NCBI GenBank assembly: GCA_964556185.1
Contig: CAZKVI010000002.1
Location: 9,930 to 73,929, forward strand
Direction: 5' to 3'
Source: an uncultured Methanosarcinales archaeon
GTDB lineage: Archaea; Nanobdellota; Nanobdellia; Woesearchaeales; DSVV01
Length of the DNA stretch: 64,000 bases
In this document: piece by piece, positions 1 to 64,000 of the stretch
Position numbering within the stretch: position 1 is the stretch's first letter
Layout: each line of letters starts with the position of its first letter
Notes under the pieces: model-generated
The model's input: the letters and a program-made list of their open reading frames with translations, nothing else
Told to the model about the DNA's origin: nothing
Database searches by the model: none
Position numbers and translations under genes: made by a program

Positions 1-355
1 ACTTTTAGATTGTCTGTTTTTAGTGTTTCATAGTTTAGTTCACCAAAAGAATCAATTATTGAAATTATTTCAGAATCAGATGCAAGATTAATTTCAGAAT
101 TTTGAACAGCTATTTCTTTGTTATTGAATAAGCTTATTTCAATAATATTCTCAACATAATCATTTGAAGGAGTAGCCATTATCTTGTATGAGTCAATTTC
201 TAAGCTGTAGACTAGATTACAGCATAGTAGGATTGCTAATATCAATGGAAATAGCTTTTTCATTTGGTTAGGTATTGGTTTTCATATTATAAAAGTTATG
301 TTAGTTTTTGTATATCTAAGAAAGGTTTATATAATTAGAATGATTACCTTAGTAT

Positions 356-871
356 ATGGAAAGGGTGGCTTTAGAGGAAATTCTAGGTGAACTAGTAAAA
401 GGAGAATCAGTTATATGTGTAGTTAGGAATCCAAAAGATGAGGAAAAAAATGGTTATGAGTTATATATTGGTCCTTATACTGGAACAGAAGCGAACGAGC
501 AAATGGCTATTTTAGGTGTAGCTACTGATTTAACATTATTAATTGGATCATGTACACATATTCAAAGAGAATCTCGTGTTGTAGCAAAAACAGTGTTGTT
601 AGAAACAGAGTTAGAATATAAATATAATGCTCCAATAGAAACCATAAATTATAAGACAGGAAGGATTGTTGGAGCAGATATTAGTGAAATTATTGTAGGA
701 GTAGATGAAATTGCTGAATACTTGATTGAATTAGATCCTGAACTTAAATCATTTGCATTAACTATTTATCCAGATTTAGATAAGTGTGAAGAACCAGAAG
801 AAGATCTTGAATCAAAACCATTCGTACCATATACACTTGATTTATTTTCTGGTACAACAGAACAATCCTAA
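356..871 (+). CDS. hypothetical acidic protein
   Basis: 171-aa ORF with native AT-rich codon usage and an acidic C-terminus. No motif recognised by eye. Confidence 0.4.
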   Translation: MERVALEEILGELVKGESVICVVRNPKDEEKNGYELYIGPYTGTEANEQMAILGVATDLTLLIGSCTHIQRESRVVAKTVLLETELEYKYNAPIETINYKTGRIVGADISEIIVGVDEIAEYLIELDPELKSFALTIYPDLDKCEEPEEDLESKPFVPYTLDLFSGTTEQS

Positions 872-917
872 AAACATTTAAACTCAAACTTCTACCAATT
901 TCCAAGGTGAGGGAATA

Positions 918-1502
918 ATGTTCAATAAGAAAGAATTAGACACTATCCAAGAACAATTAGCAGCAATACAACTTAGACTTCAGAATATAGAAGATGATGT
1001 AAAAGGCCAAAGAGAAAAACAAGAAGAGTTTACTCAAGAAGTTATTGGTAATCAAGTTAGGATAAAAGATGAATTAACAGATATTAAATCATCAAGTGAT
1101 TCTGCAATTAAAGAATTCTGTAATCATGTAGAAGAGATTGAACAAACAAAAGTGAAATTCGATAAAGCCCTATCAACATTCTCATTATTACAACGAAAAT
1201 TAGAAGACACATTATTCCAAAAATTAAACAAAGCAATGAATGAAGAAATGAGAAAACTTTATACTCAAACTAAAAGTTATGTAGAAATTAAAAAAGATGT
1301 TGAACGAGCAATTGTGACAATGTCTAAAATTAATCAATCTGTAGTTGAATTAGATGAAATTTCTAAGGCAATTGGTAGTGCAGATGTTAATCTTTCTCAA
1401 TTTATGGACAAAGTAAACTACGAAGACAGACATAAAGTTCAATTACTTAGAGAAAATGAAACATTGAAGAAATTAGTTTCTAATATGCGAAGAAAGAAGT
1501 AA
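918..1502 (+). CDS. coiled-coil protein, function unknown
   Basis: 194 aa, heptad-like charged sequence (Q/E/K-rich) throughout. No catalytic motif. Confidence 0.4.
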   Translation: MFNKKELDTIQEQLAAIQLRLQNIEDDVKGQREKQEEFTQEVIGNQVRIKDELTDIKSSSDSAIKEFCNHVEEIEQTKVKFDKALSTFSLLQRKLEDTLFQKLNKAMNEEMRKLYTQTKSYVEIKKDVERAIVTMSKINQSVVELDEISKAIGSADVNLSQFMDKVNYEDRHKVQLLRENETLKKLVSNMRRKK

Positions 1503-1661
1503 ATTTCCAGTAACTTTATAAATAAACTTACTTTCTTTAGAAATATGCGTAAATCAGCTTTATTTGATAGTGTCAGGCAATCTGGCAGTTAATTCTTTTC
1601 AATATTTGCAAAACTATTACTTTACTTAATAAACTTATATCAAAATTACGAGGTTATAATC

Positions 1662-2609
1662 ATGGAATATGTCAAGGATTTTAAATGGAAAAAAGGAATG
1701 CAGGTCTGCCAATTAGTAGACATGCTTAGAAATGTAGGGTTTCAAAGTATTGAACTAAGCAAAGCTACTGATACAATCATTAAAATGAAGAAGGTTGGTG
1801 CAACAACTTATCTAACTTTTACTTCAAATATGGTGACTTCTGGGTTAAGAGGTTTTTTTGCTCAATTAATCAAATTAAAAATACCAAATGTAATTGTTAC
1901 AACAGTTGGAGGTATTGAAGAAGATATAATGAAGTCTATTGGAGAGAAATTCATTATTGGAGATTTTCATTCTGATGATATTGCTTTGCATGAAAAAGGT
2001 GTGAATAGAGTTGGTAATTTGTTTGTTACAACAGAAAGCTATTGCAAATTTGAAGATACAATTGCTCCGATGTTAGATAAATTATATCAAAAAAAGAAAA
2101 GATGGCCTGTTTCTGAATTATTAAGAGAAATTGGTCTTTTATTAGATGATGAAAACTCAATTTTATTTCAAGCAGCAAAGAATAATGTTCCAATTTTCTG
2201 CCCAGCAATAACAGATGGGAGTTTCGGATTTCATTTGTATCTTTTCCAACAGAAAAATCCTGATTTTATTGTAGATGTTGTGCAAGATTTCAAAAATATC
2301 TTATTAAGTACAAGCCAAGATGAGAAAAAAGGTTTGATCTCATTAGGTGGAAGTATTTCAAAACATCATGCAATTCTGGCAGCGTTATTAAATGGTGGAT
2401 TAGATTATGCTGTTTATATGACAACAGCAAGGAATTCATCTGGTTCAATGTCTGGCGCAACAACTCAAGAAGCTAAATCTTGGGGAAAGATTAAAGATGA
2501 TTCAGATGCTTCAACTGTAATTGGTGATGTTTCAATTACATTTCCATTAGCAATGATGAAAGCACTTGAAGTTTTAAGTGATGAAGGTTTAATTGAAAAT
2601 GAGACATAA
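1662..2609 (+). CDS. dys: deoxyhypusine synthase
   Basis: 315 aa with DHS hallmarks: the G-rich segment 'LISLGGSISKHHAILAAL', the NAD-binding 'IVTTVGGIEEDI' and the overall DHS-like layout. It overlaps the next gene by 17 nt, consistent with an operon. Confidence 0.85.
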   Translation: MEYVKDFKWKKGMQVCQLVDMLRNVGFQSIELSKATDTIIKMKKVGATTYLTFTSNMVTSGLRGFFAQLIKLKIPNVIVTTVGGIEEDIMKSIGEKFIIGDFHSDDIALHEKGVNRVGNLFVTTESYCKFEDTIAPMLDKLYQKKKRWPVSELLREIGLLLDDENSILFQAAKNNVPIFCPAITDGSFGFHLYLFQQKNPDFIVDVVQDFKNILLSTSQDEKKGLISLGGSISKHHAILAALLNGGLDYAVYMTTARNSSGSMSGATTQEAKSWGKIKDDSDASTVIGDVSITFPLAMMKALEVLSDEGLIENET

Positions 2610-3630
2610 TGCAAGATTTGTATTAAGAAAGTCAAAAATGCTTGAACAGTATAATTTAATTAATGAATTAGCTGATAAAATCACTTATAGTTTCAAAAGT
2701 AATTATGAAGTTGGTAGGGTTCTAGAGTATGAAACAGATTGTGATTTTAGTGTTCATGCAATCTCTAGATTACCTTTACTTGGAGATCATTCCAGGGTCT
2801 GGTTTTTTGCACAAGCTTGGGATAATGATGAATTATCTTTCTTATTTAGTAAGAAAATAAGGAAGTTTGTCGTCGACAATGAACAAGATTTGAAAGTGTT
2901 GTTATCTTTTATTGAAAATAATGATGTACAAATTGATTTATTACTAAGAATGAAGTTAAAAGAAAACACAATACACACAGGCAAACATTTTGTATTTGGA
3001 ATGTATTCAAAACAAGTTAATGATTACTTGCCTAGATTAAAAGATAATCCAAAAATAAATAGAATAGGTATACATTTCCATAGAAAAACTCAAAACATAA
3101 GTGAATGGTCATTAAAATATGAATTAGAGCAATGCATTAATGAAGAATCTTGGAAATTCATTGATATTGTGAATATTGGTGGTGGTTTGCCTGGGAAATA
3201 CAAAAACTATAGAAGAGAAGTACAAGAACACATCTTTTCAAAGATAAATGAACTAAAAGAGTTTCTAGAAGAGTATAAGATTACATTAATGATTGAACCA
3301 GGAAGATTTATAGCAGGTCCTGCTGTTGAATTGCATACAGAAATTAGAAATATTTATGATAATAATATAATTGTGAATTGTTCTGTTTATAATTCTGCAA
3401 TGGATACTTTTATTTCACATATTAGATTATTAGTTAAAGGTGAGTTAAGTGATGGTCAAGGTTATACAATCAAAGGTTGCACACCTTGTTCAATGGATAT
3501 CTTTCGTTATAAGGTATTTTTAGACAATCCTAAAGTTGGTGATAAATTAATCTTCTTAAATGCAGGAGCTTATAATTTCTCAACTGATTTCTCTGGATTA
3601 GATGAGATGATGACTGAGGTGATCGAATGA
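2593..3630 (+). CDS. PLP-dependent decarboxylase, Orn/Arg/DAP decarboxylase (fold III) family
   Basis: ODC-family motifs: 'YSFKSNYE' (PLP-Lys region, cf. YAVKAN), 'IGGGLPG' (Gly-rich loop), 'EPGRFIAGPA' (cf. EPGRY), 'GCTPCSMDIF' (cf. GPTCDxxD) and 'NAGAYNFS' (cf. GAY). The substrate, ornithine or arginine, cannot be decided from sequence. Confidence 0.7.
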   Translation: MKMRHNARFVLRKSKMLEQYNLINELADKITYSFKSNYEVGRVLEYETDCDFSVHAISRLPLLGDHSRVWFFAQAWDNDELSFLFSKKIRKFVVDNEQDLKVLLSFIENNDVQIDLLLRMKLKENTIHTGKHFVFGMYSKQVNDYLPRLKDNPKINRIGIHFHRKTQNISEWSLKYELEQCINEESWKFIDIVNIGGGLPGKYKNYRREVQEHIFSKINELKEFLEEYKITLMIEPGRFIAGPAVELHTEIRNIYDNNIIVNCSVYNSAMDTFISHIRLLVKGELSDGQGYTIKGCTPCSMDIFRYKVFLDNPKVGDKLIFLNAGAYNFSTDFSGLDEMMTEVIE

Positions 3631-4460
3631 GATTCATGGATTTACCAGAAAAATGGACAGGAGAAGACTCAAATGTGTTTATTTTACCAATAGAATATGA
3701 AAAAGATGTAACTTGGGGTACTGGAGCAGACAAAGGACCTAATGAAATATTGAAATGCTCTTATCACTTAGAACCTTATGATGAGCAATTTAATATTGAT
3801 CCATATGAAGAAGGCATTCATTTACTTTCACCACTAAAATTTCAAGAAGAAACACCAGAGAATGCAATTGAAAAGATTCGTGGGGAAGTTTCTAAGTATA
3901 AAGATAAGTTCTTAATTAGTATTGGTGGTGATCATGCTGTAACTATTGGTGTAGTTAATGGAATGGAAGGAGACTTCTCTGTTTTAGTATTAGATGCACA
4001 TGCTGATTTAAAAGATTCTTGGGAAGGATCTAAATTACATCACTCATGTATTTCAAAAAGAGTTTCTGAGAAACATGATATTGGAATAATTGGAGTTAGA
4101 TCAATGGATTTAGATGAACATGAGTTAGTTGATAATGAGAATATACATATTTTGAAATCTTATGATTATTCTGAAGAGAAAGTTGATGAAATGATTTCGA
4201 AATTGAAAAATAAAGTTTACTTATCTATTGATGTTGATGTATTTGATCCATCATTTATTAGAAACACAGGAACTCCAGAACCAGATGGCTTACAATGGAA
4301 ACAAGTAATCTACATTCTACAGAAATTGTTTGAAAAAAAGAAAGTCATTGGAGTTGACGTAGTTGAATTCGCACCTAAATATAATTACGAAGCAGAAGCA
4401 TTTGCATTGGCAAAGTTAATCTATAAGATTGTAGCTCTTAAAAAGAAATCATCCATATAA
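3627..4460 (+). CDS. speB: agmatinase/arginase-family ureohydrolase
   Basis: Ureohydrolase Mn-binding motifs 'SIGGDHAVT', 'LDAHADL' and 'SIDVDVFDP'. The start overlaps the decarboxylase stop (ATGA). Confidence 0.8.
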   Translation: MRFMDLPEKWTGEDSNVFILPIEYEKDVTWGTGADKGPNEILKCSYHLEPYDEQFNIDPYEEGIHLLSPLKFQEETPENAIEKIRGEVSKYKDKFLISIGGDHAVTIGVVNGMEGDFSVLVLDAHADLKDSWEGSKLHHSCISKRVSEKHDIGIIGVRSMDLDEHELVDNENIHILKSYDYSEEKVDEMISKLKNKVYLSIDVDVFDPSFIRNTGTPEPDGLQWKQVIYILQKLFEKKKVIGVDVVEFAPKYNYEAEAFALAKLIYKIVALKKKSSI

Positions 4461-5027
4461 TCTTCCATAATTATATCCATCTCTGTATTCTCTGTAAAAT
4501 GTAAGTTTATGTTTTCTAACATCATCTCCTGTTATTCCTTTTGGAAATGTGTCTACAACATTTTCATGAAATGGGTAATCATCTATTACTTTACTTCTAT
4601 AAGAATAAAAGATATAATGGTATTTTCCTTCTCCATTATAACCATGGGTGTATCCTAAAGCATATCCTGCTGCTTCAACATCTTCTCTTTGGATCCCAGT
4701 AGTCTCAGTATTTATTCCTAATATGTCATTCTTTGTTGCAGTATAACATTCTTTATATCCTAAGATAAATGCTCCTGTTTCTCCTTTTATAGCTCGTGTA
4801 ATTGGATTAGTTCCAGAAGTTCTAACATAGTTTGCTTTAGTTATGACTGTGTGTGGATTAGAGCCTTTTCCAGCTTTTACATCAATAGTACCATAGGTAC
4901 AACCATTCTCTTTAACACTTTTACTAATGTCGTAATCAACAAAAGAATTCTCTGAATTATATATACCTGCAGAGACAATACTAATTGTAAAAATAAATAT
5001 TATAATTATTGAAATTTGTTTTATCAT
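4449..5027 (-). CDS. secreted hypothetical protein
   Basis: N-terminal hydrophobic signal 'IIIIFIFTISIVSAG'. The mature part is Y/G/T-rich; no motif recognised. Confidence 0.4.
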   Translation of the reverse strand: MIKQISIIIIFIFTISIVSAGIYNSENSFVDYDISKSVKENGCTYGTIDVKAGKGSNPHTVITKANYVRTSGTNPITRAIKGETGAFILGYKECYTATKNDILGINTETTGIQREDVEAAGYALGYTHGYNGEGKYHYIFYSYRSKVIDDYPFHENVVDTFPKGITGDDVRKHKLTFYREYRDGYNYGRLYG

Positions 5028-5336
5028 AGTCTATTTATTGAGATAGTTCTTAATAAAGGTTTTGTTTTAGAAAACTATTTAACTAATTACTTCTATAACT
5101 CACATATGGCATCATTACTATGGATTATATCTGAAATCATTGTTTTCTCAGTATTTTGCTTAGGATTTGCTTTAGGCTTAATTGCAACAATATATTATGG
5201 TATAAAATACTACAAAGACAAAGCATTCAAGAAGAAATTCATTTATTCTTTAGTAATATTCTTATTCTGTTGGTTGGTAGGTGGAGCTGTTATGATGTTA
5301 ATGCTGGCCCTAGATTGGTTAGCTATTGGCAGATAG
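5016..5336 (+). CDS. small membrane protein (2 TM)
   Basis: 106 aa with two long hydrophobic segments. The overlapping +ORF 5156-5377 in another frame is judged spurious. Confidence 0.3.
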   Translation: MFYHSLFIEIVLNKGFVLENYLTNYFYNSHMASLLWIISEIIVFSVFCLGFALGLIATIYYGIKYYKDKAFKKKFIYSLVIFLFCWLVGGAVMMLMLALDWLAIGR

Positions 5337-5380
5337 GTTTATATAGTCTATTTGATTTCTCTACTATGGGTGTTTGATGA

Positions 5381-5989
5381 ATGGTAGAACCAACAGTAAC
5401 AGAAATAGGACCAAGTAGAAGACCATTAGAGGGAAGATTAGATCAAACACATTCTGGTATGGAATTAACAGCTTTATTAAGTGGTATGGATCGTGGGTTT
5501 TTAGGTAGATATCTTAGAAAATTTCCTGAATTAGCTAAAGGTGAAAGAATCGGTGGATTATATGTTCGTAAATTTCCTGTACACACTGGCAGAAAAATTG
5601 GCTTATACACTAACCCCTATAGAATCGGATTTTGGGATAACGATAGGAGGTATGGTAACCACATGGGTGCTGGTTATCGCTTAGGGAGTGTTAGAGGAGT
5701 TCCAAAGGGAGATTATGTAAGTATGTGGTGCCCTCATTTATCAATAGATCATTGTCAAATTTATAGAGACGATGATGGAACAGTTTATATTGAAGATCTC
5801 GGTTCTAGGACAGGAACTTGGGTAGATGGAGAGAGAGTATCTGAGCATAGACAAACAGGAAAAGTTGAATTACATGATGGTGCTGTTATAAATTTAGTTC
5901 CAACATTTCTTACAAGACATTTTCCAGAAAGACTAAGTCCAGAAAGACTAAGTTTTCAAATAGAATTAGTTTATCATGAACTTAAGTAG
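5381..5989 (+). CDS. FHA-domain protein
   Basis: C-terminal FHA signature 'DHCQIY...LGSRTGTWVDGERV...LHDGAVINL', also present in the paralog starting at 5976. R/G-rich, K-poor composition unlike neighbouring genes. Confidence 0.55.
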   Translation: MVEPTVTEIGPSRRPLEGRLDQTHSGMELTALLSGMDRGFLGRYLRKFPELAKGERIGGLYVRKFPVHTGRKIGLYTNPYRIGFWDNDRRYGNHMGAGYRLGSVRGVPKGDYVSMWCPHLSIDHCQIYRDDDGTVYIEDLGSRTGTWVDGERVSEHRQTGKVELHDGAVINLVPTFLTRHFPERLSPERLSFQIELVYHELK

Positions 5990-6386
5990 TGGTGTTAAAA
6001 TGTCACTAACAGATCGATTAGTTATTAGAAAAATGCCAGGTTCTAGAAGACAAGGCACACCAATTTATTTAACTGAATTCCCTTATAGGATTGGATTTAG
6101 AGATAGAAAGAATAGATATGCTAATCATCTTGATTGTAGTTATGGTTCTGATCAATTATCAAGAGATCATTGTGAAATTGTAAGGGGTGGTGAAGGTAAA
6201 TTACATATTAGTGATTTAGGTTCTAGACTTGGTACTTATGTAAATGGTGATCAAATTGATGGTGAAGGAGTTGAATTACATAATGGTGATGTTATTGGTT
6301 TTATTCCAACATGGTGGGGTATTTCAAATATTTGGGGAAGAACACCCTGCAAAGTAGAACTAGTTTATCAAACTCCTTTAGAATAG
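5976..6386 (+). CDS. FHA-domain protein (paralog of 5381-5989)
   Basis: 'PYRIGFRDRKNRYANHLD...LSRDHCEIV...LGSRLGTYVNGDQIDG...LHNGDVIGF' is a typical FHA fold signature (G-R, S-R-x-H, N-G-T/Y-x-V-N-G). It overlaps the upstream paralog by 14 nt. Confidence 0.55.
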   Translation: MNLSSGVKMSLTDRLVIRKMPGSRRQGTPIYLTEFPYRIGFRDRKNRYANHLDCSYGSDQLSRDHCEIVRGGEGKLHISDLGSRLGTYVNGDQIDGEGVELHNGDVIGFIPTWWGISNIWGRTPCKVELVYQTPLE

Positions 6387-6390
6387 AAAA

Positions 6391-6596
6391 GGTTTGGTTG
6401 GTAGTAAACTCATTCTAAGCAAACCGAAGTTTGTCAAAACTCAATCATCCTAAGACTGACAAAGTCAATGCACAAAGATCAACAAGTCGATCAATACGCA
6501 CCTCTTACACCGAAGCATAAGAGATCCACTGAATGTCTGAAGCCAGCTAATACCTCAAGGGTAATTTTGGCCGAGTTGTTTTACCAACCAAAGGAG
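6391..6596 (+). ncRNA. candidate structured ncRNA (~200 nt), class unknown
   Basis: GC-rich island in an AT-rich intergenic gap. An 11-bp perfect terminal helix pairs the 5' end (6393-6403 'tttggttggta') with the 3' end (6583-6593 'taccaaccaaa'). Internal hairpins include 'ctctta...taagag'. Not coding in any long frame. No RNase P, SRP or tRNA consensus recognised. Confidence 0.3.
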
Positions 6597-6687
6597 TATA
6601 CATCATGAACTAGCTACTATTTAATATTTTCTGACTATTTTAGAGTGGAGACAAGATGTTAATAAGAAAAAGAGAAGAAAAAAGAAA

Positions 6688-6703
6688 CTTTCCGTTAGGA
6701 AAG
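6688..6703 (-). terminator. hairpin plus U-tract terminator after metK
   Basis: The minus-strand transcript reads, just after the metK stop, 'CUUUCC-UAAC-GGAAAG' followed by 'UUUCUUUUUUCUUCUCUUUUUCUU'. Confidence 0.4.
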
Positions 6704-6706
6704 TAA

Positions 6707-7924
6707 TTAAATTCCATTATCCAATGGAACTTGTTCACCTGTTCTTTCAGGAGTTCCTAATGGACCTGCTGCTTGTTTCAGAACTTCGACTTTGTCAGTG
6801 TATTCCCATGTAAAGTCAGGATCGTTTCTTCCAAAGTGTCCGTAAGTTGCTGTTTTCTTGTAGATTGGTCTTCTTAATTTAAGATGATTAATCATATCTG
6901 CAGGTTTTAGTGGGAAGTGTTCTCTAACTAGTTCTGCAATCTTCTCTTCTGGAATTTTGTTTGTTCCAAAGCAGTGTGTTAAAACAGAAACTGGTTCTGC
7001 AACACCAATTGCATAAGCTAATTGAACTTCACATTTGTCTGCTAATCCAGCTGCAACAATGTTCTTTGCAATATATCTAGCTGCATATGCTGCTGATCTA
7101 TCTACTTTTGAAGGATCTTTTCCAGAGAAAGCACCGCCACCATGTGAACCATGTCCACCATATGTATCAACAATAATCTTTCTTCCTGTTACTCCTGCGT
7201 CTGCTACTGGTCCACCAATTACAAAAGAACCTGTTGGATTAACAAAGAATTTTGTGTCTGCATCAATCCATTGACCACAAACAGGTTTGATTACTCTTTC
7301 AATTAAGTCAGTTCTTATTTGTTCTAGAGTAACATCTGGGTCATGTTGTGTTGAAACAACTACTGCATCAACTCTTATAGCTTTGCCGTCTTGATATTCA
7401 ACAGTTACTTGAGATTTTGAATCTGGTCTAAGATAAGTTAATTCTTTTGCTTTTCTTATTTTGTCTAGGTGTTGTAATATCTTATGGGCTAATATAATTG
7501 GTAGTGGCATTAGTTCAGGTGTTTCATTTGTTGCATAACCAAACATTAGTCCTTGATCACCTGCACCTTGTTCTTTGTGTAATCCTTCGCCTTCTGTAAC
7601 TCCAATAGAAATATCAGGACTTTGTCCAGATATAGAAACTAAAACACCACAAGTATTCCCATCAAAGCCATATTTTGGATTATCATAACCTGCTTCAACT
7701 ATTGTTTTTCTTGCAATTGTCTGAATGTCTGCAAATGCTGAGGTTGTTACTTCTCCTGCAACAACTACAAAACCTGTTTTTGTTAAACATTCAATTGCAA
7801 CCCTTGAATTAGGATCTTTTTCATAAAGAGCATCTAAAACTGCGTCACTAATCTGGTCACATAGTTTGTCTGGGTGACCTCCACTTACTGATTCTGATGT
7901 AAAAAAGTATTTTCCATTTTTCAT
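6707..7924 (-). CDS. metK: S-adenosylmethionine synthetase, bacterial/eukaryotic type
   Basis: Diagnostic MAT motifs '[13 protein letters not shown]', '[12 protein letters not shown]' and '[27 protein letters not shown]'. About 20 extra C-terminal residues. Confidence 0.9.
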
Positions 7925-8140
7925 TTCAAAAACCTCCTTGGCATAATTATGCCTTGTTCAAGCACCTAACTCAATAGTTCTTTTATATACTTTCTTGCAT
8001 AGGATATTCTTATAGGAATATTTGGATATATTGGTTATTATGTGGTAATAATATTCTTAGATGTTTGATTAGAAAAATACAGAAACTTTATATATTAATA
8101 GCACAATTAGTATACTGAAATAGTTATGAGGTGATTATAA

Positions 8141-8302
8141 ATGGGAAAATCTATAGGTCTTACTGCAACTAGACTAAAAAAAAGTAGAGGAACAACAGTT
8201 GATTCAAGTAAGAAAAAATCTGGTAAAAGAAAAAGTGTTAAGATAGGTAGCAAAACTACTTATAGAGATAAAAAAAGAGCAGCAACAGGGAGAAGGTATT
8301 AA
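8141..8302 (+). CDS. small highly basic protein (53 aa), not in supplied ORF track
   Basis: Hand-translated as MGKSIGLTATRLKKSRGTTVDSSKKKSGKRKSVKIGSKTTYRDKKRAATGRRY. It is preceded by a strong SD 'GAGGTGAT' (8128-8135) 5 nt before the ATG. Confidence 0.35.
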   Translation: MGKSIGLTATRLKKSRGTTVDSSKKKSGKRKSVKIGSKTTYRDKKRAATGRRY

Positions 8303-8361
8303 TTCTTCCTTTTTTCTTTCTTTAGAAACTATTATATATTTCTATATTAAACTAAATTAAA

Positions 8362-9699
8362 ATGTTTGAAGAATTCAAAAATAAAAAATGGTATAGACAA
8401 GGTGGTTTAGTTGTTCCATTTTTTGAAAATGCAGCAATGAGTACTATGACTGAAATTGTTGGAAAAGATGGTTATGTTGGAATTTATAGAGCAGAGAAAA
8501 ATCATGGTTATTTTAATAAAGAGAAATTAAAAGAAGGTGCTTATTTTAATATTAAAGAACAATTAAAAAATATTAGATATGTTGATGAATTATATCTAAA
8601 ATGGAAGAAACATGCTTTACAAGCTTTGAAATTAGTTGAGTCTAATGCATCTTTGAAAGAGTTAATTCCTGTTTTAGAAGATTTCTGGAGAACTGCTTGG
8701 GTAATTGAGTTTTATGATGCATATGGCGAACAGATTACAAAAGAGTATTTTAATTTAAGTTCTGATGAGATTTCTGTATTGTTTTCTAGTACTTTTATTC
8801 CAAAAATGCAAGAAGAACATTTGGAATTATTAAAATTAGCTTTAGAAGATGGAAATATTGAAAACCATTACAAAGAGTTTTATTTTATCAAAGCAAGTTG
8901 GGCAGATGCTTCTGAATATTCAATTGATGAGATAAAAGAGAAAGTTAATGGGTTGAAGAAGAAATCTGTGGAAGATATTAAAAAAGAGATTCATAAGATT
9001 GAAGAGCATTATGGTAAAATTAATAAAGAAAAATTAAAGATTGGTGAAAAGTTGAATGAGGATCAGAAAAAGATTGCTTATTTTTTTGAGAAATTAACAG
9101 AATGGAGAGATGAACGTAAAGTTTTTGTGCAAAAATGTAATTGTTATTTGCAAAAGTTTTTGCTTAAATTAGAAAAAGAACACAATATTCCTTTAAAGTA
9201 TTTGAAATTTATTAATTATTATAATTTTGCAGAAGATTCTTCTAGTGAATTAGATTTAGAATTATTGAAAAAAAGACATGAGTTTTGTGTTGATATAATG
9301 CAAGATAAATGGACATATTTACATGGTGATGAAGCTAAGGAATTAGCTAGTATTATTGAGAAAGAGTTTTCTTCTGATGCAAAAGAAGTAAAAGGAATGT
9401 GTGCTTGTCGAGGACATGTTAAAGGAAAAGTCTGTGTTGTTATGAATACAGAGGAATTTTCAGATTTTAAAGAAGGGAATGTATTAGTAACAGCTTGTAC
9501 AAGACCAGAATTTGCTCCTTTAATGAAAAAAGCAGTGGCAATTGTTACAGATGAAGGCGGAATTACCTCACATGCAGCAATTGTTTCAAGAGAATTAAAT
9601 ATTCCATGTGTAATTGGTACACAAAAAGCAACTTCTATATTTAAGAATGGAATGACTGTTGAAGTAGACGCTGATAATGGAATAGTTAAGATAGTTTAA
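8362..9699 (+). CDS. PEP-utilising-enzyme swivel (phosphohistidine) domain protein, PpsA/rifampin-phosphotransferase-like, no ATP-grasp
   Basis: C-terminus 'GMCACRGHVKGKVCVV...IVTDEGGITSHAAIVSRELNIPCVIGT' is the PEP-utilisers mobile-domain signature with the catalytic His. The N-terminal ~330 aa align with the corresponding parts of ORFs 18233 and 20812. Confidence 0.6.
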   Translation: MFEEFKNKKWYRQGGLVVPFFENAAMSTMTEIVGKDGYVGIYRAEKNHGYFNKEKLKEGAYFNIKEQLKNIRYVDELYLKWKKHALQALKLVESNASLKELIPVLEDFWRTAWVIEFYDAYGEQITKEYFNLSSDEISVLFSSTFIPKMQEEHLELLKLALEDGNIENHYKEFYFIKASWADASEYSIDEIKEKVNGLKKKSVEDIKKEIHKIEEHYGKINKEKLKIGEKLNEDQKKIAYFFEKLTEWRDERKVFVQKCNCYLQKFLLKLEKEHNIPLKYLKFINYYNFAEDSSSELDLELLKKRHEFCVDIMQDKWTYLHGDEAKELASIIEKEFSSDAKEVKGMCACRGHVKGKVCVVMNTEEFSDFKEGNVLVTACTRPEFAPLMKKAVAIVTDEGGITSHAAIVSRELNIPCVIGTQKATSIFKNGMTVEVDADNGIVKIV

Positions 9700-11116
9700 T
9701 CTTATCCAAATAAACTTTAATTACTTCTGTTGCTCTAACATCATCTTCATTATAGTCAATAACTAATTGTAATTTATGTTTGTCTCCTGTTTCTAAGAAA
9801 TCATTGTACAATGCAACGCTTTCCATTGCATTGACTTCTTTGTGTTTCCAATTGTAGCCAAGATAATGTGCTATTTCTTTCAAACCTTGTCCATAAGCAG
9901 GGAATGCTACGTATTCTCTAATTATTTTATGTAAATCAACTAATTTATCTAAGATTTCTTCACCAATTCCATATAATTTAATCATGTGTTTTATTCTTGT
10001 TTTTTCATAGTCTCCAAAGTGATAAAGTAAATACTGATCATATTGTTTAAGAAATTCTAAGAATTCTGCAAACATTTTGCCTTCGTCTTCTCGCTTATGG
10101 GCTACAAAAGAATAATATTTGCCATCAACTAATGCGCCAAATAAATAATCTATCTTAATAAGGCCTTCATCATCTGTTCCTTCTAAATCTAAGTAAATAA
10201 TTGTCTTTGCATCTGGCATTGTAACTTTTCCAAATACAATTGGTTTATTTTTTACTAAAGCTTCTGCACTTCGTTGCATTGCTTGGGCTGTTTTGTTTCC
10301 AACACCATCTAATCCTATTAATTTATCAATATCTGTATTAGCAAGATCTTTTAAAGTGTAAAGTCCTATTTTATTTAGTGAAATCTTTCTTTTTAATCCA
10401 ACATTAAGAGCTAAGGATATGTCAGATTGGGAAACTGCCATCTTATTGCAATAAGTTTTCCAAGGGTATGCACATGCATTGTAAGTTGGAGAGGCTTTTC
10501 TCTTGTCGAGAATCTTATTAACACCTTCAATTGCATCTTTAACTTTGTCTTTAAAGTCTGCAAATTTGAAACCAAATGATTTCATTTCTCTATTTATTAT
10601 ATAGAATTTCTCAGGAGTATAACCTTGTATTTTTCCAAGTAAATAATTGTAAAAAGCAGCTTGCATTGCATGTTTCTCTCTAACATTCTTTGCATGTTTT
10701 ATTTCTTTTACAATATAATAATAGTTCCCAAAGTCACTCTTGCCTTTTCTTTTTTCTAAGATATCAAATTCTCCATGTAAGCCTTCTTGTAATAACATTA
10801 ATGGGAAATTGTGTAATGACTCAACACCTTTTTGCATTTCTTCTAATAATTCCATAAAACCTTGTTTTCTGTCTTCTAAATCACAATGTTCTGCTTTTGG
10901 ATATAATTCTTTTACAACATTATCTTCATGCTCATTTCCTTTTTTAAATAATAATTCAAAGTATTCACTTCTAGGATCTTTTAATTTGTCGTCAGCAAAA
11001 TGCCTACAAAAGACAGCAAACGGTGATTCTACAAACAATCTAACATCTGTTCCAGATATTTTTGCTTTTCCATTTGTAAATTTATCATAGATTTCTTTAA
11101 TATCCACTTTATTCAC
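9686..11116 (-). CDS. RecB-family PD-(D/E)xK nuclease fused to HhH and an RNase-H-like 3'-5' exonuclease domain (TM0106-like)
   Basis: N-terminal 'GEFDIL...YYIVKEIKHAK' gives the D...ExK core. 'LIGLDGVGNKTAQAM' is an HhH motif. The C-terminal 'IIYLDLEGTDDEGL...YHFGDYEKTRI...VIDYNEDDV' gives DEDD-type acidic residues. Confidence 0.5.
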   Translation of the reverse strand: MNKVDIKEIYDKFTNGKAKISGTDVRLFVESPFAVFCRHFADDKLKDPRSEYFELLFKKGNEHEDNVVKELYPKAEHCDLEDRKQGFMELLEEMQKGVESLHNFPLMLLQEGLHGEFDILEKRKGKSDFGNYYYIVKEIKHAKNVREKHAMQAAFYNYLLGKIQGYTPEKFYIINREMKSFGFKFADFKDKVKDAIEGVNKILDKRKASPTYNACAYPWKTYCNKMAVSQSDISLALNVGLKRKISLNKIGLYTLKDLANTDIDKLIGLDGVGNKTAQAMQRSAEALVKNKPIVFGKVTMPDAKTIIYLDLEGTDDEGLIKIDYLFGALVDGKYYSFVAHKREDEGKMFAEFLEFLKQYDQYLLYHFGDYEKTRIKHMIKLYGIGEEILDKLVDLHKIIREYVAFPAYGQGLKEIAHYLGYNWKHKEVNAMESVALYNDFLETGDKHKLQLVIDYNEDDVRATEVIKVYLDKIKLS

Positions 11117-11790
11117 TTAGTTAATTTGTTAACAACTGGAAGAAGTTCTTCAATTTTATCAATTGTAAAGTCTGCACCTGAGTTAACTTTTTTACCATAA
11201 CCATATTGAGCAAAACAGGTATGCATACCAAGTGATTTTGCTCCACCAATATCTCTTCTTGGTCTATCACCAACCATTAAACACTCTTCTGGTTTGACTT
11301 TGAATCTCTTCATTGCAACTAAGAAAGGTTTTTTGTCTGGTTTTAATTTTCCTGTGTCTTCTTTTGCAATAACTTCATCGAAAAAGTCATCAAGTTGCAT
11401 ATTACTTAACCTAATCCATGCTTTTAATTTCGGTGCATCTGTTAAAATACCTAATTTTAGATTCTTTTCTTTTAATTTGATTAATGTTTGTTTAGTTTTT
11501 GGATAAGGTCTTAGGAAGCCAGCTCTAACTTTTCTATAAGCAGTAATTCCATAAGCCAAAATTCTATAATCTATTTCTCCGCATTCTTGTTTTAGAAACT
11601 TTTGGAAGATTAAATCATCTTCTAAGCCCTCTTTGTAATATAGTTTGAATAATCTTGATAAAGCTGTTTTCTTCTTCATATTAAGTCCACCATCTATCAT
11701 AGCATCAATAGCTTCTTCGCAGCAGATAGTCTTAAACTTCATAAAATCAATCAATGTGTTGTCAAGATCGAATAATATTACTTTTATCAT
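11113..11790 (-). CDS. HAD-superfamily hydrolase
   Basis: Motif I 'ILFDLDNTLID' at the N-terminus and 'VGDRPRRDIGGA' as motif IV. Confidence 0.7.
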   Translation of the reverse strand: MIKVILFDLDNTLIDFMKFKTICCEEAIDAMIDGGLNMKKKTALSRLFKLYYKEGLEDDLIFQKFLKQECGEIDYRILAYGITAYRKVRAGFLRPYPKTKQTLIKLKEKNLKLGILTDAPKLKAWIRLSNMQLDDFFDEVIAKEDTGKLKPDKKPFLVAMKRFKVKPEECLMVGDRPRRDIGGAKSLGMHTCFAQYGYGKKVNSGADFTIDKIEELLPVVNKLTK

Positions 11791-11821
11791 AGACTATATT
11801 AAAATAAGGTTCTATAAAAAG

Positions 11822-12298
11822 TTATTGGGTGGAAGAATTTAATTCTGAAAGCTGTGTTCTGTAATTCTCATTTAGTTTTCCTAAATATGAGAGAGTTCCT
11901 GGTACTCCTGCCCTGCTCGGAACCCCCATTACACGTCCAGTTGGTTCAAATAAAGTTTCAATAGATCTTGCACCAAGACCTCCAACTAAAGCTCCGAAAC
12001 CTACACCTTGAGGACTTTTTTCAAGTACATATCCAAAAATAGCTCCGATCAATGTTCCAGCTGCTGTTGCATAATTCTTTGCTTTTTTAGCTAAAGGACC
12101 ATATTCATCCCAATACTCATTTAGTGCATTTCCTGAATTGTGCTCTACAATGAATGCACTCATCTCTTCAACATACCCATCAACTATAATAGTTTCAGCA
12201 GGATCTAATGTATAATTATTAAGAATATCTGAAATATCATCTCTTTTATCTACTAACATTCTTCTACAAATATCACTAATTATTTTTGAGTTCCCCAT
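11822..12298 (-). CDS. hypothetical protein
   Basis: 158-aa ORF with a TATA-like 'tttatatatt' about 25 nt upstream. Gly-rich C-terminal half. Confidence 0.35.
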   Translation of the reverse strand: MGNSKIISDICRRMLVDKRDDISDILNNYTLDPAETIIVDGYVEEMSAFIVEHNSGNALNEYWDEYGPLAKKAKNYATAAGTLIGAIFGYVLEKSPQGVGFGALVGGLGARSIETLFEPTGRVMGVPSRAGVPGTLSYLGKLNENYRTQLSELNSSTQ

Positions 12299-12624
12299 GT
12301 GCTATTGCTAAATATATCTAATATATAAATCTTTCTATTATAACGACTTATTAGTGATAAATCACTTCCGAAACATTTAAATATGCCCTATCCACATATA
12401 TATATAAACTAGTATACGTTATCGTATACTAAACAACTAGGCTATTTTAAGTTGTAAAGAGCCACCATTCAAACAAGATTTCGATTTATTGAGTAGGGCC
12501 CAAAGAAGTACCGCGGTAATGCGGAATTTTGTGCAGAGTGGTTTGGTGGTGGTTTCTTTTTTTATCTGTCAAGATAAAAAAATGCCTGAAAATCTTGATT
12601 TTTATTGTCTTTTTTTCTATAAGA

Positions 12625-13284
12625 TTAATGATATACTACATTTTCTGGTATAGAATCATCTAAATTAGAACCTCGAGAAAGAGCTAAATTCGGTTGTTCA
12701 TCATTGTCTCGATCTCCTCTAAAGTCCTTTATTCTAAGATCTATTTCTCTAGCTGCTCTATTTAGGAATTGTCTCATATCATTTACTTTTGATTGTAATG
12801 GAGCTCCTAAATAGTTTATTGTTACAGTATGTCTATGGTCTGAAATATCTACATCAACTTCAATGTCTCCTTGAAAATGATCTTCTAAGGTGTAGTTTGT
12901 TAAAGCTTCAATAGCAATATCAAATGGAGCCATACTATCTGGTAAATATGATTCTATTCTTCTATAATAATTAAGTTTTCCAACAACAACACCTCTTCCT
13001 TCTGGTCGTGTTTGAATTTCCATTGATTCTAAATATGGTCCATCACCAAGATCACATTCTCCTGTTTCAAAAACCCATGTTTTTCTTCTAGTAGCATATT
13101 CATTTCGCCATAATACAGGATGTTGTTTAAACCATGATATATACTTTAAATTACCCAAATACTCTCCTTCTCTACACTCTAAATAATTATCAACAGTATC
13201 TCTAAGAGTTGCTTTTAAGAGCATTCCAGCTCTTTTTAGAAAGCCAGGTCTTTTAGATTCTTGAATAGTTTTATCAATAGTCAT
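12625..13284 (-). CDS. hypothetical protein (R-rich, compositionally atypical)
   Basis: 219-aa ORF downstream of aIF2-gamma. Higher GC and Arg-rich; no motif recognised. Confidence 0.35.
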   Translation of the reverse strand: MTIDKTIQESKRPGFLKRAGMLLKATLRDTVDNYLECREGEYLGNLKYISWFKQHPVLWRNEYATRRKTWVFETGECDLGDGPYLESMEIQTRPEGRGVVVGKLNYYRRIESYLPDSMAPFDIAIEALTNYTLEDHFQGDIEVDVDISDHRHTVTINYLGAPLQSKVNDMRQFLNRAAREIDLRIKDFRGDRDNDEQPNLALSRGSNLDDSIPENVVYH

Positions 13285-13346
13285 ATATAATTTAGATGTA
13301 AAATCTAGTATATAAAGCTTTTGGTATTAGTTACTGGTTGGGGGTA

Positions 13347-14561
13347 TCATTCCTTTAACAAACCATAACCAATTAATCTAAATCTATTTACAACTCTTCT
13401 AGAAATAGTTACTCTAGCTCCAACTTCGCAACAAACTGGTAATTTTAATTTACATTTAATTAAATCCTTACTTAATTCTGTAACAACTCCAACAGTTGCA
13501 GCAGAATTAACATTTAACATTAAGGGTTCCATCTTTTTAATTGGTTCTACAGTAAGTTCTTCTGCACTACCCACAACTCTTTCAAGTAAATGTGTTTCTA
13601 AGGTTAATTCATATCTTGTTTCTGGTAATTTATCAGGTAAACCTACAACTCCACCTGTTAATGCATCTGATTTAACTATTGCAGGATCTAATTCTGTTAA
13701 TAATGCAATGCTTCCACCTGGTCCAACTTCTTTTACAGCTTTTCCACCAGTCATTAAAGAAGTTATTTTTGCTTTTATTGGTTTGAAAACCTTAACATTC
13801 TTTTCTTCTACACCATATCCTGGTTTTATTTCAATATCATCTCCAACTTTTAATTTTCCTTGAATAAGACTACCGCCAAGAACACCACCTTTAATATTAT
13901 TAATTTCTGATCCAGGTTTGTTAATATCAAAGCTTCTTGCAATATACATCATTGGATCTAATTTAGGATCTCTTTTTGGAGTTGGTATATGTGTTTCAAT
14001 TGCTTCAATAACTTTTCCAACATTAATGTTTTGTCTTGCAGATAAAGGAATAATAGGAGCATCTTCATAAGGAGTTCCTTTTAGAAATTCTTTTATTTGT
14101 TCGTGGTTTTTTAATGCTCTTTCTTTATCAACTAAATCAACTTTATTTTGTAGAACAATAACTTTCTCAACACCTAAGATTTGTAAAGCTTGTAAATGTT
14201 CTCTTGTTTGAGGTTGTGGACAGGCTTCATTTGCTGCCACTAATAGTAGTGCACCGTCGATAATTGTAGTTCCTGCTAACATTGTAGCCATTAAACTTTC
14301 GTGTCCAGGTGCGTCAACAAAAGAAACTTTTCTTAGAAGTTTTGCAGTTTTTGTTTTTTTAGCTGTGAAAGTTTTTTTATCTTTGTAGAAAGTAGCGTCA
14401 GCATAACCAAGTCTTATTGTAATTCCTCTTTTGATTTCTTCAGAGTGTGTATCAGTCCATTTCCCAGATAATTGTTCAGTTAGTGTAGTCTTACCATGGT
14501 CTACATGTCCAACTAAACCAATGTTAATTTCTGGTTGGATTATTTCTTTTGCTTTTGCCAC
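13347..14561 (-). CDS. translation initiation factor 2 gamma subunit (aIF2-gamma)
   Basis: 'NIGLVGHVDHGKTTL' P-loop, 'VDAPGHE', 'NKVDL' and the zinc-ribbon Cys pair. It sits directly downstream of rps6e, the conserved archaeal gene order. Confidence 0.9.
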   Translation of the reverse strand: MAKAKEIIQPEINIGLVGHVDHGKTTLTEQLSGKWTDTHSEEIKRGITIRLGYADATFYKDKKTFTAKKTKTAKLLRKVSFVDAPGHESLMATMLAGTTIIDGALLLVAANEACPQPQTREHLQALQILGVEKVIVLQNKVDLVDKERALKNHEQIKEFLKGTPYEDAPIIPLSARQNINVGKVIEAIETHIPTPKRDPKLDPMMYIARSFDINKPGSEINNIKGGVLGGSLIQGKLKVGDDIEIKPGYGVEEKNVKVFKPIKAKITSLMTGGKAVKEVGPGGSIALLTELDPAIVKSDALTGGVVGLPDKLPETRYELTLETHLLERVVGSAEELTVEPIKKMEPLMLNVNSAATVGVVTELSKDLIKCKLKLPVCCEVGARVTISRRVVNRFRLIGYGLLKE

Positions 14562-14569
14562 TGTTTATT

Positions 14570-15328
14570 TCACTCTTCCTTCACAGAAGCCTTGTCGGCT
14601 TCTTGCTTTCCTTCGGAAAGTTTAGGTTCTTCTTTCTTTTCTTCTACAGGTTTCTCCTCAACTTTCTCTTCAGTTTTTGGTTCTTCCTTTACTTTTTTAG
14701 GAGTTTCTTCTTTTGGCTCCTCTTTCTTTTCTTCCTTAGGAGCTTCAACTGCTTTTTCTTCTTTAGGTTCAGGCTTAGCTTCTTCTTTCACTTCTTCAGT
14801 TGGTTTCTCTTCCTTTGGTGCTTCTTCTTTTACTTCAGCCTTAGGTTTTTCTTTTACTTTAGCTTCTTCCTTTGGTGCTTCAGGTTTTGCATCTCCTTCA
14901 CCTTCGGAAACTTCTGCAACATCTAATGAAGCTTTTCCAGCTTTTAAGACTTTCAAGTTAATTTGATGAATCTTTTCATGAATAGTATTTCCGCATACGA
15001 TTCTTCTTTGTCTAGAATCATTAAACTTTTGGAAAACTTTGTTTTTCCTTCTTTTCTTTTTTAATGCTTTAATTCCAGTGCTAGCGGTACTTAAAATTCT
15101 TTTTCTACCTTGGCCTGGAACATCTTTTCTCATTGGGAAACCACAATAATCAGAACCGCCAGTTATTTCAAATTCATAACCAGTTAGATCAATAGATTCG
15201 CCTCTTATCTTTTCGCCAATCTTTTTACCTAGAAATGATGTAGCTAAATCGTCTTTAACTTCTCTTTGAAAACATTTTTTGGATTTTGGATCTCCAATAA
15301 CAAGTTTAAATTCTGCCATTTTTAACAC
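14570..15328 (-). CDS. rps6e: ribosomal protein S6e with a ~110-aa Lys/Glu/Pro-rich C-terminal extension
   Basis: N-terminal 'AEFKLVIGDPKSKK...GYEFEITGGSDYCGFPMRKDV...RKRIL' matches S6e. The C-terminal KPEAPKEEAKVKEKPKAEVKEE... repeats continue in-frame to the stop. Confidence 0.8.
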   Translation of the reverse strand: MLKMAEFKLVIGDPKSKKCFQREVKDDLATSFLGKKIGEKIRGESIDLTGYEFEITGGSDYCGFPMRKDVPGQGRKRILSTASTGIKALKKKRRKNKVFQKFNDSRQRRIVCGNTIHEKIHQINLKVLKAGKASLDVAEVSEGEGDAKPEAPKEEAKVKEKPKAEVKEEAPKEEKPTEEVKEEAKPEPKEEKAVEAPKEEKKEEPKEETPKKVKEEPKTEEKVEEKPVEEKKEEPKLSEGKQEADKASVKEE

Positions 15329-15426
15329 CCCGAACCTGCAATCATTTTGTATGATTTCCCTAATTTATAGGCGGCTCAGCTTTGATAATAGGCAAAAACT
15401 GCTGATTCTTTATAAATGTTTAGGTA

Positions 15427-16467
15427 CTATCCAATACTATCTAGTATACTATGGGCGTCTATTGCAGTCATGTATTTCTTTAACTTCTTAAAATCATTGC
15501 CGAATCTAGCTAAGAATTTAGTTAAAACATAGTCTTTTTCTTTGTTTGTTATTCTTGCGAATGTGTCTGCTTGTATTAATCCATATGGATAACCAAAGAA
15601 AACAGGATCATGTGATTGTTGTTTTAATAATGCAATAACTTCATTTATTAATTCATTTTGTTCTTTGTATATTTCAAATCTAAAAACATGCTGTGCTTTT
15701 TCATGCAATTTTAGAAAAGCAATGTCTGCTTGGTGAGAACTTGTCTTAGAATGGACTAATGGAGAATAATACCATGTATCTTCACCAATATCTTGCAATA
15801 ATGCAGCAACACTATTGCCGTTGTTTGTCATCATGTGTGTTGTTTTAGTTAAGCCACTAATTATTGTGTTGTTTTCTATTGCTTTTTGATATAAATCATT
15901 GAAATACTCTTGTTCACCTGTTATTGATGCTTGCAGAGAATTATCAAGAACAATAACATCTGTTTTATCTGTTATTAATGTAGCGAATTCTAATTCTAAG
16001 AATTTTCTAATAATATTATTGATTTCATCAATCCTTGCTCTGTGATTTCCTTTTTTGATTGTTTGGTCCATAGAATTGAGTGTGAATTCTTCTTTTTGGA
16101 AGATTTTGTCTTTGTCTTGGAATATTTTTGCTTTGAAAAGAATATCATCATTAGACTTTTCACTATTTACTAAACAATAAACATCTTTTCTCTCAATTGT
16201 TAATCTTTTTTTGTTTTTATAAGTCACAGCAGCCACTCTAATTAATTGTAAAGAGAAATTAGGTGCTTCTAATAATGAAGAATTGCCACCATCTATGAAA
16301 GTTATTTTCTTTTCTGATATTAATTCTGGTAATTGATGGAAGTTTTCCTTTTCAATCTTTACTAATTCATAATCTTGTTTTGGAAAAGCTACATATTCGT
16401 TATCAGAGAATTTAGGTAATTTTTCATTAAGATGTTGCTTTATTTCTTCAAAGAGTTCTTTGTCCAT
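15427..16467 (-). CDS. possible NurA-like 5'-3' nuclease (RNase-H-like fold)
   Basis: 'ITFIDGGNSS' near residue 58 and a later 'VIVLDNSL' resemble NurA catalytic Asp motifs. No HerA partner in the window. Weak call. Confidence 0.3.
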   Translation of the reverse strand: MDKELFEEIKQHLNEKLPKFSDNEYVAFPKQDYELVKIEKENFHQLPELISEKKITFIDGGNSSLLEAPNFSLQLIRVAAVTYKNKKRLTIERKDVYCLVNSEKSNDDILFKAKIFQDKDKIFQKEEFTLNSMDQTIKKGNHRARIDEINNIIRKFLELEFATLITDKTDVIVLDNSLQASITGEQEYFNDLYQKAIENNTIISGLTKTTHMMTNNGNSVAALLQDIGEDTWYYSPLVHSKTSSHQADIAFLKLHEKAQHVFRFEIYKEQNELINEVIALLKQQSHDPVFFGYPYGLIQADTFARITNKEKDYVLTKFLARFGNDFKKLKKYMTAIDAHSILDSIG

Positions 16468-16546
16468 GTATGTGGAGTATTGTAAGTATTAATATTGTTT
16501 GTGATTTGTAGTAATATTTTTAAATTAACTAATATATTCTAGTAAT

Positions 16547-17392
16547 ATGAACAAGGAATTTACTATTATCCTAAAAAAAGCCCTAGAAGAAGATATTGGA
16601 AAAGGAGATATTACTTCAGAAGCTATTGTTCCTCCTAGGAAAACAGCTACTGCTGTAATCAAAGCGAAGCAAAATGGAATTCTATGTGGTATTTATTTTT
16701 CTCAAGAGGTTTTTAAGGCTGTTGATAAGAAAATAAAATTTAATACAGAAAAGAAAGATGGAGATATTATTAGAAAAGATGATATTATTGCACAAGTTCA
16801 AGGAAATGCAAGATCAATATTAAAAGCAGAAAGAGTTGCATTGAATTTTCTGCAACACTTGAGTGGGATTTCTACGCAAGCTTTCAAACTAAATAAATTA
16901 GCTTCTGTTCATAAAGCTAAAGTTCTTGATACAAGAAAAACAACACCTGGTTGGAGAACTTTAGAAAAGTATGCAGTGAAAACTGGTCAAGGCGAAAACC
17001 ATAGGTTTGGTTTGTATGATATGATTTTAATTAAAGATAATCATATTACTGTTGCTGGAAGTATTAAGAAAGCAATTTCATTGGCTAAGAAGAAACGTAA
17101 AAAAGGAATTAAAATTGAAGTTGAGATAAAAACACTTGATCAAGTTAAAGAAGCTATAAAAGAAAAACCAGATATTATTATGTTAGATAATCTAAGCTTA
17201 GATGAAATGGAAATCGCAGTTGATTGGATTAGAAAACATGATAAAAAGATTAAGATAGAAGCTTCTGGTAATGTAACTTTAGAAAGTGTTTCAGAAATCG
17301 CACAAACAGGAGTTGATTATATTTCAGTTGGTTCTGCACTAACACTTAGTGCAAATGCATTAGATATTAGTTTGGATGTTGAGATTGAATAA
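16547..17392 (+). CDS. nadC: nicotinate-nucleotide pyrophosphorylase (quinolinate phosphoribosyltransferase)
   Basis: 'VLDTRKTTPGWRTLEKYAV', 'GENHRFGLYDMILIKDNHI' and 'ASGNV' are NadC/ModD-family signatures. Confidence 0.85.
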   Translation: MNKEFTIILKKALEEDIGKGDITSEAIVPPRKTATAVIKAKQNGILCGIYFSQEVFKAVDKKIKFNTEKKDGDIIRKDDIIAQVQGNARSILKAERVALNFLQHLSGISTQAFKLNKLASVHKAKVLDTRKTTPGWRTLEKYAVKTGQGENHRFGLYDMILIKDNHITVAGSIKKAISLAKKKRKKGIKIEVEIKTLDQVKEAIKEKPDIIMLDNLSLDEMEIAVDWIRKHDKKIKIEASGNVTLESVSEIAQTGVDYISVGSALTLSANALDISLDVEIE

Positions 17393-17428
17393 GAATATTA
17401 ATATACTAATTCTACTTACCTTCGAAAT

Positions 17429-18127
17429 GTGACAGATTATATAACTCCTGAAAGACATGTATTTACTGTTGTAGGTAAAGGAGGAAGATTAAGTGACTTA
17501 GAGAGAACTCTTGAGTTAGCTGTAGGGGAAGTTATTCCAAAATCTTGGTCTACTACAAGTCTAACATCTGTCTGTTCAAAAGTTGGTGATGAAGTTGTAT
17601 TTGATTTTTATTCTACACTAAAATCTGTTCCATCAGAAGGCGAAGGTCTTAAATCAAAAGTTAATTTAAGTGAAATTGGTGCTTTAGCAGTTTTGTTGTT
17701 AAAGTGTGGTTATGAAGTTATGACTCCTGATTATCAAGAACCAAGTGTAAGTGATGATTCTAAAATAACAGACAGACCTTTGTCAAGAACACATCTTGAT
17801 CTGTTTTATGCTGGAACACTTGTTGGAGAAAATGGTAATTTGGATACTTTGAGAGGATTACTTGAGTTTTCTGGAGAAGGTGAAAATCGAGTAGTAGATA
17901 TTATAATGTCACCTTTTCCTAAAAAATATCTAAGATTAATATCTAAAAGACAAGTTGGATTCGATCTTTATGTAAAAAAAATAAACCCAAGGTTTCCAAC
18001 AGAATCAAAAATTTTCAGGCAAGAATTAGGGGGTTTAGCAACAAAAATGTTAATTTCTGGTTATAAATTATCAAGTAGAATGGAAATGGAGCCAGAACTA
18101 TGGCATTTACCTTATCATGATTTCTAA
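17429..18127 (+). CDS. hypothetical protein, first gene of the PEP-utiliser-like operon
   Basis: 232 aa, K-poor composition like the two downstream genes. No motif recognised. Confidence 0.4.
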   Translation: MTDYITPERHVFTVVGKGGRLSDLERTLELAVGEVIPKSWSTTSLTSVCSKVGDEVVFDFYSTLKSVPSEGEGLKSKVNLSEIGALAVLLLKCGYEVMTPDYQEPSVSDDSKITDRPLSRTHLDLFYAGTLVGENGNLDTLRGLLEFSGEGENRVVDIIMSPFPKKYLRLISKRQVGFDLYVKKINPRFPTESKIFRQELGGLATKMLISGYKLSSRMEMEPELWHLPYHDF

Positions 18128-18232
18128 ATCTTTCACATAAACTAAGTAAAAATACCCTCAATTAGTAACAACGAAGGAGAACATATAAAAATAAGCTTAC
18201 TTTACCTTATTATTTAGGGGGCTAATTTTGGG

Positions 18233-20815
18233 GTGTTGAAGTTGTCTAATGAAGAAAAATGGCTTACTTGGCTCTATGCTAATTCAAGTCCTGGTGGATC
18301 TGTACCTTTCCTGACTTTAGAGATATTTAGACGATCTGCTTTATCAGGTCATGATATGGAAAGAGAGTTTGGTAGACCAGTTGGAATGTTACATCGTTGG
18401 TCAAATGGAAGATCATGGAAATATTTTCTAAGAGAAGATGTAGAAGCAGTAGGAAGAGTTTTTTTAGAAAGAATAATAGAAGATCCTGAATTTCTAGAAC
18501 TTCATTATACTGAAGCAGAAAGACGAGTTAATGTTCTAAGACAATCTTCAATGAGGTTTGCTCAAATTGATTTTAGTGGAGCAAATGAGGTTGGTTTTAG
18601 GGGCGCATATTCAATTGTTGCAAATAATTATTGGTCATTGGGTTTTTATGGTGTTATGCCAATTTTATTTGGAGGATTTATTTTAGAACCAGAAATTAAT
18701 AAGTATCTTTTGTCATTGGGTTTAGATTCTGAGAAATTTGAAGATGTTTTAGCTACATTTACAAAACCAAGGGTTCCAACCCCATTGCATCATTGGGAAA
18801 CAAGTTTAGATGAATTGGTTTTTGATATTAAAGCAAGTCCTACACTTAGGACTACTTTTGATGGATCTCCAAGTGAAATATTGAGAGGTATTGAAGGAAG
18901 TGAATTCTATAATAAACTTGAAGAGCACATAAAAGAATTTCAATGGGTTTTCTATAAATGGACAGGTCCAATAAGAGATACTGAGTTTTTTGTAAGTGAA
19001 ATTAAAAGAAGATTAACTACGAAAACATCACAAGCAGAGTCTGACTTAGATGCGATTCTTGCAAAAGAAGAAAGATTAATTAGTGAGTTAGGTATTGATG
19101 AAACACATAGAAGATATTTAGGATCATTAAGGACTTTAGTAGAGATGAAAAATCTCAAAGCAGAAGGAATGTCTTATGGTGCTTATTGTCTTCATCCATT
19201 TAGAACTGAGTTGTGTGCACGTTACGGAATAAGACCAGAAGATACAAGATATTTGTTAGAAGAAGATATTCATAGATTATTAGTTAAAGGAGATTTAGAT
19301 TTAGAAAAACATAGAGCTAGAAAAGATGAGTTTTTATGGGTTGTTGAGAATTGTAGAGAAAGAATGTATGTTGGTAGTGAAGTTGAAGATATAAGAGCAA
19401 GAGAAGAGCCAAAACACGAAACAAACTTTCTTGGAACTGTAGCATACCCAGGAGAAGCAGTTGGTACTGCTAGAGTTGTTGTAGATTATGAAACTTATAA
19501 TGGTTTATTTAGTAAAGGAGATATTTTAGTTGCACCAAGAACAACAGATAGTTATTTTCCTTTATTTCCATTAGCAGGCGCAATTATAACTTCTGAAGGA
19601 GGTTTAACATCTCATGCAGCAACTATTGCAAGAGAATATAAAATACCAACAATTATTGGAGTAACTGGAATACATACAAGACTTCCAGACAATGCTATAC
19701 TTAATGTATGTGCAGATCCATCTAATTTAGAAGGAGGATCTATTGATAGAATTGTTACTGGTCCTATTAGAAAACACACAACAAGAAAATTTCCTGAAGA
19801 ACAAAGAAGAACAAGAATAAATAGACAACCAATGGATAGGGTAGGAGGTCCAGAAATAGTGAATTTTACAGATGTGATGTATGGAGAACCAAATAGATCA
19901 TTACTAGGCACAAAAGCAACTAATCAGATATTGTGTTGTCGTATGCTTAATGTCCCAGATGGGTTTGTTGTTACAACTGTTTTGTATCGGAAGTTTCTTG
20001 AAGAATCAAGTTTAATGAGTAAAATAAGAGAATTACCAGATAGATTAGAAAGAATCGGAACAGATCCTCGAGATATTAGGAGGTTATCAGCAGAATATAG
20101 GCATGCAATTCTTGATACAGATGTTCATGGTTTATTTGACCCGGTTTTTCATGCTTATAAGGAATTAGGAAGTCCTAGTACTGCAACAAGATCAAGTGCA
20201 CTTTATGAAGATATGGTAAGAAGAGAAGGAGAACAAGGAAGATCTTTTGCAGGAATATTTGATACTTTTACGAATTTACGAGATAGAAGAGAAATTGTTT
20301 CTGGGATTAAAAGATGTTGGGCTTCTTTATTTTCACCAAGAGCACTTTCTTATACTATAACTACTGGTTTAGATCCATCAAGTAATCAAATGGCTGTTCT
20401 TATACAAGAAATGTTGAATGGTGTTAGTTCAGGAGTTATGTATACAGATGTTGATGGACATATTTTAATTGAAGCATGTGAAGGATTATGTGAACCATTA
20501 GTTGCAGGAGAAATAACTCCAACAACTTATGTTTTAGACCAGGATTCTTTATATGTTGCTCATGTTGTTCCAAGTAATCAAAGTTTTGCAAGTTATATTA
20601 ATGCAGACGGGGTTCTTGATAGAAGAGATCCATCAAGACCAAAGGTTTTAAGTCCAAAAGAGTTATTTGAATTAGGAAAGATTGCTAGTAAAATAAGAAA
20701 TTATTTTGGTCCTCGTCAAGATATTGAATTTACTATTGCTGGAAATATTATTCATGTAACGCAAAATAGAGATATTACAACAGAAGTATATTTACCTGCA
20801 GGTGTAGCAAGATGA
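18233..20815 (+). CDS. permuted PEP-synthase-like dikinase homolog: helical N-domain + swivel phosphohistidine domain + C-terminal PpsA-type ATP-grasp (PPDK_N) domain
   Basis: Mid-protein 'AYPGEAVGTARVV...IITSEGGLTSHAATIAREYKIPTIIGVTG' is the swivel His domain. C-terminal 'GTKATNQ...VPDGFVVTT...SSALYEDM...SFAGIFDTFTNL...IKRCWASLFSPRALSYTI...MAVLIQEML...GVMYT' matches the ATP-grasp nucleotide-binding domain that is N-terminal in PpsA. GTG start at 18233; first in-frame ATG is ~40 codons in. No PEP-binding TIM-barrel. Confidence 0.65.
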   Translation: MLKLSNEEKWLTWLYANSSPGGSVPFLTLEIFRRSALSGHDMEREFGRPVGMLHRWSNGRSWKYFLREDVEAVGRVFLERIIEDPEFLELHYTEAERRVNVLRQSSMRFAQIDFSGANEVGFRGAYSIVANNYWSLGFYGVMPILFGGFILEPEINKYLLSLGLDSEKFEDVLATFTKPRVPTPLHHWETSLDELVFDIKASPTLRTTFDGSPSEILRGIEGSEFYNKLEEHIKEFQWVFYKWTGPIRDTEFFVSEIKRRLTTKTSQAESDLDAILAKEERLISELGIDETHRRYLGSLRTLVEMKNLKAEGMSYGAYCLHPFRTELCARYGIRPEDTRYLLEEDIHRLLVKGDLDLEKHRARKDEFLWVVENCRERMYVGSEVEDIRAREEPKHETNFLGTVAYPGEAVGTARVVVDYETYNGLFSKGDILVAPRTTDSYFPLFPLAGAIITSEGGLTSHAATIAREYKIPTIIGVTGIHTRLPDNAILNVCADPSNLEGGSIDRIVTGPIRKHTTRKFPEEQRRTRINRQPMDRVGGPEIVNFTDVMYGEPNRSLLGTKATNQILCCRMLNVPDGFVVTTVLYRKFLEESSLMSKIRELPDRLERIGTDPRDIRRLSAEYRHAILDTDVHGLFDPVFHAYKELGSPSTATRSSALYEDMVRREGEQGRSFAGIFDTFTNLRDRREIVSGIKRCWASLFSPRALSYTITTGLDPSSNQMAVLIQEMLNGVSSGVMYTDVDGHILIEACEGLCEPLVAGEITPTTYVLDQDSLYVAHVVPSNQSFASYINADGVLDRRDPSRPKVLSPKELFELGKIASKIRNYFGPRQDIEFTIAGNIIHVTQNRDITTEVYLPAGVAR

Positions 20816-22293
20816 GATGGAAATATGTTTTACATAGGGATATGAGTGTATTATTTGAGTCTCTTGTACAGAGAGGTATAAGAGATTATACAGCAGAAGT
20901 TTTGGGACTAGATGGTGTTGTTTTAAGTGGTCGTAAAATAGATCATGGAGATATTTATCATGATGAAAGAGAATTAGAACAACTTAGATTAAAAGTTAGA
21001 GCTAAAGTAGATCAAGGAAACTATTTAGAAGAACTTGTTATAGCTTGTGAAAAGGAATGTGAAGAACTAGTTGCTTTTAGTAAAGGAGACAAGGTTGGAA
21101 GTGATGCAGTAGTTCTTGGAGCTTACTTTGATAAAGTTTGTAGAGTTATGCCTTTCTTACCTGTGTTTCCTGTTGTTGTTGAGGGAATTGTTGCTGAACA
21201 AATGGGTCAAATATTATCAAAATATGCAACACCTGAACATCCTGTTAGAGAACTTAGAGAAACTTTTAGTACTCCTCATATGAAGTTTGCAGTACAAAAA
21301 GAACAAGAGTCATTATATAGAATTGCAGGAGCTATACAAAATTCTAGGGAATTAACTAAGTTATTTCAAGAAAAACAAGGTCAAGAATTGTTTGAAGCAT
21401 TAGGTGAAACTTGGTTAGCTACATATTTACAAAATTATGTTGATAGGTATGCTTGGATTGAAACAAGACATTTTAAAGGAGAATTATGGACACCAGAAAT
21501 TGTAATTAATAGAATTAAAGGAGTTCTTAATGAAGATTGTATGGGTAGATATAGGGTATTACTTTCATCATGGGGAGTATCTCAAAGAAGGATTGTAGAA
21601 TTATATGGTGAATTGGGTTTTTTAAGAGAAGATAAAAAAAGAATAGATACATTACGTAAATTAATTTTATTAAAAACACAAAGAAAGGATGCAATTAATC
21701 GAGCAGCTTATCATATGCATCCGGTGTTTTCTAAAGTAGCAGATGCTAGTGGTTTAGAAGTAAGTGATTTGGTTTATTTAGAACCCCATGAATTTGTTTC
21801 TCTTGCACAAGATCCTTCTTTGGTAGAAGATTATCAAAAAAACATTGAAGCTAGGAAACAAGGTTTTGCTTTAATAATGTATGACGGAGATATTAGATTA
21901 TTTGAAGATTATGAAAATGAAGTAGAAACTCCAATGGTTTATTCTGGAGAAGATGAAGTTAGGGGACAGAGGGCTTATCCAGGAGAAGTTACTGGATTAG
22001 CAAGAGTTGTTAGAAATCAATCTCAAGTTGCTTCTTTATCTGGAGCAGATTTAATGGTTTGTATGAATATCCATCCAGATTATGTAGTTGAATTAAGAAG
22101 AATTAGTGAAGAAGGTGCTTGGCAAGGTGGCATTATAACAGATGAAGGAGGAATTGCAAGTCATGCTTCTCAATTATCAAGAGAATTTGGATTGCCATGT
22201 ATTATAGGAACAGGTAATGCAACTAGTGTTTTTCAAACAGGAGATAATGCATATCTTAATGCTACAGAAGGTTATGCAAGAAAGTTGGATTAG
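20812..22293 (+). CDS. PEP-utilising swivel (phosphohistidine) domain protein, paralog of 8362 and 18233, no ATP-grasp
   Basis: C-terminal 'RAYPGEVTGLARVV...IITDEGGIASHASQLSREFGLPCIIGTG'. The region upstream of the swivel domain aligns with the other two paralogs. It overlaps 18233-20815 by 4 nt. Confidence 0.6.
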   Translation: MRWKYVLHRDMSVLFESLVQRGIRDYTAEVLGLDGVVLSGRKIDHGDIYHDERELEQLRLKVRAKVDQGNYLEELVIACEKECEELVAFSKGDKVGSDAVVLGAYFDKVCRVMPFLPVFPVVVEGIVAEQMGQILSKYATPEHPVRELRETFSTPHMKFAVQKEQESLYRIAGAIQNSRELTKLFQEKQGQELFEALGETWLATYLQNYVDRYAWIETRHFKGELWTPEIVINRIKGVLNEDCMGRYRVLLSSWGVSQRRIVELYGELGFLREDKKRIDTLRKLILLKTQRKDAINRAAYHMHPVFSKVADASGLEVSDLVYLEPHEFVSLAQDPSLVEDYQKNIEARKQGFALIMYDGDIRLFEDYENEVETPMVYSGEDEVRGQRAYPGEVTGLARVVRNQSQVASLSGADLMVCMNIHPDYVVELRRISEEGAWQGGIITDEGGIASHASQLSREFGLPCIIGTGNATSVFQTGDNAYLNATEGYARKLD

Positions 22294-22354
22294 CCAGTAT
22301 ACAAATCCCTATACTAATTCTTGGTTAATTACTACTTTTATATAGTGAAATAGA

Positions 22355-22367
22355 AAGACTTATATAC
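22355..22367 (+). promoter_or_regulatory. archaeal BRE/TATA promoter ('aaagacTTATATA')
   Basis: Purine-rich BRE plus TATA box ending 22 nt before the ATG at 22390. The same 13-mer recurs upstream of 24576 and 25454. Confidence 0.45.
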
Positions 22368-22389
22368 TAGTACATTCCTCAGATTATGT

Positions 22390-23463
22390 ATGAATCTAGT
22401 ACAAAGATTAGCAAATTCTGTACCTAGAAGAGTTAGAGTAGCTGCAGCAGTACTACCTACAGCTATAATGGCTTATTTTGGTATTGGTTGTACAGAACCT
22501 GATAATGATGTTTCAGATACAGATACTGCAGCAGATCATGCAACTGAAGATGGTTCAATATTATTTCATGCTAGTCCTGCAAAAGGTGAACCAAGACAAA
22601 TATATAGATTAGATTTGGATTCTTATGAACTTTCACAAGTAACTGATTTTCCAGAATTTGGTGCTTCTCATCCAATCTGGTCTCCTGATGGAAGTTATAT
22701 TGTAGTTTCAAAACAAAATGGAAATAATGGAAGAGGAAGTAGACATCATAGACCTTATTTAATGGCACCAGATGGTTCTGCTCAAGCAGCTATTGAAACA
22801 GGAGCTGAAGGTGATGAAGAAGATAAGTTTGCACAAGTAACTGAAGATGGTACACTTGTTTATGCAACACTAAGACCTTTTGGTTGTGATGATGAAGGGT
22901 GTACAGCTGGTCAAGTAATGACAGCTGATTTAGATGATGTTTTAGGAACAGAAAGAGCAGTAGCTGGAGAACAATATGGAGAAGGTGCATGGGCTGTTAA
23001 TGTTTCGCCTGATGGACAAAAAATATCATATGTAAAAAAGATTTATGGTCAAGATAAAGCTGAACATGATGTTTATGTAGCAAATATTGATGGAACTAAT
23101 GAACAAAGACTTACTAATATGGGACGTATTAGTTATTCAGGAGCTGAATGGTCTCCTGATGGAAAAAGATTAGTATTTTCCTCAGCAGCTGATACAGGTG
23201 GAGAAAATCATGAACTCTACATTGTTGATGCAGATGGAAATAATCTTACACAAGTTCTTAATCCAGAATTAGCAGGTCATGATTGTGTTGATCCTGTTTT
23301 TACAAATAATGGTGAAATTGTTTTTGTTGATAGACTTAGTGGACCAAATAGACAATTAGCTATTGTTGGTGAAGATGGTCTTGGTTTAGAATACTTAACA
23401 GAAGAAGAAGACTTTCATGCATTAGGTGCTCCTGATTATGGTGTTCAAGGTCCAGTTGAATAA
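22390..23463 (+). CDS. TolB-like WD40/beta-propeller protein with N-terminal signal/TM
   Basis: Repeated 'SPDG(S/Q/K)' blades: 'WSPDGSYIVVS', 'VSPDGQKISYV' and 'WSPDGKRLVFSS'. N-terminal hydrophobic segment. A/G/D-rich, K-poor. Confidence 0.6.
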   Translation: MNLVQRLANSVPRRVRVAAAVLPTAIMAYFGIGCTEPDNDVSDTDTAADHATEDGSILFHASPAKGEPRQIYRLDLDSYELSQVTDFPEFGASHPIWSPDGSYIVVSKQNGNNGRGSRHHRPYLMAPDGSAQAAIETGAEGDEEDKFAQVTEDGTLVYATLRPFGCDDEGCTAGQVMTADLDDVLGTERAVAGEQYGEGAWAVNVSPDGQKISYVKKIYGQDKAEHDVYVANIDGTNEQRLTNMGRISYSGAEWSPDGKRLVFSSAADTGGENHELYIVDADGNNLTQVLNPELAGHDCVDPVFTNNGEIVFVDRLSGPNRQLAIVGEDGLGLEYLTEEEDFHALGAPDYGVQGPVE

Positions 23464-23469
23464 ATTCTT

Positions 23470-24435
23470 TTACAATTCTTTAGAATATTCATCCATATCT
23501 TTCTCAGATTTCATTACTTTTCCCTTTCCAGCTTTTGCTTGCTTCATACTTTTCTTTACTCCTTTGATAAGCTTCTTATCTAAGTGTAAATAATTCTCCT
23601 CAGAAACTACAGACTTTCCTGTCTTTTGTTCTAGTTCTTCTCTTGTATGTTTCGCTATGCTTCCACCATCTTTTGCAGAATTTTTACATTCTTTAAATCC
23701 TCTAGAATCTTTTGCAGTAGTAATATCAGTAGTAGCTTTCTCACCAATCATTGTAAGGATTAATTCCCAATCATTCATATGATCTCTTAAGTTTTGATTT
23801 TTCTTTTGTAATCCTTTGAATTTTTTATGTTCTTGTGTAGTTTTTCCAAATGTTGCATTACTTATTTCATTTGTTAAGATTGCAAACTCTTTGCCTTCTT
23901 CTACATCCCTTTGTCTCCATTCATCTGTAAGTTCTTGTCTTATAGCAATTCCTCTCAAGCGTTTATCAATCCACTCTTTTGGATAACCTTTAAGTTCATA
24001 ATATTTCTTGACTCTATCTTGAGCAATTTCTGGGTTTTCAATCTCTTCGATTCTTTCATATCCTACTTGAGCCAACCATTTTTTGAATGGTTCAGCTTTT
24101 TTAGAAGGTATTGATTGAATTATCCTAAACATAGATTTTGTATCTGCACAGTCTGTAGCATAATATTTACCATCTGAAGCAGGTAATTTCAGTTGTACCC
24201 AGATTGGGGACAACTGGAGTTGTTCAAATTCTCTATCTTTCACTTTACCCCAATACTGTCTAGGAGTTGGGCTTTCTGTTAATGCTTGAACTACATCAAC
24301 TATTGAAAAATACCATTTATTATTATGCCAGATTCTTCTGATTTTCTTATCTTGAAATACAATCAAAGTTTTCGTTTTGGAACGAAAACTAAGTTGCTTG
24401 TCAGCAACCAAAGATTTAGATTCCTTAGACTCCAT
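23470..24435 (-). CDS. BRO-N domain protein (phage antirepressor / DinD-like)
   Basis: N-terminal 'KIRRIWHNNKWYFSIVDVVQALTES' is the BRO-N signature. The charged C-terminal region resembles viral/prophage BRO-family proteins. Confidence 0.55.
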   Translation of the reverse strand: MESKESKSLVADKQLSFRSKTKTLIVFQDKKIRRIWHNNKWYFSIVDVVQALTESPTPRQYWGKVKDREFEQLQLSPIWVQLKLPASDGKYYATDCADTKSMFRIIQSIPSKKAEPFKKWLAQVGYERIEEIENPEIAQDRVKKYYELKGYPKEWIDKRLRGIAIRQELTDEWRQRDVEEGKEFAILTNEISNATFGKTTQEHKKFKGLQKKNQNLRDHMNDWELILTMIGEKATTDITTAKDSRGFKECKNSAKDGGSIAKHTREELEQKTGKSVVSEENYLHLDKKLIKGVKKSMKQAKAGKGKVMKSEKDMDEYSKEL

Positions 24436-24540
24436 AAATCAGCCAAATAAGAGCTTATATACATGTATTACGCTTTCTTGCTAAAATATTTCAAGTAATG
24501 CTAATTGCTTATTTAATTACTATTTAGTACTAAAAAACCA

Positions 24541-24553
24541 AAAGACTTATATA
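24541..24553 (+). promoter_or_regulatory. archaeal BRE/TATA promoter ('aaagacTTATATA')
   Basis: Identical 13-mer to 22355-22367, with the TATA ending 22 nt before the ATG at 24576. Confidence 0.45.
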
Positions 24554-24575
24554 TTATCTCTTTTTCAGATTTTCT

Positions 24576-25376
24576 ATGAATTGGTTAGCTAAAGCTTTGA
24601 TATATACATATACTGCACTTACAATAGGTTTAGGTAGTGGTTGCGATACAATAAAGAGTAGACCAGATTTAGCATCTAATTCAGATGGTATTGAAGAAAT
24701 ACTTTCTGAAGAAAAGCAAGGGGCTTCTGAAGTAGAAGATAAGAAATATGCTGTTTTGCTCATTGATTCGGAATTTGATGGGAGTGACTCTTTTGATCAA
24801 TCAATTCATCGAAAATATGAGAAACCTCTTCTTTATAATTTAAAAGCAGAGCTTCCAAATATGGCAGCTGTTCTACAACAAGCAAATTCTTTGGATATGC
24901 CTGTGTTTGATATAAATTTTGAAGATGTTGTATACAGTGGACACAGAGATGAATCTACAACAACTAAGGAATTAGCAAAATATAGAGAAGATAATTGGAT
25001 TTCTCTAAAAAAACCCGAGTCAGATGCTTTTAATGATACTAACTTAAATAAACAATTACAAGAACTGGGTGTCACTGATTTGATTTTAATGGGAATTTAT
25101 CAAAATGCTTGTGTAAAAGCCACTGCACAAACAGCAGTGGATTTAGGGTATTCTGTACATACAAGTTTTGATGTTATGCAGGGACTTATTTTAGGAGATT
25201 GTGAACTATTTTTTAATGGTGTTTCACATGGAATTCAAAGTTATTGTGCTGATCATCCTTTTTATAATGTAACATCAGAGCCAGTTGAATCTGGAATTGA
25301 AGAGTTAAGAATATTCTATGGGGACAATACAAATTTAGTTCAAGATTATACTGATTTACCAATTTTTGATAGTTGA
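24576..25376 (+). CDS. isochorismatase-family (cysteine hydrolase) lipoprotein
   Basis: Lipobox-like 'LGSGCD' after a signal peptide. 'DLILMGIYQNACVKATAQTAVDLGYSV' matches the isochorismatase catalytic Cys region. Confidence 0.5.
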   Translation: MNWLAKALIYTYTALTIGLGSGCDTIKSRPDLASNSDGIEEILSEEKQGASEVEDKKYAVLLIDSEFDGSDSFDQSIHRKYEKPLLYNLKAELPNMAAVLQQANSLDMPVFDINFEDVVYSGHRDESTTTKELAKYREDNWISLKKPESDAFNDTNLNKQLQELGVTDLILMGIYQNACVKATAQTAVDLGYSVHTSFDVMQGLILGDCELFFNGVSHGIQSYCADHPFYNVTSEPVESGIEELRIFYGDNTNLVQDYTDLPIFDS

Positions 25377-25416
25377 TTTTTCCTAATTTCCATTACCTAT
25401 TTATAAATAACCCCCC

Positions 25417-25431
25417 AAAGACTTTTATATA
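25417..25431 (+). promoter_or_regulatory. archaeal BRE/TATA promoter ('aaagacTTTTATATA')
   Basis: TATA ends 22 nt before the topA ATG at 25454. Confidence 0.45.
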
Positions 25432-25453
25432 ACTTGTTTATTAATGGTTTTTC

Positions 25454-27706
25454 ATGTCTTATGAATTAATTATTACAGAAAAGCCAAATGCAGCTAAAAA
25501 AATAGCAGATGCACTAGCTGATGGTAAGGCAATTAAGAACGCAATTAATGGTGTTCCATACTATCAAGTTACTCATGGAGATAAAGATATTGTAGTTGGA
25601 TCTGCAGTTGGTCATCTATATTCTTTAACTGAAAAAGATAAAGGAAAATGGACTTATCCTGTGTTTAATGTTGAATGGAAACCAACTTCACAAGTGCAAA
25701 AGTCTGCAAAGTTCTCTTCAAAGTATGTAACTGCATTAAAAAAACTATGTAAGGATGCAGATTCCTTTTTAGTAGCTACTGATTTTGATATTGAAGGAGA
25801 AGTTATTGGTTATAATGTTTTAAGATTTGCTTGCAAGAAAAAAGATGCAAGAAGAATGAAATTCTCCACATTAACAAAAGATGAATTAAGAAAAAGTTAT
25901 GCAAATGCAAGACCAACATTAGAATGGGGCCAAGTTAATGCCGGATTAACAAGACATGAATTAGATTGGGATTATGGTATTAATTTATCAAGAGCATTAA
26001 CATTATCAATAAAAGCAGCTGGATCATTCAAAGTTTTAAGTTCTGGAAGAGTACAAGGTCCTGCTTTGAAGATTATCGTCGACAGAGAAAAAGAAATTGC
26101 AGCATTTAAACCAGAACCATTTTGGGAAATTGAATTACAAGGAGAAGTAACTAAAGAAGATATAGTTGCTATGCATAAAAAAGGTAAAATATTTGATAAA
26201 GAAGAAGCTTCTAAAATAGTTGAGAATACTAATGGTAAGAATGGAAAAGTTGTTGATGTAAAAAAGAAAGAGTTCAAACAACAAGCTCCACATCCATTTG
26301 ATTTAACAACATTACAAATAGAATCTTTTAGAGTTCATAGAATACAACCAAAAGCTACATTAGAAATTGCACAAGATTTATACACATCTGGTTATATTTC
26401 ATATCCAAGAACTTCTTCTCAACAATTGCCAGAATCTATTGAATATAAAAAAGTTTTAACAGCTTTAGCAAAACAAACTAATTATTCAGAATTAGCTAGT
26501 GAATTATTAGGTAAGAAATCATTAAAACCAAGAAATGGTAAGAAAACAGATCCAGCACATCCTGCTATTTATCCAACAGGTAATAAACCAGCTGGAAATG
26601 TCGAAGGAACTAAAATAAAAGTTTATGATTTAATTGTAAAAAGGTTTATGGCTACTTTTTGTGAAGCTGCAACTAGAGAAACTAATACAATTGATATTGA
26701 TATTAATAAAGAATTATTTATTGCAAAAGGTACAAGAACAATAGACAAAGGTTGGCATAAATTCTATGCTCCTTATGTAAGATTAGAAGAACAAGAATTA
26801 CCAAAAGTTGAAGTTGGTACTTCTGTAATTAATAAGAAGATAATAAAGCATGACAAAGAAACACAACCACCAAAAAGATATTCACAAGCTTCAATTATTA
26901 AGGAACTTGAAAAGCGTGGTTTAGGTACAAAAGCTACTCGTGCTACTATTGTAGAGACACTTTATTTTAGAAATTATATTGACGGTACTCCAATACATGC
27001 AACAGAGTTAGGAATACATACAATTGATACTTTGGCTAAGTATTGTCCTAGAATTGTCGACGAGGAATTAACAAAACACTTTGAAAACGAAATGGATCAA
27101 ATTCGTCAAGGTAAGAAGAAAAATGAAGAAGTTTTAGCAGAAGCTAAGGAATTATTGATAAAAATATTGACTAATTTTAAGAAACATGAAAAGAAAATTG
27201 GTGAAGGTTTAATTGAGAAGCATCGTGAAGCTCAAACAAAAGCAAATACAGTTGGTCCATGTACAAAATGCTCAGGAACATTAATGATTAAAAGAGGTAA
27301 GTTTGGTTATTTTATAGCTTGCAGTGAATATCCAGATTGTACAGTAACTTTTAAATTACCTTCTAATGCAATGGTAAAAGTAACTGATAAAATATGTGAA
27401 GTATGTAATCATCCAATGGTTCAAGTTATTAAAGCTAAGAAAAGACCACAAATTCTTTGTATAAATCCAATGTGTAAAAGTAAATTTGAAGAAGGCACTG
27501 AAAAAACAGAGAAAGAAATGGAAGCTTTGGAGAAAAAGTGTCCTAAATGTAAAAAAGGTACATTGAAAGTTCGAAGAAGTATTTACGGTGCATTCTTAGG
27601 TTGTGATAACTTTCCTAAATGTAGAAACACTGAAAAGTTCACTGAAGACGGAAGTACTAGCGCAAAGAAAAGTTATGTTAAGAAAAAGAAAGGTAAGAAA
27701 GATTAA
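25454..27706 (+). CDS. topA: DNA topoisomerase I (type IA) with C-terminal zinc ribbons
   Basis: TOPRIM N-terminus 'LIITEKPNAAKKIA', 'YISYPRTSSQ' containing the active-site Tyr, and multiple C-terminal CxxC...CxxC zinc-finger repeats. Confidence 0.9.
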   Translation: MSYELIITEKPNAAKKIADALADGKAIKNAINGVPYYQVTHGDKDIVVGSAVGHLYSLTEKDKGKWTYPVFNVEWKPTSQVQKSAKFSSKYVTALKKLCKDADSFLVATDFDIEGEVIGYNVLRFACKKKDARRMKFSTLTKDELRKSYANARPTLEWGQVNAGLTRHELDWDYGINLSRALTLSIKAAGSFKVLSSGRVQGPALKIIVDREKEIAAFKPEPFWEIELQGEVTKEDIVAMHKKGKIFDKEEASKIVENTNGKNGKVVDVKKKEFKQQAPHPFDLTTLQIESFRVHRIQPKATLEIAQDLYTSGYISYPRTSSQQLPESIEYKKVLTALAKQTNYSELASELLGKKSLKPRNGKKTDPAHPAIYPTGNKPAGNVEGTKIKVYDLIVKRFMATFCEAATRETNTIDIDINKELFIAKGTRTIDKGWHKFYAPYVRLEEQELPKVEVGTSVINKKIIKHDKETQPPKRYSQASIIKELEKRGLGTKATRATIVETLYFRNYIDGTPIHATELGIHTIDTLAKYCPRIVDEELTKHFENEMDQIRQGKKKNEEVLAEAKELLIKILTNFKKHEKKIGEGLIEKHREAQTKANTVGPCTKCSGTLMIKRGKFGYFIACSEYPDCTVTFKLPSNAMVKVTDKICEVCNHPMVQVIKAKKRPQILCINPMCKSKFEEGTEKTEKEMEALEKKCPKCKKGTLKVRRSIYGAFLGCDNFPKCRNTEKFTEDGSTSAKKSYVKKKKGKKD

Positions 27707-28125
27707 GTTTCTCTTAAAAATGCTTCCATGGTAGTTGGTGACATTAATGGATGTGGTTCATCAATGAATGTTGCTTCACTTGGTTTGTAGCCATCTTGTA
27801 TGAAATTTGTATGACCTTTGTATTTTACTATTGCTACTTCACCATTTATTAATCCAAATTCATTATATTCTCCATTATTTTGAACAACTTTTAACTTTTC
27901 ATTATCTATAATATCTATTCCAACTATTGTTTCTTCAGAATTACTAGGGAGCATTTTTCTGTTTATTCCTCTAAAACAATATATTTGTTCATCATCTCTT
28001 TCATAAGTTCCAACATAAGTCATTGGCTTACCCATAAGATGACGATCATGTAGATAAAGAACAGTAATAGTATCACCTACTTTAATATCAGACCCACCTT
28101 CTACCGCAATAGTTTCAACACCCAT
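27703..28125 (-). CDS. hypothetical protein
   Basis: 140-aa ORF. No motif recognised. Confidence 0.35.
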   Translation of the reverse strand: MGVETIAVEGGSDIKVGDTITVLYLHDRHLMGKPMTYVGTYERDDEQIYCFRGINRKMLPSNSEETIVGIDIIDNEKLKVVQNNGEYNEFGLINGEVAIVKYKGHTNFIQDGYKPSEATFIDEPHPLMSPTTMEAFLRET

Positions 28126-28164
28126 AACTTGGCAGGAAAACTGGGTGTTTAAAAATGTTTAGAA

Positions 28165-28551
28165 TTATTCTTGTGCTTCTAAAAGTTCATTTAATGTTTC
28201 ATATCTTTGCAATGTTGTTTTCATTACATGTTCATCTAATCCATCAAGGTCTTTTTTTATTTGTTCTTTAGAATAAGCAAAATTTATTCCAGAGGAATAT
28301 AGAACTTCATAAACATCTCCTGCTTTTTGAATACTTAATTTTACATCATCAGCATCTACATAAACACCAACAATAAGTTTTTCTCCTAATATCATTGGTC
28401 TTGGTCCAGATCTCCAACAAAAAGTATAGACTGGATCATCAAGGTCTTCTTCACCAACATAAACTCCTTCATTCCAATCTTGACTATCAATATGTCTAAT
28501 TCTTACTTTAGAACCTTTTTCAAGTGTTTTTATTAGTTCTTCTGCACCCAT
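28165..28551 (-). CDS. hypothetical protein
   Basis: 128-aa ORF. No motif recognised. Confidence 0.35.
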   Translation of the reverse strand: MGAEELIKTLEKGSKVRIRHIDSQDWNEGVYVGEEDLDDPVYTFCWRSGPRPMILGEKLIVGVYVDADDVKLSIQKAGDVYEVLYSSGINFAYSKEQIKKDLDGLDEHVMKTTLQRYETLNELLEAQE

Positions 28552-28632
28552 TTCTCATTGGGAATTTGGTTAGTTTAAAAACCTATCTATGTACAGAAAG
28601 GCTTAAAAACAGTATGTGATTACCTTGTTTTT

Positions 28633-29163
28633 ATGGTTAGAGAGATAGATTTGGAATTATTAGCACAAGATACTATTGAATATATGAGAGCATCTCCTGG
28701 AAGAAAATGTAAGGGAGTGAATAAAAGAAAATTAGCTCAAGAAGCAGGCCTTAATAGGGATCATCTCACTGAGATTATTGAACAAAGAACATCAAGAATA
28801 ACACATTTAACACTTGCAAAATTGTGTAGGGTTTATGATTGCGAACCTATGAAATATTTCAAACCACAAGAATCTTATTCAGATGGACAAGTAAATATGG
28901 ATTTATTTGTTAGTGATTTAATTAAATTATTTGCAGATCCTAATTATGAAGACATCAATGATCAAGTTTCTTTAGCTAAAAGATTAGGTACACAGTCCCC
29001 ACAAATTAGTAGAGTATTTACAGGTGTAACTAAAAGAATTCATAGGGGAACTTTAGAAAGATATTGTACTGAATTAGGTTTTGATTCTAAGAAATATGTT
29101 GTAGGATCTTCTTATGCAGTTCCAGGACGTGAAGCTATGGAAACTATTAGGGTTGCTGTATAA
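28633..29163 (+). CDS. tandem HTH (XRE-like) DNA-binding protein
   Basis: Two XRE-type helix-turn-helix segments: 'LAQEAGLNRDHLTEIIEQRTSRITHLTLAKLCRVY' and 'LAKRLGTQSPQISRVFTGVTKRIHRGTLERY'. Confidence 0.5.
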   Translation: MVREIDLELLAQDTIEYMRASPGRKCKGVNKRKLAQEAGLNRDHLTEIIEQRTSRITHLTLAKLCRVYDCEPMKYFKPQESYSDGQVNMDLFVSDLIKLFADPNYEDINDQVSLAKRLGTQSPQISRVFTGVTKRIHRGTLERYCTELGFDSKKYVVGSSYAVPGREAMETIRVAV

Positions 29164-29183
29164 ATAAAAAAGAAAGAAAATTC

Positions 29184-29579
29184 TTATAAATAATCTGCAC
29201 CAGTTGAAGTATCATAAGGTTCTGGAGTTAGTTGTTGAATTTCTTCAAGTCTGCCAAGATATTGGCCACCTAATTGTTCTCCAAGTCCGTATGTTCTAAT
29301 TGGTAAGACCTGTGCAAGTTCAACATCAAGATCACCAGGTACATGATCTAATAAATGTTGTACAGCTGTTCCAAGATCACCATTACGTGCTGCTAATGCT
29401 GCTGTTATGCTTTCAGAATCTGCCGCAACTTCTGTTCCAAAGAATCTTTCTAAAGCTCCACTAATTATTGCATAATTAATATCTGTGAATCTCTCTCCAG
29501 TGTCGTAAGCTACTGTATCAACATCTGCACCAGTAGTACATTCTTCTGTAAGCCAATCTCTATCTTCATTTCCGCTCAT
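29184..29579 (-). CDS. hypothetical acidic protein (lysine-free, compositionally atypical)
   Basis: 131 aa, A/G/D/E/L-rich with zero Lys. Higher GC than surroundings. Confidence 0.35.
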   Translation of the reverse strand: MSGNEDRDWLTEECTTGADVDTVAYDTGERFTDINYAIISGALERFFGTEVAADSESITAALAARNGDLGTAVQHLLDHVPGDLDVELAQVLPIRTYGLGEQLGGQYLGRLEEIQQLTPEPYDTSTGADYL

Positions 29580-29707
29580 TGTTTACACCCTCATTATTTT
29601 GAAACCAAAGGAAGGTATTGCCCAAGGAGATAGGCAATCACCTTTAATATAATAGTAAGGTTTATATACTATAATAACTTACTGTTATTATTATAACAAA
29701 AATAAAG

Positions 29708-30370
29708 GTGATTGTTATGGTTACAGTTATGCAATTAGTAAAGGATATGGTTAGAAAGCGTCCATTTATAGAAGAGGCCTTGGCTAGAGGTATAATCAAT
29801 TATGGATCATTAGCAGATGAATTAAAGCCAGAAATAGAAGCTATACTAGAAAAAGAAGTCAAACATTCTGCAGTAATGATGGCTTTGAGAAGAACAGCTG
29901 AAAATATTGACAAAGCAAAGTTAGCAAGGGTGAAGTTTGATAAAAATACAGATATAACTCTAAAATCTAATTTGTTTGAGATAACTGTTCAAAAAACACC
30001 TACAATATTTCAACAATTGCAAAAACTATACCAAATAGTTGACTTTAATCAAGGGGATAGTTTAACAATTACTCAAGGTCAACATGAAGTAACTATAATT
30101 TCTAATAAAAAGTATAGAAAAAGATTTGAAAAGGTTTTTGAAAAAGAAAAAGTAGTAAAAGTAATTGAAAATCTTGGATCACTTAGTGTAATGATTCCAT
30201 TAGATGCAATTGAACAATATGGTTTGTTTTATGTTGTTACAAGAGAATTATCTTGGGAAAATATTAATATAATTGAATTAGTTTCTACATTAAGAGAAAT
30301 GACTTTAATTTTACATCAGAAAGATGTAACAAGAGCATTTGATATAATGCAGAGATTAGTTAGTGGCTGA
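29708..30370 (+). CDS. hypothetical protein, possibly regulatory
   Basis: 220-aa ORF. The start is uncertain: ATG 29708 or ATG 29717. Confidence 0.35.
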   Translation: MIVMVTVMQLVKDMVRKRPFIEEALARGIINYGSLADELKPEIEAILEKEVKHSAVMMALRRTAENIDKAKLARVKFDKNTDITLKSNLFEITVQKTPTIFQQLQKLYQIVDFNQGDSLTITQGQHEVTIISNKKYRKRFEKVFEKEKVVKVIENLGSLSVMIPLDAIEQYGLFYVVTRELSWENINIIELVSTLREMTLILHQKDVTRAFDIMQRLVSG

Positions 30371-31034
30371 GGACAAAATGTGGATAGGACACTTTAAAGT
30401 TTGGCATAAGAATTGTATTTATCTAGAGAATTCATCTAAATATGATGTTGTTATTTCTATGTATCCATTAACTTCATATAAAGAAGGCAAATATGTTTAT
30501 CATACAAATGTTAATATTTTGACTGGCAAAAATATTGATAAATTTATCAAAGCAATTAAGAAAGATAAACGATGTTTGAATTTTAATGGTTCTGGGAATG
30601 TTTATTTGTCTCATTTACGAATGGATGTTAAAGATTTCCATACAACTAATTATTATACTCCAAAGATTTTTTTATTAAAACCAATTGTTCATAAGAATGG
30701 AAAAGAAGATTGGTATTTTGGTGCTTGGGAAAAAGAAACAATAACTGAATTATATAATACTTTCAAAAAACACTTTAATGTTGAAATGTTGTCAATAAAA
30801 GAAAAAGATTTCACTGATTTATTTATCCCCCACATAATGCCAAAGATAACTGAAAAGCAGAAATTGGCAATTCATCTGGCAATAATGAGTGGTTATTATG
30901 AATTTCCAAGGAAGATTGATTTAAGTAAATTAGCTAAAATGATGAATGTTTCTAGAGTAACTTATCAAGAACATTTGAGAAAAGCAGAAAGGAAATTAAT
31001 TCCGCAGATATTTGGGTATTCTGGTAAGGAGTAA
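30363..31034 (+). CDS. HTH_10 (bacterio-opsin activator-type) transcriptional regulator
   Basis: C-terminal 'ITEKQKLAIHLAIMSGYYEFPRKIDLSKLAKMMNVSRVTYQEHLRKAERKLI' fits the HTH_10 signature (GYFxxPR ... HLRxAExKL). Confidence 0.55.
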   Translation: MAEDKMWIGHFKVWHKNCIYLENSSKYDVVISMYPLTSYKEGKYVYHTNVNILTGKNIDKFIKAIKKDKRCLNFNGSGNVYLSHLRMDVKDFHTTNYYTPKIFLLKPIVHKNGKEDWYFGAWEKETITELYNTFKKHFNVEMLSIKEKDFTDLFIPHIMPKITEKQKLAIHLAIMSGYYEFPRKIDLSKLAKMMNVSRVTYQEHLRKAERKLIPQIFGYSGKE

Positions 31035-31045
31035 GGTTTATAATA
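31033..31045 (+). promoter_or_regulatory. archaeal BRE/TATA promoter
   Basis: 'aaggTTTATAATa' with the TATA ending 22 nt before the ATG at 31067. Confidence 0.4.
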
Positions 31046-31066
31046 GTATGTTAATTTCTTTGTAAA

Positions 31067-31873
31067 ATGAGTACAGATATACCTAGAGAACATTTAGAAT
31101 ATAGGGATGCACTTACAGTTCCAGATGGATATCATCTTTCATATGGGGGAGAATTTGGTTGGCTTCTTGCTAGAGAAGATGTAAATTTAGTTTTCCAATT
31201 AACTGATAGAACTTTTGGAGACCTAGAACAAACTCCACCTGAACAAGATACAAGTGATATTGATTATTGGACAGGTCATGCAATATCAAGATCAATAGAA
31301 GCAATTATTGCAGAAAAAGGAAGGGCAGTTGTTTTGGATGTAGCATGCGGCCCATTAAATAAAGCTGCATACCAAATTGCAGAAAAATACGGTGATCAAG
31401 TTGAGGTAAAAGCTGTTGATTTATGTGGTTCAACAATGGCTTATACTAGGTCCAACCTCGAGAGAAGAACAGGAAGTGCACTTACATTACCTTATGGAGA
31501 TGGATCAATTGATATGGTTTATTCATTTCAGTTTCTTACAAAAATATCTGTGAATGAACTTAGAGTTGCTTTTGGAGAAATATTAAGAGTAATGGGTGAT
31601 AATTCTCAAGCAGTTTTAGGTATTCTAAATACAGATGGCCTGTATACAAATACATGGTTGAATAGATATCGTCGACCATCTTGGATTCCTGAAACAGCAA
31701 TAACTTTTGAAGATCCATTTGATATACATGAAAAACCTTGGGACTATTCCGGAGAAGATTTTAATTTGCATTTTAGACCTGTTACTGAATTTAATCAAAC
31801 AAAGAGTGGTGGTGCAGTATTGGGAAATTGGGGACTTACACCATTTTTACATATTACTAAGGGTAGTAAATAA
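31067..31873 (+). CDS. class I SAM-dependent methyltransferase
   Basis: Motif I 'VVLDVACGP', acidic 'VKAVDL', motif II 'PYGDGSIDMVYS' and motif III 'AFGEILRVMGDNSQAV'. Not convincingly CheR-like. Confidence 0.5.
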   Translation: MSTDIPREHLEYRDALTVPDGYHLSYGGEFGWLLAREDVNLVFQLTDRTFGDLEQTPPEQDTSDIDYWTGHAISRSIEAIIAEKGRAVVLDVACGPLNKAAYQIAEKYGDQVEVKAVDLCGSTMAYTRSNLERRTGSALTLPYGDGSIDMVYSFQFLTKISVNELRVAFGEILRVMGDNSQAVLGILNTDGLYTNTWLNRYRRPSWIPETAITFEDPFDIHEKPWDYSGEDFNLHFRPVTEFNQTKSGGAVLGNWGLTPFLHITKGSK

Positions 31874-31911
31874 CTATTATGTTTAAATATTAGTTCTTAT
31901 TTCTTTAATTA

Positions 31912-32514
31912 ATGTCAACAGATATTTCAAAAGTTGTAGTTATTGGAAGTTCAACTGATGGTTGGGTGGAAGCACAAACTATTCTAGATAGTTTAACTCT
32001 TCCTGAAAATGCTTGTGTTATTTACATTCCTCATGTTCATGCAGATGATGTTTATGATCATTTATCAGCTCATGGAAAAAGAGTTAAGAGAATTGAGCAT
32101 GGAAAACCTCTTGAACCTGGAGTAATTTATGTTGGTATTGATGAAACAGAAGTTGTAATGGGGTGGGGTGCTGATTTAGATGGATTTTATGGAATAAAAA
32201 GAGAACTCTCTTTTGTTGGAGCCAGTGGATCTTATGTTTTCGGATTAGGGAGAGAAACAGAAATGCCAATTGATTCTGCATTTACTGCTGTTGCTGATAC
32301 ATTTGGAGAAGCATCAATTGGACTTATATTAATGGGCATGCAGAACGATGGAGCACATGGTATTGAAGGTGTTAAATCTAAAAATGGAGCTACTTTATCT
32401 AGAGAGCCAACTAGACATCATACAATGCCTTATAATGCAGTACAAACAGGTTGTGTAGATTATGTTTTACCTGTGGAAGAAATAGGTCCAAGGCTTGAAC
32501 AATTATTAGGTTAA
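31912..32514 (+). CDS. CheB-like protein-glutamate methylesterase catalytic domain (stand-alone)
   Basis: 'VVVIGSSTDGW' (Ser region, cf. IGASTGG), 'IYIPHVH' (His region), 'PIDSAF' (Asp region) and 'IGLILMGMQNDGAHGIEGVKSKNGATLSRE...VDYVLPVEEIG' (cf. ILTGMGxDGAxG...GGxTIAQDE...VDxVLPLxxIA). Confidence 0.6.
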   Translation: MSTDISKVVVIGSSTDGWVEAQTILDSLTLPENACVIYIPHVHADDVYDHLSAHGKRVKRIEHGKPLEPGVIYVGIDETEVVMGWGADLDGFYGIKRELSFVGASGSYVFGLGRETEMPIDSAFTAVADTFGEASIGLILMGMQNDGAHGIEGVKSKNGATLSREPTRHHTMPYNAVQTGCVDYVLPVEEIGPRLEQLLG

Positions 32515-32562
32515 TAACCTACATATGTAGGGTAAAATTAGATATAATGTATATTAGTTCTA

Positions 32563-33006
32563 GTGTTTATGATTAAACACACAATATCAATAAACACAAA
32601 AGAACATACAGCTTTCCATGATATAACTAATGGAATACAAGAGTTAATTACTAAAAATAATATCAAAGAAGGGATTGTTGTAGTTAAAACATTGCATACA
32701 ACAACTGCAATTTGTGTTAATGAGAATGAAGAAGGATTAATTAAAGACAAAATAAAGTTTCTTAAGTCAATTATTCCAGAGAATTCTTATTATCATCATG
32801 ATGATTTTTCTAAAAGAACAATCCCAGAAGCAGATAAATATAAAAGAAAGAATGCTTTTTCACATCTTAGAGCACTATTATTGGGCTCTGAAGCAACAAT
32901 AAGTGTTGAAAATAACAAATTATCTTTAGGAACATGGCAATCAATATTTTTTGTTGAATTAGATGGTCCAAGAGATGATAGAAAAATAGAAATATTAGTA
33001 AGATGA
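32563..33006 (+). CDS. YjbQ/UPF0047 family protein
   Basis: 'LHTTTAICVNENEEGL', 'HLRALLLGSEATISVENNKLSLGTWQSIFFVELDGPR' and 'RKIEI' fit the family signature. Confidence 0.7.
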   Translation: MFMIKHTISINTKEHTAFHDITNGIQELITKNNIKEGIVVVKTLHTTTAICVNENEEGLIKDKIKFLKSIIPENSYYHHDDFSKRTIPEADKYKRKNAFSHLRALLLGSEATISVENNKLSLGTWQSIFFVELDGPRDDRKIEILVR

Positions 33007-33359
33007 TAAAAAAAGAATTAAACAATCTAAATTGGAAAGAAAGGTTTGTTTATCTAAAAGATATTCCTTTTGATGAAAAAGATTTGCAACAAAAAGGTTC
33101 AAAATTCCAAATTGTAAAATTCCAACCAAAAACAAGCATAAAACCACATTATCATAAAAAAACAACAGAGATATTTTATGTAAGGAGTGGCGAAGCAATC
33201 ATGAAATTTAATAAAGAAGAAATCTTAGCAAAAAAAGATGATATATTCTTATGCAAACCTAATGATGTTCATGAAGTTATTAATAATTCTGATGAAGAGT
33301 TTGTTTTGTTAATTTTCAAAACTAATGAAGAACCCAATGATTTATACTGGGAAGAGTAA
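33003..33359 (+). CDS. cupin-domain protein
   Basis: 'KPHYHKKTTEIFYVRSGEAIM' and 'DVHEVIN' give cupin motifs 1 and 2. Confidence 0.6.
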   Translation: MIKKELNNLNWKERFVYLKDIPFDEKDLQQKGSKFQIVKFQPKTSIKPHYHKKTTEIFYVRSGEAIMKFNKEEILAKKDDIFLCKPNDVHEVINNSDEEFVLLIFKTNEEPNDLYWEE

Positions 33360-33392
33360 TTACTTCAAAATCCTAAATCTATTCTAAATAAC

Positions 33393-33406
33393 AAACTTTA
33401 TATATA
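33393..33406 (+). promoter_or_regulatory. archaeal BRE/TATA promoter
   Basis: 'aaacTTTATATATA' ends 21 nt before the ATG at 33427. Confidence 0.4.
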
Positions 33407-33426
33407 CAAATACCCAAAATTTCTAT

Positions 33427-34134
33427 ATGAAAATAGAACTATTAAAAAAGCCTCAGAATGTGACCTTAATTGAAGGTTTTCCTGGCTTTGGGTTGGTGGG
33501 GACTATTGCAACAGAATATCTTCTCCAACATATGGATTTTGAATTTATTGGCAAGTTCTGGTTAGAAGAATTACCAGCTACAGTTGTTGTACATTCTGGA
33601 GAATTAGTTCATCCAATTGGAATTTATTATAATAAGAAACATAATATTGCATTAGTTCATGCAATTACTGGAACAGATGGAACAGAATGGCTTTTAGCAG
33701 AAGTTATTAAAGATGTTGCAGTACAATTAAAAGCAAAAGAAATTATAACTTTAGAAGGCGTTGGAACAGCTGCTCAAGTAGAAGAGCCATCTTCTTTTTA
33801 TTATTCAACAAATAAAGATGCTAAAGCTAAATTAAAGAAAAGTAAAATACAACCATTAAAAGAAGGAATTATAATGGGTGTTACTGCTGCATTATTACTG
33901 AAAACTACAAAACCAACAACAGCATTTTTTGCAGATACACATTCTAATTTACCAGACAGTAAAGCAGCTGCAAAAATTATTGAAGCATTGGATTTCTATC
34001 TAGGTATTAATGTAAAAACAGATCCATTGTTAAAAACAGCTGAGCAATTTGAAGATAAGTTAAAAGGCTTATTAACAAAAAGCAAATCTGCTCAGGACGA
34101 ATTAAAGAAAAAACAATTGAGTTATGTTGGATAA
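33427..34134 (+). CDS. PAC2-family proteasome assembly chaperone-like protein (COG1938)
   Basis: N-terminal 'TLIEGFPGFGLVGTIATEYL' is the PAC2-family Gly-rich signature. Size of 235 aa is typical. Confidence 0.6.
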   Translation: MKIELLKKPQNVTLIEGFPGFGLVGTIATEYLLQHMDFEFIGKFWLEELPATVVVHSGELVHPIGIYYNKKHNIALVHAITGTDGTEWLLAEVIKDVAVQLKAKEIITLEGVGTAAQVEEPSSFYYSTNKDAKAKLKKSKIQPLKEGIIMGVTAALLLKTTKPTTAFFADTHSNLPDSKAAAKIIEALDFYLGINVKTDPLLKTAEQFEDKLKGLLTKSKSAQDELKKKQLSYVG

Positions 34135-34255
34135 ATTTTAATATTATTGTAATCTTTACAAAATAGTTGAAAATCTTCTAAGTTTTTTGAACAAGATTAT
34201 TTATAGTAGTTTTTCTTAGGTAAATTTAACTAAAAAATCGAAAAGTTTAAATAAA

Positions 34256-34552
34256 ATGACATACTCTATAGACATATGTTGGCAGGATATGCCAGTTAAG
34301 TATAAAGGATTAAGATTAACTTCATCAAAGAGTGCTTTAAATGAGTTAATGAAATATGGATTTGATCTTGAAGATTGTAAAGAAATATTAGAATTAGGTT
34401 ATCATGGAAGAAAAAGATCTAAAAACAAGATTGAGAAATGGCTTGATAGAAGAGATAAGACATTTAATATTGTAATAGCAAAGGATTTTCATGAAATAAT
34501 GAAAGAAGAAGTCTGGGTAATAATACACCTTGGAAAATTTACTAAAAAATGA
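34256..34552 (+). CDS. small hypothetical protein, upstream partner of the AbrB-like gene
   Basis: 98 aa. Overlaps the next gene by 4 nt. Confidence 0.3.
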   Translation: MTYSIDICWQDMPVKYKGLRLTSSKSALNELMKYGFDLEDCKEILELGYHGRKRSKNKIEKWLDRRDKTFNIVIAKDFHEIMKEEVWVIIHLGKFTKK

Positions 34553-34866
34553 AATGTTACAAATGTAAAAAAGTGATGAAATACACTAAAGGATTAAGGT
34601 TTAATGAGTATAAACTAGATGGATGGAAATGTAGTAAATGTGGTGAAGAATATTATGAACCAGATCAAGTACAAAGAATTTTATTATTGAATAAACTGAA
34701 AAAACAGAAATTTCATCTAAAATTAAGCCAAGTTAAGAGTAATTTAATTCTTAGACTACCTAAAGAAGTTAGTGATGCATTAGGATTAAAAAAAGGCGAA
34801 GAAGTTGAATTTAGTCTTAAAAAGGATAATGAAATGGTAATTCATCCAATGCATGCGAAGGCTTAA
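34549..34866 (+). CDS. zinc-ribbon + AbrB/SpoVT/MazE-like swapped-hairpin DNA-binding protein
   Basis: 'CYKCKK...CSKCGEEYY' forms a zinc ribbon. C-terminal 'LRLPKEVSDALGLKKGEEVEFSLKKDNEMVIHP' is AbrB/SpoVT-type. Confidence 0.45.
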   Translation: MKCYKCKKVMKYTKGLRFNEYKLDGWKCSKCGEEYYEPDQVQRILLLNKLKKQKFHLKLSQVKSNLILRLPKEVSDALGLKKGEEVEFSLKKDNEMVIHPMHAKA

Positions 34867-35397
34867 TTATTCAGTAAACTTTTCCACATGATAAATTTCT
34901 ATATCTAATTGGCCAGAAGTCCATTCATCTGGTAATAATCCTGCTTTAGTGCAGAGATGCGATAGAAATTCTTCTTTGTTTGGCAAGTCTTCCCAAACTT
35001 GAGGTAAGAATGTAGATGAATGAAAGCTTTTTTTTAATACAACACCATCTTTGTTTGTTAATTTGTTTAATAAATCATTTTTATCTTTGTATTCTAGTTT
35101 ATTTGGTTGCGTTAGCACAGAGATTTCTATTTTTAATTTGTCAATTTCATCTTTGCTTACAGGAGGGAACCTAGGATCTCTGTAAGCAGCACTTTTTGCA
35201 CACTCTACAACTGAATCAAATATCGAAGCAATAGGTTGAATATAACCAATACAGCCCCGTAATTGGTTGTTTATTGTTAGTGTTACGAAAACACCTCTAT
35301 TCTCTTGTAGAGAGTCTGGAATATTTTTAGTTATTTCTTCGTTTTTTATTGACTTCCTTGCTATTTTCAATAATAATTCTTTATTTTCTTGATTCAT
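34867..35397 (-). CDS. AMMECR1-domain protein (AmmeMemoRadiSam system protein A)
   Basis: 'GVFVTLTINNQLRGCIGYIQP' is the AMMECR1 signature. Confidence 0.75.
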   Translation of the reverse strand: MNQENKELLLKIARKSIKNEEITKNIPDSLQENRGVFVTLTINNQLRGCIGYIQPIASIFDSVVECAKSAAYRDPRFPPVSKDEIDKLKIEISVLTQPNKLEYKDKNDLLNKLTNKDGVVLKKSFHSSTFLPQVWEDLPNKEEFLSHLCTKAGLLPDEWTSGQLDIEIYHVEKFTE

Positions 35398-35414
35398 TTT
35401 CTCACCAATAATTT

Positions 35415-36164
35415 TTACTCATAAAACGCAAAACTAGAGTAACCTACTACTCTAGTTTTATCTCCTGTTACATCTCCTGAATTTTTATAACACAATTGTT
35501 TAACTTTCCAATTTAATTTCTTAGCAATCTCTAATAATATTAATATTGGTGTTTTTCCACATGCTTCTGTCAGTTTTTCTGGTTGTAAATTTAATATGGC
35601 TTTATTGGTTTTCTCGTCGAGCTTATTAGCAGCTTCGTAATCATAAAAATGACTTAGATCAGAACTAATAATTAACAAAGTGTCTTGGTCTAATAATTTC
35701 ATTATTTTGTCACTTTCTTCTTTTGGATTTAAATCTCCTGTTAATAATGGCATGATTTCAAAATCATCTAATAATAATTGTAAAAAAGGAACTTGTACTT
35801 CTAAACAATGATCCATTGCATGTGCTTGTTCTCTTTTAGTGAAGTCATTTTCAATTAATTTAACTTTTCCTAGTGGTGTTTCCCAATAATCATTATCATC
35901 TGCAATAATCTCATCCATATAAACTTGGTGTGATGGACCAAGTAAAATAATTCTTTTCTTATTTGCTTCTTTTACCAAAGAAAAAGCATATGCAGCTACT
36001 TGTCCAGAATAAGTCCAACCAGCATGCGGTACAATAATTGCTTTGAGTTTTCCATTTATTTCAATCTTAGGAACATTTTCCATGAATTGAGTTACCATTT
36101 CTTTGATTTCTTCTTTATTTCCTGGGTAGAATGCATTTGCCACTGCAGGTTTTCTCATTTCCAT
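35415..36164 (-). CDS. MEMO1-family protein (AmmeMemoRadiSam system protein B)
   Basis: 'AIIVPHAGWTYSGQVAAYAF' and 'GPSH' are MEMO1 signatures. Confidence 0.75.
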   Translation of the reverse strand: MEMRKPAVANAFYPGNKEEIKEMVTQFMENVPKIEINGKLKAIIVPHAGWTYSGQVAAYAFSLVKEANKKRIILLGPSHQVYMDEIIADDNDYWETPLGKVKLIENDFTKREQAHAMDHCLEVQVPFLQLLLDDFEIMPLLTGDLNPKEESDKIMKLLDQDTLLIISSDLSHFYDYEAANKLDEKTNKAILNLQPEKLTEACGKTPILILLEIAKKLNWKVKQLCYKNSGDVTGDKTRVVGYSSFAFYE

Positions 36165-37213
36165 ACACCTTTTATTTCTTTATTACATTTTAAGCATTTT
36201 CCATCTTTAAAGTTTTCGATACTTGTAAGATAAACATGTCTATTTATCAATAATGTATTACATTCTGGACAATAAGTGCCAGAGTGTTCTTCGTCGACAA
36301 CATTACCAACATAAACATACTTTAAGCCAGCTTTTTTACCAATTTCATAAGCTTTTAGTAGTGTTGCATGTGTTGTTTCTGGAACATCATCCATTTTATA
36401 TGTTGGATAAAAAGCAGAAACATGCCAAGGTATGTTTTTATCTATATTTGCAATAAATTCAGCTATTTGTTTTAATTCTTTATCTGAATCATTATGATTA
36501 GGAATAATTAATGTAGTTATTTCAACCCATATTCCTAATTCATAAGCTTTTTTTATTGTTTCTAAGACTGGTTTAAGAGATGCTTTACAGATTTTCTTGT
36601 AAAAGTCTTCTGAAAATGATTTTAAATCAAAATTTATTGCATCAATACAATCTTTTAACATTTCAAGACATTCATCTGTTTCATAAGCATTACTAACCAT
36701 AACATTTTTTATTCCTTTTTTCTTAGCAAGTTTTGCAGTATCATGTAAATATTCAAAAAATATTGTTGGTTCATTATAAGTATAAGCAATACTTTTGATT
36801 CCTTGTTCTACACAAATATTAACAATCTTTTCTGGTGATAATTCATAACCAAATTTTCCAACTTCAACTTCTATTAATTCTGGTTTGTTTTCTTTCAATA
36901 GTTTTGTCTTTAAATCTTTAGTAATTTGAGAAATATCCCAATTCTGGCAAAAAGTGCATGAGAAATTGCAACCAACTGTTCCAATAGAAAAAATATCAGT
37001 ACTTGGCAAGAAATGAAACAAAGGTTTTTTCTCAATAGGATCAACATTCGCAGAAACAGCTTTACCATAGACTATGAGATAGAGTTTACCTTCTTTGTTT
37101 AGTCTTACTCCACAAATACCTGTTTGATTGTTGGAAATTGTACAATTTTGCTTACATGCTGTGCATTTGACTTTATTATCTTTTAATTTTTCATATAATA
37201 CACATTCTTTCAT
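36155..37213 (-). CDS. radical SAM enzyme (AmmeMemoRadiSam system radical SAM, PFL-activase-like)
   Basis: Radical-SAM cluster 'GCNFSCTFCQNW' plus an N-terminal Cys-rich segment. Adjacent to and overlapping the MEMO1 and AMMECR1 genes. Confidence 0.7.
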   Translation of the reverse strand: MKECVLYEKLKDNKVKCTACKQNCTISNNQTGICGVRLNKEGKLYLIVYGKAVSANVDPIEKKPLFHFLPSTDIFSIGTVGCNFSCTFCQNWDISQITKDLKTKLLKENKPELIEVEVGKFGYELSPEKIVNICVEQGIKSIAYTYNEPTIFFEYLHDTAKLAKKKGIKNVMVSNAYETDECLEMLKDCIDAINFDLKSFSEDFYKKICKASLKPVLETIKKAYELGIWVEITTLIIPNHNDSDKELKQIAEFIANIDKNIPWHVSAFYPTYKMDDVPETTHATLLKAYEIGKKAGLKYVYVGNVVDEEHSGTYCPECNTLLINRHVYLTSIENFKDGKCLKCNKEIKGVWK

Positions 37214-37245
37214 GAGAAATTACTAGATTGGGAAGTTTAAATAGG

Positions 37246-38349
37246 TTATCCTTCCATTACCATATACATATCATAAATCTCAGGCAGGGTTTTCCATTCT
37301 ACTTCTCCAGAATCAATATAAGGTTGTATTTGTGTAAAGAAATAGTCAAATACTTCTTCATTGAGTATTGGATCACCTATGCTCCAAGCTACATAATATA
37401 TATTTAATTCATCTTGTTCAGTATTTGCTATGATTTCTTGTAAGTTTTCAATATAAACATCAACATCTTCATTTGTAAAATATGATTTTCCACCAGGTAA
37501 TGTTTGTTGATTCTTTAATGCCATTTCTTCTTGAGTTGTAGGTCCAAAACCTTTTATTATATTATTTGCTGGTAATATTACAAGTTGTCCATTAGGATCA
37601 TGATTTATCCAATTTAATCCAGAATCCATTTTCCAAGGATGTGATCTTTCTAATAAATCTGAAGGAAATGCATCATGGCATTTTACTGGGTTTTCACAAT
37701 CTTTGAATTCTTCTGGTCTATCTTCATAAGGCATTGATACAACACAATAAGCAACATTTCCTGTTGTGAATGAATAACCAGCATCTATTGCAGCTGTTAC
37801 CCAATCTAGATCTGAACATGTACCAGAAACATGTCTTACTTCATGACCAATTAAGTTTTCCATATTATTTTTCATTTGTGTAATTTCATGAATCATTTGT
37901 TCTTGAGAATATCCTAATTCAATTGCTCGTCCACCGACGTCTGCATGCACACCAATACCATGGCCTCTATTGTATAATTCTAATAAAACATTATCATTCC
38001 AATTACTACATCCAGAAACAAACTCTGGTTTTGCTTCAAAAGTTATTTTTGCATTATTTTCTTCAAAAATTGTAGCTATTTGTCTAGCAGCAATAGCATG
38101 ATCTTCGAATTGATCTTGATTAGTGTCTTCAGTTGTCCAACCTTCTAGATGTAACATAAATCCAAGATAAACAACACCTGGAGTATTTTGTATTGGTGGA
38201 ATACAATCTGTTCTACAAGTACCAAGTTGTAATTCAGCAGAATCACAAACACCATCTCCACAATTTTCTTTTGGATCTTCTTCACAACTAGAAGTAAATA
38301 ACACAATTAATAATAAAATTGTTAATAGTATTTTTTTATTCATTTTCAA
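37246..38349 (-). CDS. secreted Cys-rich lipoprotein, hydrolase-like, function unknown
   Basis: Signal + lipobox 'LFTSSC'. N-terminal 'CGDGVCDSAELQLGTCRTDC' module shared with the next gene. Overlaps the next gene, suggesting an operon. Confidence 0.4.
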   Translation of the reverse strand: MKMNKKILLTILLLIVLFTSSCEEDPKENCGDGVCDSAELQLGTCRTDCIPPIQNTPGVVYLGFMLHLEGWTTEDTNQDQFEDHAIAARQIATIFEENNAKITFEAKPEFVSGCSNWNDNVLLELYNRGHGIGVHADVGGRAIELGYSQEQMIHEITQMKNNMENLIGHEVRHVSGTCSDLDWVTAAIDAGYSFTTGNVAYCVVSMPYEDRPEEFKDCENPVKCHDAFPSDLLERSHPWKMDSGLNWINHDPNGQLVILPANNIIKGFGPTTQEEMALKNQQTLPGGKSYFTNEDVDVYIENLQEIIANTEQDELNIYYVAWSIGDPILNEEVFDYFFTQIQPYIDSGEVEWKTLPEIYDMYMVMEG

Positions 38350-40942
38350 TTATCACAGTTATTCTATTGCCTATTGCATATGCTTTTATTATATAAAAGT
38401 TATCAATTTCTTCTTTAGAAATAAGTCTTCCATTACTTACATATACCTCTTTGATATTCCAATTTCCTTTTTCAAAGGCAATTGTTACTTCACCAGAAGC
38501 ACTATACAATCCAACTGCAAACATATTATCTTCAAAAGCAGTATCTGCAATGTTTGCACCATTAACAGCAATAATTTGTGGATTATTTGAACTTTCTACA
38601 ATGCTTAAGAACATTGGTGAATTTTCTTCTAAACTATGGCCAGAGGGTTGCATTGTAAACCAATCAAATGCATCAATATCTATAGAAGTTGTTTCTGGAG
38701 AAAATAAATATCTATAATTGTTTCCAAATGATTCAACACCTTCAAATTCTTCTCCAGCTTCAAAGAATTCCCATAATGTTGTTTGGAATTCTGAAACTAA
38801 GTCTTCATCACTAGTTAATCTTGGAAACCAGAAAACAGTTTTATCTTTGTAACCAACAGTTGGAATAAAGTCAACATCTAAATGACCAATTGCAAAATAA
38901 TTACCCATTTCAAACTCAGGAATATAAAATAAGTTCTCAGTGTCAAAAGTTCCTTGTAAAGTACCTTCTAGAGGAGAATCTTCTGAAGTAACTGACCAAG
39001 ATGAAACCTGGCCTGTAAAATCTGTTACAGAAGAAACATCTAATAATATTTCTAATGCAGTTGTATCATAATTTCCATAAGTATCATAAACACCTGTTCT
39101 TCCACCAATAAATAATCCATTTCCATTATCTCTATAATCAGAAAGTTCTTGTGCTATTTCTGTATCTAATCTTGTTAAATGCAATAATAAGATTGCTTTG
39201 TAATCATTTAGAATATCTGGATTATCTTTTATGTCTTTTGTTGTAATCATATCAAAATCTAATCCATTTTCATAAAGAGATTCTAACCAACCAACTCTAT
39301 CAAGTGTTTTAGAATCTAAACCAACTTTACCAGGTTTTCTATAATAAAAATTATCTGCTTCTTGATCAAATAAAATTGCAATATCTGGTTTCGGTGATTT
39401 TAAATTTATTGCAGTGTAGAATGCATTAACTTTTTGTAATTCATTAATTTCATTTTCAGACCAAGCAGGAATATCTTCTCTATCTGGTCCAATAACCCAA
39501 CCAGAACCACCACCAAGGCTTGCAATAAGACTAGAGATACTATCTAATCTCCAAATACTATCTTGATTACCACATTGTGAATTCATTTCTGCAGTATCTT
39601 CATTTATCCATGTTGTAAGTTTGTTATGTCTATTTGCATAAGTTATAACATCATAAAAACTATATCTATTTGTGTTGAAACTACTTCTTTTATCATCACA
39701 AGAAACTCTTGGATGCAAAACAAGCCCGTCGACAAATTGTGATTTGTACATTTCTTCTGCATTTGTTTTTCCACTGCGTACAGATGATGTTGCAGTTCTT
39801 CCTGGTGCAAAAGCAGGTCCTGTTAGAATTATGTGATTAGGATCTAAGTTATCTACAAGTTCTGCAAAATGATTAAAATCAGCCATTTTTTCTTCTAATC
39901 TAAAAGTTTGCCAATCATAAAATTGCATTCTTGTATCGCCTGCAGAATTTGCATGCTCAATTAATTCATCAATATTATCTTCGACACTTTCTAATGGAAT
40001 TGGCATTTCGGCTGTGTCTAAAGTTACTTTATCATTATCCCATGCACTTTGTAATTCAGAATTACTGGTGTATTTATTTTCTAACCATGAATGCCATCTT
40101 TGTACTGCAAAATCAGAATAATCACACCAAGTACTTGGAGCAGTTGTTCCATCTAAAACAGATTGAATATAACTTGGACCATAATTATTTTCAGTTGTTG
40201 AACCAACTCTAACATCCCAGGCTAAAACAGCAGGATGATCTTTGTATTTGTTAACAATTTCTGTTATAATTATATCTTTTACATCCCACCAATCTTCATT
40301 ATGAAAAGATACAGTGTTATCTATAATACAATTTTCATTATTAAGGTAACAATTATAATCTTCTTGTAATGTTCCAGAATTAGATTCTGACCAATCTCTT
40401 GTTGGATTAGATGTTGGTAATAAAAAGATTATATAAACTCCTTGCTCAGCTGCGTAATCTAAAAGATTATCCATTTTCTCAAAATTACTACCTTGGATAT
40501 TAGATCCAATTTGTAAATAAGTTAAGCCAGCATTATTTACACTATCAATATATTCTTTATAATGATCTAGCCAATCATCATCTTCATAATTAGGACAACC
40601 CATTTGACAATATACATTTAATCCTGTAAAAGGTATAACTTTGTTGTTGACAACTAATTTTGGTGTTTCATCAATGATTTCTACTTTAGATTCTTGTATT
40701 GTGTTTTCGCAATCTTCAGGACAAGTTAGTAATGTTTCTCTAGGTCTACACACAGTATCTCCACAATCTTGCCATAGGTCTATTGGCGCTTCTGTCACAG
40801 TTTCTTCTGAATATGTTTCGCAATCTTCTGGGCATTTATCAATTTCAACAGGATCACATATATTATCTCCACATTTATCATCAGAATTCTCACACGCAGT
40901 AAGTAATAAGATTAATAGTAAGATAATTGATAGTTTTTTCAT
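38336..40942 (-). CDS. secreted multi-domain glycoside hydrolase (GH42/GH5-like TIM barrel + trimerisation-like domain)
   Basis: Lipobox 'LLTAC'. Two 'CGDxxCxP...CPEDCE' modules. 'GLNVYCQMGCPNYEDDDWLDHYKEYIDSVNNAGLTYLQIG...GVYIIFLL' looks like a TIM-barrel GH. 'PDIAILFDQEADNFYY' resembles the GH42 middle domain. Confidence 0.5.
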   Translation of the reverse strand: MKKLSIILLLILLLTACENSDDKCGDNICDPVEIDKCPEDCETYSEETVTEAPIDLWQDCGDTVCRPRETLLTCPEDCENTIQESKVEIIDETPKLVVNNKVIPFTGLNVYCQMGCPNYEDDDWLDHYKEYIDSVNNAGLTYLQIGSNIQGSNFEKMDNLLDYAAEQGVYIIFLLPTSNPTRDWSESNSGTLQEDYNCYLNNENCIIDNTVSFHNEDWWDVKDIIITEIVNKYKDHPAVLAWDVRVGSTTENNYGPSYIQSVLDGTTAPSTWCDYSDFAVQRWHSWLENKYTSNSELQSAWDNDKVTLDTAEMPIPLESVEDNIDELIEHANSAGDTRMQFYDWQTFRLEEKMADFNHFAELVDNLDPNHIILTGPAFAPGRTATSSVRSGKTNAEEMYKSQFVDGLVLHPRVSCDDKRSSFNTNRYSFYDVITYANRHNKLTTWINEDTAEMNSQCGNQDSIWRLDSISSLIASLGGGSGWVIGPDREDIPAWSENEINELQKVNAFYTAINLKSPKPDIAILFDQEADNFYYRKPGKVGLDSKTLDRVGWLESLYENGLDFDMITTKDIKDNPDILNDYKAILLLHLTRLDTEIAQELSDYRDNGNGLFIGGRTGVYDTYGNYDTTALEILLDVSSVTDFTGQVSSWSVTSEDSPLEGTLQGTFDTENLFYIPEFEMGNYFAIGHLDVDFIPTVGYKDKTVFWFPRLTSDEDLVSEFQTTLWEFFEAGEEFEGVESFGNNYRYLFSPETTSIDIDAFDWFTMQPSGHSLEENSPMFLSIVESSNNPQIIAVNGANIADTAFEDNMFAVGLYSASGEVTIAFEKGNWNIKEVYVSNGRLISKEEIDNFYIIKAYAIGNRITVIIENE

Positions 40943-41286
40943 TTTTTATACCTCTTTATTAATAATCCAATTATTGAACCAATTAAGAAATACAAAATAA
41001 AACTTGTTGATATGTATATGAATGTATTTATTGTGAAATTTCCAATTAAAAATGATAATGGAAATACTAATATTAATGTAGGTAAAAATAAGACAATACT
41101 TAATGGATTATTATGAATTCCAAAACATCCAATTAGTGATTCACCACAAGAACCAGAGCCTGCTGAACATGGAGGAACAAAACATTTGCCATTTTCTGTT
41201 ATTGCTTCAAAGATTCCACCTAATGAGAAAATGATTAAAATAACTATTGGTAAGCTTATTCCTGTTATTAGCCAGAGTTTATTCAT
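40939..41286 (-). CDS. small Cys-rich membrane protein
   Basis: 115 aa with two TM segments and a 'CFVPPCSAGSGSCGES' loop. Confidence 0.3.
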   Translation of the reverse strand: MNKLWLITGISLPIVILIIFSLGGIFEAITENGKCFVPPCSAGSGSCGESLIGCFGIHNNPLSIVLFLPTLILVFPLSFLIGNFTINTFIYISTSFILYFLIGSIIGLLIKRYKK

Positions 41287-41337
41287 ATTGAATTCCTGGT
41301 AATGTATATTTATATATTTTTATAATATTAATGTTAA

Positions 41338-41718
41338 TTAAGGTGTTGAAGAAATAGTTGTATCTACTTTTGCACAGATTGCATAAACTGAAAAATCTCC
41401 TGATATCATGTTTCCACTACTTACCCAAGCATCCCAACCATACCAATCATTTTCGAAAACAGGTCCATTTTCCAATAAACTTGTTGTAACACCAACATCA
41501 CCAAATCCTCCACCAAGAACTCTTTTTCCATATGGGCAATAAACTTTGCAATATCCAGACCCAGCTGATTTAGTTTTCATATCATAAGCAGTAACAGCAC
41601 AGGTCTTTCCTACCATTTGCCAACCAGTTATAAACTTATCAGTTCCCATTGCAGCAGTTATTACCTTCTGAATCAGTCGCTCCATCTGCTGGGCAATCAT
41701 ATGGAAAATCTTCATCAA
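41338..41718 (-). other. ORF overlapping the 3' end of the metalloprotease gene in another frame; possible frameshifted C-terminal extension or separate small Cys-containing protein
   Basis: 80-nt overlap with 41639-43789 in a different frame. G-rich, Cys-containing peptide. Confidence 0.25.
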
Positions 41719-43789
41719 TATAATTTACGTCAGTACCGCCCCTGTAATTTTCACCACCATCATTACATTTATTGTCTGCACTTCCAGCCGGGTTGCTACA
41801 GTATTGGTCTTTAAGGCCATAAATATGTCCAAGTTCATGTGCTAGGATCATATTTGATCCTTCTTCTAACCAAAGAGTATCAACACCATTGCTGTATCCT
41901 ACAAAAGATCTACAAGGTGAGTTTTCAGTTATTCCAACAATAGCAGTGTATTGGTTAATGTCAATACCAATTCCTCGAACAAAATTCTTTAAACCATTTA
42001 ATCCCATGCTTCTAGCATCACAACTAAATCCTCTATAATTACTTAGTCCACCAGTATCCAAGAAAACTGATTGTACATCATAATTACATTGTGACATTCC
42101 TGTTGCATTAATGAAAAAGTTAGCTTGGTCAATTGCTTCTTGACGAAATGCTGCATTTCCTTGTGTCCAATTCAATGGTACAAAAAGTAATCTAATTTTA
42201 GGTAGTCTTATTGTAAAGCTTCCTTCTTCAGTCCATGATTCACTTCCTAAGTTATCTGTTGCTTTTGCTTTATAAGTATAAACATCATTTGCATTAAATG
42301 GTCCAGATAAGTTGTAAAAGCATGGTTCTTCATCACAATCTTGGACTTTCTCGTCATTTATGTAGATTTCAATATTATTTATGCCATTTTCATCTTCTGC
42401 TTCTGAAACAAAATGAATTGCAGTCATTGTGGTTACAGGAGGCTGCCAATAATTAAGATTTACCCATGGGGGAGTATCTTCACCAACCTCTATCATAACA
42501 CTATGTTCATCTGTACCAATATTTCCTGCTCTGTCTTCTGCATTGGCTGAGAATTCAATTTCTGTACCACCTTGATCTTCATATGGGCCACCTGTGTAAT
42601 AGCATACTGTGCTATCGTAGCATGTTTCAACAAGGTCAGCACCTTCATAGACTTCTATTTTTTCAATAATATGTCTGTTGTCTCTTGCTCTTGCAGTAAT
42701 ACTTACAAAATCTCTTCTGCCTGGTTCATCTGGTTCATGAGAAATTTCAATTGTTGGTGCTTCTTCATCTTCTCCTATGATTTCAATAAAATTAACACTT
42801 ACACTACCAGTATCATCTGTGTTATCACGAGCAGTTGCATAGTATTCTAAAAATCCTTCAGGATATGGTCCTCCTGTATAAACACATGGTGAACTATCAC
42901 ATTCCTCAACTCTTGTAGAATTCACATACATTCGTATAAATTGTATGCCACTAACATCTGTTGCTGATGCTGTGAAAGTAACTATGTCATCAGGTGTTAC
43001 ATTCTCAGGAGAATATGTCATATTAACAACTGGTTCAATATCATCATCTACATATCCAATCTCAATATATTCATAGTCTGAATCCCCTCTATTCTCAAGA
43101 GTATCCCATACAGCTACTTTATAATTAATTTCTTGACCTTCAAAATCTGTATAAGGACCACCAATATACTCACAATTATCGTCTTCACAACCTTCCATGA
43201 ACTCATTGTTGACAAATATTTGAATTCTAGCTACTCCACTTGGATCAGATGCCCTAACTGTGAAAGTAATTTCGTCTTCACTAGTTGGATTAGGAGGCAT
43301 TGCATCTATAATCATTGATGGTGGATCAGTGTCATCTAATTCTCCAACTAATACTTCACATGAGTGCCAATCATCTGGTCCACTACCGAAATTTGATTCA
43401 AATCCAGGCCAGATTTCCCATACTCCTTCTTGATCTAGGGTTACACTAGGTGCAGGTACCATACTCATGCCTGGCCAGAGTTCATAGTTTTCATATTCAC
43501 TTCCTATTTCTACAAGACTTCCATCTGGTTTTCTAGCGACAACAAAGAAACCTTTGTCAGTCATTGTTATATTATCAGTTGGATGAATATTCATTACCAT
43601 AAAATTGACAGTTAGAAAATCACTTAATTCTATCTCATCGTTTGGTCCGTTTAAGTAGACATAGAAGTCAGTAAGTTCTATATAATTTGAATCATCTGGT
43701 CCTGCATAATGACAAAGCTCTAACCATGCATAGATACTTGGTAAAATAATAAACATTCCAATAATTAGAATTGATATTGTTTTTTTCAT
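41639..43789 (-). CDS. secreted zinc metalloprotease (HExxHxxGxxD, snapalysin-like) with four tandem ~95-aa Ig-like repeats
   Basis: Signal peptide. Four repeats share '...D(V/P)SG(I/V)...(I/M)(F/Y)(V/I)N...V..C.(S/D)(S/E).C.Y.GGPY...A.A.D..GN'. C-terminal 'AHELGHIYGLKD' zinc site plus a Cys-rich tail. Confidence 0.55.
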   Translation of the reverse strand: MKKTISILIIGMFIILPSIYAWLELCHYAGPDDSNYIELTDFYVYLNGPNDEIELSDFLTVNFMVMNIHPTDNITMTDKGFFVVARKPDGSLVEIGSEYENYELWPGMSMVPAPSVTLDQEGVWEIWPGFESNFGSGPDDWHSCEVLVGELDDTDPPSMIIDAMPPNPTSEDEITFTVRASDPSGVARIQIFVNNEFMEGCEDDNCEYIGGPYTDFEGQEINYKVAVWDTLENRGDSDYEYIEIGYVDDDIEPVVNMTYSPENVTPDDIVTFTASATDVSGIQFIRMYVNSTRVEECDSSPCVYTGGPYPEGFLEYYATARDNTDDTGSVSVNFIEIIGEDEEAPTIEISHEPDEPGRRDFVSITARARDNRHIIEKIEVYEGADLVETCYDSTVCYYTGGPYEDQGGTEIEFSANAEDRAGNIGTDEHSVMIEVGEDTPPWVNLNYWQPPVTTMTAIHFVSEAEDENGINNIEIYINDEKVQDCDEEPCFYNLSGPFNANDVYTYKAKATDNLGSESWTEEGSFTIRLPKIRLLFVPLNWTQGNAAFRQEAIDQANFFINATGMSQCNYDVQSVFLDTGGLSNYRGFSCDARSMGLNGLKNFVRGIGIDINQYTAIVGITENSPCRSFVGYSNGVDTLWLEEGSNMILAHELGHIYGLKDQYCSNPAGSADNKCNDGGENYRGGTDVNYIDEDFPYDCPADGATDSEGNNCCNGN

Positions 43790-43863
43790 AATAAATGCCT
43801 TTGTTATCCTAAGCGTGCATATAATATAAAAACATTACTAATCATTCTAGAGTTGTATAATTA

Positions 43864-44256
43864 TTATATTAAACCTTTCAATAATTTCTTGAAATATTGT
43901 TTTTTTGGTATAAACATAGATTCATAATAATGTTTTATTGGAGCACTCTCAGGAGAATATTCATAATGTGCTCTTATTTCATTGTCTTTGAATAGTCTTA
44001 TATGGTATTGGAATTTGTTGATTCTTTTTCTCATGCTTAAGACTTCGTCGTCATCAATCCAAGATAATATGCTTTGTTCATATCCTTTGGTTTTTAGGAG
44101 TGTTTTAAATTTGTTTTTAGTTATTTTCTTTTTTAAGAAACCAACTTTGTAATTTTGTCTACCTTTGTGTTTTGTAATTCTTATAAATAAACAAAAATCT
44201 CTAAGATAAGGATAACTAAAGTATGCGAATTTCCAAAAGTATTTTTTAATGCCCAT
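43864..44256 (-). CDS. hypothetical basic protein
   Basis: 130-aa ORF overlapping the ZIP gene stop. Confidence 0.3.
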   Translation of the reverse strand: MGIKKYFWKFAYFSYPYLRDFCLFIRITKHKGRQNYKVGFLKKKITKNKFKTLLKTKGYEQSILSWIDDDEVLSMRKRINKFQYHIRLFKDNEIRAHYEYSPESAPIKHYYESMFIPKKQYFKKLLKGLI

Positions 44257-44998
44257 GCATCATACCCAAAAAGAAATAAAAGCCAACAATTGTTAAGATA
44301 AATATTAATGTTTCAATAAAAACTATTTTTCTGTTTGCTTCGTGTTTGTGCATTGCTGGGACAATATCTGTTAATGCAATATATAAAAAACCACCAGCTG
44401 TTATTAAAACTGCGAATGGTGCAATGCCTTCTATTTGATCAAACATAAAATAACCTAATATTCCTCCTAAGACTGCAGATAAAGCTGATACAAAGTTTAA
44501 TAGTAGTGCTTTGTTTTTTGAAAAACCACTATGTAATAATACAGCAAAGTCTCCAAACTCTTGAGGGATTTCGTGTATTGCTACTGTGATAGTAATTACA
44601 ATACCTGTTGTAAAATCTAACATAAAAGCTCCTGCAATTAGTACACCATCTAAGAAATTGTGAACAAAATCTCCTGTTAAGATTAATAATCCTTCTGGTT
44701 TCTCATCACAATGACCATCTTTATCACAATGATGCCAATGTATGAATCTTTCAATTAAGAAGAATAAAATTATACCAATTGCTATGAAAATAATAGATTC
44801 ATTAATATGAATTCCAGATTCTTCAAGTTTTTCTAATGCTTCAGGTATTAAATCAAAGAATGATACTGCAATTAAAGTCCCAGCAGCAAATGAAATGAAA
44901 TAGTGTAGTAGATGTTTGATATGCTTTAATGATACTAATATCCCTACAAAGCTAACTAAACTGATTGCCAAGGTTGCTAGTATTATGTAGAGTAGCAT
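44246..44998 (-). CDS. ZIP-family metal (zinc) transporter
   Basis: 'HNFLDGVLIAGAF' and 'AIHEIPQEFGDFAVLL' are ZIP/ZupT signatures. Multiple TM segments. Confidence 0.75.
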   Translation of the reverse strand: MLLYIILATLAISLVSFVGILVSLKHIKHLLHYFISFAAGTLIAVSFFDLIPEALEKLEESGIHINESIIFIAIGIILFFLIERFIHWHHCDKDGHCDEKPEGLLILTGDFVHNFLDGVLIAGAFMLDFTTGIVITITVAIHEIPQEFGDFAVLLHSGFSKNKALLLNFVSALSAVLGGILGYFMFDQIEGIAPFAVLITAGGFLYIALTDIVPAMHKHEANRKIVFIETLIFILTIVGFYFFLGMMHGH

Positions 44999-45077
44999 GT
45001 AGTATTTTATGGAAGAGGTTATTTAAATATGTTTATATATGGAAATGTTTAAAAATACATAGTAATTACCTTGAGAA

Positions 45078-46025
45078 ATGGGTGCGATTAATCAAGATCT
45101 CTATAGAAAAATTGTAGGTAGACATTTAGATTATCAAAATAGACCTTATACTGGAGATATTGACTTTGATTCTGTTGATTTTGAAGAACTTATAGGAGCA
45201 CTTACTGCTTTTGATAAGTTAGATACTAGTTTAACAGAAGATAATAGAAGAGTAAGTAGACAAAGACAAAGTCTTGAAGATCAATTACAAGGTTTAAGAA
45301 AAAGACAAGAAGATGGTTTTTCTTTTGATTTTGTTGGAACAAGAGCAACTCTTTTGGAATTAGTACAAGGACTTCCTGGTCAAAATGATGGTTATAATGA
45401 TTCTACAATGGATGCATTTGGAAGCATTGACGAGCAAACAAGAATTATAGAAAGAAACTTAGAAGCAAGAAAAGAATATGAATCATTAGCTGGACAAATT
45501 GAAAAAAAAGAACTAGAATTATCTAGATTACCTAAAGTTCAAGGTCAACGTGAGATTGACCAAAGACTTCATGATCAATTAGGTGTTGTTATGCAATATA
45601 TGGGGTTAAGATATGAAGATGCTGGTGTTTTTAGAATTGAAAGTGATCAATTAGATGAATTAAGAAGATTAGGAAATGAATATAAGCCAACAGATTTAAA
45701 AAGAGAAAATAAAGTTATTACAGGAATGAATGCAGTTTTAGAGCAAGCATATGGTGCAGAAGATCATTTAGATTATGTAGAAGGAGAAGCAGCTTATAAT
45801 TTAGCTAAATATATGATAGTTTGTTCAAAACTAGAACCTAAACATGATGGGTTTGCAGGAATTCAAGACACTGCAAGGGCAATAATAGAAAATCATGAAT
45901 TTCTTAATGAGAGGGGTTTTGCTGGTTTGTATGGAAACGGCCCACAGTATGATGGTGATTTAATTAAAAGAGTTAAAGGTAGTGCTATCCAACTTCTAAG
46001 TAAATCAACACAACTTCTTAGTTGA
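45078..46025 (+). CDS. hypothetical protein (R/Q/E-rich)
   Basis: 315-aa ORF with the shared 'aattaccttg' start-proximal motif. Confidence 0.4.
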   Translation: MGAINQDLYRKIVGRHLDYQNRPYTGDIDFDSVDFEELIGALTAFDKLDTSLTEDNRRVSRQRQSLEDQLQGLRKRQEDGFSFDFVGTRATLLELVQGLPGQNDGYNDSTMDAFGSIDEQTRIIERNLEARKEYESLAGQIEKKELELSRLPKVQGQREIDQRLHDQLGVVMQYMGLRYEDAGVFRIESDQLDELRRLGNEYKPTDLKRENKVITGMNAVLEQAYGAEDHLDYVEGEAAYNLAKYMIVCSKLEPKHDGFAGIQDTARAIIENHEFLNERGFAGLYGNGPQYDGDLIKRVKGSAIQLLSKSTQLLS

Positions 46026-46168
46026 AATTCTTAATTTTATCTAGTTAAAATACAAGCATTTAAAAAGAGGTAGTTAATACTTGAGATAATAATCAGACAT
46101 CTTCATGCTTGTCTTGTAATTCAAGTTTGTTTATTTCTGGTTAATAAATTAATGGAGTTGAAGAAATA

Positions 46169-46390
46169 ATGGGAAAAGATTTTAATAATTCAAAACGAGA
46201 ATCATTCGGTGATCGAAAAAGTTTTGGTAATCGTGGTGGTTTTCAATCAAGAGATTCTACACCTAGAGAAATGCATAAAGCTACATGCGCAGATTGTGGT
46301 GAAGAATGTGAAGTTCCTTTTAAACCAAAAGAAGATAGACCTGTTTACTGTAGAGGTTGTTTTGCTAAACATAAACCTAAAAGGTTTTAA
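46169..46390 (+). CDS. CxxC-x17-CxxC zinc-ribbon protein
   Basis: 'CADCGEECEVPFKPKEDRPVYCRGC' has C-x2-C-x17-C-x2-C spacing. Confidence 0.5.
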   Translation: MGKDFNNSKRESFGDRKSFGNRGGFQSRDSTPREMHKATCADCGEECEVPFKPKEDRPVYCRGCFAKHKPKRF

Positions 46391-46402
46391 TTTTGAGGTT
46401 TT

Positions 46403-46567
46403 ATGGTAACTTGTAAAGATTGTAAAGGAACCGATATAAAAAGTCGTAGAAATTACACACACGGTAAAAAGTCAAGACCAACAACTACTTTAAGTTGTAA
46501 AAAGTGTGGTTCTACAGACGTTGAATCAAGTTCTAATAAATACAATAGGAAAAGTAATAAGAAATAA
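46403..46567 (+). CDS. small zinc-ribbon protein (54 aa), not in supplied ORF track
   Basis: Hand-translated as MVTCKDCKGTDIKSRRNYTHGKKSRPTTTLSCKKCGSTDVESSSNKYNRKSNKK, with CxxC-x24-CxxC spacing. It lies immediately after the previous zinc-ribbon gene. Confidence 0.35.
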   Translation: MVTCKDCKGTDIKSRRNYTHGKKSRPTTTLSCKKCGSTDVESSSNKYNRKSNKK

Positions 46568-46691
46568 TTTATTTTTTTACAGAAGTCTTAACGACTTCTT
46601 ACTTTCCTTAACGGAAAGTATTTTCTTTAATTCATGATTGAATATACTATAAACACAAATTATTTAAAAACTAATTTTCAATATAACACCA

Positions 46692-48398
46692 ATGAAAAAG
46701 ATTTTGGTGATAATAGGTGTTTTGTTAATTCTTTTTTCTTTAACAGCAATAGCTGAAGAAAAATGGCAAGGTGGTCCATGTTATGATGCAAATGGTGCGT
46801 GTAGAGATGCTAATAAAGAAATATACAGTGCTGTTAACCAGCAAATAACTGATGAATTTTATGAAACTAATCCAAGTTGGAGTACAGACTTTACTTCAGA
46901 TCCAAGATGGCAACCAAATAATGATGCTTGGGCTGTAGCAGATGAACAATGTGATGTTCAATATGATGCTTGTTTGGCTAGTCCTCCTGTAGAAGATACT
47001 TATGAACCAGTAGAAGTTGAAGAGCTTCATGATGATAATATTGTAGTACAGCTTAGTGATGAGGAAAGTGTTGCGTGTGCTAAATATGAACTATGTGTGA
47101 GTTTATTAGAAGAATTCTTAGAATCGTGTGAAAGATCTGGAGATGATTGCTTTATTTATGAAAGGCCCAATGCACAATGTTATGAACAAAATCCTGGTTG
47201 TGAAATAGCAGCTCAAGAAATTGAACCTGAATATACAGATGATGAAGACACTTCTGAAGAGGAAGAATATGAATCTATTCCAACTCTTCAAGCAACACGT
47301 GATCCTGCTTTTGAAGAAATAGTAGATGGTTTGCCAGAAAATCTAAGAGACTCATTCGAGGAACTTGCAATGTATTATCGTGAAGAAATTCAAACTAGTC
47401 CAGTAGGTAGAGAAACAACTGAAGAAGACCCTTGGCTTCATGTATTGTCTCCAGGATCTGTTAATAATATCTTTGGAGATGATGACTTTGCATGCGGAGC
47501 ATACCAAGGAAATGTTTTAGATTGGCTAGATGAGATGAGAACAAGTGATAATCCAGAAAGAAAAGAACTTATGGAGAAATTTGATTTTGGACCTATACAA
47601 ATTGCTGGAGGAGCTCATCAAGCAGTTATAATCTTTCCAAAAGGAACAGACTGGCGCAAGACAGGTGTTGTAATGGATCCATGGAAAGAACAACGACCTA
47701 TGTTTTACTCGCTTACTGGTACAGATAATGGACCAGCATGGTGTAAATTATTTTGGCTTGGCTTAGGTTGTCCAGCTAATGGAGCTGTAGGTGGCATTGT
47801 ACTTGGGGATTTAGATGCTAATACAGGTTATTATCCAACAACACCTAATTCTGACAATAGTTGGGCTTATAGAGGTACTAGAGTGACTGTTAAACCAGGA
47901 AGTCGTAAGAAAATTTCAGTCGGTTCTCCTGTAACTACTCTTTTAACTTCTGAAGATGGAAAACAAATTGGTATTACAGAATCTGGTGAATTTGTTAATG
48001 ATTTTGGATATGAAGTAGAAGCACAAATGACTAGTGCACCTGATGGTACTTATACAACAAGCTTTAATTTACCAGAAGACGAATATTCTTTGGAAATAAC
48101 TGGTAATGATGAAGGAGAAGTACATGTTTTAACAGCTGATGATGATGGTGCTAAAGAGTTCGATGTTGTTGAGGTTAGTAATGGTGATAGCTTGACTTTA
48201 TCTTGGGAAGATGATTTACCAGTATTAACTGATCAAAATGATCAAGTTGTAAATTCTGAAGATATTGAAGACGACAAAAGTTCACTTTGGGCATGGATTT
48301 TAGGATTAGGTTTATTATTTGGTTTATTTGTCTTTGTTTTAGGAATAATTCTTATAGTTGGTTTAGTGTATTTCTTTATAATTAAGAAACAAAAGTAA
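46692..48398 (+). CDS. acidic cell-surface protein with signal peptide and C-terminal TM anchor
   Basis: N-terminal signal, a long D/E-rich ectodomain with paired Cys, and C-terminal 'LWAWILGLGLLFGLFVFVLGIILIVGLVYFFIIKKQK'. Confidence 0.45.
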   Translation: MKKILVIIGVLLILFSLTAIAEEKWQGGPCYDANGACRDANKEIYSAVNQQITDEFYETNPSWSTDFTSDPRWQPNNDAWAVADEQCDVQYDACLASPPVEDTYEPVEVEELHDDNIVVQLSDEESVACAKYELCVSLLEEFLESCERSGDDCFIYERPNAQCYEQNPGCEIAAQEIEPEYTDDEDTSEEEEYESIPTLQATRDPAFEEIVDGLPENLRDSFEELAMYYREEIQTSPVGRETTEEDPWLHVLSPGSVNNIFGDDDFACGAYQGNVLDWLDEMRTSDNPERKELMEKFDFGPIQIAGGAHQAVIIFPKGTDWRKTGVVMDPWKEQRPMFYSLTGTDNGPAWCKLFWLGLGCPANGAVGGIVLGDLDANTGYYPTTPNSDNSWAYRGTRVTVKPGSRKKISVGSPVTTLLTSEDGKQIGITESGEFVNDFGYEVEAQMTSAPDGTYTTSFNLPEDEYSLEITGNDEGEVHVLTADDDGAKEFDVVEVSNGDSLTLSWEDDLPVLTDQNDQVVNSEDIEDDKSSLWAWILGLGLLFGLFVFVLGIILIVGLVYFFIIKKQK

Positions 48399-48399
48399 T

Positions 48400-49389
48400 T
48401 TAATCAACTCCGAAATAAACTATTCTTATTGCTAAGTATACAAAGTATAATGCCATTAAGTAAACAGCCCCCCATCTTCCGAGTTTCTTCTTTGTCATAA
48501 ATAACCAGATTAATAATGCTGCTGCTGTTATTGTTTCCATTGGTAAATCCCAATAGATTAATGGCTTTGGAACATAATAAGTAGAAATCAAACTTCCTAA
48601 ACCAATTGCAACTAAAGGATTTGTAATATTACTTCCAATTAAAGTTCCTAAAGATATTCCAGTTGCTTTTTGTCGAAGACCAGATATTGCAGTTATCATC
48701 TCTGGCAAAGCAGATGCAACACCTAAAGTTACAACACCGATTAATGAACCACCAACACCTGTTTTATGTACAATTAATTCAACTATTTTTAATACAATGG
48801 AACTGCTAACTAATAAAACAATCATTCCACAAATTACATAAAAAATATCTAACCAGATATTATTACTTATTTTTTTAGTATGTTCAGGAGATTCTTCTTC
48901 TTTTTTATACAAATAATACATGTAAATAACAAATGTTCCAAATAAAATAATTCCATCTAATCTAGAATAATGGAAATCCCAACCAAGAATAATACACATT
49001 AATGTTGTGCCGACCATTACAGAATAACTTCTTTTCAAAAATGCAGTTGTAAAAGTTAATGAACCCATTATAAAAATAACTAAACCTAAAACAAAAGTTT
49101 GCTGAACAACATCAGAACCAATATTTGCTCCTAATACAGTTGCAGATGCAATTTTATAATCTAATGATTCTGTTAAAATTCCAATTGAAGCAGCTAAATG
49201 TGAACCAATCTCTGGCAAAGAAGTTCCTATTGATAATACTGTTAATCCCATGAAAGTATTAGAAACTCCAAAATGTCTAGCTATTTTTATTAAATTCGCT
49301 ACAACAAATTCAGCACTTAACATTAAGATAACTATTCCTATTAATCCAATGATTGAATTTGCTATTAGACTCTCAGTTCCAAAGACCAT
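48400..49389 (-). CDS. Ca2+/cation antiporter (CaCA/YrbG family)
   Basis: Two alpha-repeats: 'SIGTSLPEIGSH' and 'LGVASALPEMITAISG'. About 10 TM segments. Confidence 0.7.
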   Translation of the reverse strand: MVFGTESLIANSIIGLIGIVILMLSAEFVVANLIKIARHFGVSNTFMGLTVLSIGTSLPEIGSHLAASIGILTESLDYKIASATVLGANIGSDVVQQTFVLGLVIFIMGSLTFTTAFLKRSYSVMVGTTLMCIILGWDFHYSRLDGIILFGTFVIYMYYLYKKEEESPEHTKKISNNIWLDIFYVICGMIVLLVSSSIVLKIVELIVHKTGVGGSLIGVVTLGVASALPEMITAISGLRQKATGISLGTLIGSNITNPLVAIGLGSLISTYYVPKPLIYWDLPMETITAAALLIWLFMTKKKLGRWGAVYLMALYFVYLAIRIVYFGVD

Positions 49390-49550
49390 TAGTTAGTCTT
49401 TTCATATATGGATTTATATATTTTGCTGAATAGTGAATTAGTATTTTATAGTATCAATTCTTAATAAATGAATTATTTTATTCTAAGTACTGCGTTTTTG
49501 TAAAAAAACTCATAGGAAGTTCTATATATAAATTAATCTTTCCTTATTTT

Positions 49551-50540
49551 ATGGGACTTCAATATAATGCGGGTGCTTCTAGACCCTATAGAGCAGCATT
49601 TAGTTGTAGTAGAGCTGATTTAAACACAGTTTGTTCTGGGAATGCTGAAAAACTTGGAGAGTTATTAACTGGAGTAGGTTTTGATGCAACTGGTTTAGGA
49701 CTTCGTTTGGGTCCAGATATTCCTAATGAACAATTAGAACCTCTTTTAACTCAAAGTCCAGATGCTATGCAAGAAGGTGACACAAGAGTAAAGTTTGAAA
49801 TTGGAGCTTATATTAAAAGAGATAAGGTACGTTATTTAACTCAAGAGCATTTTACAAATAAAAGCGTACCAAGAGGAGAACCTATTATAGGAGTTTCTTG
49901 TTCATTGGTTTTGACTACTTATGATAAAAATGGAACATCAGTTGAAGGACCTATAGTTAGTAGGGTTAAAGGTAATGGTATGTACGGAAAATGTAGGAAT
50001 GCTGGACAAATTGTACCATTTTGGCAAAGGACATTAACACACATATTAAATGCATATGGTGGAGATGAAAGAAGTGTTCATTTAAGTGTAGAAGGAAGAA
50101 CGTATCGTGTGCCAGGCGAAACATTAAATCTTAGACTGATTTCTCCAGGAGAATTAGATTTAGAATGGTTAAGATCAAATGCAAGAGGTGTTACAGAATC
50201 TTTGGCTGTAGATCCAGATTTTCAAAAATTAGTTGCAATGCAGGAAAGTATTTATGGACTTAGTCAGATGGGAGAAAAACAATCAGGACATACTGAACCC
50301 TCATTAGCTCGTTTAGATGAAATAGCAGCTGCATATGTTGCACATGTTCCAAGTGGTGTATTTAGTGATGAAGTACAAGGAAGTATGGATTCAGTAACAA
50401 CAACAGCTACTGAGTTTAGTGATGCATTGGCTAAAGTAAGAGAGGATGTAAGAGCAGAGTATGCTGCAGCTGTTCAAAAATTTGTTCGAGAAAAAGTTAC
50501 AGAAGAATCTGACTTAGCTAGATTATTAAGAGCTGCTTAA
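49551..50540 (+). CDS. hypothetical protein (A/R-rich, compositionally atypical)
   Basis: 329-aa ORF with higher GC. No motif recognised. Confidence 0.4.
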   Translation: MGLQYNAGASRPYRAAFSCSRADLNTVCSGNAEKLGELLTGVGFDATGLGLRLGPDIPNEQLEPLLTQSPDAMQEGDTRVKFEIGAYIKRDKVRYLTQEHFTNKSVPRGEPIIGVSCSLVLTTYDKNGTSVEGPIVSRVKGNGMYGKCRNAGQIVPFWQRTLTHILNAYGGDERSVHLSVEGRTYRVPGETLNLRLISPGELDLEWLRSNARGVTESLAVDPDFQKLVAMQESIYGLSQMGEKQSGHTEPSLARLDEIAAAYVAHVPSGVFSDEVQGSMDSVTTTATEFSDALAKVREDVRAEYAAAVQKFVREKVTEESDLARLLRAA

Positions 50541-50605
50541 TTTACCTAAAAATATTAAAGTAATTACTTCTAGAATTATTCTATTAACCAAAAGAGGTAT
50601 ATAAA

Positions 50606-51298
50606 ATGAAACAAATATTTACAATAATTCTATTAATTTCAGTATTATTACTTAGTGCTTGTGGTCCTGTGCCAGATGATGATACAGATGAACAACCAAA
50701 AGTTGTTATTTTTGAAGACGTTGTAATGGAAAAATATGATGAATATATTCAACAAGAGAATGAATCAATGCTAGGTGTAGAATGTTATTCTGAACCAATA
50801 TTATTTGAATGGGGTTTTGAGAATATGACTACATTAACTGATATTAATGTATTAATTGTTCCGTGTTTTTATTCAGGATGTTATGGTCCATGTGATTTAG
50901 CAGATATGTATGCATTTACTTTAGATAATGAAATCTATTTTATTAGTGAAGATGAAACATTACAAGATTATTTTGATGATGTCTTTGAACCAATAGATAC
51001 TTTAGGAGAAGCAAGAGAATATATTTACTTTACTGGCTATTCTAAACTTAAACCATTGGAATGGGCTTTATTGGATTGGGATATAAGTGAAGATGATTGT
51101 GAATTCTATGAAGAAGTTCCAGAATATGATGAAGAATTAGTAATTTTAGATAATGGAAATTATCTTTATAGAGGTTTTGACATGCAAGAAGTTGGTGAAA
51201 TGCAAGCGTATTATTATGAATACACTTTAACACCAGATGGACAGTTCTCAAGAGAAGACACTTATGTGGCTTTATGTGGGCCAGGGATTATTTATTAG
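50606..51298 (+). CDS. lipoprotein, paralog A of a tandem pair
   Basis: Lipobox 'LLLSACGP'. Shares 'LMEKYDEYIQQENE', 'TTLTDINVL', 'FEPIDTLGEAREYIYF' and 'CGPGIIY' with the next ORF. Confidence 0.45.
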   Translation: MKQIFTIILLISVLLLSACGPVPDDDTDEQPKVVIFEDVVMEKYDEYIQQENESMLGVECYSEPILFEWGFENMTTLTDINVLIVPCFYSGCYGPCDLADMYAFTLDNEIYFISEDETLQDYFDDVFEPIDTLGEAREYIYFTGYSKLKPLEWALLDWDISEDDCEFYEEVPEYDEELVILDNGNYLYRGFDMQEVGEMQAYYYEYTLTPDGQFSREDTYVALCGPGIIY

Positions 51299-51970
51299 GT
51301 GGATAAAATGAAACAAATAATTTTAATTTTATTTATTTCATTATTACTTACTGCTTGTAGTCCTCCACCAACTGAAGAAAATACATTCCTCTTTGATACT
51401 GAATTAATGGAGAAGTATAATACATTTATTCAACAAGAAAATGAGACAGGATTTATAACTTGTTATGATGGAGCGACAATAACTGATTGGTATTTTGATA
51501 ATTTAACAACATTAACAGATATTAAAGTATTAACAACAGATTGTTTTTCTGACGAGAATTTTATTCCAACTAATTTACCAGATCATTATATATTCACTTT
51601 GAATAATGAAAAGTACTTTGTTAGTGAAGAAGAAGGATTACATAATTATGATGTATTCGAACCAATAGATACATTAGGTGAAGCTCAAGAATATCTATAT
51701 TTTGTTGGAGAAGTTGAGCTTGAACAAATAGAAGATCTTTTTCCTAATTGGGTTGTTTCAGCAGATGATTGTTATTGGTATATAGAGGCTCCAGAAGTTG
51801 ATGAGATATTATCAATGACAGAAAATGGGTTTTTGTATCATGGATTTTACTTAGATCCAATAGGTGATGTTAGTTTAATGTATTATACGGCAGAACTTAC
51901 AAGCGATGGAGAGATTTCATCAGAAGAGACTTATCTAGCTAGTTGCGGGCCAGGGATTATGTATGATTAA
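51299..51970 (+). CDS. lipoprotein, paralog B of a tandem pair
   Basis: Lipobox 'LLLTACSPP'. Conserved blocks as in 50606-51298. Its start abuts the previous stop. Confidence 0.45.
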   Translation: MDKMKQIILILFISLLLTACSPPPTEENTFLFDTELMEKYNTFIQQENETGFITCYDGATITDWYFDNLTTLTDIKVLTTDCFSDENFIPTNLPDHYIFTLNNEKYFVSEEEGLHNYDVFEPIDTLGEAQEYLYFVGEVELEQIEDLFPNWVVSADDCYWYIEAPEVDEILSMTENGFLYHGFYLDPIGDVSLMYYTAELTSDGEISSEETYLASCGPGIMYD

Positions 51971-52031
51971 AGCCATAAACCTTATAAATAATGAGCAAAT
52001 AATGCCTTAAAAACACTTAGGAGTTGATATT

Positions 52032-52463
52032 ATGCCAGCAAAAGAAGGAGACAAAGTAAAAGTCGAATACACAGGAACATTTGAAGATGGAGAAGTTTTT
52101 GATAGTTCTGAAAAACATGGTCAACCATTGGAATTTGAATTAGGAGCAAAACAAGTTGTTCCAGGATTTGAAAATGCAATCGTTGGAATGGAAAAAGATG
52201 AAGAAAAGGAAGTTAAAATAGAATCAAAAGATGCTTATGGTGATCCTAATCCTCAATTAGTTCAAAAGATTCCAAAAGATAAGTTACCAAAAGACCAAGA
52301 AGCAAAAGAAGGAATGGTTTTAGGTATGACTCTTCCAAATGGTCAACAAATCCCTGCAAAAGTTACAGAAGTAACAGATACAGAAGTAACATTAGACTTA
52401 AACCATCCATTAGCAGGAAAAACTTTGAACTTTAAAATCAAGTTAGTTGAATACTCATCTTGA
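52032..52463 (+). CDS. FKBP-type peptidyl-prolyl cis-trans isomerase (SlyD-like)
   Basis: 'DKVKVEYTGTFEDGEVFDSS' and 'PLEFELGAKQVVPGFENAIVGM' are FKBP signatures. Confidence 0.8.
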   Translation: MPAKEGDKVKVEYTGTFEDGEVFDSSEKHGQPLEFELGAKQVVPGFENAIVGMEKDEEKEVKIESKDAYGDPNPQLVQKIPKDKLPKDQEAKEGMVLGMTLPNGQQIPAKVTEVTDTEVTLDLNHPLAGKTLNFKIKLVEYSS

Positions 52464-52494
52464 TTTCTTTATTTTCTTTTTAATTTATTTAGAA

Positions 52495-53172
52495 TTAATA
52501 ATCTTGAATACCATGTTGTAAAGCACAATGTGATGGCATTTGTGGCACTACTTCTTCATCCAAATGTTCTGTTAAATATGTATGTAAAACTCCTTCTAAT
52601 CCCCAAATATATTTATGTCTTAATAATTCATCTTTTGGAACTACTACACCAATGCCTTCGCTTCCTGTTGGAGCATCAACTAAGTCATCAAATTGTTCAT
52701 TACTTAACACTGCTTCGTATATTGTAATATTATAAGTTCCAAGTCCAACTCTAACTTTGACTGTGTCTAATTCTTCTGCAGCATCATAAACAATATTTCC
52801 CCAGTAATCTCCTAATTCACTTTTTTCTTCTAATTCTCTTTTTAGTGCTCCATCAATTCCTTCACCATTTATTTTGTCAAGTCTACCACCAAAAAAAGAA
52901 AGACAGTTCTGATATCGAACTATGGGATATGAATCTCCTTTATCTTGAAAATAGAATTTCGTTCTGTCTTCATTTGTAATAATAACTCCAACACCTTGAT
53001 GTTCAGCATTTACAGCAGCTTTCAGAGCTTTTAATGGATTTTTGTGACCATTAACAGCAGCTCTAACTTCACGAGCTCTTGCAGCTAATAAATAGCCTTG
53101 TTGTCTAAGAAGATTTCTAACAAATCTTCTAGTGCTTCCTTCATTTCCAAATTCAAGTAAGTTTTCAAGCAT
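52495..53172 (-). CDS. possible Nudix-family hydrolase
   Basis: 'GGRLDKINGEGIDGALKRELEEKSEL' approximates the Nudix box (GX5EX7REUXEEXGU) with a one-position deviation. Confidence 0.35.
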   Translation of the reverse strand: MLENLLEFGNEGSTRRFVRNLLRQQGYLLAARAREVRAAVNGHKNPLKALKAAVNAEHQGVGVIITNEDRTKFYFQDKGDSYPIVRYQNCLSFFGGRLDKINGEGIDGALKRELEEKSELGDYWGNIVYDAAEELDTVKVRVGLGTYNITIYEAVLSNEQFDDLVDAPTGSEGIGVVVPKDELLRHKYIWGLEGVLHTYLTEHLDEEVVPQMPSHCALQHGIQDY

Positions 53173-53269
53173 TTTCCATCAAAAAAGTTGCGACTTATTT
53201 AAAAAGCTAATTGTTTGTCTTCTTTCTAGATGAATTAACTATATAAATGAAGATGTATTACTTTATGAT

Positions 53270-54397
53270 ATGGGTTTAGGAAGATTAGTGGGTGCTTTAG
53301 CTGATCCAAGAAAGTTAGCTAGAAAAGTAGGAAAAAGATTACTTAATCTATATCAGTTGTCAGCATTAGATGCAGATAGAATAGAATCTTTATCAGCTTT
53401 AGATCCATTTAGATTAGAAGCATTAACTGAGTTACAAATTGATTATTTAAAATTGTTGACAGATGAAGTTGCACTTGAAAAAGAATATGAACAAAGAGTT
53501 GGAACAACAGCTTATTTTATTCAGCAAATTTTAGATAAACATTTCAAAGGAGAAACCCCTGAGTTTGGATTAGAAATTGGTTCTGGTTTAGGAAGTATTG
53601 CTGATGTTATGACAGATAAAGTAGAATTTGATTATAAAGATGTTCCTGGTTTTACAGCTCCAACAGTTGATGGCCATGATGGAAAATTAGTTATTGGAAG
53701 AATTAATGGAGTTTTAACTGTTGGATTAAAAGGAAGAAGACATTATTATGAAGTTGCTCATGAAAGAGCAGGAATTCTAAAAACAGTATTTCCAGTTGAT
53801 GTTCTTGCAAATTTAGGGGTTAGAAATTACTTTGTAACAAATGCAGCAGGTGGATTAAATAATGATTATAAAGAAGAGGATGTAATGGTAATAAGATCTC
53901 AATATAATAAAATCCCCAATTCTCTTTTAGGAAGAATTCATAAGCTTTTGAGGGTTGATAATGGTAAACCTGTTGGTAGATTTGTTGCAATGAATGATGC
54001 ATATAATAAAAAATTAGCTGCATTACTTTATGAGTCAGGAAAAGAACTTGACGAATTAACAATAAATAAAGGTTCTTATGCAGGAGTTACTGGTCCTTAT
54101 TATGAAACTCGTGAAGATGTAAAAGATTTAAGAGATAATGATTGTGATGCAGTTGGAATGTCAACTACTTCTGCTGTTCTTAAAGCTAGACAAAGAGGTA
54201 TGAATGTTGTTGGTTTATCTCTTATTACAAATGACATTAATGAAGAAGGAGATAATCCTGCTAGTCATGTGGAAGTTACAGATGTTGCAGATAGACCACA
54301 TGTACAAGAAGGATTAAGAAACATGGTTTCAACATTCTTTGCAGGATATAAACAAAAATATTCAGGTAGCTTACATCTTTTACAAGAAACTGATTAA
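53270..54397 (+). CDS. purine nucleoside phosphorylase (PNP/MTAP family I) with ~100-aa N-terminal extension
   Basis: 'DGHDGKLVIGRINGVLTVGLKGRRHYYE' gives the GRxHxYE motif. 'AVGMSTTSAVLKARQRGMNVVGLSLITN' is the phosphate/nucleoside-binding segment. Confidence 0.7.
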   Translation: MGLGRLVGALADPRKLARKVGKRLLNLYQLSALDADRIESLSALDPFRLEALTELQIDYLKLLTDEVALEKEYEQRVGTTAYFIQQILDKHFKGETPEFGLEIGSGLGSIADVMTDKVEFDYKDVPGFTAPTVDGHDGKLVIGRINGVLTVGLKGRRHYYEVAHERAGILKTVFPVDVLANLGVRNYFVTNAAGGLNNDYKEEDVMVIRSQYNKIPNSLLGRIHKLLRVDNGKPVGRFVAMNDAYNKKLAALLYESGKELDELTINKGSYAGVTGPYYETREDVKDLRDNDCDAVGMSTTSAVLKARQRGMNVVGLSLITNDINEEGDNPASHVEVTDVADRPHVQEGLRNMVSTFFAGYKQKYSGSLHLLQETD

Positions 54398-55332
54398 TCT
54401 TTTTTTAATTCTCTCATTATTGTTTTGTAGACTCTATCTGCTTGATCACTTGGGACTGTAACTCCGCCTGCTCCTTTGTGGCCGCCTGCACTGTATTCAT
54501 CAAATTCTCTTTTTAAAAATGCACCAATATCTGTTTCACATGTTCTATTAATAACACTATGGCCAATTTGAAATCTTACTTGAGATGGATCTAAATCAGG
54601 ATGATAAATTCTTACAGAAACATTTGCATCTGGATCAAGACCGTATTGTAACATTTTGTAAGCTCCGCTTAATAAAACTTGATCGTCTGCATCACGCATG
54701 TCGACGATAGTAACATTTTCCTCAACTTTAATCTTTTTTCTCATATATTCTGTAACTTTTGTTAAGTTTGTTTTGTAAATATCAACTCTTTGTTTAACAA
54801 CAGAATCTTCAAGAATTGTATATGCACTTTGTTCTTTTAATAAATTAACAACATATCTTAAAAAATCTGGTTCTTGATTATTATCAATTACATTTGCTAA
54901 TAGCGTATAACCCTCTGGGTTTGTTAGATCTCCTTGAGAATAATCTCCACTATCAATACTATTGGTTTCTTCTAACATAAGTTTGTTGTGTGTGTCTGTA
55001 GATGTCCATCTTACAAATTCATCTCCTGAAAGTCCATATAGTCTTTCTACAATATTACTTGCACAACTTTTTGCAACTTTTCTTAATCCTTCAACAGTTG
55101 GTTGTGAATCAAGATCATTATTTGCATGATGATCAAACCAAACCGAAGCTCCAGGTACATATGGTAAATCAAGTACAGCAACACCTGTTTGAGCACCTAA
55201 ATCTATTTTTGAAACTTCCCATGGTTGTGCAAAATCAATTTCAGAACTAGATAAGCCACATTCTAATGAAAGTATGGCAGCTGAGACCAATCCATCCAAG
55301 TCTGGATGTGTTATTATTTTTTGCACCCTCAT
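54394..55332 (-). CDS. DHH/DHHA1 phosphoesterase (NrnA-like nanoRNase / pAp phosphatase family)
   Basis: 'ITHPDLDGLVSAAIL' and 'DHH' are DHH motifs. C-terminal 'GGHKGAGG' is the DHHA1 motif. Confidence 0.65.
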   Translation of the reverse strand: MRVQKIITHPDLDGLVSAAILSLECGLSSSEIDFAQPWEVSKIDLGAQTGVAVLDLPYVPGASVWFDHHANNDLDSQPTVEGLRKVAKSCASNIVERLYGLSGDEFVRWTSTDTHNKLMLEETNSIDSGDYSQGDLTNPEGYTLLANVIDNNQEPDFLRYVVNLLKEQSAYTILEDSVVKQRVDIYKTNLTKVTEYMRKKIKVEENVTIVDMRDADDQVLLSGAYKMLQYGLDPDANVSVRIYHPDLDPSQVRFQIGHSVINRTCETDIGAFLKREFDEYSAGGHKGAGGVTVPSDQADRVYKTIMRELKKD

Positions 55333-55371
55333 ATTATAGAGAAATTGATATTTAAATATAAACCTTTCGAC

Positions 55372-56508
55372 TTATTCTAGAATTCCTGCTTCAATCCCAT
55401 CCATCAAAGCCATTGTTGCGTGTTGGTTTCTGTCGACTTTCATTGAATCTGATGTTTCGCTGCCTAGAAAACCACCGATTGCATGAATTTCATAATAATT
55501 ATTCAAGTTATCTTCTTTAGTAATTTGTAGTTCTATTATAAAATCACTTCCTTGTTTTACAAAGTTATAATAACATTCTTCTTTTTCAGTTTTATTGAGT
55601 TCTTGTGCTAATAAATAAGCTTTAATTACACCTTCCATGTAAACTGCAGTGACAATTCCTCGAGAGAAATCAAAGTTTTCACAATCATCAGAATGTTCTT
55701 CTACCATAAAATCATTCATTTCAAAAACATAGTTAGCATATTTCTCATCTTTTGTAATTTGATACATGTTGTAATAAGCTCTTGATTGCCAAGGAGGGAA
55801 AGCTGTATTAGGATTTGTCCAGAAATAACTTATGTAATATGGAAATGCTTTTTCAACAACATCAATATAAGTTTCATTTCCTGTATAATAATACATTTCA
55901 GTTAAAGCAAGTAAAGCTTCTCCAGGATAATAATCAACACCTGTTGATCTATTTGAAAAAAAGAATGTGTTTAGAGATCCATCATCATTTTGCATATACA
56001 TAATTCCATTTGCTAATTTTTCTAAATAATAATCTTTTTGATGATAATCTGTTTCTAATAAAGATAAAATCATAAAAGCATTATAACCAAGTTTAAGCTT
56101 AGAAGAAGTTACAGTTACATAAAGGAAATCATTTTCTTCATTATAAGCAAATGTTTCTTCAAAATATTTTATTCCTTTATTAGCTAAATCAGTATATCTT
56201 TCATCATCTAAGTAACTACTTAATTTACTTATTGACCATAATGCACCCATCTCTCTAAGTCCATGACTAGCAGAAGAATGTCTTTGTTCAAAAGGATAAT
56301 ATTCATAATAAATAAACTCATCATTTTGATTATTTAGAAACCATTCACCTCCTTGTTGTATAGCAATTAAGTATTTGTCGTCAACAACATCTTTTTCTTC
56401 GCCAATACTTGGAAAGTATTTAATTAACAAAATAAAAACTACTATTAAAACAATTAAGAAAACAATCTTCTTAACTTTACTTGAACATTTTCTTTGCTTT
56501 TTCTTCAT
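55372..56508 (-). CDS. membrane-anchored protein, possibly (alpha/alpha)6-toroid fold
   Basis: N-terminal TM. Repeated aromatic-rich segments and 'QNDDGSLN' (cf. prenyltransferase/terpene-cyclase-type Q..DGG). Weak call. Confidence 0.3.
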   Translation of the reverse strand: MKKKQRKCSSKVKKIVFLIVLIVVFILLIKYFPSIGEEKDVVDDKYLIAIQQGGEWFLNNQNDEFIYYEYYPFEQRHSSASHGLREMGALWSISKLSSYLDDERYTDLANKGIKYFEETFAYNEENDFLYVTVTSSKLKLGYNAFMILSLLETDYHQKDYYLEKLANGIMYMQNDDGSLNTFFFSNRSTGVDYYPGEALLALTEMYYYTGNETYIDVVEKAFPYYISYFWTNPNTAFPPWQSRAYYNMYQITKDEKYANYVFEMNDFMVEEHSDDCENFDFSRGIVTAVYMEGVIKAYLLAQELNKTEKEECYYNFVKQGSDFIIELQITKEDNLNNYYEIHAIGGFLGSETSDSMKVDRNQHATMALMDGIEAGILE

Positions 56509-57181
56509 AGCCTTTTCTCACAACAATGATTATTCTATCCCCTAATAATAATTTTATGTCAGAGCTTGCAACCATAAACTCATTTTTCCTTTTTATTGCT
56601 GCAATTCTTGTTTTTCCTTTTATTTCTGTATCTTCTATTGTTAAATTGTATGCTTTTGATTTTGTCGAAATAACAAATTCTAATAATTCAACTTCTCCTT
56701 TGTGTACAGAAGCAAAATCTAATACATCTGGTTCTGTAATCATTGCTTCTAATTGATCTGCACCAGAGATTTCTGGAGAAATAACAGTAGTAATGCCTGC
56801 TTTTAAGAAGATTTGTTTGTAAATGCTTTTTGAAATCTTAGAAGCCAATCTAATATTAGGATAATGTTCTTTAACAACTAAACAGACTAATAAATTTGTT
56901 TCATCACTTCCTGTGACTGCTGCAACAACATCTGCTTTATCTATTTTAGCGTCATTTAATACTTCTATATCTGTTCCATCACCTTTTATAACTTCTGCGT
57001 TAAGTTCCTCGACAACTTCATTGCAAACTTTTTCCTCTTGTTCGACTAAAGTAACATCATGTTTAACTTCTGCAAGATTTTTAGCTAAAGTTGTTCCAAG
57101 ATTTCCACCACCTACAATTATTACATTCATTTCTAAAACCTCCGTTTTACTAAGTATATTATAAGGATAAGGACTGACCAA
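56477..57181 (-). CDS. trkA: TrkA/KtrA K+ transport regulatory subunit (RCK N + C domains)
   Basis: 'MNVIIVGGGNLGTTLAKNL' is the Rossmann motif. A C-terminal TrkA-C region is present. Confidence 0.8.
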   Translation of the reverse strand: MVSPYPYNILSKTEVLEMNVIIVGGGNLGTTLAKNLAEVKHDVTLVEQEEKVCNEVVEELNAEVIKGDGTDIEVLNDAKIDKADVVAAVTGSDETNLLVCLVVKEHYPNIRLASKISKSIYKQIFLKAGITTVISPEISGADQLEAMITEPDVLDFASVHKGEVELLEFVISTKSKAYNLTIEDTEIKGKTRIAAIKRKNEFMVASSDIKLLLGDRIIIVVRKGYEEKAKKMFK

Positions 57182-58503
57182 ATCTCTAATCTACCTATCC
57201 ACATATTAAACATTAATATAGTTTTCTCTAAAACAGTGAAATTACTTATAACAGATAAACCAATATTACCTTGAGCAGATGCTACTTGAAATAAAGAATC
57301 TACTGGTGTATGACCAACAAACATGAATACAGCAGCAGAAACTAATAAGATTAGTAAATAAACTGCAATATAATTAAAAACTGCTTTAACATCTTTGTCT
57401 CCATAAATTACATTACCAATTTTTCTTGAGAAAACTTTTTTAGGGCTCATAAATTTCATAACTTGTAAAAATAATGACTTAAATAAAACAATAACTCTAT
57501 TTAGTTTTAAACCACCTGCAGTAGAACCTAATGTTCCACCAATTATCATTAAGATTATTAAAATTGCTTTTGTAAAACCACTCCAAGAAACTAAACTTTC
57601 TATTTGATAACCTGTACTTATTGCAGAAATAACATGAAAAATAGTAGATCTTAATGAATAAGTGCTTGCAACTAATAGTGTTGCAATGATTATCATAATA
57701 AACAATGCTTGGTTTTGAATATTTTTTAGAAATCTTTTTGTTTCTCCAGCGATTAAATGATAATGTGTGAAAAAACTTATGTTTCCTATAATCATTAAAA
57801 CAATTAATACAATTTCAATATTTAATGAGTTAAATGCTGCAATACTTGCGGCTTTTGTTGACATACCTCCTGTTGATAATGCAGTCATTGCATGATTAAT
57901 TGCATCAAACCAATGCATTCCAAAAATAATTAAGAAACCTAATCCAAGTAAAGTATAAAGTGCATACAACCACCACATTGCATTTATTGAATGTAATAAA
58001 TTTGGTCTAATTCTTTCAGATCTTCCTTCAACAATGTATAATGAACTGCTTGTTTTGAATAAACCACCTAAAGCTAGAACTACAATACCTAAACCACCAA
58101 TCCATTGACCAAAACTTCTCCAAAATACTAATGTTTTTGGTAAGGTTTCTGGATTTAAGACTGTTAATCCTGTAGTTGTCCATGAACTCATTGATTCGAA
58201 AAACGCATCCAGGAAAGTAATGTCTAAGTTTCTATAGAAAAATAACGAGCCAATAAAGGTCATTACAAGCCAAAATACAGCAACAATAACAAGGCCTTCG
58301 TTTAGCCTTGTTGTGGTTTCTTTACATGAAAATATGCTGCTTAAAGCCATTCCTGTAACAAATACTAAGAAGAATGCAAAGACAAACTCTCTTAATAACT
58401 TGATTTCTCCATATATAGCAGCAATAGCCACAGGTGCTAAAAGACAGAAAGACCAGTATTTGAGTAAAGTTCCTATATCTCTAAGGATTGGATGAGGTTT
58501 CAT
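57133..58503 (-). CDS. trkH: TrkH/KtrB K+ transporter membrane subunit
   Basis: Polytopic membrane protein with a 'SSWTTTGLTV' selectivity-filter-like motif. It overlaps trkA, suggesting an operon. Confidence 0.8.
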   Translation of the reverse strand: MKPHPILRDIGTLLKYWSFCLLAPVAIAAIYGEIKLLREFVFAFFLVFVTGMALSSIFSCKETTTRLNEGLVIVAVFWLVMTFIGSLFFYRNLDITFLDAFFESMSSWTTTGLTVLNPETLPKTLVFWRSFGQWIGGLGIVVLALGGLFKTSSSLYIVEGRSERIRPNLLHSINAMWWLYALYTLLGLGFLIIFGMHWFDAINHAMTALSTGGMSTKAASIAAFNSLNIEIVLIVLMIIGNISFFTHYHLIAGETKRFLKNIQNQALFIMIIIATLLVASTYSLRSTIFHVISAISTGYQIESLVSWSGFTKAILIILMIIGGTLGSTAGGLKLNRVIVLFKSLFLQVMKFMSPKKVFSRKIGNVIYGDKDVKAVFNYIAVYLLILLVSAAVFMFVGHTPVDSLFQVASAQGNIGLSVISNFTVLEKTILMFNMWIGRLEIWSVLILIIYLVKRRF

Positions 58504-58577
58504 TTATAAAATACCTATATATTTGTATATAAAAAGTTTTAGGTAATATTATAAACCAAAAGTGATTACCTTATGTT

Positions 58578-59048
58578 ATGGGTGCAAAAAAAATTGGGCG
58601 TGGGCGTGCTTTGCATGCAAATAGAGAAAGAAGAGCTCGTAGACGTGCTGGAAGAAACAGACTACAAAGGCAAGATGATTTTACAGTATTAATTTATGGT
58701 AGTCAAGAATATATTGATACTGTTTCTCAATATTTAGGTCAACGTAGAATAGATAAAGATAATGGTTACAAAGTTAAATCTCTTAATTATCCTGCTTTGG
58801 AAGACTTAATGGGAGAAGCTGAATCTGGCAATGTAAATTTGTATGTTGTTGAAGCTAATCCAGAAGCAGACTTAGGAAGTTATTCTTGGGATGATGTTGA
58901 TTCTTTGGTAGAAATGTATCCAAGAGCTAATGTTTATGTTGCTCAACACGGAGATGAATGTCTATTAACAGATAAAGATAACATTGTTGGAAAAGAAGAT
59001 GTTGGTAATTTAGATGCAATAGTAGAATGTGTTAAGGAGTTGAATTAA
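58578..59048 (+). CDS. hypothetical protein with Arg-rich N-terminus
   Basis: 156 aa with the shared 'gtgattacctt' start-proximal motif. Confidence 0.35.
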   Translation: MGAKKIGRGRALHANRERRARRRAGRNRLQRQDDFTVLIYGSQEYIDTVSQYLGQRRIDKDNGYKVKSLNYPALEDLMGEAESGNVNLYVVEANPEADLGSYSWDDVDSLVEMYPRANVYVAQHGDECLLTDKDNIVGKEDVGNLDAIVECVKELN

Positions 59049-59049
59049 T

Positions 59050-60930
59050 CTACCGTAACCTTCGCTTATCTAATTTCTCAGCAAAATATAATCCAACTGC
59101 GCAAACAGCTATGTAAAGTAATAATAACATTAATTCTTTTGGACTGCCAAATATATTATATTGGAAGATTAACATCATTCTTAGCAATGCTTCGCCGACT
59201 ACAAATGGATTGTAAATAGCAACACTACCAATTGTTTCGCTTAGGCTTTCAATTGGAATTAAAAAACTAGAAAATAATAACATTATGCTTGCAACTGATA
59301 TAGATGCTAGTGTTCCTGTTTCTTCTGAAGCAAATAAATAACCTATTGCCATTCCTAATAATATAAACACAGAACTAATTAATGTAATTGCAAGTAAAAT
59401 ATTAAAGATATTTACAAATGCTTGTATATTAAATACAATTTGTGCAATTGTAATTAAGATCATTGATTGAAAAATAACAATTATTATGTTAGTTATGTAT
59501 GCACTTATTAAAAATAAAACATCTGGTAAAGGTGTAATGTAATTTCTAAAGTATGCTTTTGAGAATTTCTCTGTCATTACTGTTGTAGTTGATAATAATA
59601 GACTCATAAACATAATAACTAAGACTAATAATGCTGGTAGAGTGTAATCTAAGTAAGATTTCTTCTCGACAATTGGTTTTATTCTTGTTAAAACAGGATT
59701 TACAATGTTTTCTGCTTGTGCAAGGTTGGCTTCTTTTAATTGTGTGCTTAATTCTTGAATTCCTTGATCAATTGAATCAACTTCTGCTATTGTTTCTTCT
59801 AGTCCTGTAACAATATCACCTAAAGCAGTTGTTAAATTTTCTTTTTGAGTTCCTACTTCATCTAGTTTTGCAGAAGCATCACTAACTTCTGTGGATAATG
59901 TATCTAATTCACTAGAAGCATCTGTTATCATTTCTGCTTGTGTTGATTGTGCTTCTTCTAAATAATCTCTAACTTCATCAAAAGAACTTTCAATATTAGA
60001 AAATTCTGATGATAATGTTTCTGCTTGTTCAGCTGCATAATCTAATGTGTCTGCAATATTACCTAATTCTGTACATGGATCAACATCAAGGTATCCATCA
60101 AGTTGAGAAAGATCTAATATACAAATTAAGCCTTCGTAATAAGCAACATCGTCGTGAAAACTATCTAATTCTGCTATGTTTTGATCAATTACAGTTTCAA
60201 AGTCACTTAAATAAGATTCCATTTCATCTAATAAAGAAAGTCCTTCATTAATTGCACCTTCACCAACTGCTTGGAATTCTTCCATTGTTGTTTGAGAATC
60301 TGTAATATAAGTATCTACATTAGAAACTCCGAATTCTTCTGCATCAACATTAATTCCAGATAGTTCTGTTTCAATTTCAGCTAATGCATCTTTCATTTCT
60401 TCAGCACTATCTGCAACTTGGCTAATTAAAACAGATTTATCACTAATTATCTCTGCTGTTTGATTCATTTGTTCAATTAATAATTTAGTATATTCTAAAC
60501 TTAAGTCTGAAGAAAGATCATCAACTTCATGAGTTATGACATTTAGTATTGTAAAGACTAGATTAACTTTTGAATAGTCGACGTGGAATGTAATTTCTCT
60601 ACCTAATTCTTCAGAACTTAAATCACCTGGTAAAACAATACAAATATGTGCGCCGCCTTGTTTTACTGTTTCAATACAAAGATCTTCAGTATCATATTTC
60701 GATACAAAGAAATCGTTTTTTTCTAAATCATCAATAAGTCCTTCACTAATTTCATTGTATGTGTCAGAATAAGTTGCAATTCTAATATTATGTAAACCAG
60801 TTGTATTAAACGCAGTTCCAATTAAAAATATAATAAGTAATGGCCCAAGTAATATGATTAATGCAGAAGTTCTAGATCTAATTAAAAGTCTGAAGTTTTT
60901 CAGTATTAATGTAATTAGTTCTTTTATCAT
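59050..60930 (-). CDS. ABC-2 family permease with large extracellular coiled-coil domain (YhgE/Pip-like)
   Basis: N-terminal TM, a ~350-aa acidic coiled-coil ectodomain and five C-terminal TM segments. The stop abuts the ATPase gene. Confidence 0.6.
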   Translation of the reverse strand: MIKELITLILKNFRLLIRSRTSALIILLGPLLIIFLIGTAFNTTGLHNIRIATYSDTYNEISEGLIDDLEKNDFFVSKYDTEDLCIETVKQGGAHICIVLPGDLSSEELGREITFHVDYSKVNLVFTILNVITHEVDDLSSDLSLEYTKLLIEQMNQTAEIISDKSVLISQVADSAEEMKDALAEIETELSGINVDAEEFGVSNVDTYITDSQTTMEEFQAVGEGAINEGLSLLDEMESYLSDFETVIDQNIAELDSFHDDVAYYEGLICILDLSQLDGYLDVDPCTELGNIADTLDYAAEQAETLSSEFSNIESSFDEVRDYLEEAQSTQAEMITDASSELDTLSTEVSDASAKLDEVGTQKENLTTALGDIVTGLEETIAEVDSIDQGIQELSTQLKEANLAQAENIVNPVLTRIKPIVEKKSYLDYTLPALLVLVIMFMSLLLSTTTVMTEKFSKAYFRNYITPLPDVLFLISAYITNIIIVIFQSMILITIAQIVFNIQAFVNIFNILLAITLISSVFILLGMAIGYLFASEETGTLASISVASIMLLFSSFLIPIESLSETIGSVAIYNPFVVGEALLRMMLIFQYNIFGSPKELMLLLLYIAVCAVGLYFAEKLDKRRLR

Positions 60931-60931
60931 T

Positions 60932-62020
60932 TTATGTCAACTTAATCATTGCAGCGTTAATTGTATCTTCTGGCCAGCCTTGTTTTAGTAATAAAAACCT
61001 TATTTGATCTTTAGTAAAACCCTTAGTTATAGCGCCTTTTACATATGCAAGTACTTTTTCTTCATCAGCTCCCCTCACACTTTGTTTTTCTGTTAAAGCT
61101 TCAAAGACTTCAATCAATGTTGCTTTATCTACGTCAATATCAATAAGGTGCTCTCTAAGGCTTCTAAGTGCCAACAAAAGCTGGTGCATAACCACTTCTG
61201 CTTGTGGAGTATAAATTACTAGTTTATGCTCTTTTTCTGTTATATAATTTATAGGAAGGCTCACTTTTTTGAGCTCTTTCATGATTTTAGCATAATTTCC
61301 AGGCTGAGTCTCTAATTTAATCTCTGTATCTTTACAATATTGCATTTTTAGCTGTCCAGGAGGTCCAACTTTGAGTAATTCACCATCATTGATTATACCA
61401 ATTCTATTACATAAATGCTCTATTTCACTTAGTAGGTGGCTACTTACTACTATAGTGACTCCACCTTGGTTTATACGCTGTATAAGCCCCCACATATGCT
61501 TTCTAAGCGTAGGATCTAGTCCAGCTGTTGGTTCATCTAGTATTAGAATTTTAGGGCCATGCATCAAAGCACAGGCCATATCAAGGCGTCTTTTCATTCC
61601 ACCTGAAAGATCTTTAGCTAATGTACTCTCACTTTCGCTTAATTCTACTAGTTCAAGAAGGTTTTTTGCTGTTGTTTTGATCTGTTCTTTTTTTAATCCA
61701 TATAATTTACCAAAATAATAGAGATTTTCTTGAACAGTGAGCTTTTCATAGAAACAGTTATCTTGAGTAGCAAAAGCAAAGATTTTCCTGATTTTTTTAG
61801 GATTAGCTGCTATATTCTCGTTTTTAAATAGTACAGAGCCTTTATCTAGCTTGTAAAAGCCTATTAAACACCTTAAAAGTGTTGTTTTACCTGCTCCAGA
61901 GACTCCTATAAGTCCAAATATCTCTCCATTGTTTATATTGAGGTTTATATTGTTCAATACAAGCTTTTTATCGAGCTTTTTATAGACCCCCCTACATTGA
62001 ATGATACTACTATCTACCAT
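60932..62020 (-). CDS. ABC transporter ATP-binding protein with C-terminal extra domain
   Basis: Walker A 'GVSGAGKTT', signature 'LSGGMKRRLDMACAL' and Walker B 'ILILDEPTAGLD'. Confidence 0.8.
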   Translation of the reverse strand: MVDSSIIQCRGVYKKLDKKLVLNNINLNINNGEIFGLIGVSGAGKTTLLRCLIGFYKLDKGSVLFKNENIAANPKKIRKIFAFATQDNCFYEKLTVQENLYYFGKLYGLKKEQIKTTAKNLLELVELSESESTLAKDLSGGMKRRLDMACALMHGPKILILDEPTAGLDPTLRKHMWGLIQRINQGGVTIVVSSHLLSEIEHLCNRIGIINDGELLKVGPPGQLKMQYCKDTEIKLETQPGNYAKIMKELKKVSLPINYITEKEHKLVIYTPQAEVVMHQLLLALRSLREHLIDIDVDKATLIEVFEALTEKQSVRGADEEKVLAYVKGAITKGFTKDQIRFLLLKQGWPEDTINAAMIKLT

Positions 62021-62538
62021 TATGTTATTTTGTCCTTGATAAGTATAAAAGCTTTGTTCTGCACTCGAAAGAAGTTATTGTTTTAGTATGTGGAACTCTC
62101 ACTTTAGTATGTGATTTCTTTAAAAATAGCTAAAAATATTGAAAATTTTCGAAAATATAGTATTTTCTACAAAAAATCCTTTGTTCGTTATTGTGTCGAT
62201 AACTGTCGGTAGAATTATATGATATTAATAAGATATAATATCTTAATAAGATAGAGATAGTAACGATCGGTATTGTATGGAATAAAATTCAAAAAAATAA
62301 CCTACCTTTTTAGTAGAAATAGTATAGCTAAAAGGTTTTAAGCGTTGATAGTAGGTTTTTGACACTAAAAGTGAGAGTTCGAGTATATAGAAGGGCGATT
62401 TTTTCTGTTGATTGATGATATTCATATTCAATTTTTAGGATTTCTGAAAAGTATATACTCTACATGTGCTATTTGGCGAATTTTTTAGTGTTTCAAATGC
62501 TTTCCAATATATGGAAGTAGATATATTCCTATGAAAAC

Positions 62539-62577
62539 TGAAGTGGCTAGATATCATTCAATTAGCTAGCCACTTCA
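62539..62577. repeat. 12-bp perfect palindrome (hairpin) 'tgaagtggctag-N15-ctagccacttca'
   Basis: Read directly from the sequence. Two further palindromes follow: 'tagcaaat-N6-atttgcta' and 'taaccac-N6-gtggtta'. Confidence 0.5.
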
Positions 62578-62665
62578 TATATAGCAAATGTAATAATTTG
62601 CTATAATCCAATTATAACCACTATTGGGTGGTTAAAAACAGAAAGGTTTATATAGTACCTAAGTA

Positions 62666-62881
62666 TTGGATTTTAGTATTGGGGGTGTAATAATGTTATT
62701 TCCAAATAGAGCAAAAAAAGCTTTCAGAGCTGTGAAACAAGATTTTGCTAAATTTAAGCAGAATATCAATGAATGGATACAGTTTCTGAACACAGGCCAG
62801 AGAGATTTAGACATGAGAGTAAAGATGTTAGAGAAAAGAATTGAACAACTCGAAACATTACTTTACAGACGACAACTGTAA
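62666..62881 (+). CDS. small coiled-coil protein (doubtful)
   Basis: 71-aa ORF immediately upstream of the long partial ORF. Confidence 0.25.
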   Translation: MDFSIGGVIMLFPNRAKKAFRAVKQDFAKFKQNINEWIQFLNTGQRDLDMRVKMLEKRIEQLETLLYRRQL

Positions 62882-62891
62882 GAGGAAAACA

Positions 62892-64000
62892 ATGGTTTTA
62901 CGAACACTTGAGAAAATTATTTTGGCAGTTAAATCACCTGATGAAGCCAAACTAATTACGCCTGAATTAAAAAAGGCAAGGAGAGACCTAGATTGGTTAA
63001 TCTTCAAGGATAAATTCATAAGAGGCACGAAAATAGTTGGAGTGCCACTTGTTGTAGGCGGAGCTACATTAGCAGCTATTGGAGGAACAAATCTTGATTA
63101 TTTAATAGATGGTTATGATCCAAGTATTTTTGATTCTTTTGGAGATACTTGGAATTATGTACAAACAGTAGCTGGAAAAGGTTTAGGGGTTGCATTGATT
63201 GGTGGTTCAGCAGCAACTGCATTTGTGGCAGCATTACCTGATACTGTTAAAATAGTTGATGTAAATGGTGAAGACAAAGATGGGAAAAAGCGTTTTGATA
63301 TGTATATGGATGGAGCTCTTTGGGTTGGTGCAGCAGCTTTAGGAGGAGTTGGATTAGGTTTATTAGGTTATGATGCAGCAATATCTGGCTTTTTAATTGA
63401 TACATTACCAGCATGGACTCCAGAACTTTATTTAGATCTTACTTTTACAGACACAATACCTAATTTGACACCTGAATGGTATTTAGATGAAATTCCTAAT
63501 GCACCTCAAGTAGTAAAAGATGCTCTTCCACATTGGGATGTTTGGTCTCCTGTCGACAAGGTTTCAGAATATGTTGGAGGTCTTTTACCTAATTGGGATT
63601 TACTTAAACCTATTGATTGGACTTCAGAACATTTAGGAAATTTATTTAGTGTTTTCAAAGCATGTGTGGCAGCACCAATGACAGCTTATGCTGCACATTA
63701 TGGAGTAAGATTTTTACAACATGGTTGGCATGTATTGACAGCTGCGAAGAATATGTTATTAAATCTACCAGCTGCTGTTGTCGGAGCAGCGCTTTTAGCA
63801 CCTGCGATGATTGGAGCTTTTGCAGGGTATGATGTTTTAACAGATGGAACTTTTTTAGCAGGGGCTGCTGCAACATATGGTCTTTCATTTTTAGCAAAAG
63901 GCTCTGCTGGATCTGCAACAAGAATGATGAGTACAATACTTGCAAGTTATAGTTTAGGTAGTTTATATCATGCTGCTGATCTTGGATTATCAGGATATGG
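62892..64000 (+). CDS. partial (3'-truncated) Gly/Ala-rich hypothetical protein with 'LPxW(T/D)PE(L/W)YLD' repeats; not in supplied ORF track
   Basis: Hand translation from ATG 62892 stays open to the window end (369+ codons). It is preceded by 'gagg' 6 nt upstream. Contains repeats 'LPAWTPELYLD', 'IPNLTPEWYLD', 'LPHWDVWSPVD' and 'LPNWDLLKPID'. Confidence 0.35.
   Translation, partial: MVLRTLEKIILAVKSPDEAKLITPELKKARRDLDWLIFKDKFIRGTKIVGVPLVVGGATLAAIGGTNLDYLIDGYDPSIFDSFGDTWNYVQTVAGKGLGVALIGGSAATAFVAALPDTVKIVDVNGEDKDGKKRFDMYMDGALWVGAAALGGVGLGLLGYDAAISGFLIDTLPAWTPELYLDLTFTDTIPNLTPEWYLDEIPNAPQVVKDALPHWDVWSPVDKVSEYVGGLLPNWDLLKPIDWTSEHLGNLFSVFKACVAAPMTAYAAHYGVRFLQHGWHVLTAAKNMLLNLPAAVVGAALLAPAMIGAFAGYDVLTDGTFLAGAAATYGLSFLAKGSAGSATRMMSTILASYSLGSLYHAADLGLSGY

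Follow-up and report, generated by a model that had tools for sequence, protein, structure and literature searches.

Rifampin phosphotransferase (RPH; RPH-Lm, PDB entries 5FBS, 5FBT, 5FBU and 5HV1) is a single chain in which an N-terminal ATP-grasp domain precedes a helical domain for substrate binding and, after it, a swivel histidine domain. The catalytic residues of RPH are Arg666, Glu667 and Lys670, and a role has also been described for Gln337 (PMC4844700). The prodigiosin ligases PigC, HapC and RedH have the RPH-type architecture and use phosphorylation to activate the substrate; these, too, are single chains, of about 880 amino acids, with an ATP-grasp domain of their own. In the split dikinases HpeHI, CreHI and PpsAB, the H or A subunit consists of the substrate-binding and swivel domains, and the ATP-grasp subunit acts in trans without formation of a stable complex (PMC12167813). 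The split dikinases are one-to-one pairs from ordinary bacteria that act on phenolic compounds and are encoded by adjacent genes.

The window analyzed here, i.e., the entire 64-kb stretch of archaeal DNA, encodes three proteins, A, B and C, that can be compared with these systems (Table 1). Like the H or A subunits of the split dikinases, A combines a substrate-binding domain with a swivel histidine domain and lacks an ATP-grasp domain; the essentiality of the swivel histidine in those enzymes can be counted, by analogy, as a further likeness to the A family. Unlike the genes of the split dikinases, however, A is unlinked from the candidate ATP-grasp: no PPDK_N gene adjoins A, and the window has a single ATP-grasp (PPDK_N) domain, which is part of the B fusion, 8.5 kb downstream. 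The ratio differs as well, with one ATP-grasp for three modules in the window and for up to nine elsewhere. A also differs from PigC, HapC and RedH, which contain their own ATP-grasp, and none of the three proteins has the N-terminal ATP-grasp that is found in the same chain of RPH, given that A and C have no such domain at all and that of B is C-terminal. Thus, B is an H-then-I fusion with an order that is permuted relative to RPH; colinear orthologs are available (P0177-P0179 and P0181). The ATP-grasp of B is about 30% identical to array-type and to phosphoenolpyruvate (PEP) synthase ATP-grasps alike, so that this comparison does not discriminate between the two types.

Table 1. Coordinates of genes A, B and C in the window, with their domains and predicted functional residues
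Feature	Position (strand)	Description
Gene A	8362..9699 (+)	445 aa, ATG start; H-type module: helical substrate-binding domain + swivel phosphohistidine domain; no ATP-grasp
A N-domain, aa 1-335	8362..9366 (+)	Fold like the RPH rifampin-binding domain (AlphaFold/Foldseek)
A, Gln13 in WYRQGG	8398..8400 (+)	No variation within the A family; putative counterpart of RPH Gln337, suggested by sequence
A, W248-R-D-E-R-K253 motif	9103..9120 (+)	Putative counterpart of Arg666-Glu667...Lys670, the catalytic block of RPH
A swivel phosphohistidine domain	9367..9696 (+)	PF00391, aa 369-440, plus the strand before it
A, His404 (T-S-H)	9571..9573 (+)	Predicted phosphate carrier
Gene B	18233..20815 (+)	860 aa: N-domain 1-390, swivel ~406-500, ATP-grasp PPDK_N 557-850
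B, His461	19613-19615 (+)	Predicted swivel histidine
Gene C	20812..22293 (+)	493 aa; second H-type module; start overlaps the B stop by 4 bp (ATGA)
C, His451	22162-22164 (+)	Predicted swivel histidine

All three proteins belong to the PEP-utilizing superfamily, with PF00391 scores of 88.6 (A), 67.2 (B) and 50.1 (C) bits at the cut-off of 23.1, and all contain the catalytic histidine (His404, His461 and His451, respectively) within the motif G-G-x-[TA]-[SC]-H. In A, where the swivel motif reads GGITSHAAIVSRELNIPCVIGT, PF00391 is the only Pfam domain, and the Pfam scan yields no model for the N-domain. In sequence comparisons, the A swivel is closest to the corresponding domain of archaeal PEP synthase (8a8e, E = 1e-27), a member of the PEP synthase/pyruvate phosphate dikinase group. 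Nevertheless, none of the three is a PEP synthase: the TIM-barrel domain PF02896 is missing from A, B and C, and NF005057 gives 129 bits for A and 217 for B versus the required 598. Similarly, the PpsA-like NCBIfam model PRK08296 covers only residues 336-445 of A (102.5 bits versus 578). The NCBIfam model for PigC aligns to residues 172-444 of A, i.e., extends beyond the swivel, with 71 bits at the cut-off of 1300.

The AlphaFold models of A and C (pLDDT 94.3 and 86.9, respectively) both display the RPH-type arrangement, with a helical domain directly preceding the swivel. A Foldseek search started with A identifies RPH-Lm structures as the only full-length matches in the PDB (E = 1e-11 to 4e-10, 457-550 columns, TMq 0.47-0.53), and in the search started with C, RPH-Lm is the top hit and, again, the sole full-length match (E = 1e-15, 540-568 columns). 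A and C thus look like the HpeH-type component of a dikinase. At the sequence level, the N-domain has no detectable similarity to RPH or PpsA-type domains: a search of PDB sequences with the A N-domain profile returns chance matches only (E at least 0.056), and hhalign finds no match to the RPH-architecture proteins P0173 and P0175. The link of the N-domain to RPH is therefore structural, and the mapping of catalytic residues follows motif spacing rather than a structural alignment.

With this reading of the comparison, the R-D-x-R-K block of A (R249-D250-E-R252-K253) resembles Arg666-Glu667...Lys670 of RPH in spacing and is conserved in the A family, where R252 and K253 show no exceptions and at least 90% of the sequences retain R249; the block and Gln13 are putative counterparts of the RPH catalytic block and of Gln337, respectively. 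Across 186 modules, the position of His404 is occupied by histidine in 99%, and R252, K253 and D250 are retained in 82%, 75% and 65%, respectively. B and C have lost part of the A-family motifs, with K-N-L-K-A in B and K-T-Q-R-K in C in place of the block and no WYRQGG in either. Such erosion of the pocket motif, along with the N-terminal Cro/C1 or ArsR HTH domains present in some family members (P0102, P0120, P0082), could be taken to suggest that the modules are sensors or regulators in which phosphorylation of His404 reports the ATP or ligand status and controls a partner. This appears quite improbable because A keeps every pocket residue that is invariant in its family and contains no DNA-binding or output domain among Pfam matches, and because every characterized relative is an enzyme.

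According to the original prediction, A, B and C share the same helical and swivel domains. Full-length BLASTP alignments of the three proteins are driven by the swivel domain, and a single-sequence phmmer search with residues 1-335 of A recovers neither B nor C (the N-domains of B and C match each other at 1e-7), so that comparison of the N-domains requires profiles. When alignments of the N-domains, with the swivel cut off, are compared using hhalign, A and B match with the probability of 99.1% (E = 8e-19, 309 columns), A and C with 98.6% (E = 1e-15, 298 columns), and B and C with 98.4% (E = 5e-15), versus about 0.2% (E about 0.3) for the reversed-profile controls. Together with the fold, these results bear out the common domain composition, and the peptides quoted from the region upstream of the swivel indeed occupy shared alignment columns in all three proteins. 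The anticipated significance of the N-domain alignment is thus reached with profiles but not with A as a single sequence against B or C. The pre-swivel motif that was proposed to end this region is present as well, although its correct form is G-x-x-A-[YC]-x-G-x-x-x-G-x-x-[RC]-V-V, with two variable positions after the first glycine; the same stretch aligns to the matching part of archaeal PEP synthase, LKGLGASPGIGAGRVVVI, and so the motif is not specific to A, B and C. Judged by sequence profiles, the three N-domains are homologous, at a distance detectable at the profile level only, and the best explanation is that A, B and C represent three ancient subfamilies of one large family from CPR bacteria and DPANN archaea.

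The three genes have also been contrasted in composition, with A regarded as native and B and C as foreign-like, and one proposed history was that of an old resident, A, supplemented by a recently acquired B-C operon. The difference itself is significant: the GC content is 28.1% in A versus 33.4% in B and 32.8% in C (Fisher p = 7.5e-4 for A-B and 6.9e-3 for A-C), the lysine and arginine counts differ (p = 6e-13 and 3e-7, respectively), and the arginine content of B is elevated (z = +2.0). The foreign label, however, does not survive the codon statistics. The GC difference sits at codon positions 1 and 2 (p = 6e-7 for A-B and 2e-5 for A-C) and is reversed at the third position, where GC3 is 0.166 in A, 0.121 in B and 0.113 in C. 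Among the 63 genes of the window, none of the three is an outlier (GC z = -1.1, +0.7 and +0.5 for A, B and C), and a lysine-poor, arginine-rich profile is found in 14. In synonymous codon typicality, B and C rank 4th and 9th among 26 long genes and A ranks 21st; AGA accounts for 69-80% of arginine codons in all three. Given the low GC3, the typical codon usage and the 14 genes with the lysine-poor profile, B and C do not come across as foreign.

The amino acid bias, moreover, belongs to the families: members of the B and C families have K/(K+R) values of 0.30-0.62, compared with 0.81-0.83 for close orthologs of A. The genomic context points in the same direction. A relative (locus L089) retains the NurA-NadC-232aa-B-C synteny, with B and C 85% identical and the flanking genes 92-96% identical. 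The genes flanking B-C do vary among distant genomes, which would fit an acquired operon, but codon usage, the bias of the orthologs and the synteny in L089 speak against a recent horizontal transfer of B-C, and the reading of A as the old resident beside a foreign B-C operon is highly improbable.

Co-occurrence across related genomes, which had been proposed as a check, is indeed observed for B and C: four other DPANN contexts contain the pair (L004, L005/L006, L089 and L090/L091). The conserved unit is B and C alone; the flanking 232-aa gene is shared with the close relative L089 only, and none of the other contexts examined has the PD40 gene. The nearest relatives of B and C in arrays of other genomes score 121 and 115 bits, respectively, compared to 88.6 bits between B and C themselves, so the two are not recent duplicates.

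Relatives of these genes are very numerous. Among 8,000 candidates, over 2,800 are related to A at E values of 1e-5 or lower, and a full HMMER scan, used for B because a word-index search with its N-domain gave a single match, yields 27,124 B-related cluster representatives at E values of 0.001 or lower, ordinary PEP synthases and pyruvate phosphate dikinases included. In 73 CPR/DPANN loci, which were chosen by similarity to A and might therefore be a biased sample, and among which some taxonomic labels of metagenome-assembled genomes are doubtful, as many as 9 deeply diverged paralogous modules are lined up in arrays; 31 loci hold at least 3 modules and 18 at least 5. Exactly one ATP-grasp is encoded in 29 of the 73 loci, and one ATP-grasp is combined with 2-6 swivel domains in 97 of 149 representatives of the B-related clusters; in neither set does any array or fusion, with up to 9 modules, contain more than one. 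A 3,768-aa open reading frame has, according to Pfam, one PPDK_N and eight PEP-utilizers domains, and an independent, precomputed Pfam annotation of locus L088 lists PPDK_N and then five PEP-utilizers genes. Arrays also contain the closest non-orthologous relatives of A; two of these arrays (L016 and L023) each hold one ATP-grasp. In a Woesearchaeota genome (GCA_016187565.1), a 7-module array has no ATP-grasp within 10 kb, and the B-C cassette is located on another contig.

Accessory genes within the arrays recur weakly: at best, genes for Pta, a cytidylyltransferase-like protein and a histidine phosphatase-like protein are each found in 4 of 36 loci, and a HAD gene in 3. With no strongly recurrent accessory gene, the arrays give no clue to the substrate. 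Apparent fusions of some homologs to UDP-GlcNAc 2-epimerase look spurious: in P0008, a two-module protein, the PF02350 match overlaps a swivel domain, and in L040 no stretch passes by itself. Full-text literature searches found no description of the array organization.

For 181 of the 186 modules, the best match is in another genome, and the identity within arrays is about 31%, which suggests old, conserved specificities. This pattern argues against the possibility that A is a component of an antibiotic-inactivating, rifamycin-type phosphotransferase, an idea prompted by RPH-Lm being the closest solved structure to A and C and by a study in which rph-like matches in CPR genomes were scored as resembling resistance genes (PMC8651080). 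In the RPH superfamily, furthermore, phosphotransferase activity on other substrates is expected to persist in distant clades (PMC4844700). The rifamycin-phosphotransferase equivalog NF041857 gives A only 65.1 bits versus 999, over the swivel alone, and since the N-domain profile misses RPH by sequence, the rifampin-contact residues cannot be aligned. None of A, B, C and the 232-aa gene upstream matches any PADLOC model, a result that also speaks against a known anti-phage defense system. A role in antibiotic inactivation is therefore quite improbable.

Taken together, these observations are best compatible, with a probability of roughly 0.6, with A being the acceptor half, of the HpeH type, of an ATP-dependent dikinase of the RPH kind that is charged in trans, the ATP-grasp of B being the best candidate for the donor. 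In such a mechanism, the ATP-grasp would bind ATP and phosphorylate His404 on the swivel of A, a step that must occur in trans given that A lacks an ATP-grasp. The charged swivel would then swing back onto the helical N-domain of A and deliver the phosphoryl group to a substrate located near Gln13 and R249-D250...R252-K253; with the dikinase stoichiometry that we infer, the expected net products would be AMP, Pi and the phosphorylated substrate. The C-terminal ATP-grasp of B would charge A, its own swivel and that of C, although, being fused, it may prefer its own swivel in cis. Charging of A by B would parallel the trans action of the split dikinases. The suggestion that A, B and C form one system encoded at two loci, with the ATP-grasp serving in trans, is thus plausible and finds comparative support in the 73 loci, the 149 representatives, the Woesearchaeota genome and the trans precedent.

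Alternatively, A could be independent of B. It could be charged by a different ATP-grasp or a PEP synthase whose gene lies beyond the window, or it could be an ATP-independent transphosphorylase in which His404 relays phosphate from a phosphorylated donor metabolite to an acceptor. HpeH alone, with neither HpeI nor ATP, transfers phosphate from 4-phosphoacetophenone to acetovanillone, but the rate is very low, 2.7 nmol/min/mg (PMC12167813). Orphan modules are common: about 20 of the 73 loci hold one module and lack an ATP-grasp within 10 kb, and these orphans might work without one. In addition, A seems to be transcribed as a separate unit, with a TATA-like box at 8331-8352; its swivel has the closest counterpart in PEP synthase; and a stand-alone ATP-grasp or PEP synthase could be encoded elsewhere in the genome, of which 64 kb were seen. 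Conversely, a second ATP-grasp is absent from those 64 kb, and the association of one ATP-grasp with many modules, covalent fusions included, indicates that modules depend on an ATP-grasp. Independence of A from B consequently seems unlikely, and charging of A in trans by the ATP-grasp of B is the preferred reading.

The best explanation of the window is that its three modules and single ATP-grasp represent the smallest form of a system that, in other genomes, comprises arrays or giant fusions in which one such domain accompanies up to 8-9 modules. More tentatively, and with less than even confidence, CPR bacteria and DPANN archaea could possess a branched, ATP-driven phosphorelay in which one ATP-grasp charges many modules, B serving A in trans in the three-module case, which is split over two loci. 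It is similarly conceivable, at about the same tentative level, that the substrate pockets differ from module to module and diverged long ago, so that the relay would be a functional analog of the PTS assembled from RPH parts. The swivel histidine domain is homologous to that of Enzyme I, and the PTS likewise has one phosphoryl donor that feeds many substrate-specific modules; this is an analogy only, because the PTS employs PEP, HPr and EII proteins, whereas here the donor would be the ATP-grasp and each module has its own swivel histidine.

Genes like A are usually labeled "phosphoenolpyruvate synthase" or "PEP-utilizing enzyme", or are considered to be rifampin-resistance-like, and none of these labels fits A by the models applied here. 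The A family is very large and uncharacterized, and the module arrays identified in this analysis are concentrated in organisms with minimal genomes, in which each gene that is kept can be expected to matter. If the proposed scheme is correct, one ATP-binding domain for many substrate-specific phosphohistidine modules would be a new dikinase arrangement and would offer a testable entry to an unknown metabolic, salvage or detoxification pathway in CPR/DPANN symbionts, for which this window, with three modules and one ATP-grasp, is a simple test case.

Gene A belongs to an archaeal contig (31% GC) that also encodes aIF2-gamma, S6e, NurA and MetK, the last with three S-AdoMet_synt Pfam domains; JGI contig Ga0118720_1000586 is identical to the window over this region, and among named homologs, the one nearest to A is from Candidatus Woesearchaeota. 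The sole Pfam match of A is the PEP-utilising mobile (swivel phosphohistidine) domain, with 88.6 bits (cut-off, 23.1), and the swivel motif named in the original prediction, GGITSHAAIVSRELNIPCVIGT, is present, with His404 encoded at 9571-9573. The helical N-domain is an orphan at the sequence level. No Pfam model matches it, its profile finds no match among PDB sequences, and hhalign gives no signal with proteins of the rifampin phosphotransferase (RPH) architecture; the NCBIfam models PigC and PRK06241 align slightly past the swivel domain (from residue 172 or 196), far below the cut-offs.

The AlphaFold2 model of A is confident (pLDDT 94.3, pTM 0.88) and that of C, the second gene of the B-C operon, is good (pLDDT 86.9), with the secondary structure elements in the same order. 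Foldseek searches of the PDB started from either model rank six entries of the Listeria RPH at the top (E of 1e-11 to 4e-10 over 457-550 columns for A and 1e-15 to 2e-11 over 540-568 columns for C); the remaining significant matches are far weaker (E ≥ 4e-7), and all are swivel-domain enzymes, namely pyruvate kinase, PPDK and Enzyme I. In RPH, the swivel histidine shuttles between an ATP-grasp and a rifampin-binding domain (PMC4844700). In the split dikinases HpeHI, CreHI and PpsAB, the H/A subunit comprises a substrate-binding and a swivel domain, and the ATP-grasp, on a subunit of its own, works in trans, without a stable complex (PMC12167813); the domain make-up of A is exactly that of the H subunit. 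Membership tests placed A neither with rifamycin-resistance proteins nor with PEP synthases or components of anti-phage defence; in a survey of CPR genomes, rph-like genes were scored as resistance-like (PMC8651080).

In the 64-sequence alignment of the A family, Q13 (in WYRQGG), R252 and K253 do not vary, and conservation of R249 reaches at least 90%. In its spacing, the R249-D250-x-R252-K253 block matches the Arg-Glu-x-x-Lys block of RPH, where Arg666, Glu667, Lys670 and Gln337 ring the transferred phosphate (PMC4844700); Q13, R249, D250, R252 and K253 are candidates for the phosphotransfer pocket of A. Across 186 modules (N-domain plus swivel domain) from other genomes, conservation amounts to 99% for His404, 82% for R252, 75% for K253 and 65% for D250. 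C retains the R-K pair, B reads K-N-L-K-A, and WYRQGG is absent from both. Judging from motif conservation over the 186 modules, A is the canonical member of the family and B and C are divergent ones.

The prediction that A is a paralog of B and C required analysis at the profile level. Full-length BLASTP alignments of the three proteins reach upstream of the swivel domain, and phmmer searches with the N-domains of B and C retrieve each other at 1e-7; a search with residues 1-335 of A alone retrieves neither, and pairwise support for homology of the A N-domain is weak. Family alignments were therefore built with the swivel domain cut off (64 sequences for A, 8 for C, and 4 for B, orthologs from loci L004 and L005 of other genomes included). 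With these, hhalign identifies similarity between A and B with the probability of 99.1% (E 8e-19, 309 columns), between A and C with 98.6% (E 1e-15, 298 columns) and between B and C with 98.4% (E 5e-15, 238 columns). Controls with reversed profiles yield about 0.2% (E about 0.3), so that helical composition is not the cause of the match. Paralogy is thus confirmed, and the three short peptides quoted in its favor occupy the same alignment columns. The proposed pre-swivel motif exists, with two residues rather than one after the first glycine, but is not specific to this trio because the same stretch aligns with the equivalent part of archaeal PEP synthase.

The original prediction also contrasted an old resident A with a foreign B-C operon. 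The compositional difference is real: A differs in GC from B (p 7.5e-4) and C (p 6.9e-3) and, more strongly, in Lys versus Arg (p 6e-13 and 3e-7, respectively), the difference being located at codon positions 1+2. It does not, however, carry a native-versus-foreign meaning. GC3 decreases from A (0.166) to B (0.121) and C (0.113); AGA accounts for 69-80% of the Arg codons in all three genes; and, by the distance of synonymous codon usage from the remainder of the window, B and C rank 4th and 9th most typical among 26 long genes, with A 21st. The only outlier value against 60 other window genes is the Arg content of B (z +2.0). The 63 window genes span K-rich to K-poor, R-rich profiles, the latter being common to 14 of them (K/(K+R) <0.5), and K/(K+R) rises with GC3 (rho +0.60) and falls with GC (rho -0.61). 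Given that close orthologs of A (0.81-0.83) show the same K/(K+R) contrast to the B and C families (0.30-0.62), the Lys/Arg bias is a family trait. Typical AGA-rich codon usage, lower GC3, a bias common to orthologs and vertical-looking loci lead us to reject the foreign operon.

The pair is found again elsewhere: a protein of 840-860 aa with swivel and PPDK_N domains precedes a swivel protein of 475-496 aa in L004 (Woesearchaeota GCA_016187565.1), L005/L006, L090/L091 and the close relative L089, which keeps the gene order NurA-NadC-232aa-B-C. Identity to the L089 counterparts is 85% for B and C (flanking genes, 92-96%), and identity between A and its relative in locus L003 is 75% (flanks, 64-88%); on these values, both loci look vertically inherited. 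The closest relatives of B and C in other genomes score 121 and 115 bits, compared to 88.6 bits between B and C, so the two are not recent duplicates. B and C alone form the conserved unit. The 232-aa gene directly upstream (65% identity in L089; no Pfam, NCBIfam or PADLOC match) is not found beside the pair in more distant genomes, and the PD40/TolB-like gene downstream, with the lowest GC3 in the window (only 0.05), is not conserved next to B-C elsewhere.

A appears to be transcribed as its own unit. A TATA-like box lies 10-30 bp upstream, no Shine-Dalgarno sequence was found ahead of A, and a T-rich terminator closes the small ORF immediately upstream. This very basic ORF (MGKSIGLTATRLKK...), 60 bp from A, has a strong Shine-Dalgarno sequence (GAGGTGA) and a TATA-like box; L003 contains 13 similar ORFs (49-72 aa, 12 of the 13 in tandem) without a Pfam match, including its ortholog. 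The convergent Cas4-like gene overlaps the A stop codon by 14 bp and adjoins A in L003 as well.

Coordinates of the genes and loci discussed (window positions unless a locus is named)
Feature	Position	Strand	Description
Deoxyhypusine synthase cluster and FHA genes	1662-4460, 5381-6386, 6707-7924		deoxyhypusine synthase, Orn/Arg decarboxylase, arginase/agmatinase cluster, then two adjacent FHA-domain proteins
Basic ORF	8141-8302	+	53 aa
A	8362..9699	+	445 aa; swivel domain aa 369-440
Cas4-like gene	9686-11116	-	476 aa; Cas4-like nuclease region, helix-hairpin-helix, RNase_H_2 (PF13482)
HAD gene	11113-11790	opposite to A	two genes from A
232-aa gene	17429-18127	+	
B	18233..20815	+	860 aa; N-terminal region, swivel, C-terminal PPDK_N ATP-grasp aa 557-850
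C	20812..22293	+	493 aa; N-terminal region, swivel domain; ATGA overlap with B
PD40/TolB-like gene	22390-23463	+	beta-propeller repeats, hydrophobic N-terminus
Basic ORFs, L003	4539-6936, 9088-9273		ortholog of the window ORF at 6754-6936
P0002, L003	10001-11821		closest relative of A
HAD-containing array, L088	9055-20216		
Giant ORF, L040	3647-14950		3,768 aa (Woesearchaeota)

In B, an H gene seems to have fused with the ATP-grasp gene following it; L076 and L083 have the two genes in this order, unfused. The second H module is C, and the third, unlinked to the others, is A. Gene-fusion logic and the precedent of HpeHI, which works in trans, make it most likely that A needs an ATP-grasp, and that of B is the only one visible for it, a six-frame scan of the 64 kb revealing no second. 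The ATP-grasp of B would phosphorylate A in trans, one system being encoded at two loci, which was the other option of the original prediction. The fusions, the HpeHI precedent and a Woesearchaeota genome in which B-C and a 7-module array with no ATP-grasp close by lie on different contigs argue for this mechanism, the best supported for A. We infer it with moderate confidence, given that the window covers only 64 kb of the genome, that in about 20 loci orphan modules lack an ATP-grasp within 10 kb, and that A might act by ATP-independent phosphate transfer; there is a precedent in HpeH, which by itself slowly moves phosphate between small molecules (PMC12167813).

Among 36 array loci, no accessory gene is strongly recurrent: Pta (phosphate acetyltransferase), cytidylyltransferase-like and histidine-phosphatase-like genes occur in 4 each and HAD genes in 3. 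In P0102, P0120 and P0082, the module is fused to N-terminal Cro/C1-type or ArsR-type HTH DNA-binding domains, so that some modules may be regulators. P0002 is read as a single ORF with an N-terminal Asparaginase_N domain that adjoins a second asparaginase gene, directly after a protein-kinase gene, a context that may hint at phosphorylation coupled to ammonia transfer. Both kinds of fusion point to possible regulatory or amidation-coupled variants.

A has more than 2,800 relatives (E ≤ 1e-5), the majority of them CPR or DPANN proteins of 450-510 aa that align over the whole length at 28-35% identity. The 79 loci yielded by a scan of species-representative genomes were searched in six frames with custom HMMs for the swivel domain, the ATP-grasp and the N-domains of A, B and C. 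Modules are present in 73 loci, with three or more inside 20 kb in 31 and five or more in 18 (maximum 9); an ATP-grasp gene or domain is present in 29, and two in none. The typical array (L014 from Nealsonbacteria, L016, L019 from Iainarchaeum, L021, L023 from Woesearchaeota, L036) consists of 7-9 tandem module genes and one stand-alone ATP-grasp of 310-350 aa, terminal or internal. Independent precomputed Pfam annotation reveals the same pattern, with seven PEP-utilizers genes in L086, and PPDK_N followed by five PEP-utilizers and three HAD genes in L088. In this archaeal array, the co-oriented HAD phosphatase genes are interleaved with the others, and several gene ends overlap. The L040 ORF combines one PPDK_N with 8 PEP-utilizers domains; P0192 (2,648 aa) is another giant ORF, with one ATP-grasp fused to 6 swivel domains. 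A full HMMER scan with B retrieves 27,124 cluster representatives (E ≤ 0.001); among the best 149, one ATP-grasp is combined with 2-6 swivel domains in 97, the B-like single-module permuted order (swivel before ATP-grasp) is seen in 14, and none has two ATP-grasps.

The array paralogs are old: in 181 of 186 cases, the closest match of a module is from a different genome, and the median identity within arrays is 31%. The nearest non-orthologous relatives of A are located in arrays L010, L007, L008, L016 and L023, the last two with one ATP-grasp each. A itself is an ordinary family member. Neither the arrays nor the rule of one ATP-grasp to many modules turned up in a full-text literature search. 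The chief result to go beyond the original finding is the organisation of the family. It deserves follow-up as an apparently undescribed variant of the RPH/HpeHI-type dikinases.

What the first reader, a model, noticed from the sequence alone, without database searches (positions are those of the whole stretch)
17429..22293. Operon of PEP-synthase-like phosphohistidine-swivel proteins with a circularly permuted ATP-grasp domain
ORF 18233-20815 is built in the order helical N-domain (~440 aa), swivel His domain ('GGLTSHAATIAREYKIPTIIG'), then a C-terminal ATP-grasp PPDK_N domain ('IKRCWASLFSPRALSYTI' etc.).
- In PpsA, PPDK and rifampin phosphotransferase the ATP-grasp domain is N-terminal, so this is the reverse order.
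- No PEP/pyruvate-binding TIM-barrel is present, so it is not a PEP synthase.
- It is followed, with a 4-nt overlap, by a paralog (20812-22293) that has only the helical domain plus swivel His domain, and preceded by an unknown 232-aa protein.
- The best analogy is a rifampin-phosphotransferase-like enzyme (ATP to His to small-molecule substrate) with rearranged and split domains. One ATP-grasp copy may charge its own and its partner's swivel histidines in trans.
The substrate is unknown. This appears to be an uncharacterised phosphotransfer system.
Basis: partly seen in the sequence, partly recalled or inferred. Interest (0 to 1): 0.78.

Follow-up and report, generated by a model that had tools for sequence, protein, structure and literature searches.

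The report
Split three-part histidine-swivel dikinase, partly fused
Two overlapping archaeal genes encode an uncharacterised ATP-driven phosphate-transfer enzyme related to the antibiotic-inactivating rifampin phosphotransferase, built from one ATP-binding domain and two different substrate-binding/histidine-carrier modules; its unusual domain order comes from fusing two genes of a three-gene operon that still exists unfused in bacteria.

Summary
ORF2 (18233-20815, 860 aa) runs helical domain, phosphohistidine swivel domain (His461), then a C-terminal PPDK_N ATP-grasp. No PEP/pyruvate TIM barrel is present. ORF3 (20812-22293, 493 aa; 4-nt overlap) is a 25%-identical paralog of the helical-plus-swivel part (His451).

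Fold and sequence searches place both proteins in the rifampin phosphotransferase (RPH) / HpeHI family of small-molecule dikinases, not with PEP synthase.

The large-plus-small gene pair is adjacent in all 9 independent loci found, always with different neighbours. ORF1 is not part of it.

The key new result is a 68.5%-GC bacterial-type contig that carries the same system as three genes in the same order: H (binding + swivel), I (ATP-grasp), H'. ORF2 is therefore an H-I gene fusion, not a circular permutation.

The same domain order is already known in plant glucan water dikinase. Separate H and I subunits are already known in HpeHI, CreHI and phenylphosphate synthase.

What I found no description of is one ATP-grasp paired with two distinct carrier modules. 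Relatives in uncultivated archaea carry 2-6 such modules per ATP-grasp.

Substrate unknown. Verdict: a new variant of a known kind, moderately interesting.

The parts
18233..20815 (+). ORF2, the large subunit (860 aa). It is a fusion of an H-type module (substrate-binding helical domain + His swivel) and an I-type ATP-grasp.
   Evidence: ORF. Pfam domain order. AF2 model with mean pLDDT 85.6. Orthologs in 8 other loci. Unfused H and I genes in L013.
18233..19417 (+). ORF2 N-terminal, mostly helical domain (aa 1-395). It is the presumed acceptor-substrate-binding domain and a divergent relative of the RPH rifampin-binding domain.
   Evidence: Helical in the AF2 model. Paralogous to the ORF3 N-domain. 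The ORF3 model aligns to RPH RIF-BD + swivel. ORF2 aa 330-490 align to RPH at positions 705-866 of chain 5HV2, which is native residues ~693-854. A profile of the N-domain alone finds nothing in PDB by sequence.
19418..19753 (+). ORF2 phosphohistidine swivel domain (aa 396-507). The motif T453-S-E-G-G-L-T-S-H461 carries the phospho-carrier His461 (codon 19613-19615).
19754..19852 (+). Flexible linker between swivel and ATP-grasp (aa 508-540). With the linker at aa ~388-397, it tethers the swivel domain on both sides.
   Evidence: pLDDT is below 50 for aa 508-527 and aa 390-395. This region is poorly conserved in A1.
19853..20812 (+). ORF2 C-terminal ATP-grasp (PPDK_N) domain, aa 541-860. K561, R653, T678 and E832 correspond to RPH K22, R117, T136 and E297.
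20812..20815 (+). ATGA overlap of the ORF2 stop codon and the ORF3 start codon, suggesting translational coupling.
   Evidence: Sequence. The same 4-nt overlap occurs in L001, L003, L011 and L012.
20812..22293 (+). ORF3, the small subunit (493 aa). It is a second, divergent H'-type module: helical binding domain (aa ~1-367) + swivel domain (aa ~378-493). The motif T443-D-E-G-G-I-A-S-H451 places the His451 codon at 22162-22164.
18183..18221 (+). Possible own expression signals for ORF2-ORF3: an A/T-rich TATA-like box ATATAAAAATAA (18183-18194) and a GGGGG Shine-Dalgarno-like run (18217-21) 12-16 nt before the GTG start.
   Evidence: Read directly from the sequence. This is inference only; no archaeal promoter tool was available.
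17429..18127 (+). ORF1 (232 aa, internally duplicated, no known family). It is a neighbour and probably not part of the system.
   Evidence: No family hits. Conserved only in L001 and absent next to the pair in L002-L011. Internal repeat scores 68 against 25.8 +/- 4.3 for shuffles.
8362..9699 (+). A third, orphan binding + swivel protein (445 aa; TDEGGITSH motif) 8.5 kb upstream. It is a possible further client of the ORF2 ATP-grasp.
   Evidence: tblastn. PF00391, E 2e-25. hhalign probability 99.6% to the ORF3 family over aa 165-442. No other PPDK_N-type ATP-grasp in the 64-kb window.

Best explanation
ORF2 and ORF3 together encode a heteromeric small-molecule (or glycan) dikinase of the RPH / HpeHI family. 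It has one ATP-grasp and two non-identical modules, each made of an acceptor-binding domain plus a His swivel domain.

Proposed mechanism:
1. The C-terminal ATP-grasp of ORF2 binds ATP and (pyro)phosphorylates a swivel histidine. ATP ends as AMP + Pi, as in other dikinases.
2. It charges its own doubly tethered His461 in cis and ORF3 His451 in trans.
3. Each phospho-His domain then swings back onto its own helical domain and phosphorylates a hydroxyl-bearing acceptor bound there.

Origin and context:
- The unusual order binding-swivel-ATP-grasp arose when the first two genes of an H-I-H' operon fused.
- The unit looks like an accessory, horizontally mobile function (detoxification, scavenging or surface modification) rather than central carbon metabolism.

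What is shown:
- Domain identities and folds.
- Conservation of the catalytic His in both proteins and of the ATP-site residues.
- Obligate adjacency and co-divergence of the two genes.
- The existence of the unfused triad.

What is inferred:
- Charging of both histidines by the single ATP-grasp.
- Dikinase stoichiometry.
- That both modules phosphorylate acceptors.
- The nature of the acceptor.
For: Domain content and order.

Swivel motif T/S-x-x-G-G-x-x-x-H (defined in PMC12167813): present in ORF2 and ORF3. The His is kept in every large and small subunit examined.

ORF3 fold: RPH is the only solved structure matched beyond the swivel, exactly as reported for HpeH.

Genetic linkage: large + small genes are adjacent in 9 of 9 loci with unrelated neighbours, often with a 4-nt overlap.

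Co-divergence: small subunits form a clade in 179 of 200 bootstraps, with the same branching order as the large subunits.

Unfused triad: the H(506)-I(278)-H'(498) operon in L013-L015 has each gene best-matching the corresponding part (28% identity, E 3e-46; 38%, E 3e-32; 24%, E 1.5e-37) and only one ATP-grasp gene for two carriers. The P0194 contig has the same order.

One ATP-grasp with several modules is common among relatives: 18 AG+2 and 18 AG+3 modules, plus AG+5 and AG+6. P0004 has the layout AG-RD-SW-RD-SW.

Trans-charging has experimental precedent in HpeHI, which works without forming a stable complex.

Accessory character:
- Neighbours differ in every locus and include a transposase and toxin-antitoxin genes.
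- No match was found in 185,579 GTDB species representatives by pattern scan.
- ORF1-ORF3 and the next gene have a foreign Arg/Lys ratio but native GC3.
- A homologous triad exists in a 68.5%-GC contig.
Against: - No biochemical data exist for any member.
- No conserved neighbour points to a substrate.
- The RPH catalytic Arg666-Glu667-Lys670 block is only partly kept. The basic residue is present (ORF2 K306; ORF3 K288, which is R in most of the family). The Glu position is N307 in ORF2 and T289 in ORF3. Lys670 aligns with K292 in ORF3 but with A310 in ORF2. The second half-reaction may therefore differ.
- The helical domains match no curated family model. PRK08296 models match only the swivel region, and the precomputed PF27448 annotation carried by RPH/HpeH-like hits is absent.
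- Trans-charging of ORF3 is not demonstrated. No complex model could be computed.
- Pattern scans can miss divergent members, so the rarity is a lower bound on distribution.
Confidence: 0.6

Rival explanations
1. Phosphorelay or phosphate-splitting. The two histidines act in series rather than in parallel. Either the phosphoryl group passes His461 -> His451 -> acceptor, as in a PTS chain, or the pyrophosphoryl-His intermediate hands its terminal (gamma) phosphate to the second carrier instead of to water. In the second case one ATP would yield two phosphorylated products.
For: Two distinct, co-evolving carrier modules exist per ATP-grasp in fused and unfused forms. Relatives carry chains of up to 6 swivel modules. 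Swivel domains are the relay elements of PTS Enzyme I, which are structural matches.
Against: Every module keeps its own large helical binding domain, which a pure relay element would not need. Known family members (RPH, HpeHI, GWD) hydrolyse the gamma phosphate and use a single carrier. There is no direct evidence for His-to-His transfer.
Confidence: 0.12
2. ORF2 alone is a complete, self-sufficient dikinase. ORF3 is then not charged by it. It would be a structural or regulatory dimer partner (HpeH is predicted to dimerise through its helical region), or an independent enzyme using another phosphoryl donor.
For: ORF2 contains all three domains needed. HpeH exists as a monomer/dimer mixture with a predicted helical dimer interface. 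Many organisms, including this window (8362-9699), encode stand-alone binding + swivel proteins with no adjacent ATP-grasp.
Against: ORF3-family proteins keep the phospho-carrier His and its loop in all members, which argues against a purely structural role. The gene is adjacent to the ATP-grasp-bearing gene in 9 of 9 loci, and in the unfused triad too.
Confidence: 0.15
3. It is a polymer (glycan or cell-envelope) dikinase analogous to glucan water dikinase. It would use several binding modules to act on an insoluble or polymeric substrate.
For: It has the same acceptor-His-ATP domain order as StGWD1. Dikinase chemistry is used on poorly reactive polymer hydroxyls. Glycosyltransferase genes lie near the pair in L002, L005 and L006. 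Multi-module relatives would suit a multivalent substrate.
Against: No carbohydrate-binding module is detected. The helical domain matches RPH RIF-BD, and no GWD central-domain entry appears among the top fold hits. The GWD authors report no clear PDB equivalent for that domain. The glycosyltransferase neighbourhood is not conserved.
Confidence: 0.1
4. It is a functional PEP synthase / pyruvate phosphate dikinase, as automatic annotation would suggest, with the helical domain replacing the TIM barrel.
For: The top NCBIfam hits are PEP synthase models. Sources label relatives 'phosphoenolpyruvate synthase/pyruvate phosphate dikinase'.
Against: Scores are far below the curated cut-offs (217 bits against 598; 207 against 740). 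Matches cover only the ATP-grasp and swivel. There is no PF02896 domain in these genes and no PpsA TIM-barrel-like sequence in the 64-kb window. RPH, with the same kind of middle domain, does not phosphorylate pyruvate (PMC4844700). The patchy, accessory distribution does not fit a central gluconeogenic enzyme.
Confidence: 0.03

Closest known systems
Two-component small-molecule dikinases HpeHI, CreHI and phenylphosphate synthase PpsAB (PMC12167813)
   Different: Here H and I are fused into one chain, and a second, strongly diverged H' (25% identical) is an obligate partner. The helical domains are not recognised by the PRK08296-type models beyond the swivel. There are no aromatic-catabolism genes nearby. 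The host is a low-GC archaeon.
Rifampin phosphotransferase RPH (PDB 5HV1 / 5FBS; NF041857)
   Different: RPH is a single chain in the order ATP-grasp / RIF-BD / swivel, with one carrier. Here the order is binding / swivel / ATP-grasp, plus a second binding / swivel protein. The catalytic Glu667 is not conserved. The binding domain is about 80 aa smaller and only ~15-17% identical. NCBIfam gives 191 bits against a cut-off of 999.
Plant/algal alpha-glucan water dikinase GWD1/PWD (PMC13553574)
   Same: The linear order is the same: acceptor-binding domain, His domain, C-terminal PPDK_N-type ATP-binding domain. The His domain is tethered on both sides. The chemistry is dikinase chemistry.
   Different: GWD has CBM45/CBM20 modules and a central domain with no clear PDB equivalent. 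It has a single carrier and is eukaryotic and plastidial. ORF2 has no CBM, and its helical domain resembles RPH instead. The shared order is most simply an independent rearrangement.
PEP synthase PpsA / pyruvate phosphate dikinase PPDK
   Same: The ATP-grasp and swivel domains are homologous, and both use a phospho-His swivelling mechanism.
   Different: There is no PEP/pyruvate-binding TIM barrel (PF02896). The domain order is different, and scores fall well below the equivalog cut-offs.
Multi-module PEP-utilizer proteins of uncultivated archaea (e.g. P0192 = MFH1308259.1 'PEP/pyruvate-binding domain-containing protein [archaeon]', P0182, P0193); uncharacterised
   Same: They are the closest sequence relatives of the ORF2 binding + swivel part outside its own family. 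They also have one ATP-grasp with 2-6 binding + swivel modules.
   Different: In most of them all modules sit in one polypeptide and the ATP-grasp comes first. Their ATP-grasp domains fall in clades other than the ORF2 family's in a rough NJ tree.

Membership tests
PEP synthase / PPDK (EC 2.7.9.2 / 2.7.9.1) | C-terminal PEP/pyruvate-binding TIM barrel (PF02896) | tested here: not met
   No PF02896 in ORF1-ORF3 or the next gene. tblastn with two PpsA TIM-barrel domains finds nothing in the 64-kb window.
PEP synthase / PPDK (EC 2.7.9.2 / 2.7.9.1) | Score above the curated equivalog cut-off (NF005057, TIGR01418) | tested here: not met
   216.9 bits against a cut-off of 598; 207.3 against 739.75. 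[quoted passage not shown]
PEP synthase / PPDK (EC 2.7.9.2 / 2.7.9.1) | PPDK_N ATP-grasp and PEP-utilizers swivel domain with a carrier His | tested here: met
   PF01326, E 3e-48, and PF00391, E 1e-18. His461 is invariant. The order is reversed relative to PpsA.
Rifampin phosphotransferase (RPH) family | ATP-grasp with K22, R117, T136 and E297 (ATP/Mg site) | tested here: met
Rifampin phosphotransferase (RPH) family | Middle helical substrate-binding domain of the RIF-BD fold followed by a swivel domain with the carrier His | tested here: met
Rifampin phosphotransferase (RPH) family | Single chain in the order ATP-grasp / binding domain / swivel | tested here: not met
   The order is binding / swivel / ATP-grasp, plus a second binding/swivel protein.
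Rifampin phosphotransferase (RPH) family | Catalytic block 9: Arg666-Glu667 ... Lys670 | tested here: inconclusive
   By profile alignment, R666 aligns with ORF3 K288 (R in most of the family) and ORF2 K306. E667 aligns with T289 and N307. K670 aligns with K292 in ORF3 and A310 in ORF2. An acidic residue is conserved 5 positions after the basic one (D293 in ORF3, E311 in ORF2). The alignment lies in a low-identity region.
Rifampin phosphotransferase (RPH) family | Rifampin-binding residues / rifampin inactivation; NF041857 cut-off | tested here: not met
   NF041857 gives 191.3 bits against a cut-off of 999. Individual rifampin-contact residues were not examined, and activity is not testable here.
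Two-component dikinases (HpeHI / CreHI / PpsAB) | Separate H (binding + swivel) and I (ATP-grasp) polypeptides, both required | tested here: not met
   H and I are fused in ORF2. They are separate in the homologous bacterial operon L013. The requirement for both parts is not testable here.
Two-component dikinases (HpeHI / CreHI / PpsAB) | Swivel motif T/S-x-x-G-G-x-x-x-H | tested here: met
   ORF2 has TSEGGLTSH (453-461) and ORF3 has TDEGGIASH (443-451). The motif is as defined in PMC12167813.
Two-component dikinases (HpeHI / CreHI / PpsAB) | H subunit ~45% identical to HpeH/CreH/PpsA, matched by PRK08296-type models; aromatic catabolic context | tested here: not met
   PRK08296 models match only the swivel region, at 48-66 bits against cut-offs of 578-730. 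Neighbours are unrelated to aromatic catabolism.
Glucan water dikinase (GWD/PWD) | Order: acceptor domain - His domain - C-terminal ATP-binding domain | tested here: met
   One search compared with the StGWD1 domain map in PMC13553574.
Glucan water dikinase (GWD/PWD) | Carbohydrate-binding modules (CBM45/CBM20) and the GWD central-domain fold | tested here: not met

The most novel reading that the evidence does not exclude
The two carrier modules split the two phosphoryl groups of ATP. The ATP-grasp makes a pyrophosphoryl-His on one swivel. The terminal phosphate then goes to the second swivel histidine rather than to water, so one ATP phosphorylates two acceptors. More generally, the 2-6-module archaeal relatives would be assembly-line kinases in which one ATP site feeds several different acceptor sites. 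This would be a mode of dikinase catalysis and energy economy not described for any member of the superfamily.
Probability: 0.08. Interest if true: 0.85.

Novelty: new variant of a known kind. Interest (0 to 1): 0.55.

Why it matters
1. It defines a conserved three-part dikinase unit: one ATP-grasp plus two distinct binding/His-carrier modules, seen as H-I-H' or as HI + H'. Current models of RPH, HpeHI, PpsA and GWD all use a single carrier and do not cover this. It raises a directly testable question: how does one ATP site serve two, or in relatives up to six, carriers?

2. It shows how domain-order permutations in this superfamily arise. Fusing neighbouring genes in either order would give the RPH order (I-H) or the ORF2/GWD order (H-I).

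3. It is a practical annotation warning. These genes score best against PEP synthase models and are labelled as such in metagenomes. That would falsely add gluconeogenesis to metabolic reconstructions of DPANN-type archaea.

4. The family is accessory and apparently exchanged between high-GC bacteria and low-GC archaea. That fits a role in detoxification or modification of environmental small molecules, as for RPH and polyphenol/phenol kinases.

Tried and rejected
- Third word-index protein search with the ORF2 N-domain alone: only one fragment (P0181) was returned.
- MAFFT alignment with full-length PpsA sequences (A3): it mis-registered the ATP-grasp onto the helical domain, so I discarded it. 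Alignment A4, built with ATP-grasp fragments, replaced it.
- Pattern scans of the GTDB species representatives with A5 and A1: no confirmed locus.
- JGI metagenome scan: it only re-found L004, as L007.
- tblastn of the ORF2 N-domain and the L013 H' protein against PLSDB plasmids: no match.
- PADLOC and PHROGs: no defence-system or phage family for ORF1-ORF3.
- ORF1: no hit in any library or in PDB sequences at E <= 10. I judged it not part of the unit.
- N-domain profile against PDB sequences: only chance-level hits. Homology to RIF-BD therefore had to be shown by fold comparison and through the ORF3 profile.
- afdb50 fold library: not available. A search for full-length structural analogues with the same order, such as GWD models, could not be run.
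- Considered and rejected: an ORF-calling or assembly artefact hiding an N-terminal ATP-grasp. The architecture recurs on independent contigs, and nothing upstream resembles PPDK_N.
- Literature searches for multi-swivel or H-I-fused dikinases, or for such proteins in DPANN archaea: no description found in the held library.
Full report
**1. Observation**

The three ORFs exist as described.

ORF2 (18233-20815, 860 aa):
- Pfam finds a PEP-utilizers swivel domain at aa 427-492 (E 1e-18).
- Pfam finds a PPDK_N ATP-grasp at aa 557-850 (E 3e-48).
- There is no PF02896 TIM barrel.

ORF3 (20812-22293, 493 aa):
- It has only a C-terminal swivel domain (aa 415-487).
- It overlaps ORF2 by ATGA.
- It is a true paralog of ORF2 aa ~112-508: BLASTP 25% identity, E 1e-22; profile-profile probability 99.9%.

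ORF1 (232 aa) matches no family in Pfam, NCBIfam, PADLOC, PHROGs or PDB sequences.

A tblastn of PpsA TIM-barrel, ATP-grasp and swivel domains against the whole window gave three results:
- no TIM barrel anywhere;
- only one PPDK_N-type ATP-grasp, the one in ORF2;
- unexpectedly, a third swivel protein at 8362-9699.

**2. What the domains are**

By sequence, the closest solved structures are the Listeria rifampin phosphotransferase entries 5HV1 and 5FBS.

- swivel matches to pyruvate kinase, Enzyme I and PPDK.

The RPH residues that position ATP/Mg (K22, R117, T136, E297; PMC4844700) align with K561, R653, T678 and E832. These are invariant, or T/S, in the family.

The helical domain could not be assessed from the whole ORF2 model, so I modelled ORF3 (pLDDT 90.5, pTM 0.80). 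RPH is the only PDB structure that aligns beyond the swivel:
- Foldseek E 5.9e-15, TMq 0.55, spanning the rifampin-binding domain plus swivel.
- An ORF3-family profile hits RPH residues 557-865 at E 4.5e-28.

This mirrors what was reported for HpeH (PMC12167813).

Both proteins carry the swivel motif T/S-x-x-G-G-x-x-x-H: TSEGGLTSH461 in ORF2 and TDEGGIASH451 in ORF3. The histidine is retained in every ortholog examined.

The RPH catalytic block Arg666-Glu667-Lys670 is only partly conserved. A basic residue is present, but the Glu position is N in ORF2 and T in ORF3.

**3. The unit and its origin**

Homologs of ORF2 with the same architecture are very rare:
- The word-index search returned three clusters among 5.8 billion.
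- The exhaustive search of 1.84 billion representatives returned four 50%-identity clusters among the top hits.
- Pattern scans found none in the GTDB species representatives and one JGI locus.

Wherever a large gene is found, a small ORF3-like gene follows it directly. This holds in 9 of 9 loci: the window, L001, L002 (a Woesearchaeota MAG), L003/L004, L005/L006, L008, L009, L011 and L012. Spacing runs from a 4-nt overlap to 85 nt, and the surrounding genes are unrelated in each locus.

In an NJ tree the small subunits are monophyletic (179 of 200 bootstraps). They branch in the same order as the large subunits, which indicates co-divergence.

ORF1 accompanies the pair only in the closest syntenic relative, L001. 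A 105-nt spacer with a TATA-like box separates it from ORF2. I therefore exclude it from the unit.

Two stand-alone ~506-aa proteins (P0194, P0199) nest among the large-subunit binding + swivel parts. Their contigs give the key result:
- L013-L015 (68.5% GC, bacterial-type neighbours) carry three genes in a row: H (506 aa, swivel), I (278 aa, PPDK_N) and H' (498 aa, swivel).
- H best-matches ORF2 aa 8-494 (28% identity, E 3e-46).
- I best-matches ORF2 aa 639-848 (38% identity, E 3e-32).
- H' best-matches ORF3 aa 1-487 (24% identity, E 1.5e-37).
- The H stop and I start overlap.
- The P0194 contig has the same order.

ORF2 is therefore a fusion of the first two genes of an H-I-H' operon. The 'reverse' order is a by-product of that fusion. 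RPH corresponds to the other joining order, I-H.

**4. Wider family**

The exhaustive search with ORF2 aa 1-510 found 17,233 proteins at E <= 1e-3. I parsed the best 149 into domains:

| Architecture | Count |
|---|---|
| Single binding + swivel module | 53 |
| Two modules, no ATP-grasp | 44 |
| Three modules, no ATP-grasp | 8 |
| ATP-grasp + 2 modules | 18 |
| ATP-grasp + 3 modules | 18 |
| ATP-grasp + 5 modules | 1 |
| ATP-grasp + 6 modules | 1 |
| Swivel then ATP-grasp (ORF2-like) | 4 |
| Three modules - ATP-grasp - one module | 1 |
| Three modules - ATP-grasp | 1 |

Further points:
- One named example (P0192) is from an uncultivated archaeon.
- P0004, from an Egibacteraceae MAG, has the layout ATP-grasp-RD-swivel-RD-swivel.
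- One ATP-grasp with several carrier modules is thus a recurrent theme. I found no description of it in the held literature.
- In a rough NJ tree, the ATP-grasp domains of the ORF2 family form their own clade. The other swivel-before-grasp proteins (P0182, P0232) fall elsewhere, so this order probably arose more than once.

**5. Mechanism (inferred)**

By homology with RPH, HpeHI, PpsA and GWD, I propose these steps:
1. The ATP-grasp cleaves ATP and loads a swivel histidine.
2. The loaded domain swings to the helical domain and phosphorylates a bound acceptor, giving AMP + Pi + phospho-acceptor.

Both the fused and the unfused systems encode a single ATP-grasp but two conserved, catalytically equipped carriers. 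The simplest model is that it charges His461 in cis and His451 in trans. Trans-charging without a stable complex is experimentally established for HpeHI. The two modules have been distinct since before the family diversified. This suggests two acceptor sites or asymmetric roles.

Rivals are listed in the Rival explanations section:
- a serial relay or phosphate-splitting scheme;
- an uncharged structural partner;
- a GWD-like polymer kinase;
- a true PEP synthase (very unlikely).

**6. Context**

The pair sits in variable regions, next to a transposase in L011 and toxin-antitoxin-like genes in L002, L008 and L009.

In this window, ORF1, ORF2, ORF3 and the following PD40 beta-propeller gene have R/(K+R) of 0.43-0.70. 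Flanking genes have 0.16-0.26. GC3 is as low as in the neighbours. Together with the high-GC bacterial triad, this fits old horizontal acquisition followed by amelioration of synonymous sites. The function is likely accessory: detoxification, scavenging or modification. Family members act on rifampin, phenols and polyphenols, a prodigiosin precursor, and starch. No substrate can be assigned.

**7. Comparison and novelty**

Already known:
- The ATP-grasp/swivel dikinase mechanism.
- The RIF-BD-type binding domain.
- Splitting into H and I subunits (HpeHI, CreHI, PpsAB).
- The acceptor-His-ATP order (GWD).

New here:
- The conserved H-I-H' / HI + H' unit with two different carriers per ATP-grasp.
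- Its fusion origin.
- Its link to a large set of multi-module archaeal proteins.

I rate it a new variant of a known kind, with interest 0.55.

Noticed in passing
window 8362-9699 (+): A third binding + swivel protein (445 aa, motif TDEGGITSH, PF00391 E 2e-25). It has native Lys-rich composition and no ATP-grasp gene next to it. It is homologous to the ORF3 family over aa 165-442 (hhalign probability 99.6%). It may be a further client of the ORF2 ATP-grasp, or be charged by something outside the window.
   Followed up: partly
window 17429-23463 (ORF1, ORF2, ORF3, PD40 gene): Four consecutive genes have an Arg/(Lys+Arg) ratio of 0.43-0.70, against 0.16-0.26 in all flanking genes. Their GC3 (0.05-0.13) is as low as their neighbours'. 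This looks like an old horizontally acquired block whose synonymous sites have ameliorated. Family homologs occur in a 68.5%-GC contig (L013).
   Followed up: partly
window 23470-24435 (-): A Bro-N domain protein with a very strong match to the PADLOC phage-defence candidate PDC-S13 (E 6e-115) and to phrog_15286 (E 4e-88). It lies immediately downstream of the block, which hints at a mobile or variable region.
   Followed up: no
window 17429-18127 (+), ORF1: An orphan 232-aa protein made of two ~110-aa internal repeats (local alignment score 68, against 25.8 +/- 4.3 for shuffles). Its only homolog (~63% identical) is in the syntenic contig L001. It follows nadC (QRPTase) by 37 nt.
   Followed up: partly
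proteins P0182, P0189, P0192, P0193, P0195, P0197 etc.; locus L010 2012-8941: Giant proteins of 1,000-2,650 aa from uncultivated archaea. They have one PPDK_N ATP-grasp and 2-6 tandem binding + swivel modules, or 2-3 modules and no ATP-grasp. I found no description of these in the held literature.
   Followed up: partly
L008 5573-7540: The small-subunit ortholog in this divergent locus is 655 aa. It carries an extra ~170-aa C-terminal domain after the swivel. Ribose-5-phosphate isomerase B and a PLP-dependent enzyme lie directly upstream, co-directional with the pair.
   Followed up: no
window 22108-22128 (ORF3 aa 433-439): A seven-residue insertion (SEEGAWQ) lies just before the carrier-His loop of ORF3. 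It is absent from the seven other family members in alignment A2.
   Followed up: no
window 14570-15328 (-): Ribosomal protein S6e carries a ~120-aa Lys/Glu/Pro-rich low-complexity C-terminal tail. The opposite strand gives spurious Ser/Phe-rich ORFs (14535-14966).
   Followed up: no
window 6707-7924 (-) and 9686-11116 (-): A bacterial-type S-adenosylmethionine synthetase (MetK, three S-AdoMet_synt domains) sits in an otherwise archaeal gene set. A 476-aa Cas4-like/RNase_H_2 + HhH protein converges on the third swivel gene and overlaps its end by 14 nt.
   Followed up: no

Follow-up and report, generated by a model that had tools for sequence, protein, structure and literature searches.

A stand-alone CheB-family hydrolase next to a lineage-specific methyltransferase gene in a DPANN-type archaeon

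The 64-kb stretch of DNA analyzed here (the window) encodes, at positions 31912–32514 of the + strand, a bona fide but receiver-less protein of the CheB methylesterase/deamidase family and, 38 nt upstream on the same strand (31067–31873), a generic class I SAM-dependent methyltransferase. With moderate confidence, we interpret the former as an orphan, constitutively active hydrolase with a non-chemoreceptor substrate and the latter as a lineage-specific accessory enzyme, with no conserved two-enzyme module between them. An ORF check of the window confirmed the coordinates and the + strand of the genes named in a preliminary description of this DNA, which had taken the two neighbors as a possible regulatory switch.

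The stand-alone CheB-family protein

The 200-residue product of 31912–32514 matches the CheB_methylest profile (PF01339) from end to end (profile positions 1–174 of 174; score 88.6 bits, cut-off 24; E = 5e-25), and the motifs GSSTDG, PHVH, PIDSAF, IGLILMGMQNDGAHG and VDYVLPVEEIG are all found in it. Its residues Ser14, His41 and Asp121 align with the Ser164, His190 and Asp286 positions of solved CheBs (3sft, 1chd, 7esg), and the GxGxDG(A)xG motif is likewise at the equivalent position, which points to a preserved Ser-His-Asp triad. The AlphaFold (AF2) model is of high confidence (pLDDT 91.8, pTM 0.90), and the best eight Foldseek matches in the PDB are all CheB (probability 1.0, TM 0.74–0.79), whereas matches after the top eight have E > 1e-3; 3sft and 1chd are the best of these, and 6ymz and 1a2o are also among the structures matched (TM 0.75–0.79 for the four). 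The CheB domain begins at residue 9, and no receiver domain accompanies it; the full-length NCBIfam models of CheB (PRK00742/PRK12555) give the protein 58–59 bits, below their cut-offs of 293–342. These results bear out the preliminary description, which had recognized CheB triad regions without a receiver and had proposed the PF01339 search.

The protein shares its Pfam family and its alpha/beta fold with the enzymes of Salmonella (1CHD/1A2O), Thermotoga (3SFT) and Pectobacterium (6YMZ), but it is only 20–25% identical to solved CheBs, has IPH(V/I) where they have QHM at the catalytic histidine, and is divergent in its central region (residues 76–118). It also differs from them in lacking both the N-terminal receiver and an MCP/CheA/CheW/CheR context, and in falling in a small monophyletic clade of stand-alone proteins (195–276 aa) separate from the canonical CheBs. 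Every member of this clade has Ser14, and almost every one has His41 and Asp121. The members are solitary genes, mostly on DPANN-type archaeal contigs, and they sit in six unrelated neighborhoods, several of them read from short contigs; in none of the six does a methyltransferase or a che gene adjoin.

We compared the window with a syntenic sister lineage whose flanking proteins are 92–98% identical. The CheB-like protein is only 67% identical to its sister ortholog, and its gene has a dN/dS of 0.63 (CI 0.41–0.99; two alleles), compared with 0.03–0.15 for the housekeeping neighbors. The dS values are similar (0.36 versus 0.27–0.50), whereas dN is 0.227 versus 0.01–0.09, and dN/dS is raised throughout the length of the gene (0.46–0.84). 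We regard the CheB-like gene as a fast-evolving accessory gene that is dispensable and under weak constraint; a dN/dS of 0.63 is also compatible with a gene drifting toward loss. Elsewhere in the window, a secreted propeller protein has a dN/dS of 0.71.

Could the gene, then, be evolving nearly neutrally, as a functionless remnant of a chemosensory system that was either ancestral or acquired? The gene-wide elevation of dN/dS with its upper limit of 0.99, the divergence from the sister ortholog and the missing partner genes would all fit such a relic, but we consider it unlikely. Both lineages have kept an intact ORF over a dS of ~0.36, the triad residues and the GxGxDG motif are retained, the predicted model is confidently CheB-like, and dN/dS reaches 1 or more in just 1.8% of bootstrap replicates. 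Furthermore, retention of the triad across clade members that are merely 35–42% identical requires long-term purifying selection.

The methyltransferase and the architecture of the locus

The 268-residue methyltransferase has Pfam matches to Methyltransf_11/25 (33.9 bits, cut-off 21.2; 33.0 bits, cut-off 27), in agreement with its earlier assignment as a class I SAM-dependent enzyme. The CheR families (PF01739, PF03705), the first of which the preliminary description had suggested searching, are not listed for it even at E ≤ 1, where only Methyltransf_11/25/31/8 and Ubie appear, and a sequence search against solved structures gave no significant match and no CheR. In its predicted structure (pLDDT 81), the N-terminus consists of one helix and three beta-strands instead of the CheR-like helical subdomain that had been anticipated as a possibility. 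Foldseek matches it to generic class I methyltransferases, many at probability 1.0, although the TM-scores are merely 0.31–0.43, and CheR structures are missing from its top 50 PDB matches. A Rossmann core and the VLDVACG SAM motif are common to this protein and PH0226 (1VE3), YcgJ (1XXL), TleD (5GM2) and RebM (3BUS), and the longer motif VVLDVACGPLN is invariant across its family; on the other hand, the family's own N-terminal (RLTDRTFGD, SDIDYWTG) and C-terminal (FRPVxEFN) regions have no structural match. The methyltransferase is a generic class I SAM enzyme of a small DPANN-associated accessory family.

The order of genes in the sister lineage is HTH_10 and then the CheB-like gene directly, the methyltransferase being absent. 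The 38-nt leader of the CheB-like gene (31874–31911, + strand) is conserved there at 36 of 38 nt and abuts the HTH_10 stop codon; in the window lineage alone, the methyltransferase lies between that stop codon and the leader, an arrangement fixed in all five window-lineage contigs, which come from different samples. A search of 5.8 billion database proteins found no methyltransferase ortholog above 50% identity. Its homologues occur in three other neighborhoods, none with a CheB-like gene, and no partner gene is shared between the four contexts of the methyltransferase family and the six of the CheB-like clade. The methyltransferase is a lineage-specific presence/absence gene, either gained in the window lineage or lost in the sister lineage; no third lineage has such synteny.

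Both enzymes begin with MSTDI, as had been pointed out in the preliminary description, and this identity has a basis in the DNA. A 27-nt element, ATTTCTTT-N5-ATG-N3-ACAGATAT, spans the start codon of the methyltransferase (31054–31080, + strand) and that of the CheB-like gene (31899–31925, + strand). These are its only two matches in the window, where none would be expected even with 2 mismatches, and it is found twice per locus in the window lineage and once per locus in the sister lineage. The pentapeptide is shared because the sequence surrounding the CheB-like start codon recurs as a copy at the methyltransferase start, and the element points to either a start region that was copied or a regulatory site common to both genes. 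Each gene also has a TATA-like box centered 26.5 nt 5′ of its ATG, TTTATAAT (31037–31044, + strand) for the methyltransferase and TTTAAATA (31882–31889, within the leader) for the CheB-like gene, and neither has a Shine-Dalgarno sequence. Judged by the standard archaeal promoter layout, TTTATAAT is probably a promoter. A leaderless-type promoter of its own seems to serve the CheB-like gene; the promoters of the two genes are probably independent, and both genes may be under a common cis element.

The genes upstream had been described as a regulator cluster, and Pfam confirms the individual genes. The tandem XRE-type HTH protein (28633–29163, + strand, 176 aa) has HTH_26 at residues 27–72 and HTH_31 at residues 112–151. 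A DUF7523 protein (29708–30370, + strand; PF24367, E = 5e-7) overlaps by 8 nt the gene for an HTH_10 transcription regulator (30363–31034, + strand; PF04967, E = 8e-19), of which it is a putative ligand-binding partner. These last two are conserved core genes (97% identity and dN/dS 0.04 for DUF7523; 98% and 0.03 for HTH_10). The cluster as one conserved unit does not hold up, since what the sister lineage has in common with the window is limited to DUF7523-HTH_10 and the genes 3′ of the methyltransferase. The XRE-type gene is in a segment in which the two lineages differ, and its sister counterpart at the equivalent position is 254 aa long and only 27% identical. To the genes first listed we add a minus-strand ORF in this variable segment (29184–29579), which encodes an acidic, lysine-free protein of 131 aa (K = 0.00, D+E = 0.19, GC3 = 0.11), has zero matches in Pfam, NCBIfam and PADLOC, and has no ortholog at the sister locus. 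Downstream, the CheB-like gene ends in tandem stop codons, and these are followed after 3 nt by a perfect 14-nt palindrome, CCTACATATGTAGG (32518–32531, to which strand does not apply), which occurs once in the window (0.02 expected by chance) and is conserved without change in both lineages. Its role could be that of a terminator hairpin or of an operator serving the YjbQ gene that follows; the YjbQ/UPF0047 and cupin genes (32563–33359, + strand) are conserved in both lineages.

Do the two enzymes nevertheless act as writer and eraser in the reversible carboxyl-methylation of a non-chemoreceptor target, as the preliminary description had implied, perhaps co-regulated through the start-region element, for instance by the HTH_10 protein encoded upstream? 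The locus resembles the CheR/CheB adaptation pair in that a methyltransferase gene adjoins a CheB-type esterase gene, and such pairs also belong to non-motility chemosensory systems, such as Wsp (WspC/WspF). The common strand and the fixed adjacency in the window lineage, the element private to the two start codons, the identical TATA-to-ATG spacing and the lysine-poor, accessory-type composition of both genes are consistent with such a pairing, as are the occurrence of carboxyl O-methyltransferases in the Methyltransf_11 superfamily and the weak similarities of the protein to BioC, LahSB and JHAMT. However, unlike CheR, this methyltransferase has no PF01739/PF03705 match, helical N-domain or CheR fold match; the adjacency is not conserved, the families adjoining in no other locus examined; and a receptor and a kinase are both missing. 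The sister lineage retains the CheB-like gene without any methyltransferase ortholog, and the weak constraint on the CheB-like gene is unlike that of a core switch component. We therefore regard a writer/eraser pair as rather improbable: since the sister lineage lacks the methyltransferase and the enzyme is generic, the two genes probably do not constitute a conserved methylation switch. The one feature that favors a link is the 27-nt element; with the two genes also adjacent on one strand, they may be co-regulated or newly paired in function, in the window lineage only.

Chemotaxis context and possible function

The contig is from a small-genome, DPANN-type, Woesearchaeota-like archaeon, a possibility that the preliminary description had raised; the nearest GTDB genomes are MAGs of Ca. 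Woesearchaeota / Nanoarchaeia (TopA 54–56% identical). Pfam annotation of essentially every window ORF of at least 70 aa yielded none of the MCP, CheA, CheW, CheR, CheY, CheD or archaellum families, which extends the earlier statement that MCP, CheA and CheW are missing from the window, and ~100 kb of related loci, drawn from six lineages, likewise contain no che genes. A lack of chemotaxis systems is reported for DPANN archaea (PMC9680633), and the rest of this genome probably lacks them too.

One might ask whether the archaeon, as an episymbiont, uses the CheB-like protein as an always-active deamidase/esterase on host chemoreceptors or other host proteins, with the fast evolution of the gene reflecting an arms race. 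Its dN/dS is high and comparable to that of the secreted propeller protein, the clade is concentrated on small-genome archaeal contigs, and DPANN archaea have no known endogenous substrate class (PMC9680633). Such a host-directed effector is nonetheless very unlikely, as no N-terminal signal peptide or secretion-associated domain is obvious in the CheB-like sequence, secretion genes are not adjacent, nothing points to a host, and, with two alleles only, relaxed and positive selection are indistinguishable.

The CheB of Campylobacter jejuni is likewise a stand-alone protein of ~200 aa with no CheY-like domain, but it operates in a complete pathway (Tlp receptors, CheA, CheW, CheV and CheR; PMC3879368), none of which is seen at the present locus. 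An ordinary chemotaxis CheB of this receiver-less type, served by a full MCP/CheA/CheW/CheR system elsewhere in the genome, would accord with such functional examples, with the "CheB only" architectures listed for archaea (PMC5847659) and with a genome view of 64 kb only, but it is the least probable reading and a most improbable one, given the lack of che genes in the window and related loci, the reported lack of chemotaxis in DPANN archaea, the position of the protein in a clade apart from canonical CheBs, and the usual placement of archaeal cheB beside cheY in che operons (PMC5847659).

We thus favor the orphan hydrolase. Because no receiver domain gates its active site, the CheB-like enzyme would be constitutively active and controlled through transcription only. 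It would hydrolyze a glutamyl methyl ester or deamidate a glutamine on a non-chemoreceptor protein, and the methyltransferase would be an unrelated neighbor of its gene, in the window lineage only.

A more far-reaching proposal, which we consider improbable, is that the stand-alone clade represents a DPANN-associated glutamine-deamidase/glutamyl-methylesterase repurposed for an endogenous or host non-chemoreceptor target, and that in one lineage it was recently joined by a methyltransferase under a copied start-region element. If this were true, the repurposed clade and the recruited methyltransferase would together make up a writer/eraser switch that has only just formed and is being observed at its origin.

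The CheB-like protein and its orphan clade

The gene coordinates in the preliminary description proved exact throughout, and the ORF at 31912–32514 (+) does encode, as proposed there, a CheB domain that has no receiver domain. Its 200-aa product covers the whole Pfam CheB_methylest profile (88.6 bits, E = 5e-25) and falls far under the NCBIfam thresholds for full-length CheB because the receiver domain is absent. In HMMER alignments with solved CheB structures, Ser14 (GSSTDG), His41 (IPHV), and Asp121 (PIDSAF) occupy the positions of the catalytic Ser164, His190, and Asp286, and the Ser-His-Asp triad is thus in place. Furthermore, an AlphaFold model based on its aligned relatives (pLDDT 91.8, pTM 0.90) gave significant PDB fold matches solely to CheB catalytic domains (3sft, 1chd, 6ymz, and 1a2o; probability 1.0, TM 0.74–0.79).

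Does the protein belong to a chemotaxis system? Pfam annotation of essentially all ORFs of at least 70 aa in the 64-kb window confirmed that MCP, CheA, and CheW are missing, as are CheR, CheY, CheD, and archaellum components. The archaeal gene content (aIF2-gamma, S6e, NurA, PAC2, and deoxyhypusine synthase) is accompanied by a TopA whose nearest GTDB genomes are Candidatus Woesearchaeota/Nanoarchaeia MAGs (54–56% identity), and a comparative study of archaeal chemoreceptors describes this DPANN group as having no chemotaxis system (PMC9680633). The remaining ORFs of the cluster are, by Pfam, the tandem XRE HTH protein and the HTH_10 regulator, both already recognized upstream, and the putative third regulator, which matches DUF7523. 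Neither the CheB-like enzyme nor the neighboring methyltransferase was matched in PADLOC, which led us to reject an anti-phage defense system, and a foreign island was rejected for want of any compositional signal (GC ~0.31 and GC3 0.1–0.2 throughout). The tRNA and Rfam scans of the window were both empty. Elsewhere, this otherwise archaeal contig carries a bacterial-type S-adenosylmethionine synthetase, MetK, at 6707–7924 (−) with S-AdoMet_synt N, M, and C domains, and two adjoining lysine-poor proteins at 5381–6386 with one FHA domain each, for which the window offers no evident kinase or phosphatase partner.

An exhaustive HMMER search over 1.8 billion representative proteins returned 8936 CheB-domain matches, among which a small set of full-length proteins of 195–218 aa (35–42% identity, E 1e-20 to 1e-34) ranks well above the others. 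Every member of this set keeps Ser14, and nearly every one keeps His41 and Asp121. In a neighbor-joining tree of 129 CheB domains they formed a monophyletic group of 15; this grouping is only indicative, as the tree was not bootstrapped and the profile behind it was derived from the same clade. Genomic context was readable in six independent cases, which have no neighbor in common: the window with its sister lineage; L022, between DeoC and the PNP and PRTase genes; L024/L025; L035, between the genes for an MscS channel and a DRG GTPase; L036, where a PKD surface protein and a cation ATPase are encoded nearby; and L019, on a bacterial contig. None of the six contains a methyltransferase or che gene, and the ORFs directly upstream of the other members are unrelated to one another and to the window. 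Scanning the GTDB genomes with this protein family's window member returned no matches. Receiver-less CheB domains as such are not rare, as 28 of the 114 other top matches are at most 230 aa long, and archaea (PMC5847659) and C. jejuni (PMC3879368) are known to have proteins of this architecture. Literature searches turned up no account of orphan CheB-type enzymes in DPANN.

The methyltransferase and the sister lineage

The ORF at 31067–31873 (+) is, as first described, a class I SAM methyltransferase (Methyltransf_11/25). It shows no resemblance to CheR: its product matches neither CheR nor CheR_N in Pfam, and the modeled N-terminus (model pLDDT 81) consists of one helix and three strands, unlike the helical N-domain of CheR. 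There was no significant sequence match among solved structures, and the fold matches were only to generic class I methyltransferases (TM 0.31–0.43). Three further neighborhoods of homologues (SLT ... MutS; NfeD/S49 protease ...; and MFS ... rubrerythrin) all lack a CheB-like gene. A virus-borne origin of the methyltransferase was rejected, as no relatives were found on IMG/VR contigs.

The sole close ortholog of the CheB-like protein in the database, P0002, comes from a near-identical sister lineage whose contigs match the window in gene order along more than 20 kb. The shared order is NurA, QRPTase, TopA, DUF7523, HTH_10, CheB-like, YjbQ, cupin, PAC2, and a GH42-like gene, and the flanking proteins are 92–98% identical. 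In the sister lineage, the CheB-like gene directly follows HTH_10. The same 38-nt leader (36 of 38 nt matching) stands after the stop codon of the methyltransferase in the window and after that of HTH_10 in the sister; the methyltransferase is therefore a clean presence/absence difference. Since its closest homologue among 5.8 billion proteins is just 47–49% identical, the sister lineage has no ortholog of it, though it has kept the CheB-like gene. These results indicate that the adjacency of methyltransferase and esterase is a difference between near-identical lineages and not a conserved module. The switch of reversible carboxyl-methylation suggested in the preliminary description is thus, as a conserved system, unsupported by comparative genomics, as the sister lacks the methyltransferase and the neighborhoods share no pairing.

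A shared start-region element

The two enzymes both begin with MSTDI. Homologues of the methyltransferase start M-x-E-[DE]-E-I-P, and the match is therefore partly family-derived (D-I-P). Pure chance is nevertheless rejected in part, as the upstream ATTTCTTT stands at identical spacing and is private to both genes. Both starts bear ATTTCTTT-N5-ATG-N3-ACAGATAT (31054–31080 and 31899–31925), the arms of which form an imperfect inverted repeat centered on the ATG. This 27-nt pattern occurs solely at these two sites in the window, where none would be expected by chance even with two mismatches; window-lineage contigs carry two copies and sister-lineage contigs one.

The best reading of the element is a copied start region tied to the methyltransferase indel, or a common cis element. 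Campbell-type integration through the repeat was rejected, as the left part of the leader, which is of chromosomal type, is found downstream, not upstream, of the methyltransferase. A general promoter or operator motif was likewise rejected, as a relaxed inverted-repeat version of the pattern found no other credible site.

In both genes a TATA-like box lies ahead of the ATG, its center 26.5 nt away, and a Shine-Dalgarno sequence is absent. Going by what is generally known of archaeal promoters, this layout points to two separate, leaderless transcription units built to one plan. For the DUF7523 ORF, the probable start is ATG 29717 rather than GTG 29708; a Shine-Dalgarno-like AGGTGA precedes this ATG, so some genes in the genome use such signals. 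The CheB-like gene ends in tandem stop codons, and just past them lies a perfect 14-nt palindrome, CCTACATATGTAGG (32518–32531). It occurs once in the window, is preserved without change in the sister lineage, and may act as a terminator hairpin or as an operator of YjbQ.

Divergence, variable segments, and significance

Between the two lineages, the dS of the CheB-like gene (0.36) equals that of its neighbors (0.27–0.50). The gene is therefore a vertical ortholog that was not imported with the methyltransferase, and a foreign cassette of both was rejected on the same values. On the other hand, its dN was 0.227 versus 0.01–0.09 in the neighbors, giving a dN/dS of 0.63 (bootstrap 95% interval 0.41–0.99). 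The ratio was 0.03–0.15 in housekeeping neighbors, 0.19–0.30 in YjbQ and surface-type genes, and 0.71 in a secreted propeller protein. The increase is spread gene-wide (0.46–0.84) and is highest at residues 76–120. The gene is under weak constraint; with two alleles only, relaxed and diversifying selection are inseparable. Immediately downstream, YjbQ (32563–33006) is also unusually diverged (82% identity, dN/dS 0.30), and the next two genes show about 95% identity and a dN/dS of about 0.08.

The window proteome is bimodal in lysine content (e.g., 22390–23463, 29184–29579, 31067–32514, and 37246–40942). Lysine-rich genes (at least 10%) form the conserved core, and lysine-poor acidic genes (at most 5%) are those with indels or fast evolution relative to the sister lineage; the 131-aa product of 29184–29579 (−) is entirely free of lysine. 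At 17429–22293 the window has three additional lysine-poor genes, whose products are a 232-aa protein with no assigned function, one of 860 aa carrying PPDK_N and PEP-utilizers mobile domains, and one of 493 aa that has a PEP-utilizers domain; in the sister, the propeller protein directly follows QRPTase. Similarly, a MazE-type toxin-antitoxin pair and an AMMECR1-Memo-radical SAM trio (34256–37213) lie between PAC2 and a 369-aa gene that directly follows PAC2 in the sister. On the border of a variable segment, 23470–24435 (−) encodes a Bro-N domain protein (PADLOC candidate defense family PDC-S13, E = 6e-115), where the sister has a ParE toxin pair instead.

We know of CheB-type enzymes only as erasers of chemoreceptor methylation. 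The most likely reading of the locus is an orphan hydrolase of the CheB family that is presumably constitutively active and would act on a non-chemoreceptor substrate, adjoined by what would be a lineage-specific, accessory methyltransferase. There is a small chance that we see a writer/eraser pair at its origin in the window lineage, and the 27-nt element is the main evidence keeping a co-regulation model alive. The locus should not be promoted as a "novel reversible methylation system" on adjacency alone. Its remaining interest lies in this possibly nascent pair and in the orphan clade itself: a conserved, receiver-less CheB-like clade in archaea reported to have no chemotaxis suggests a second substrate class for the fold.
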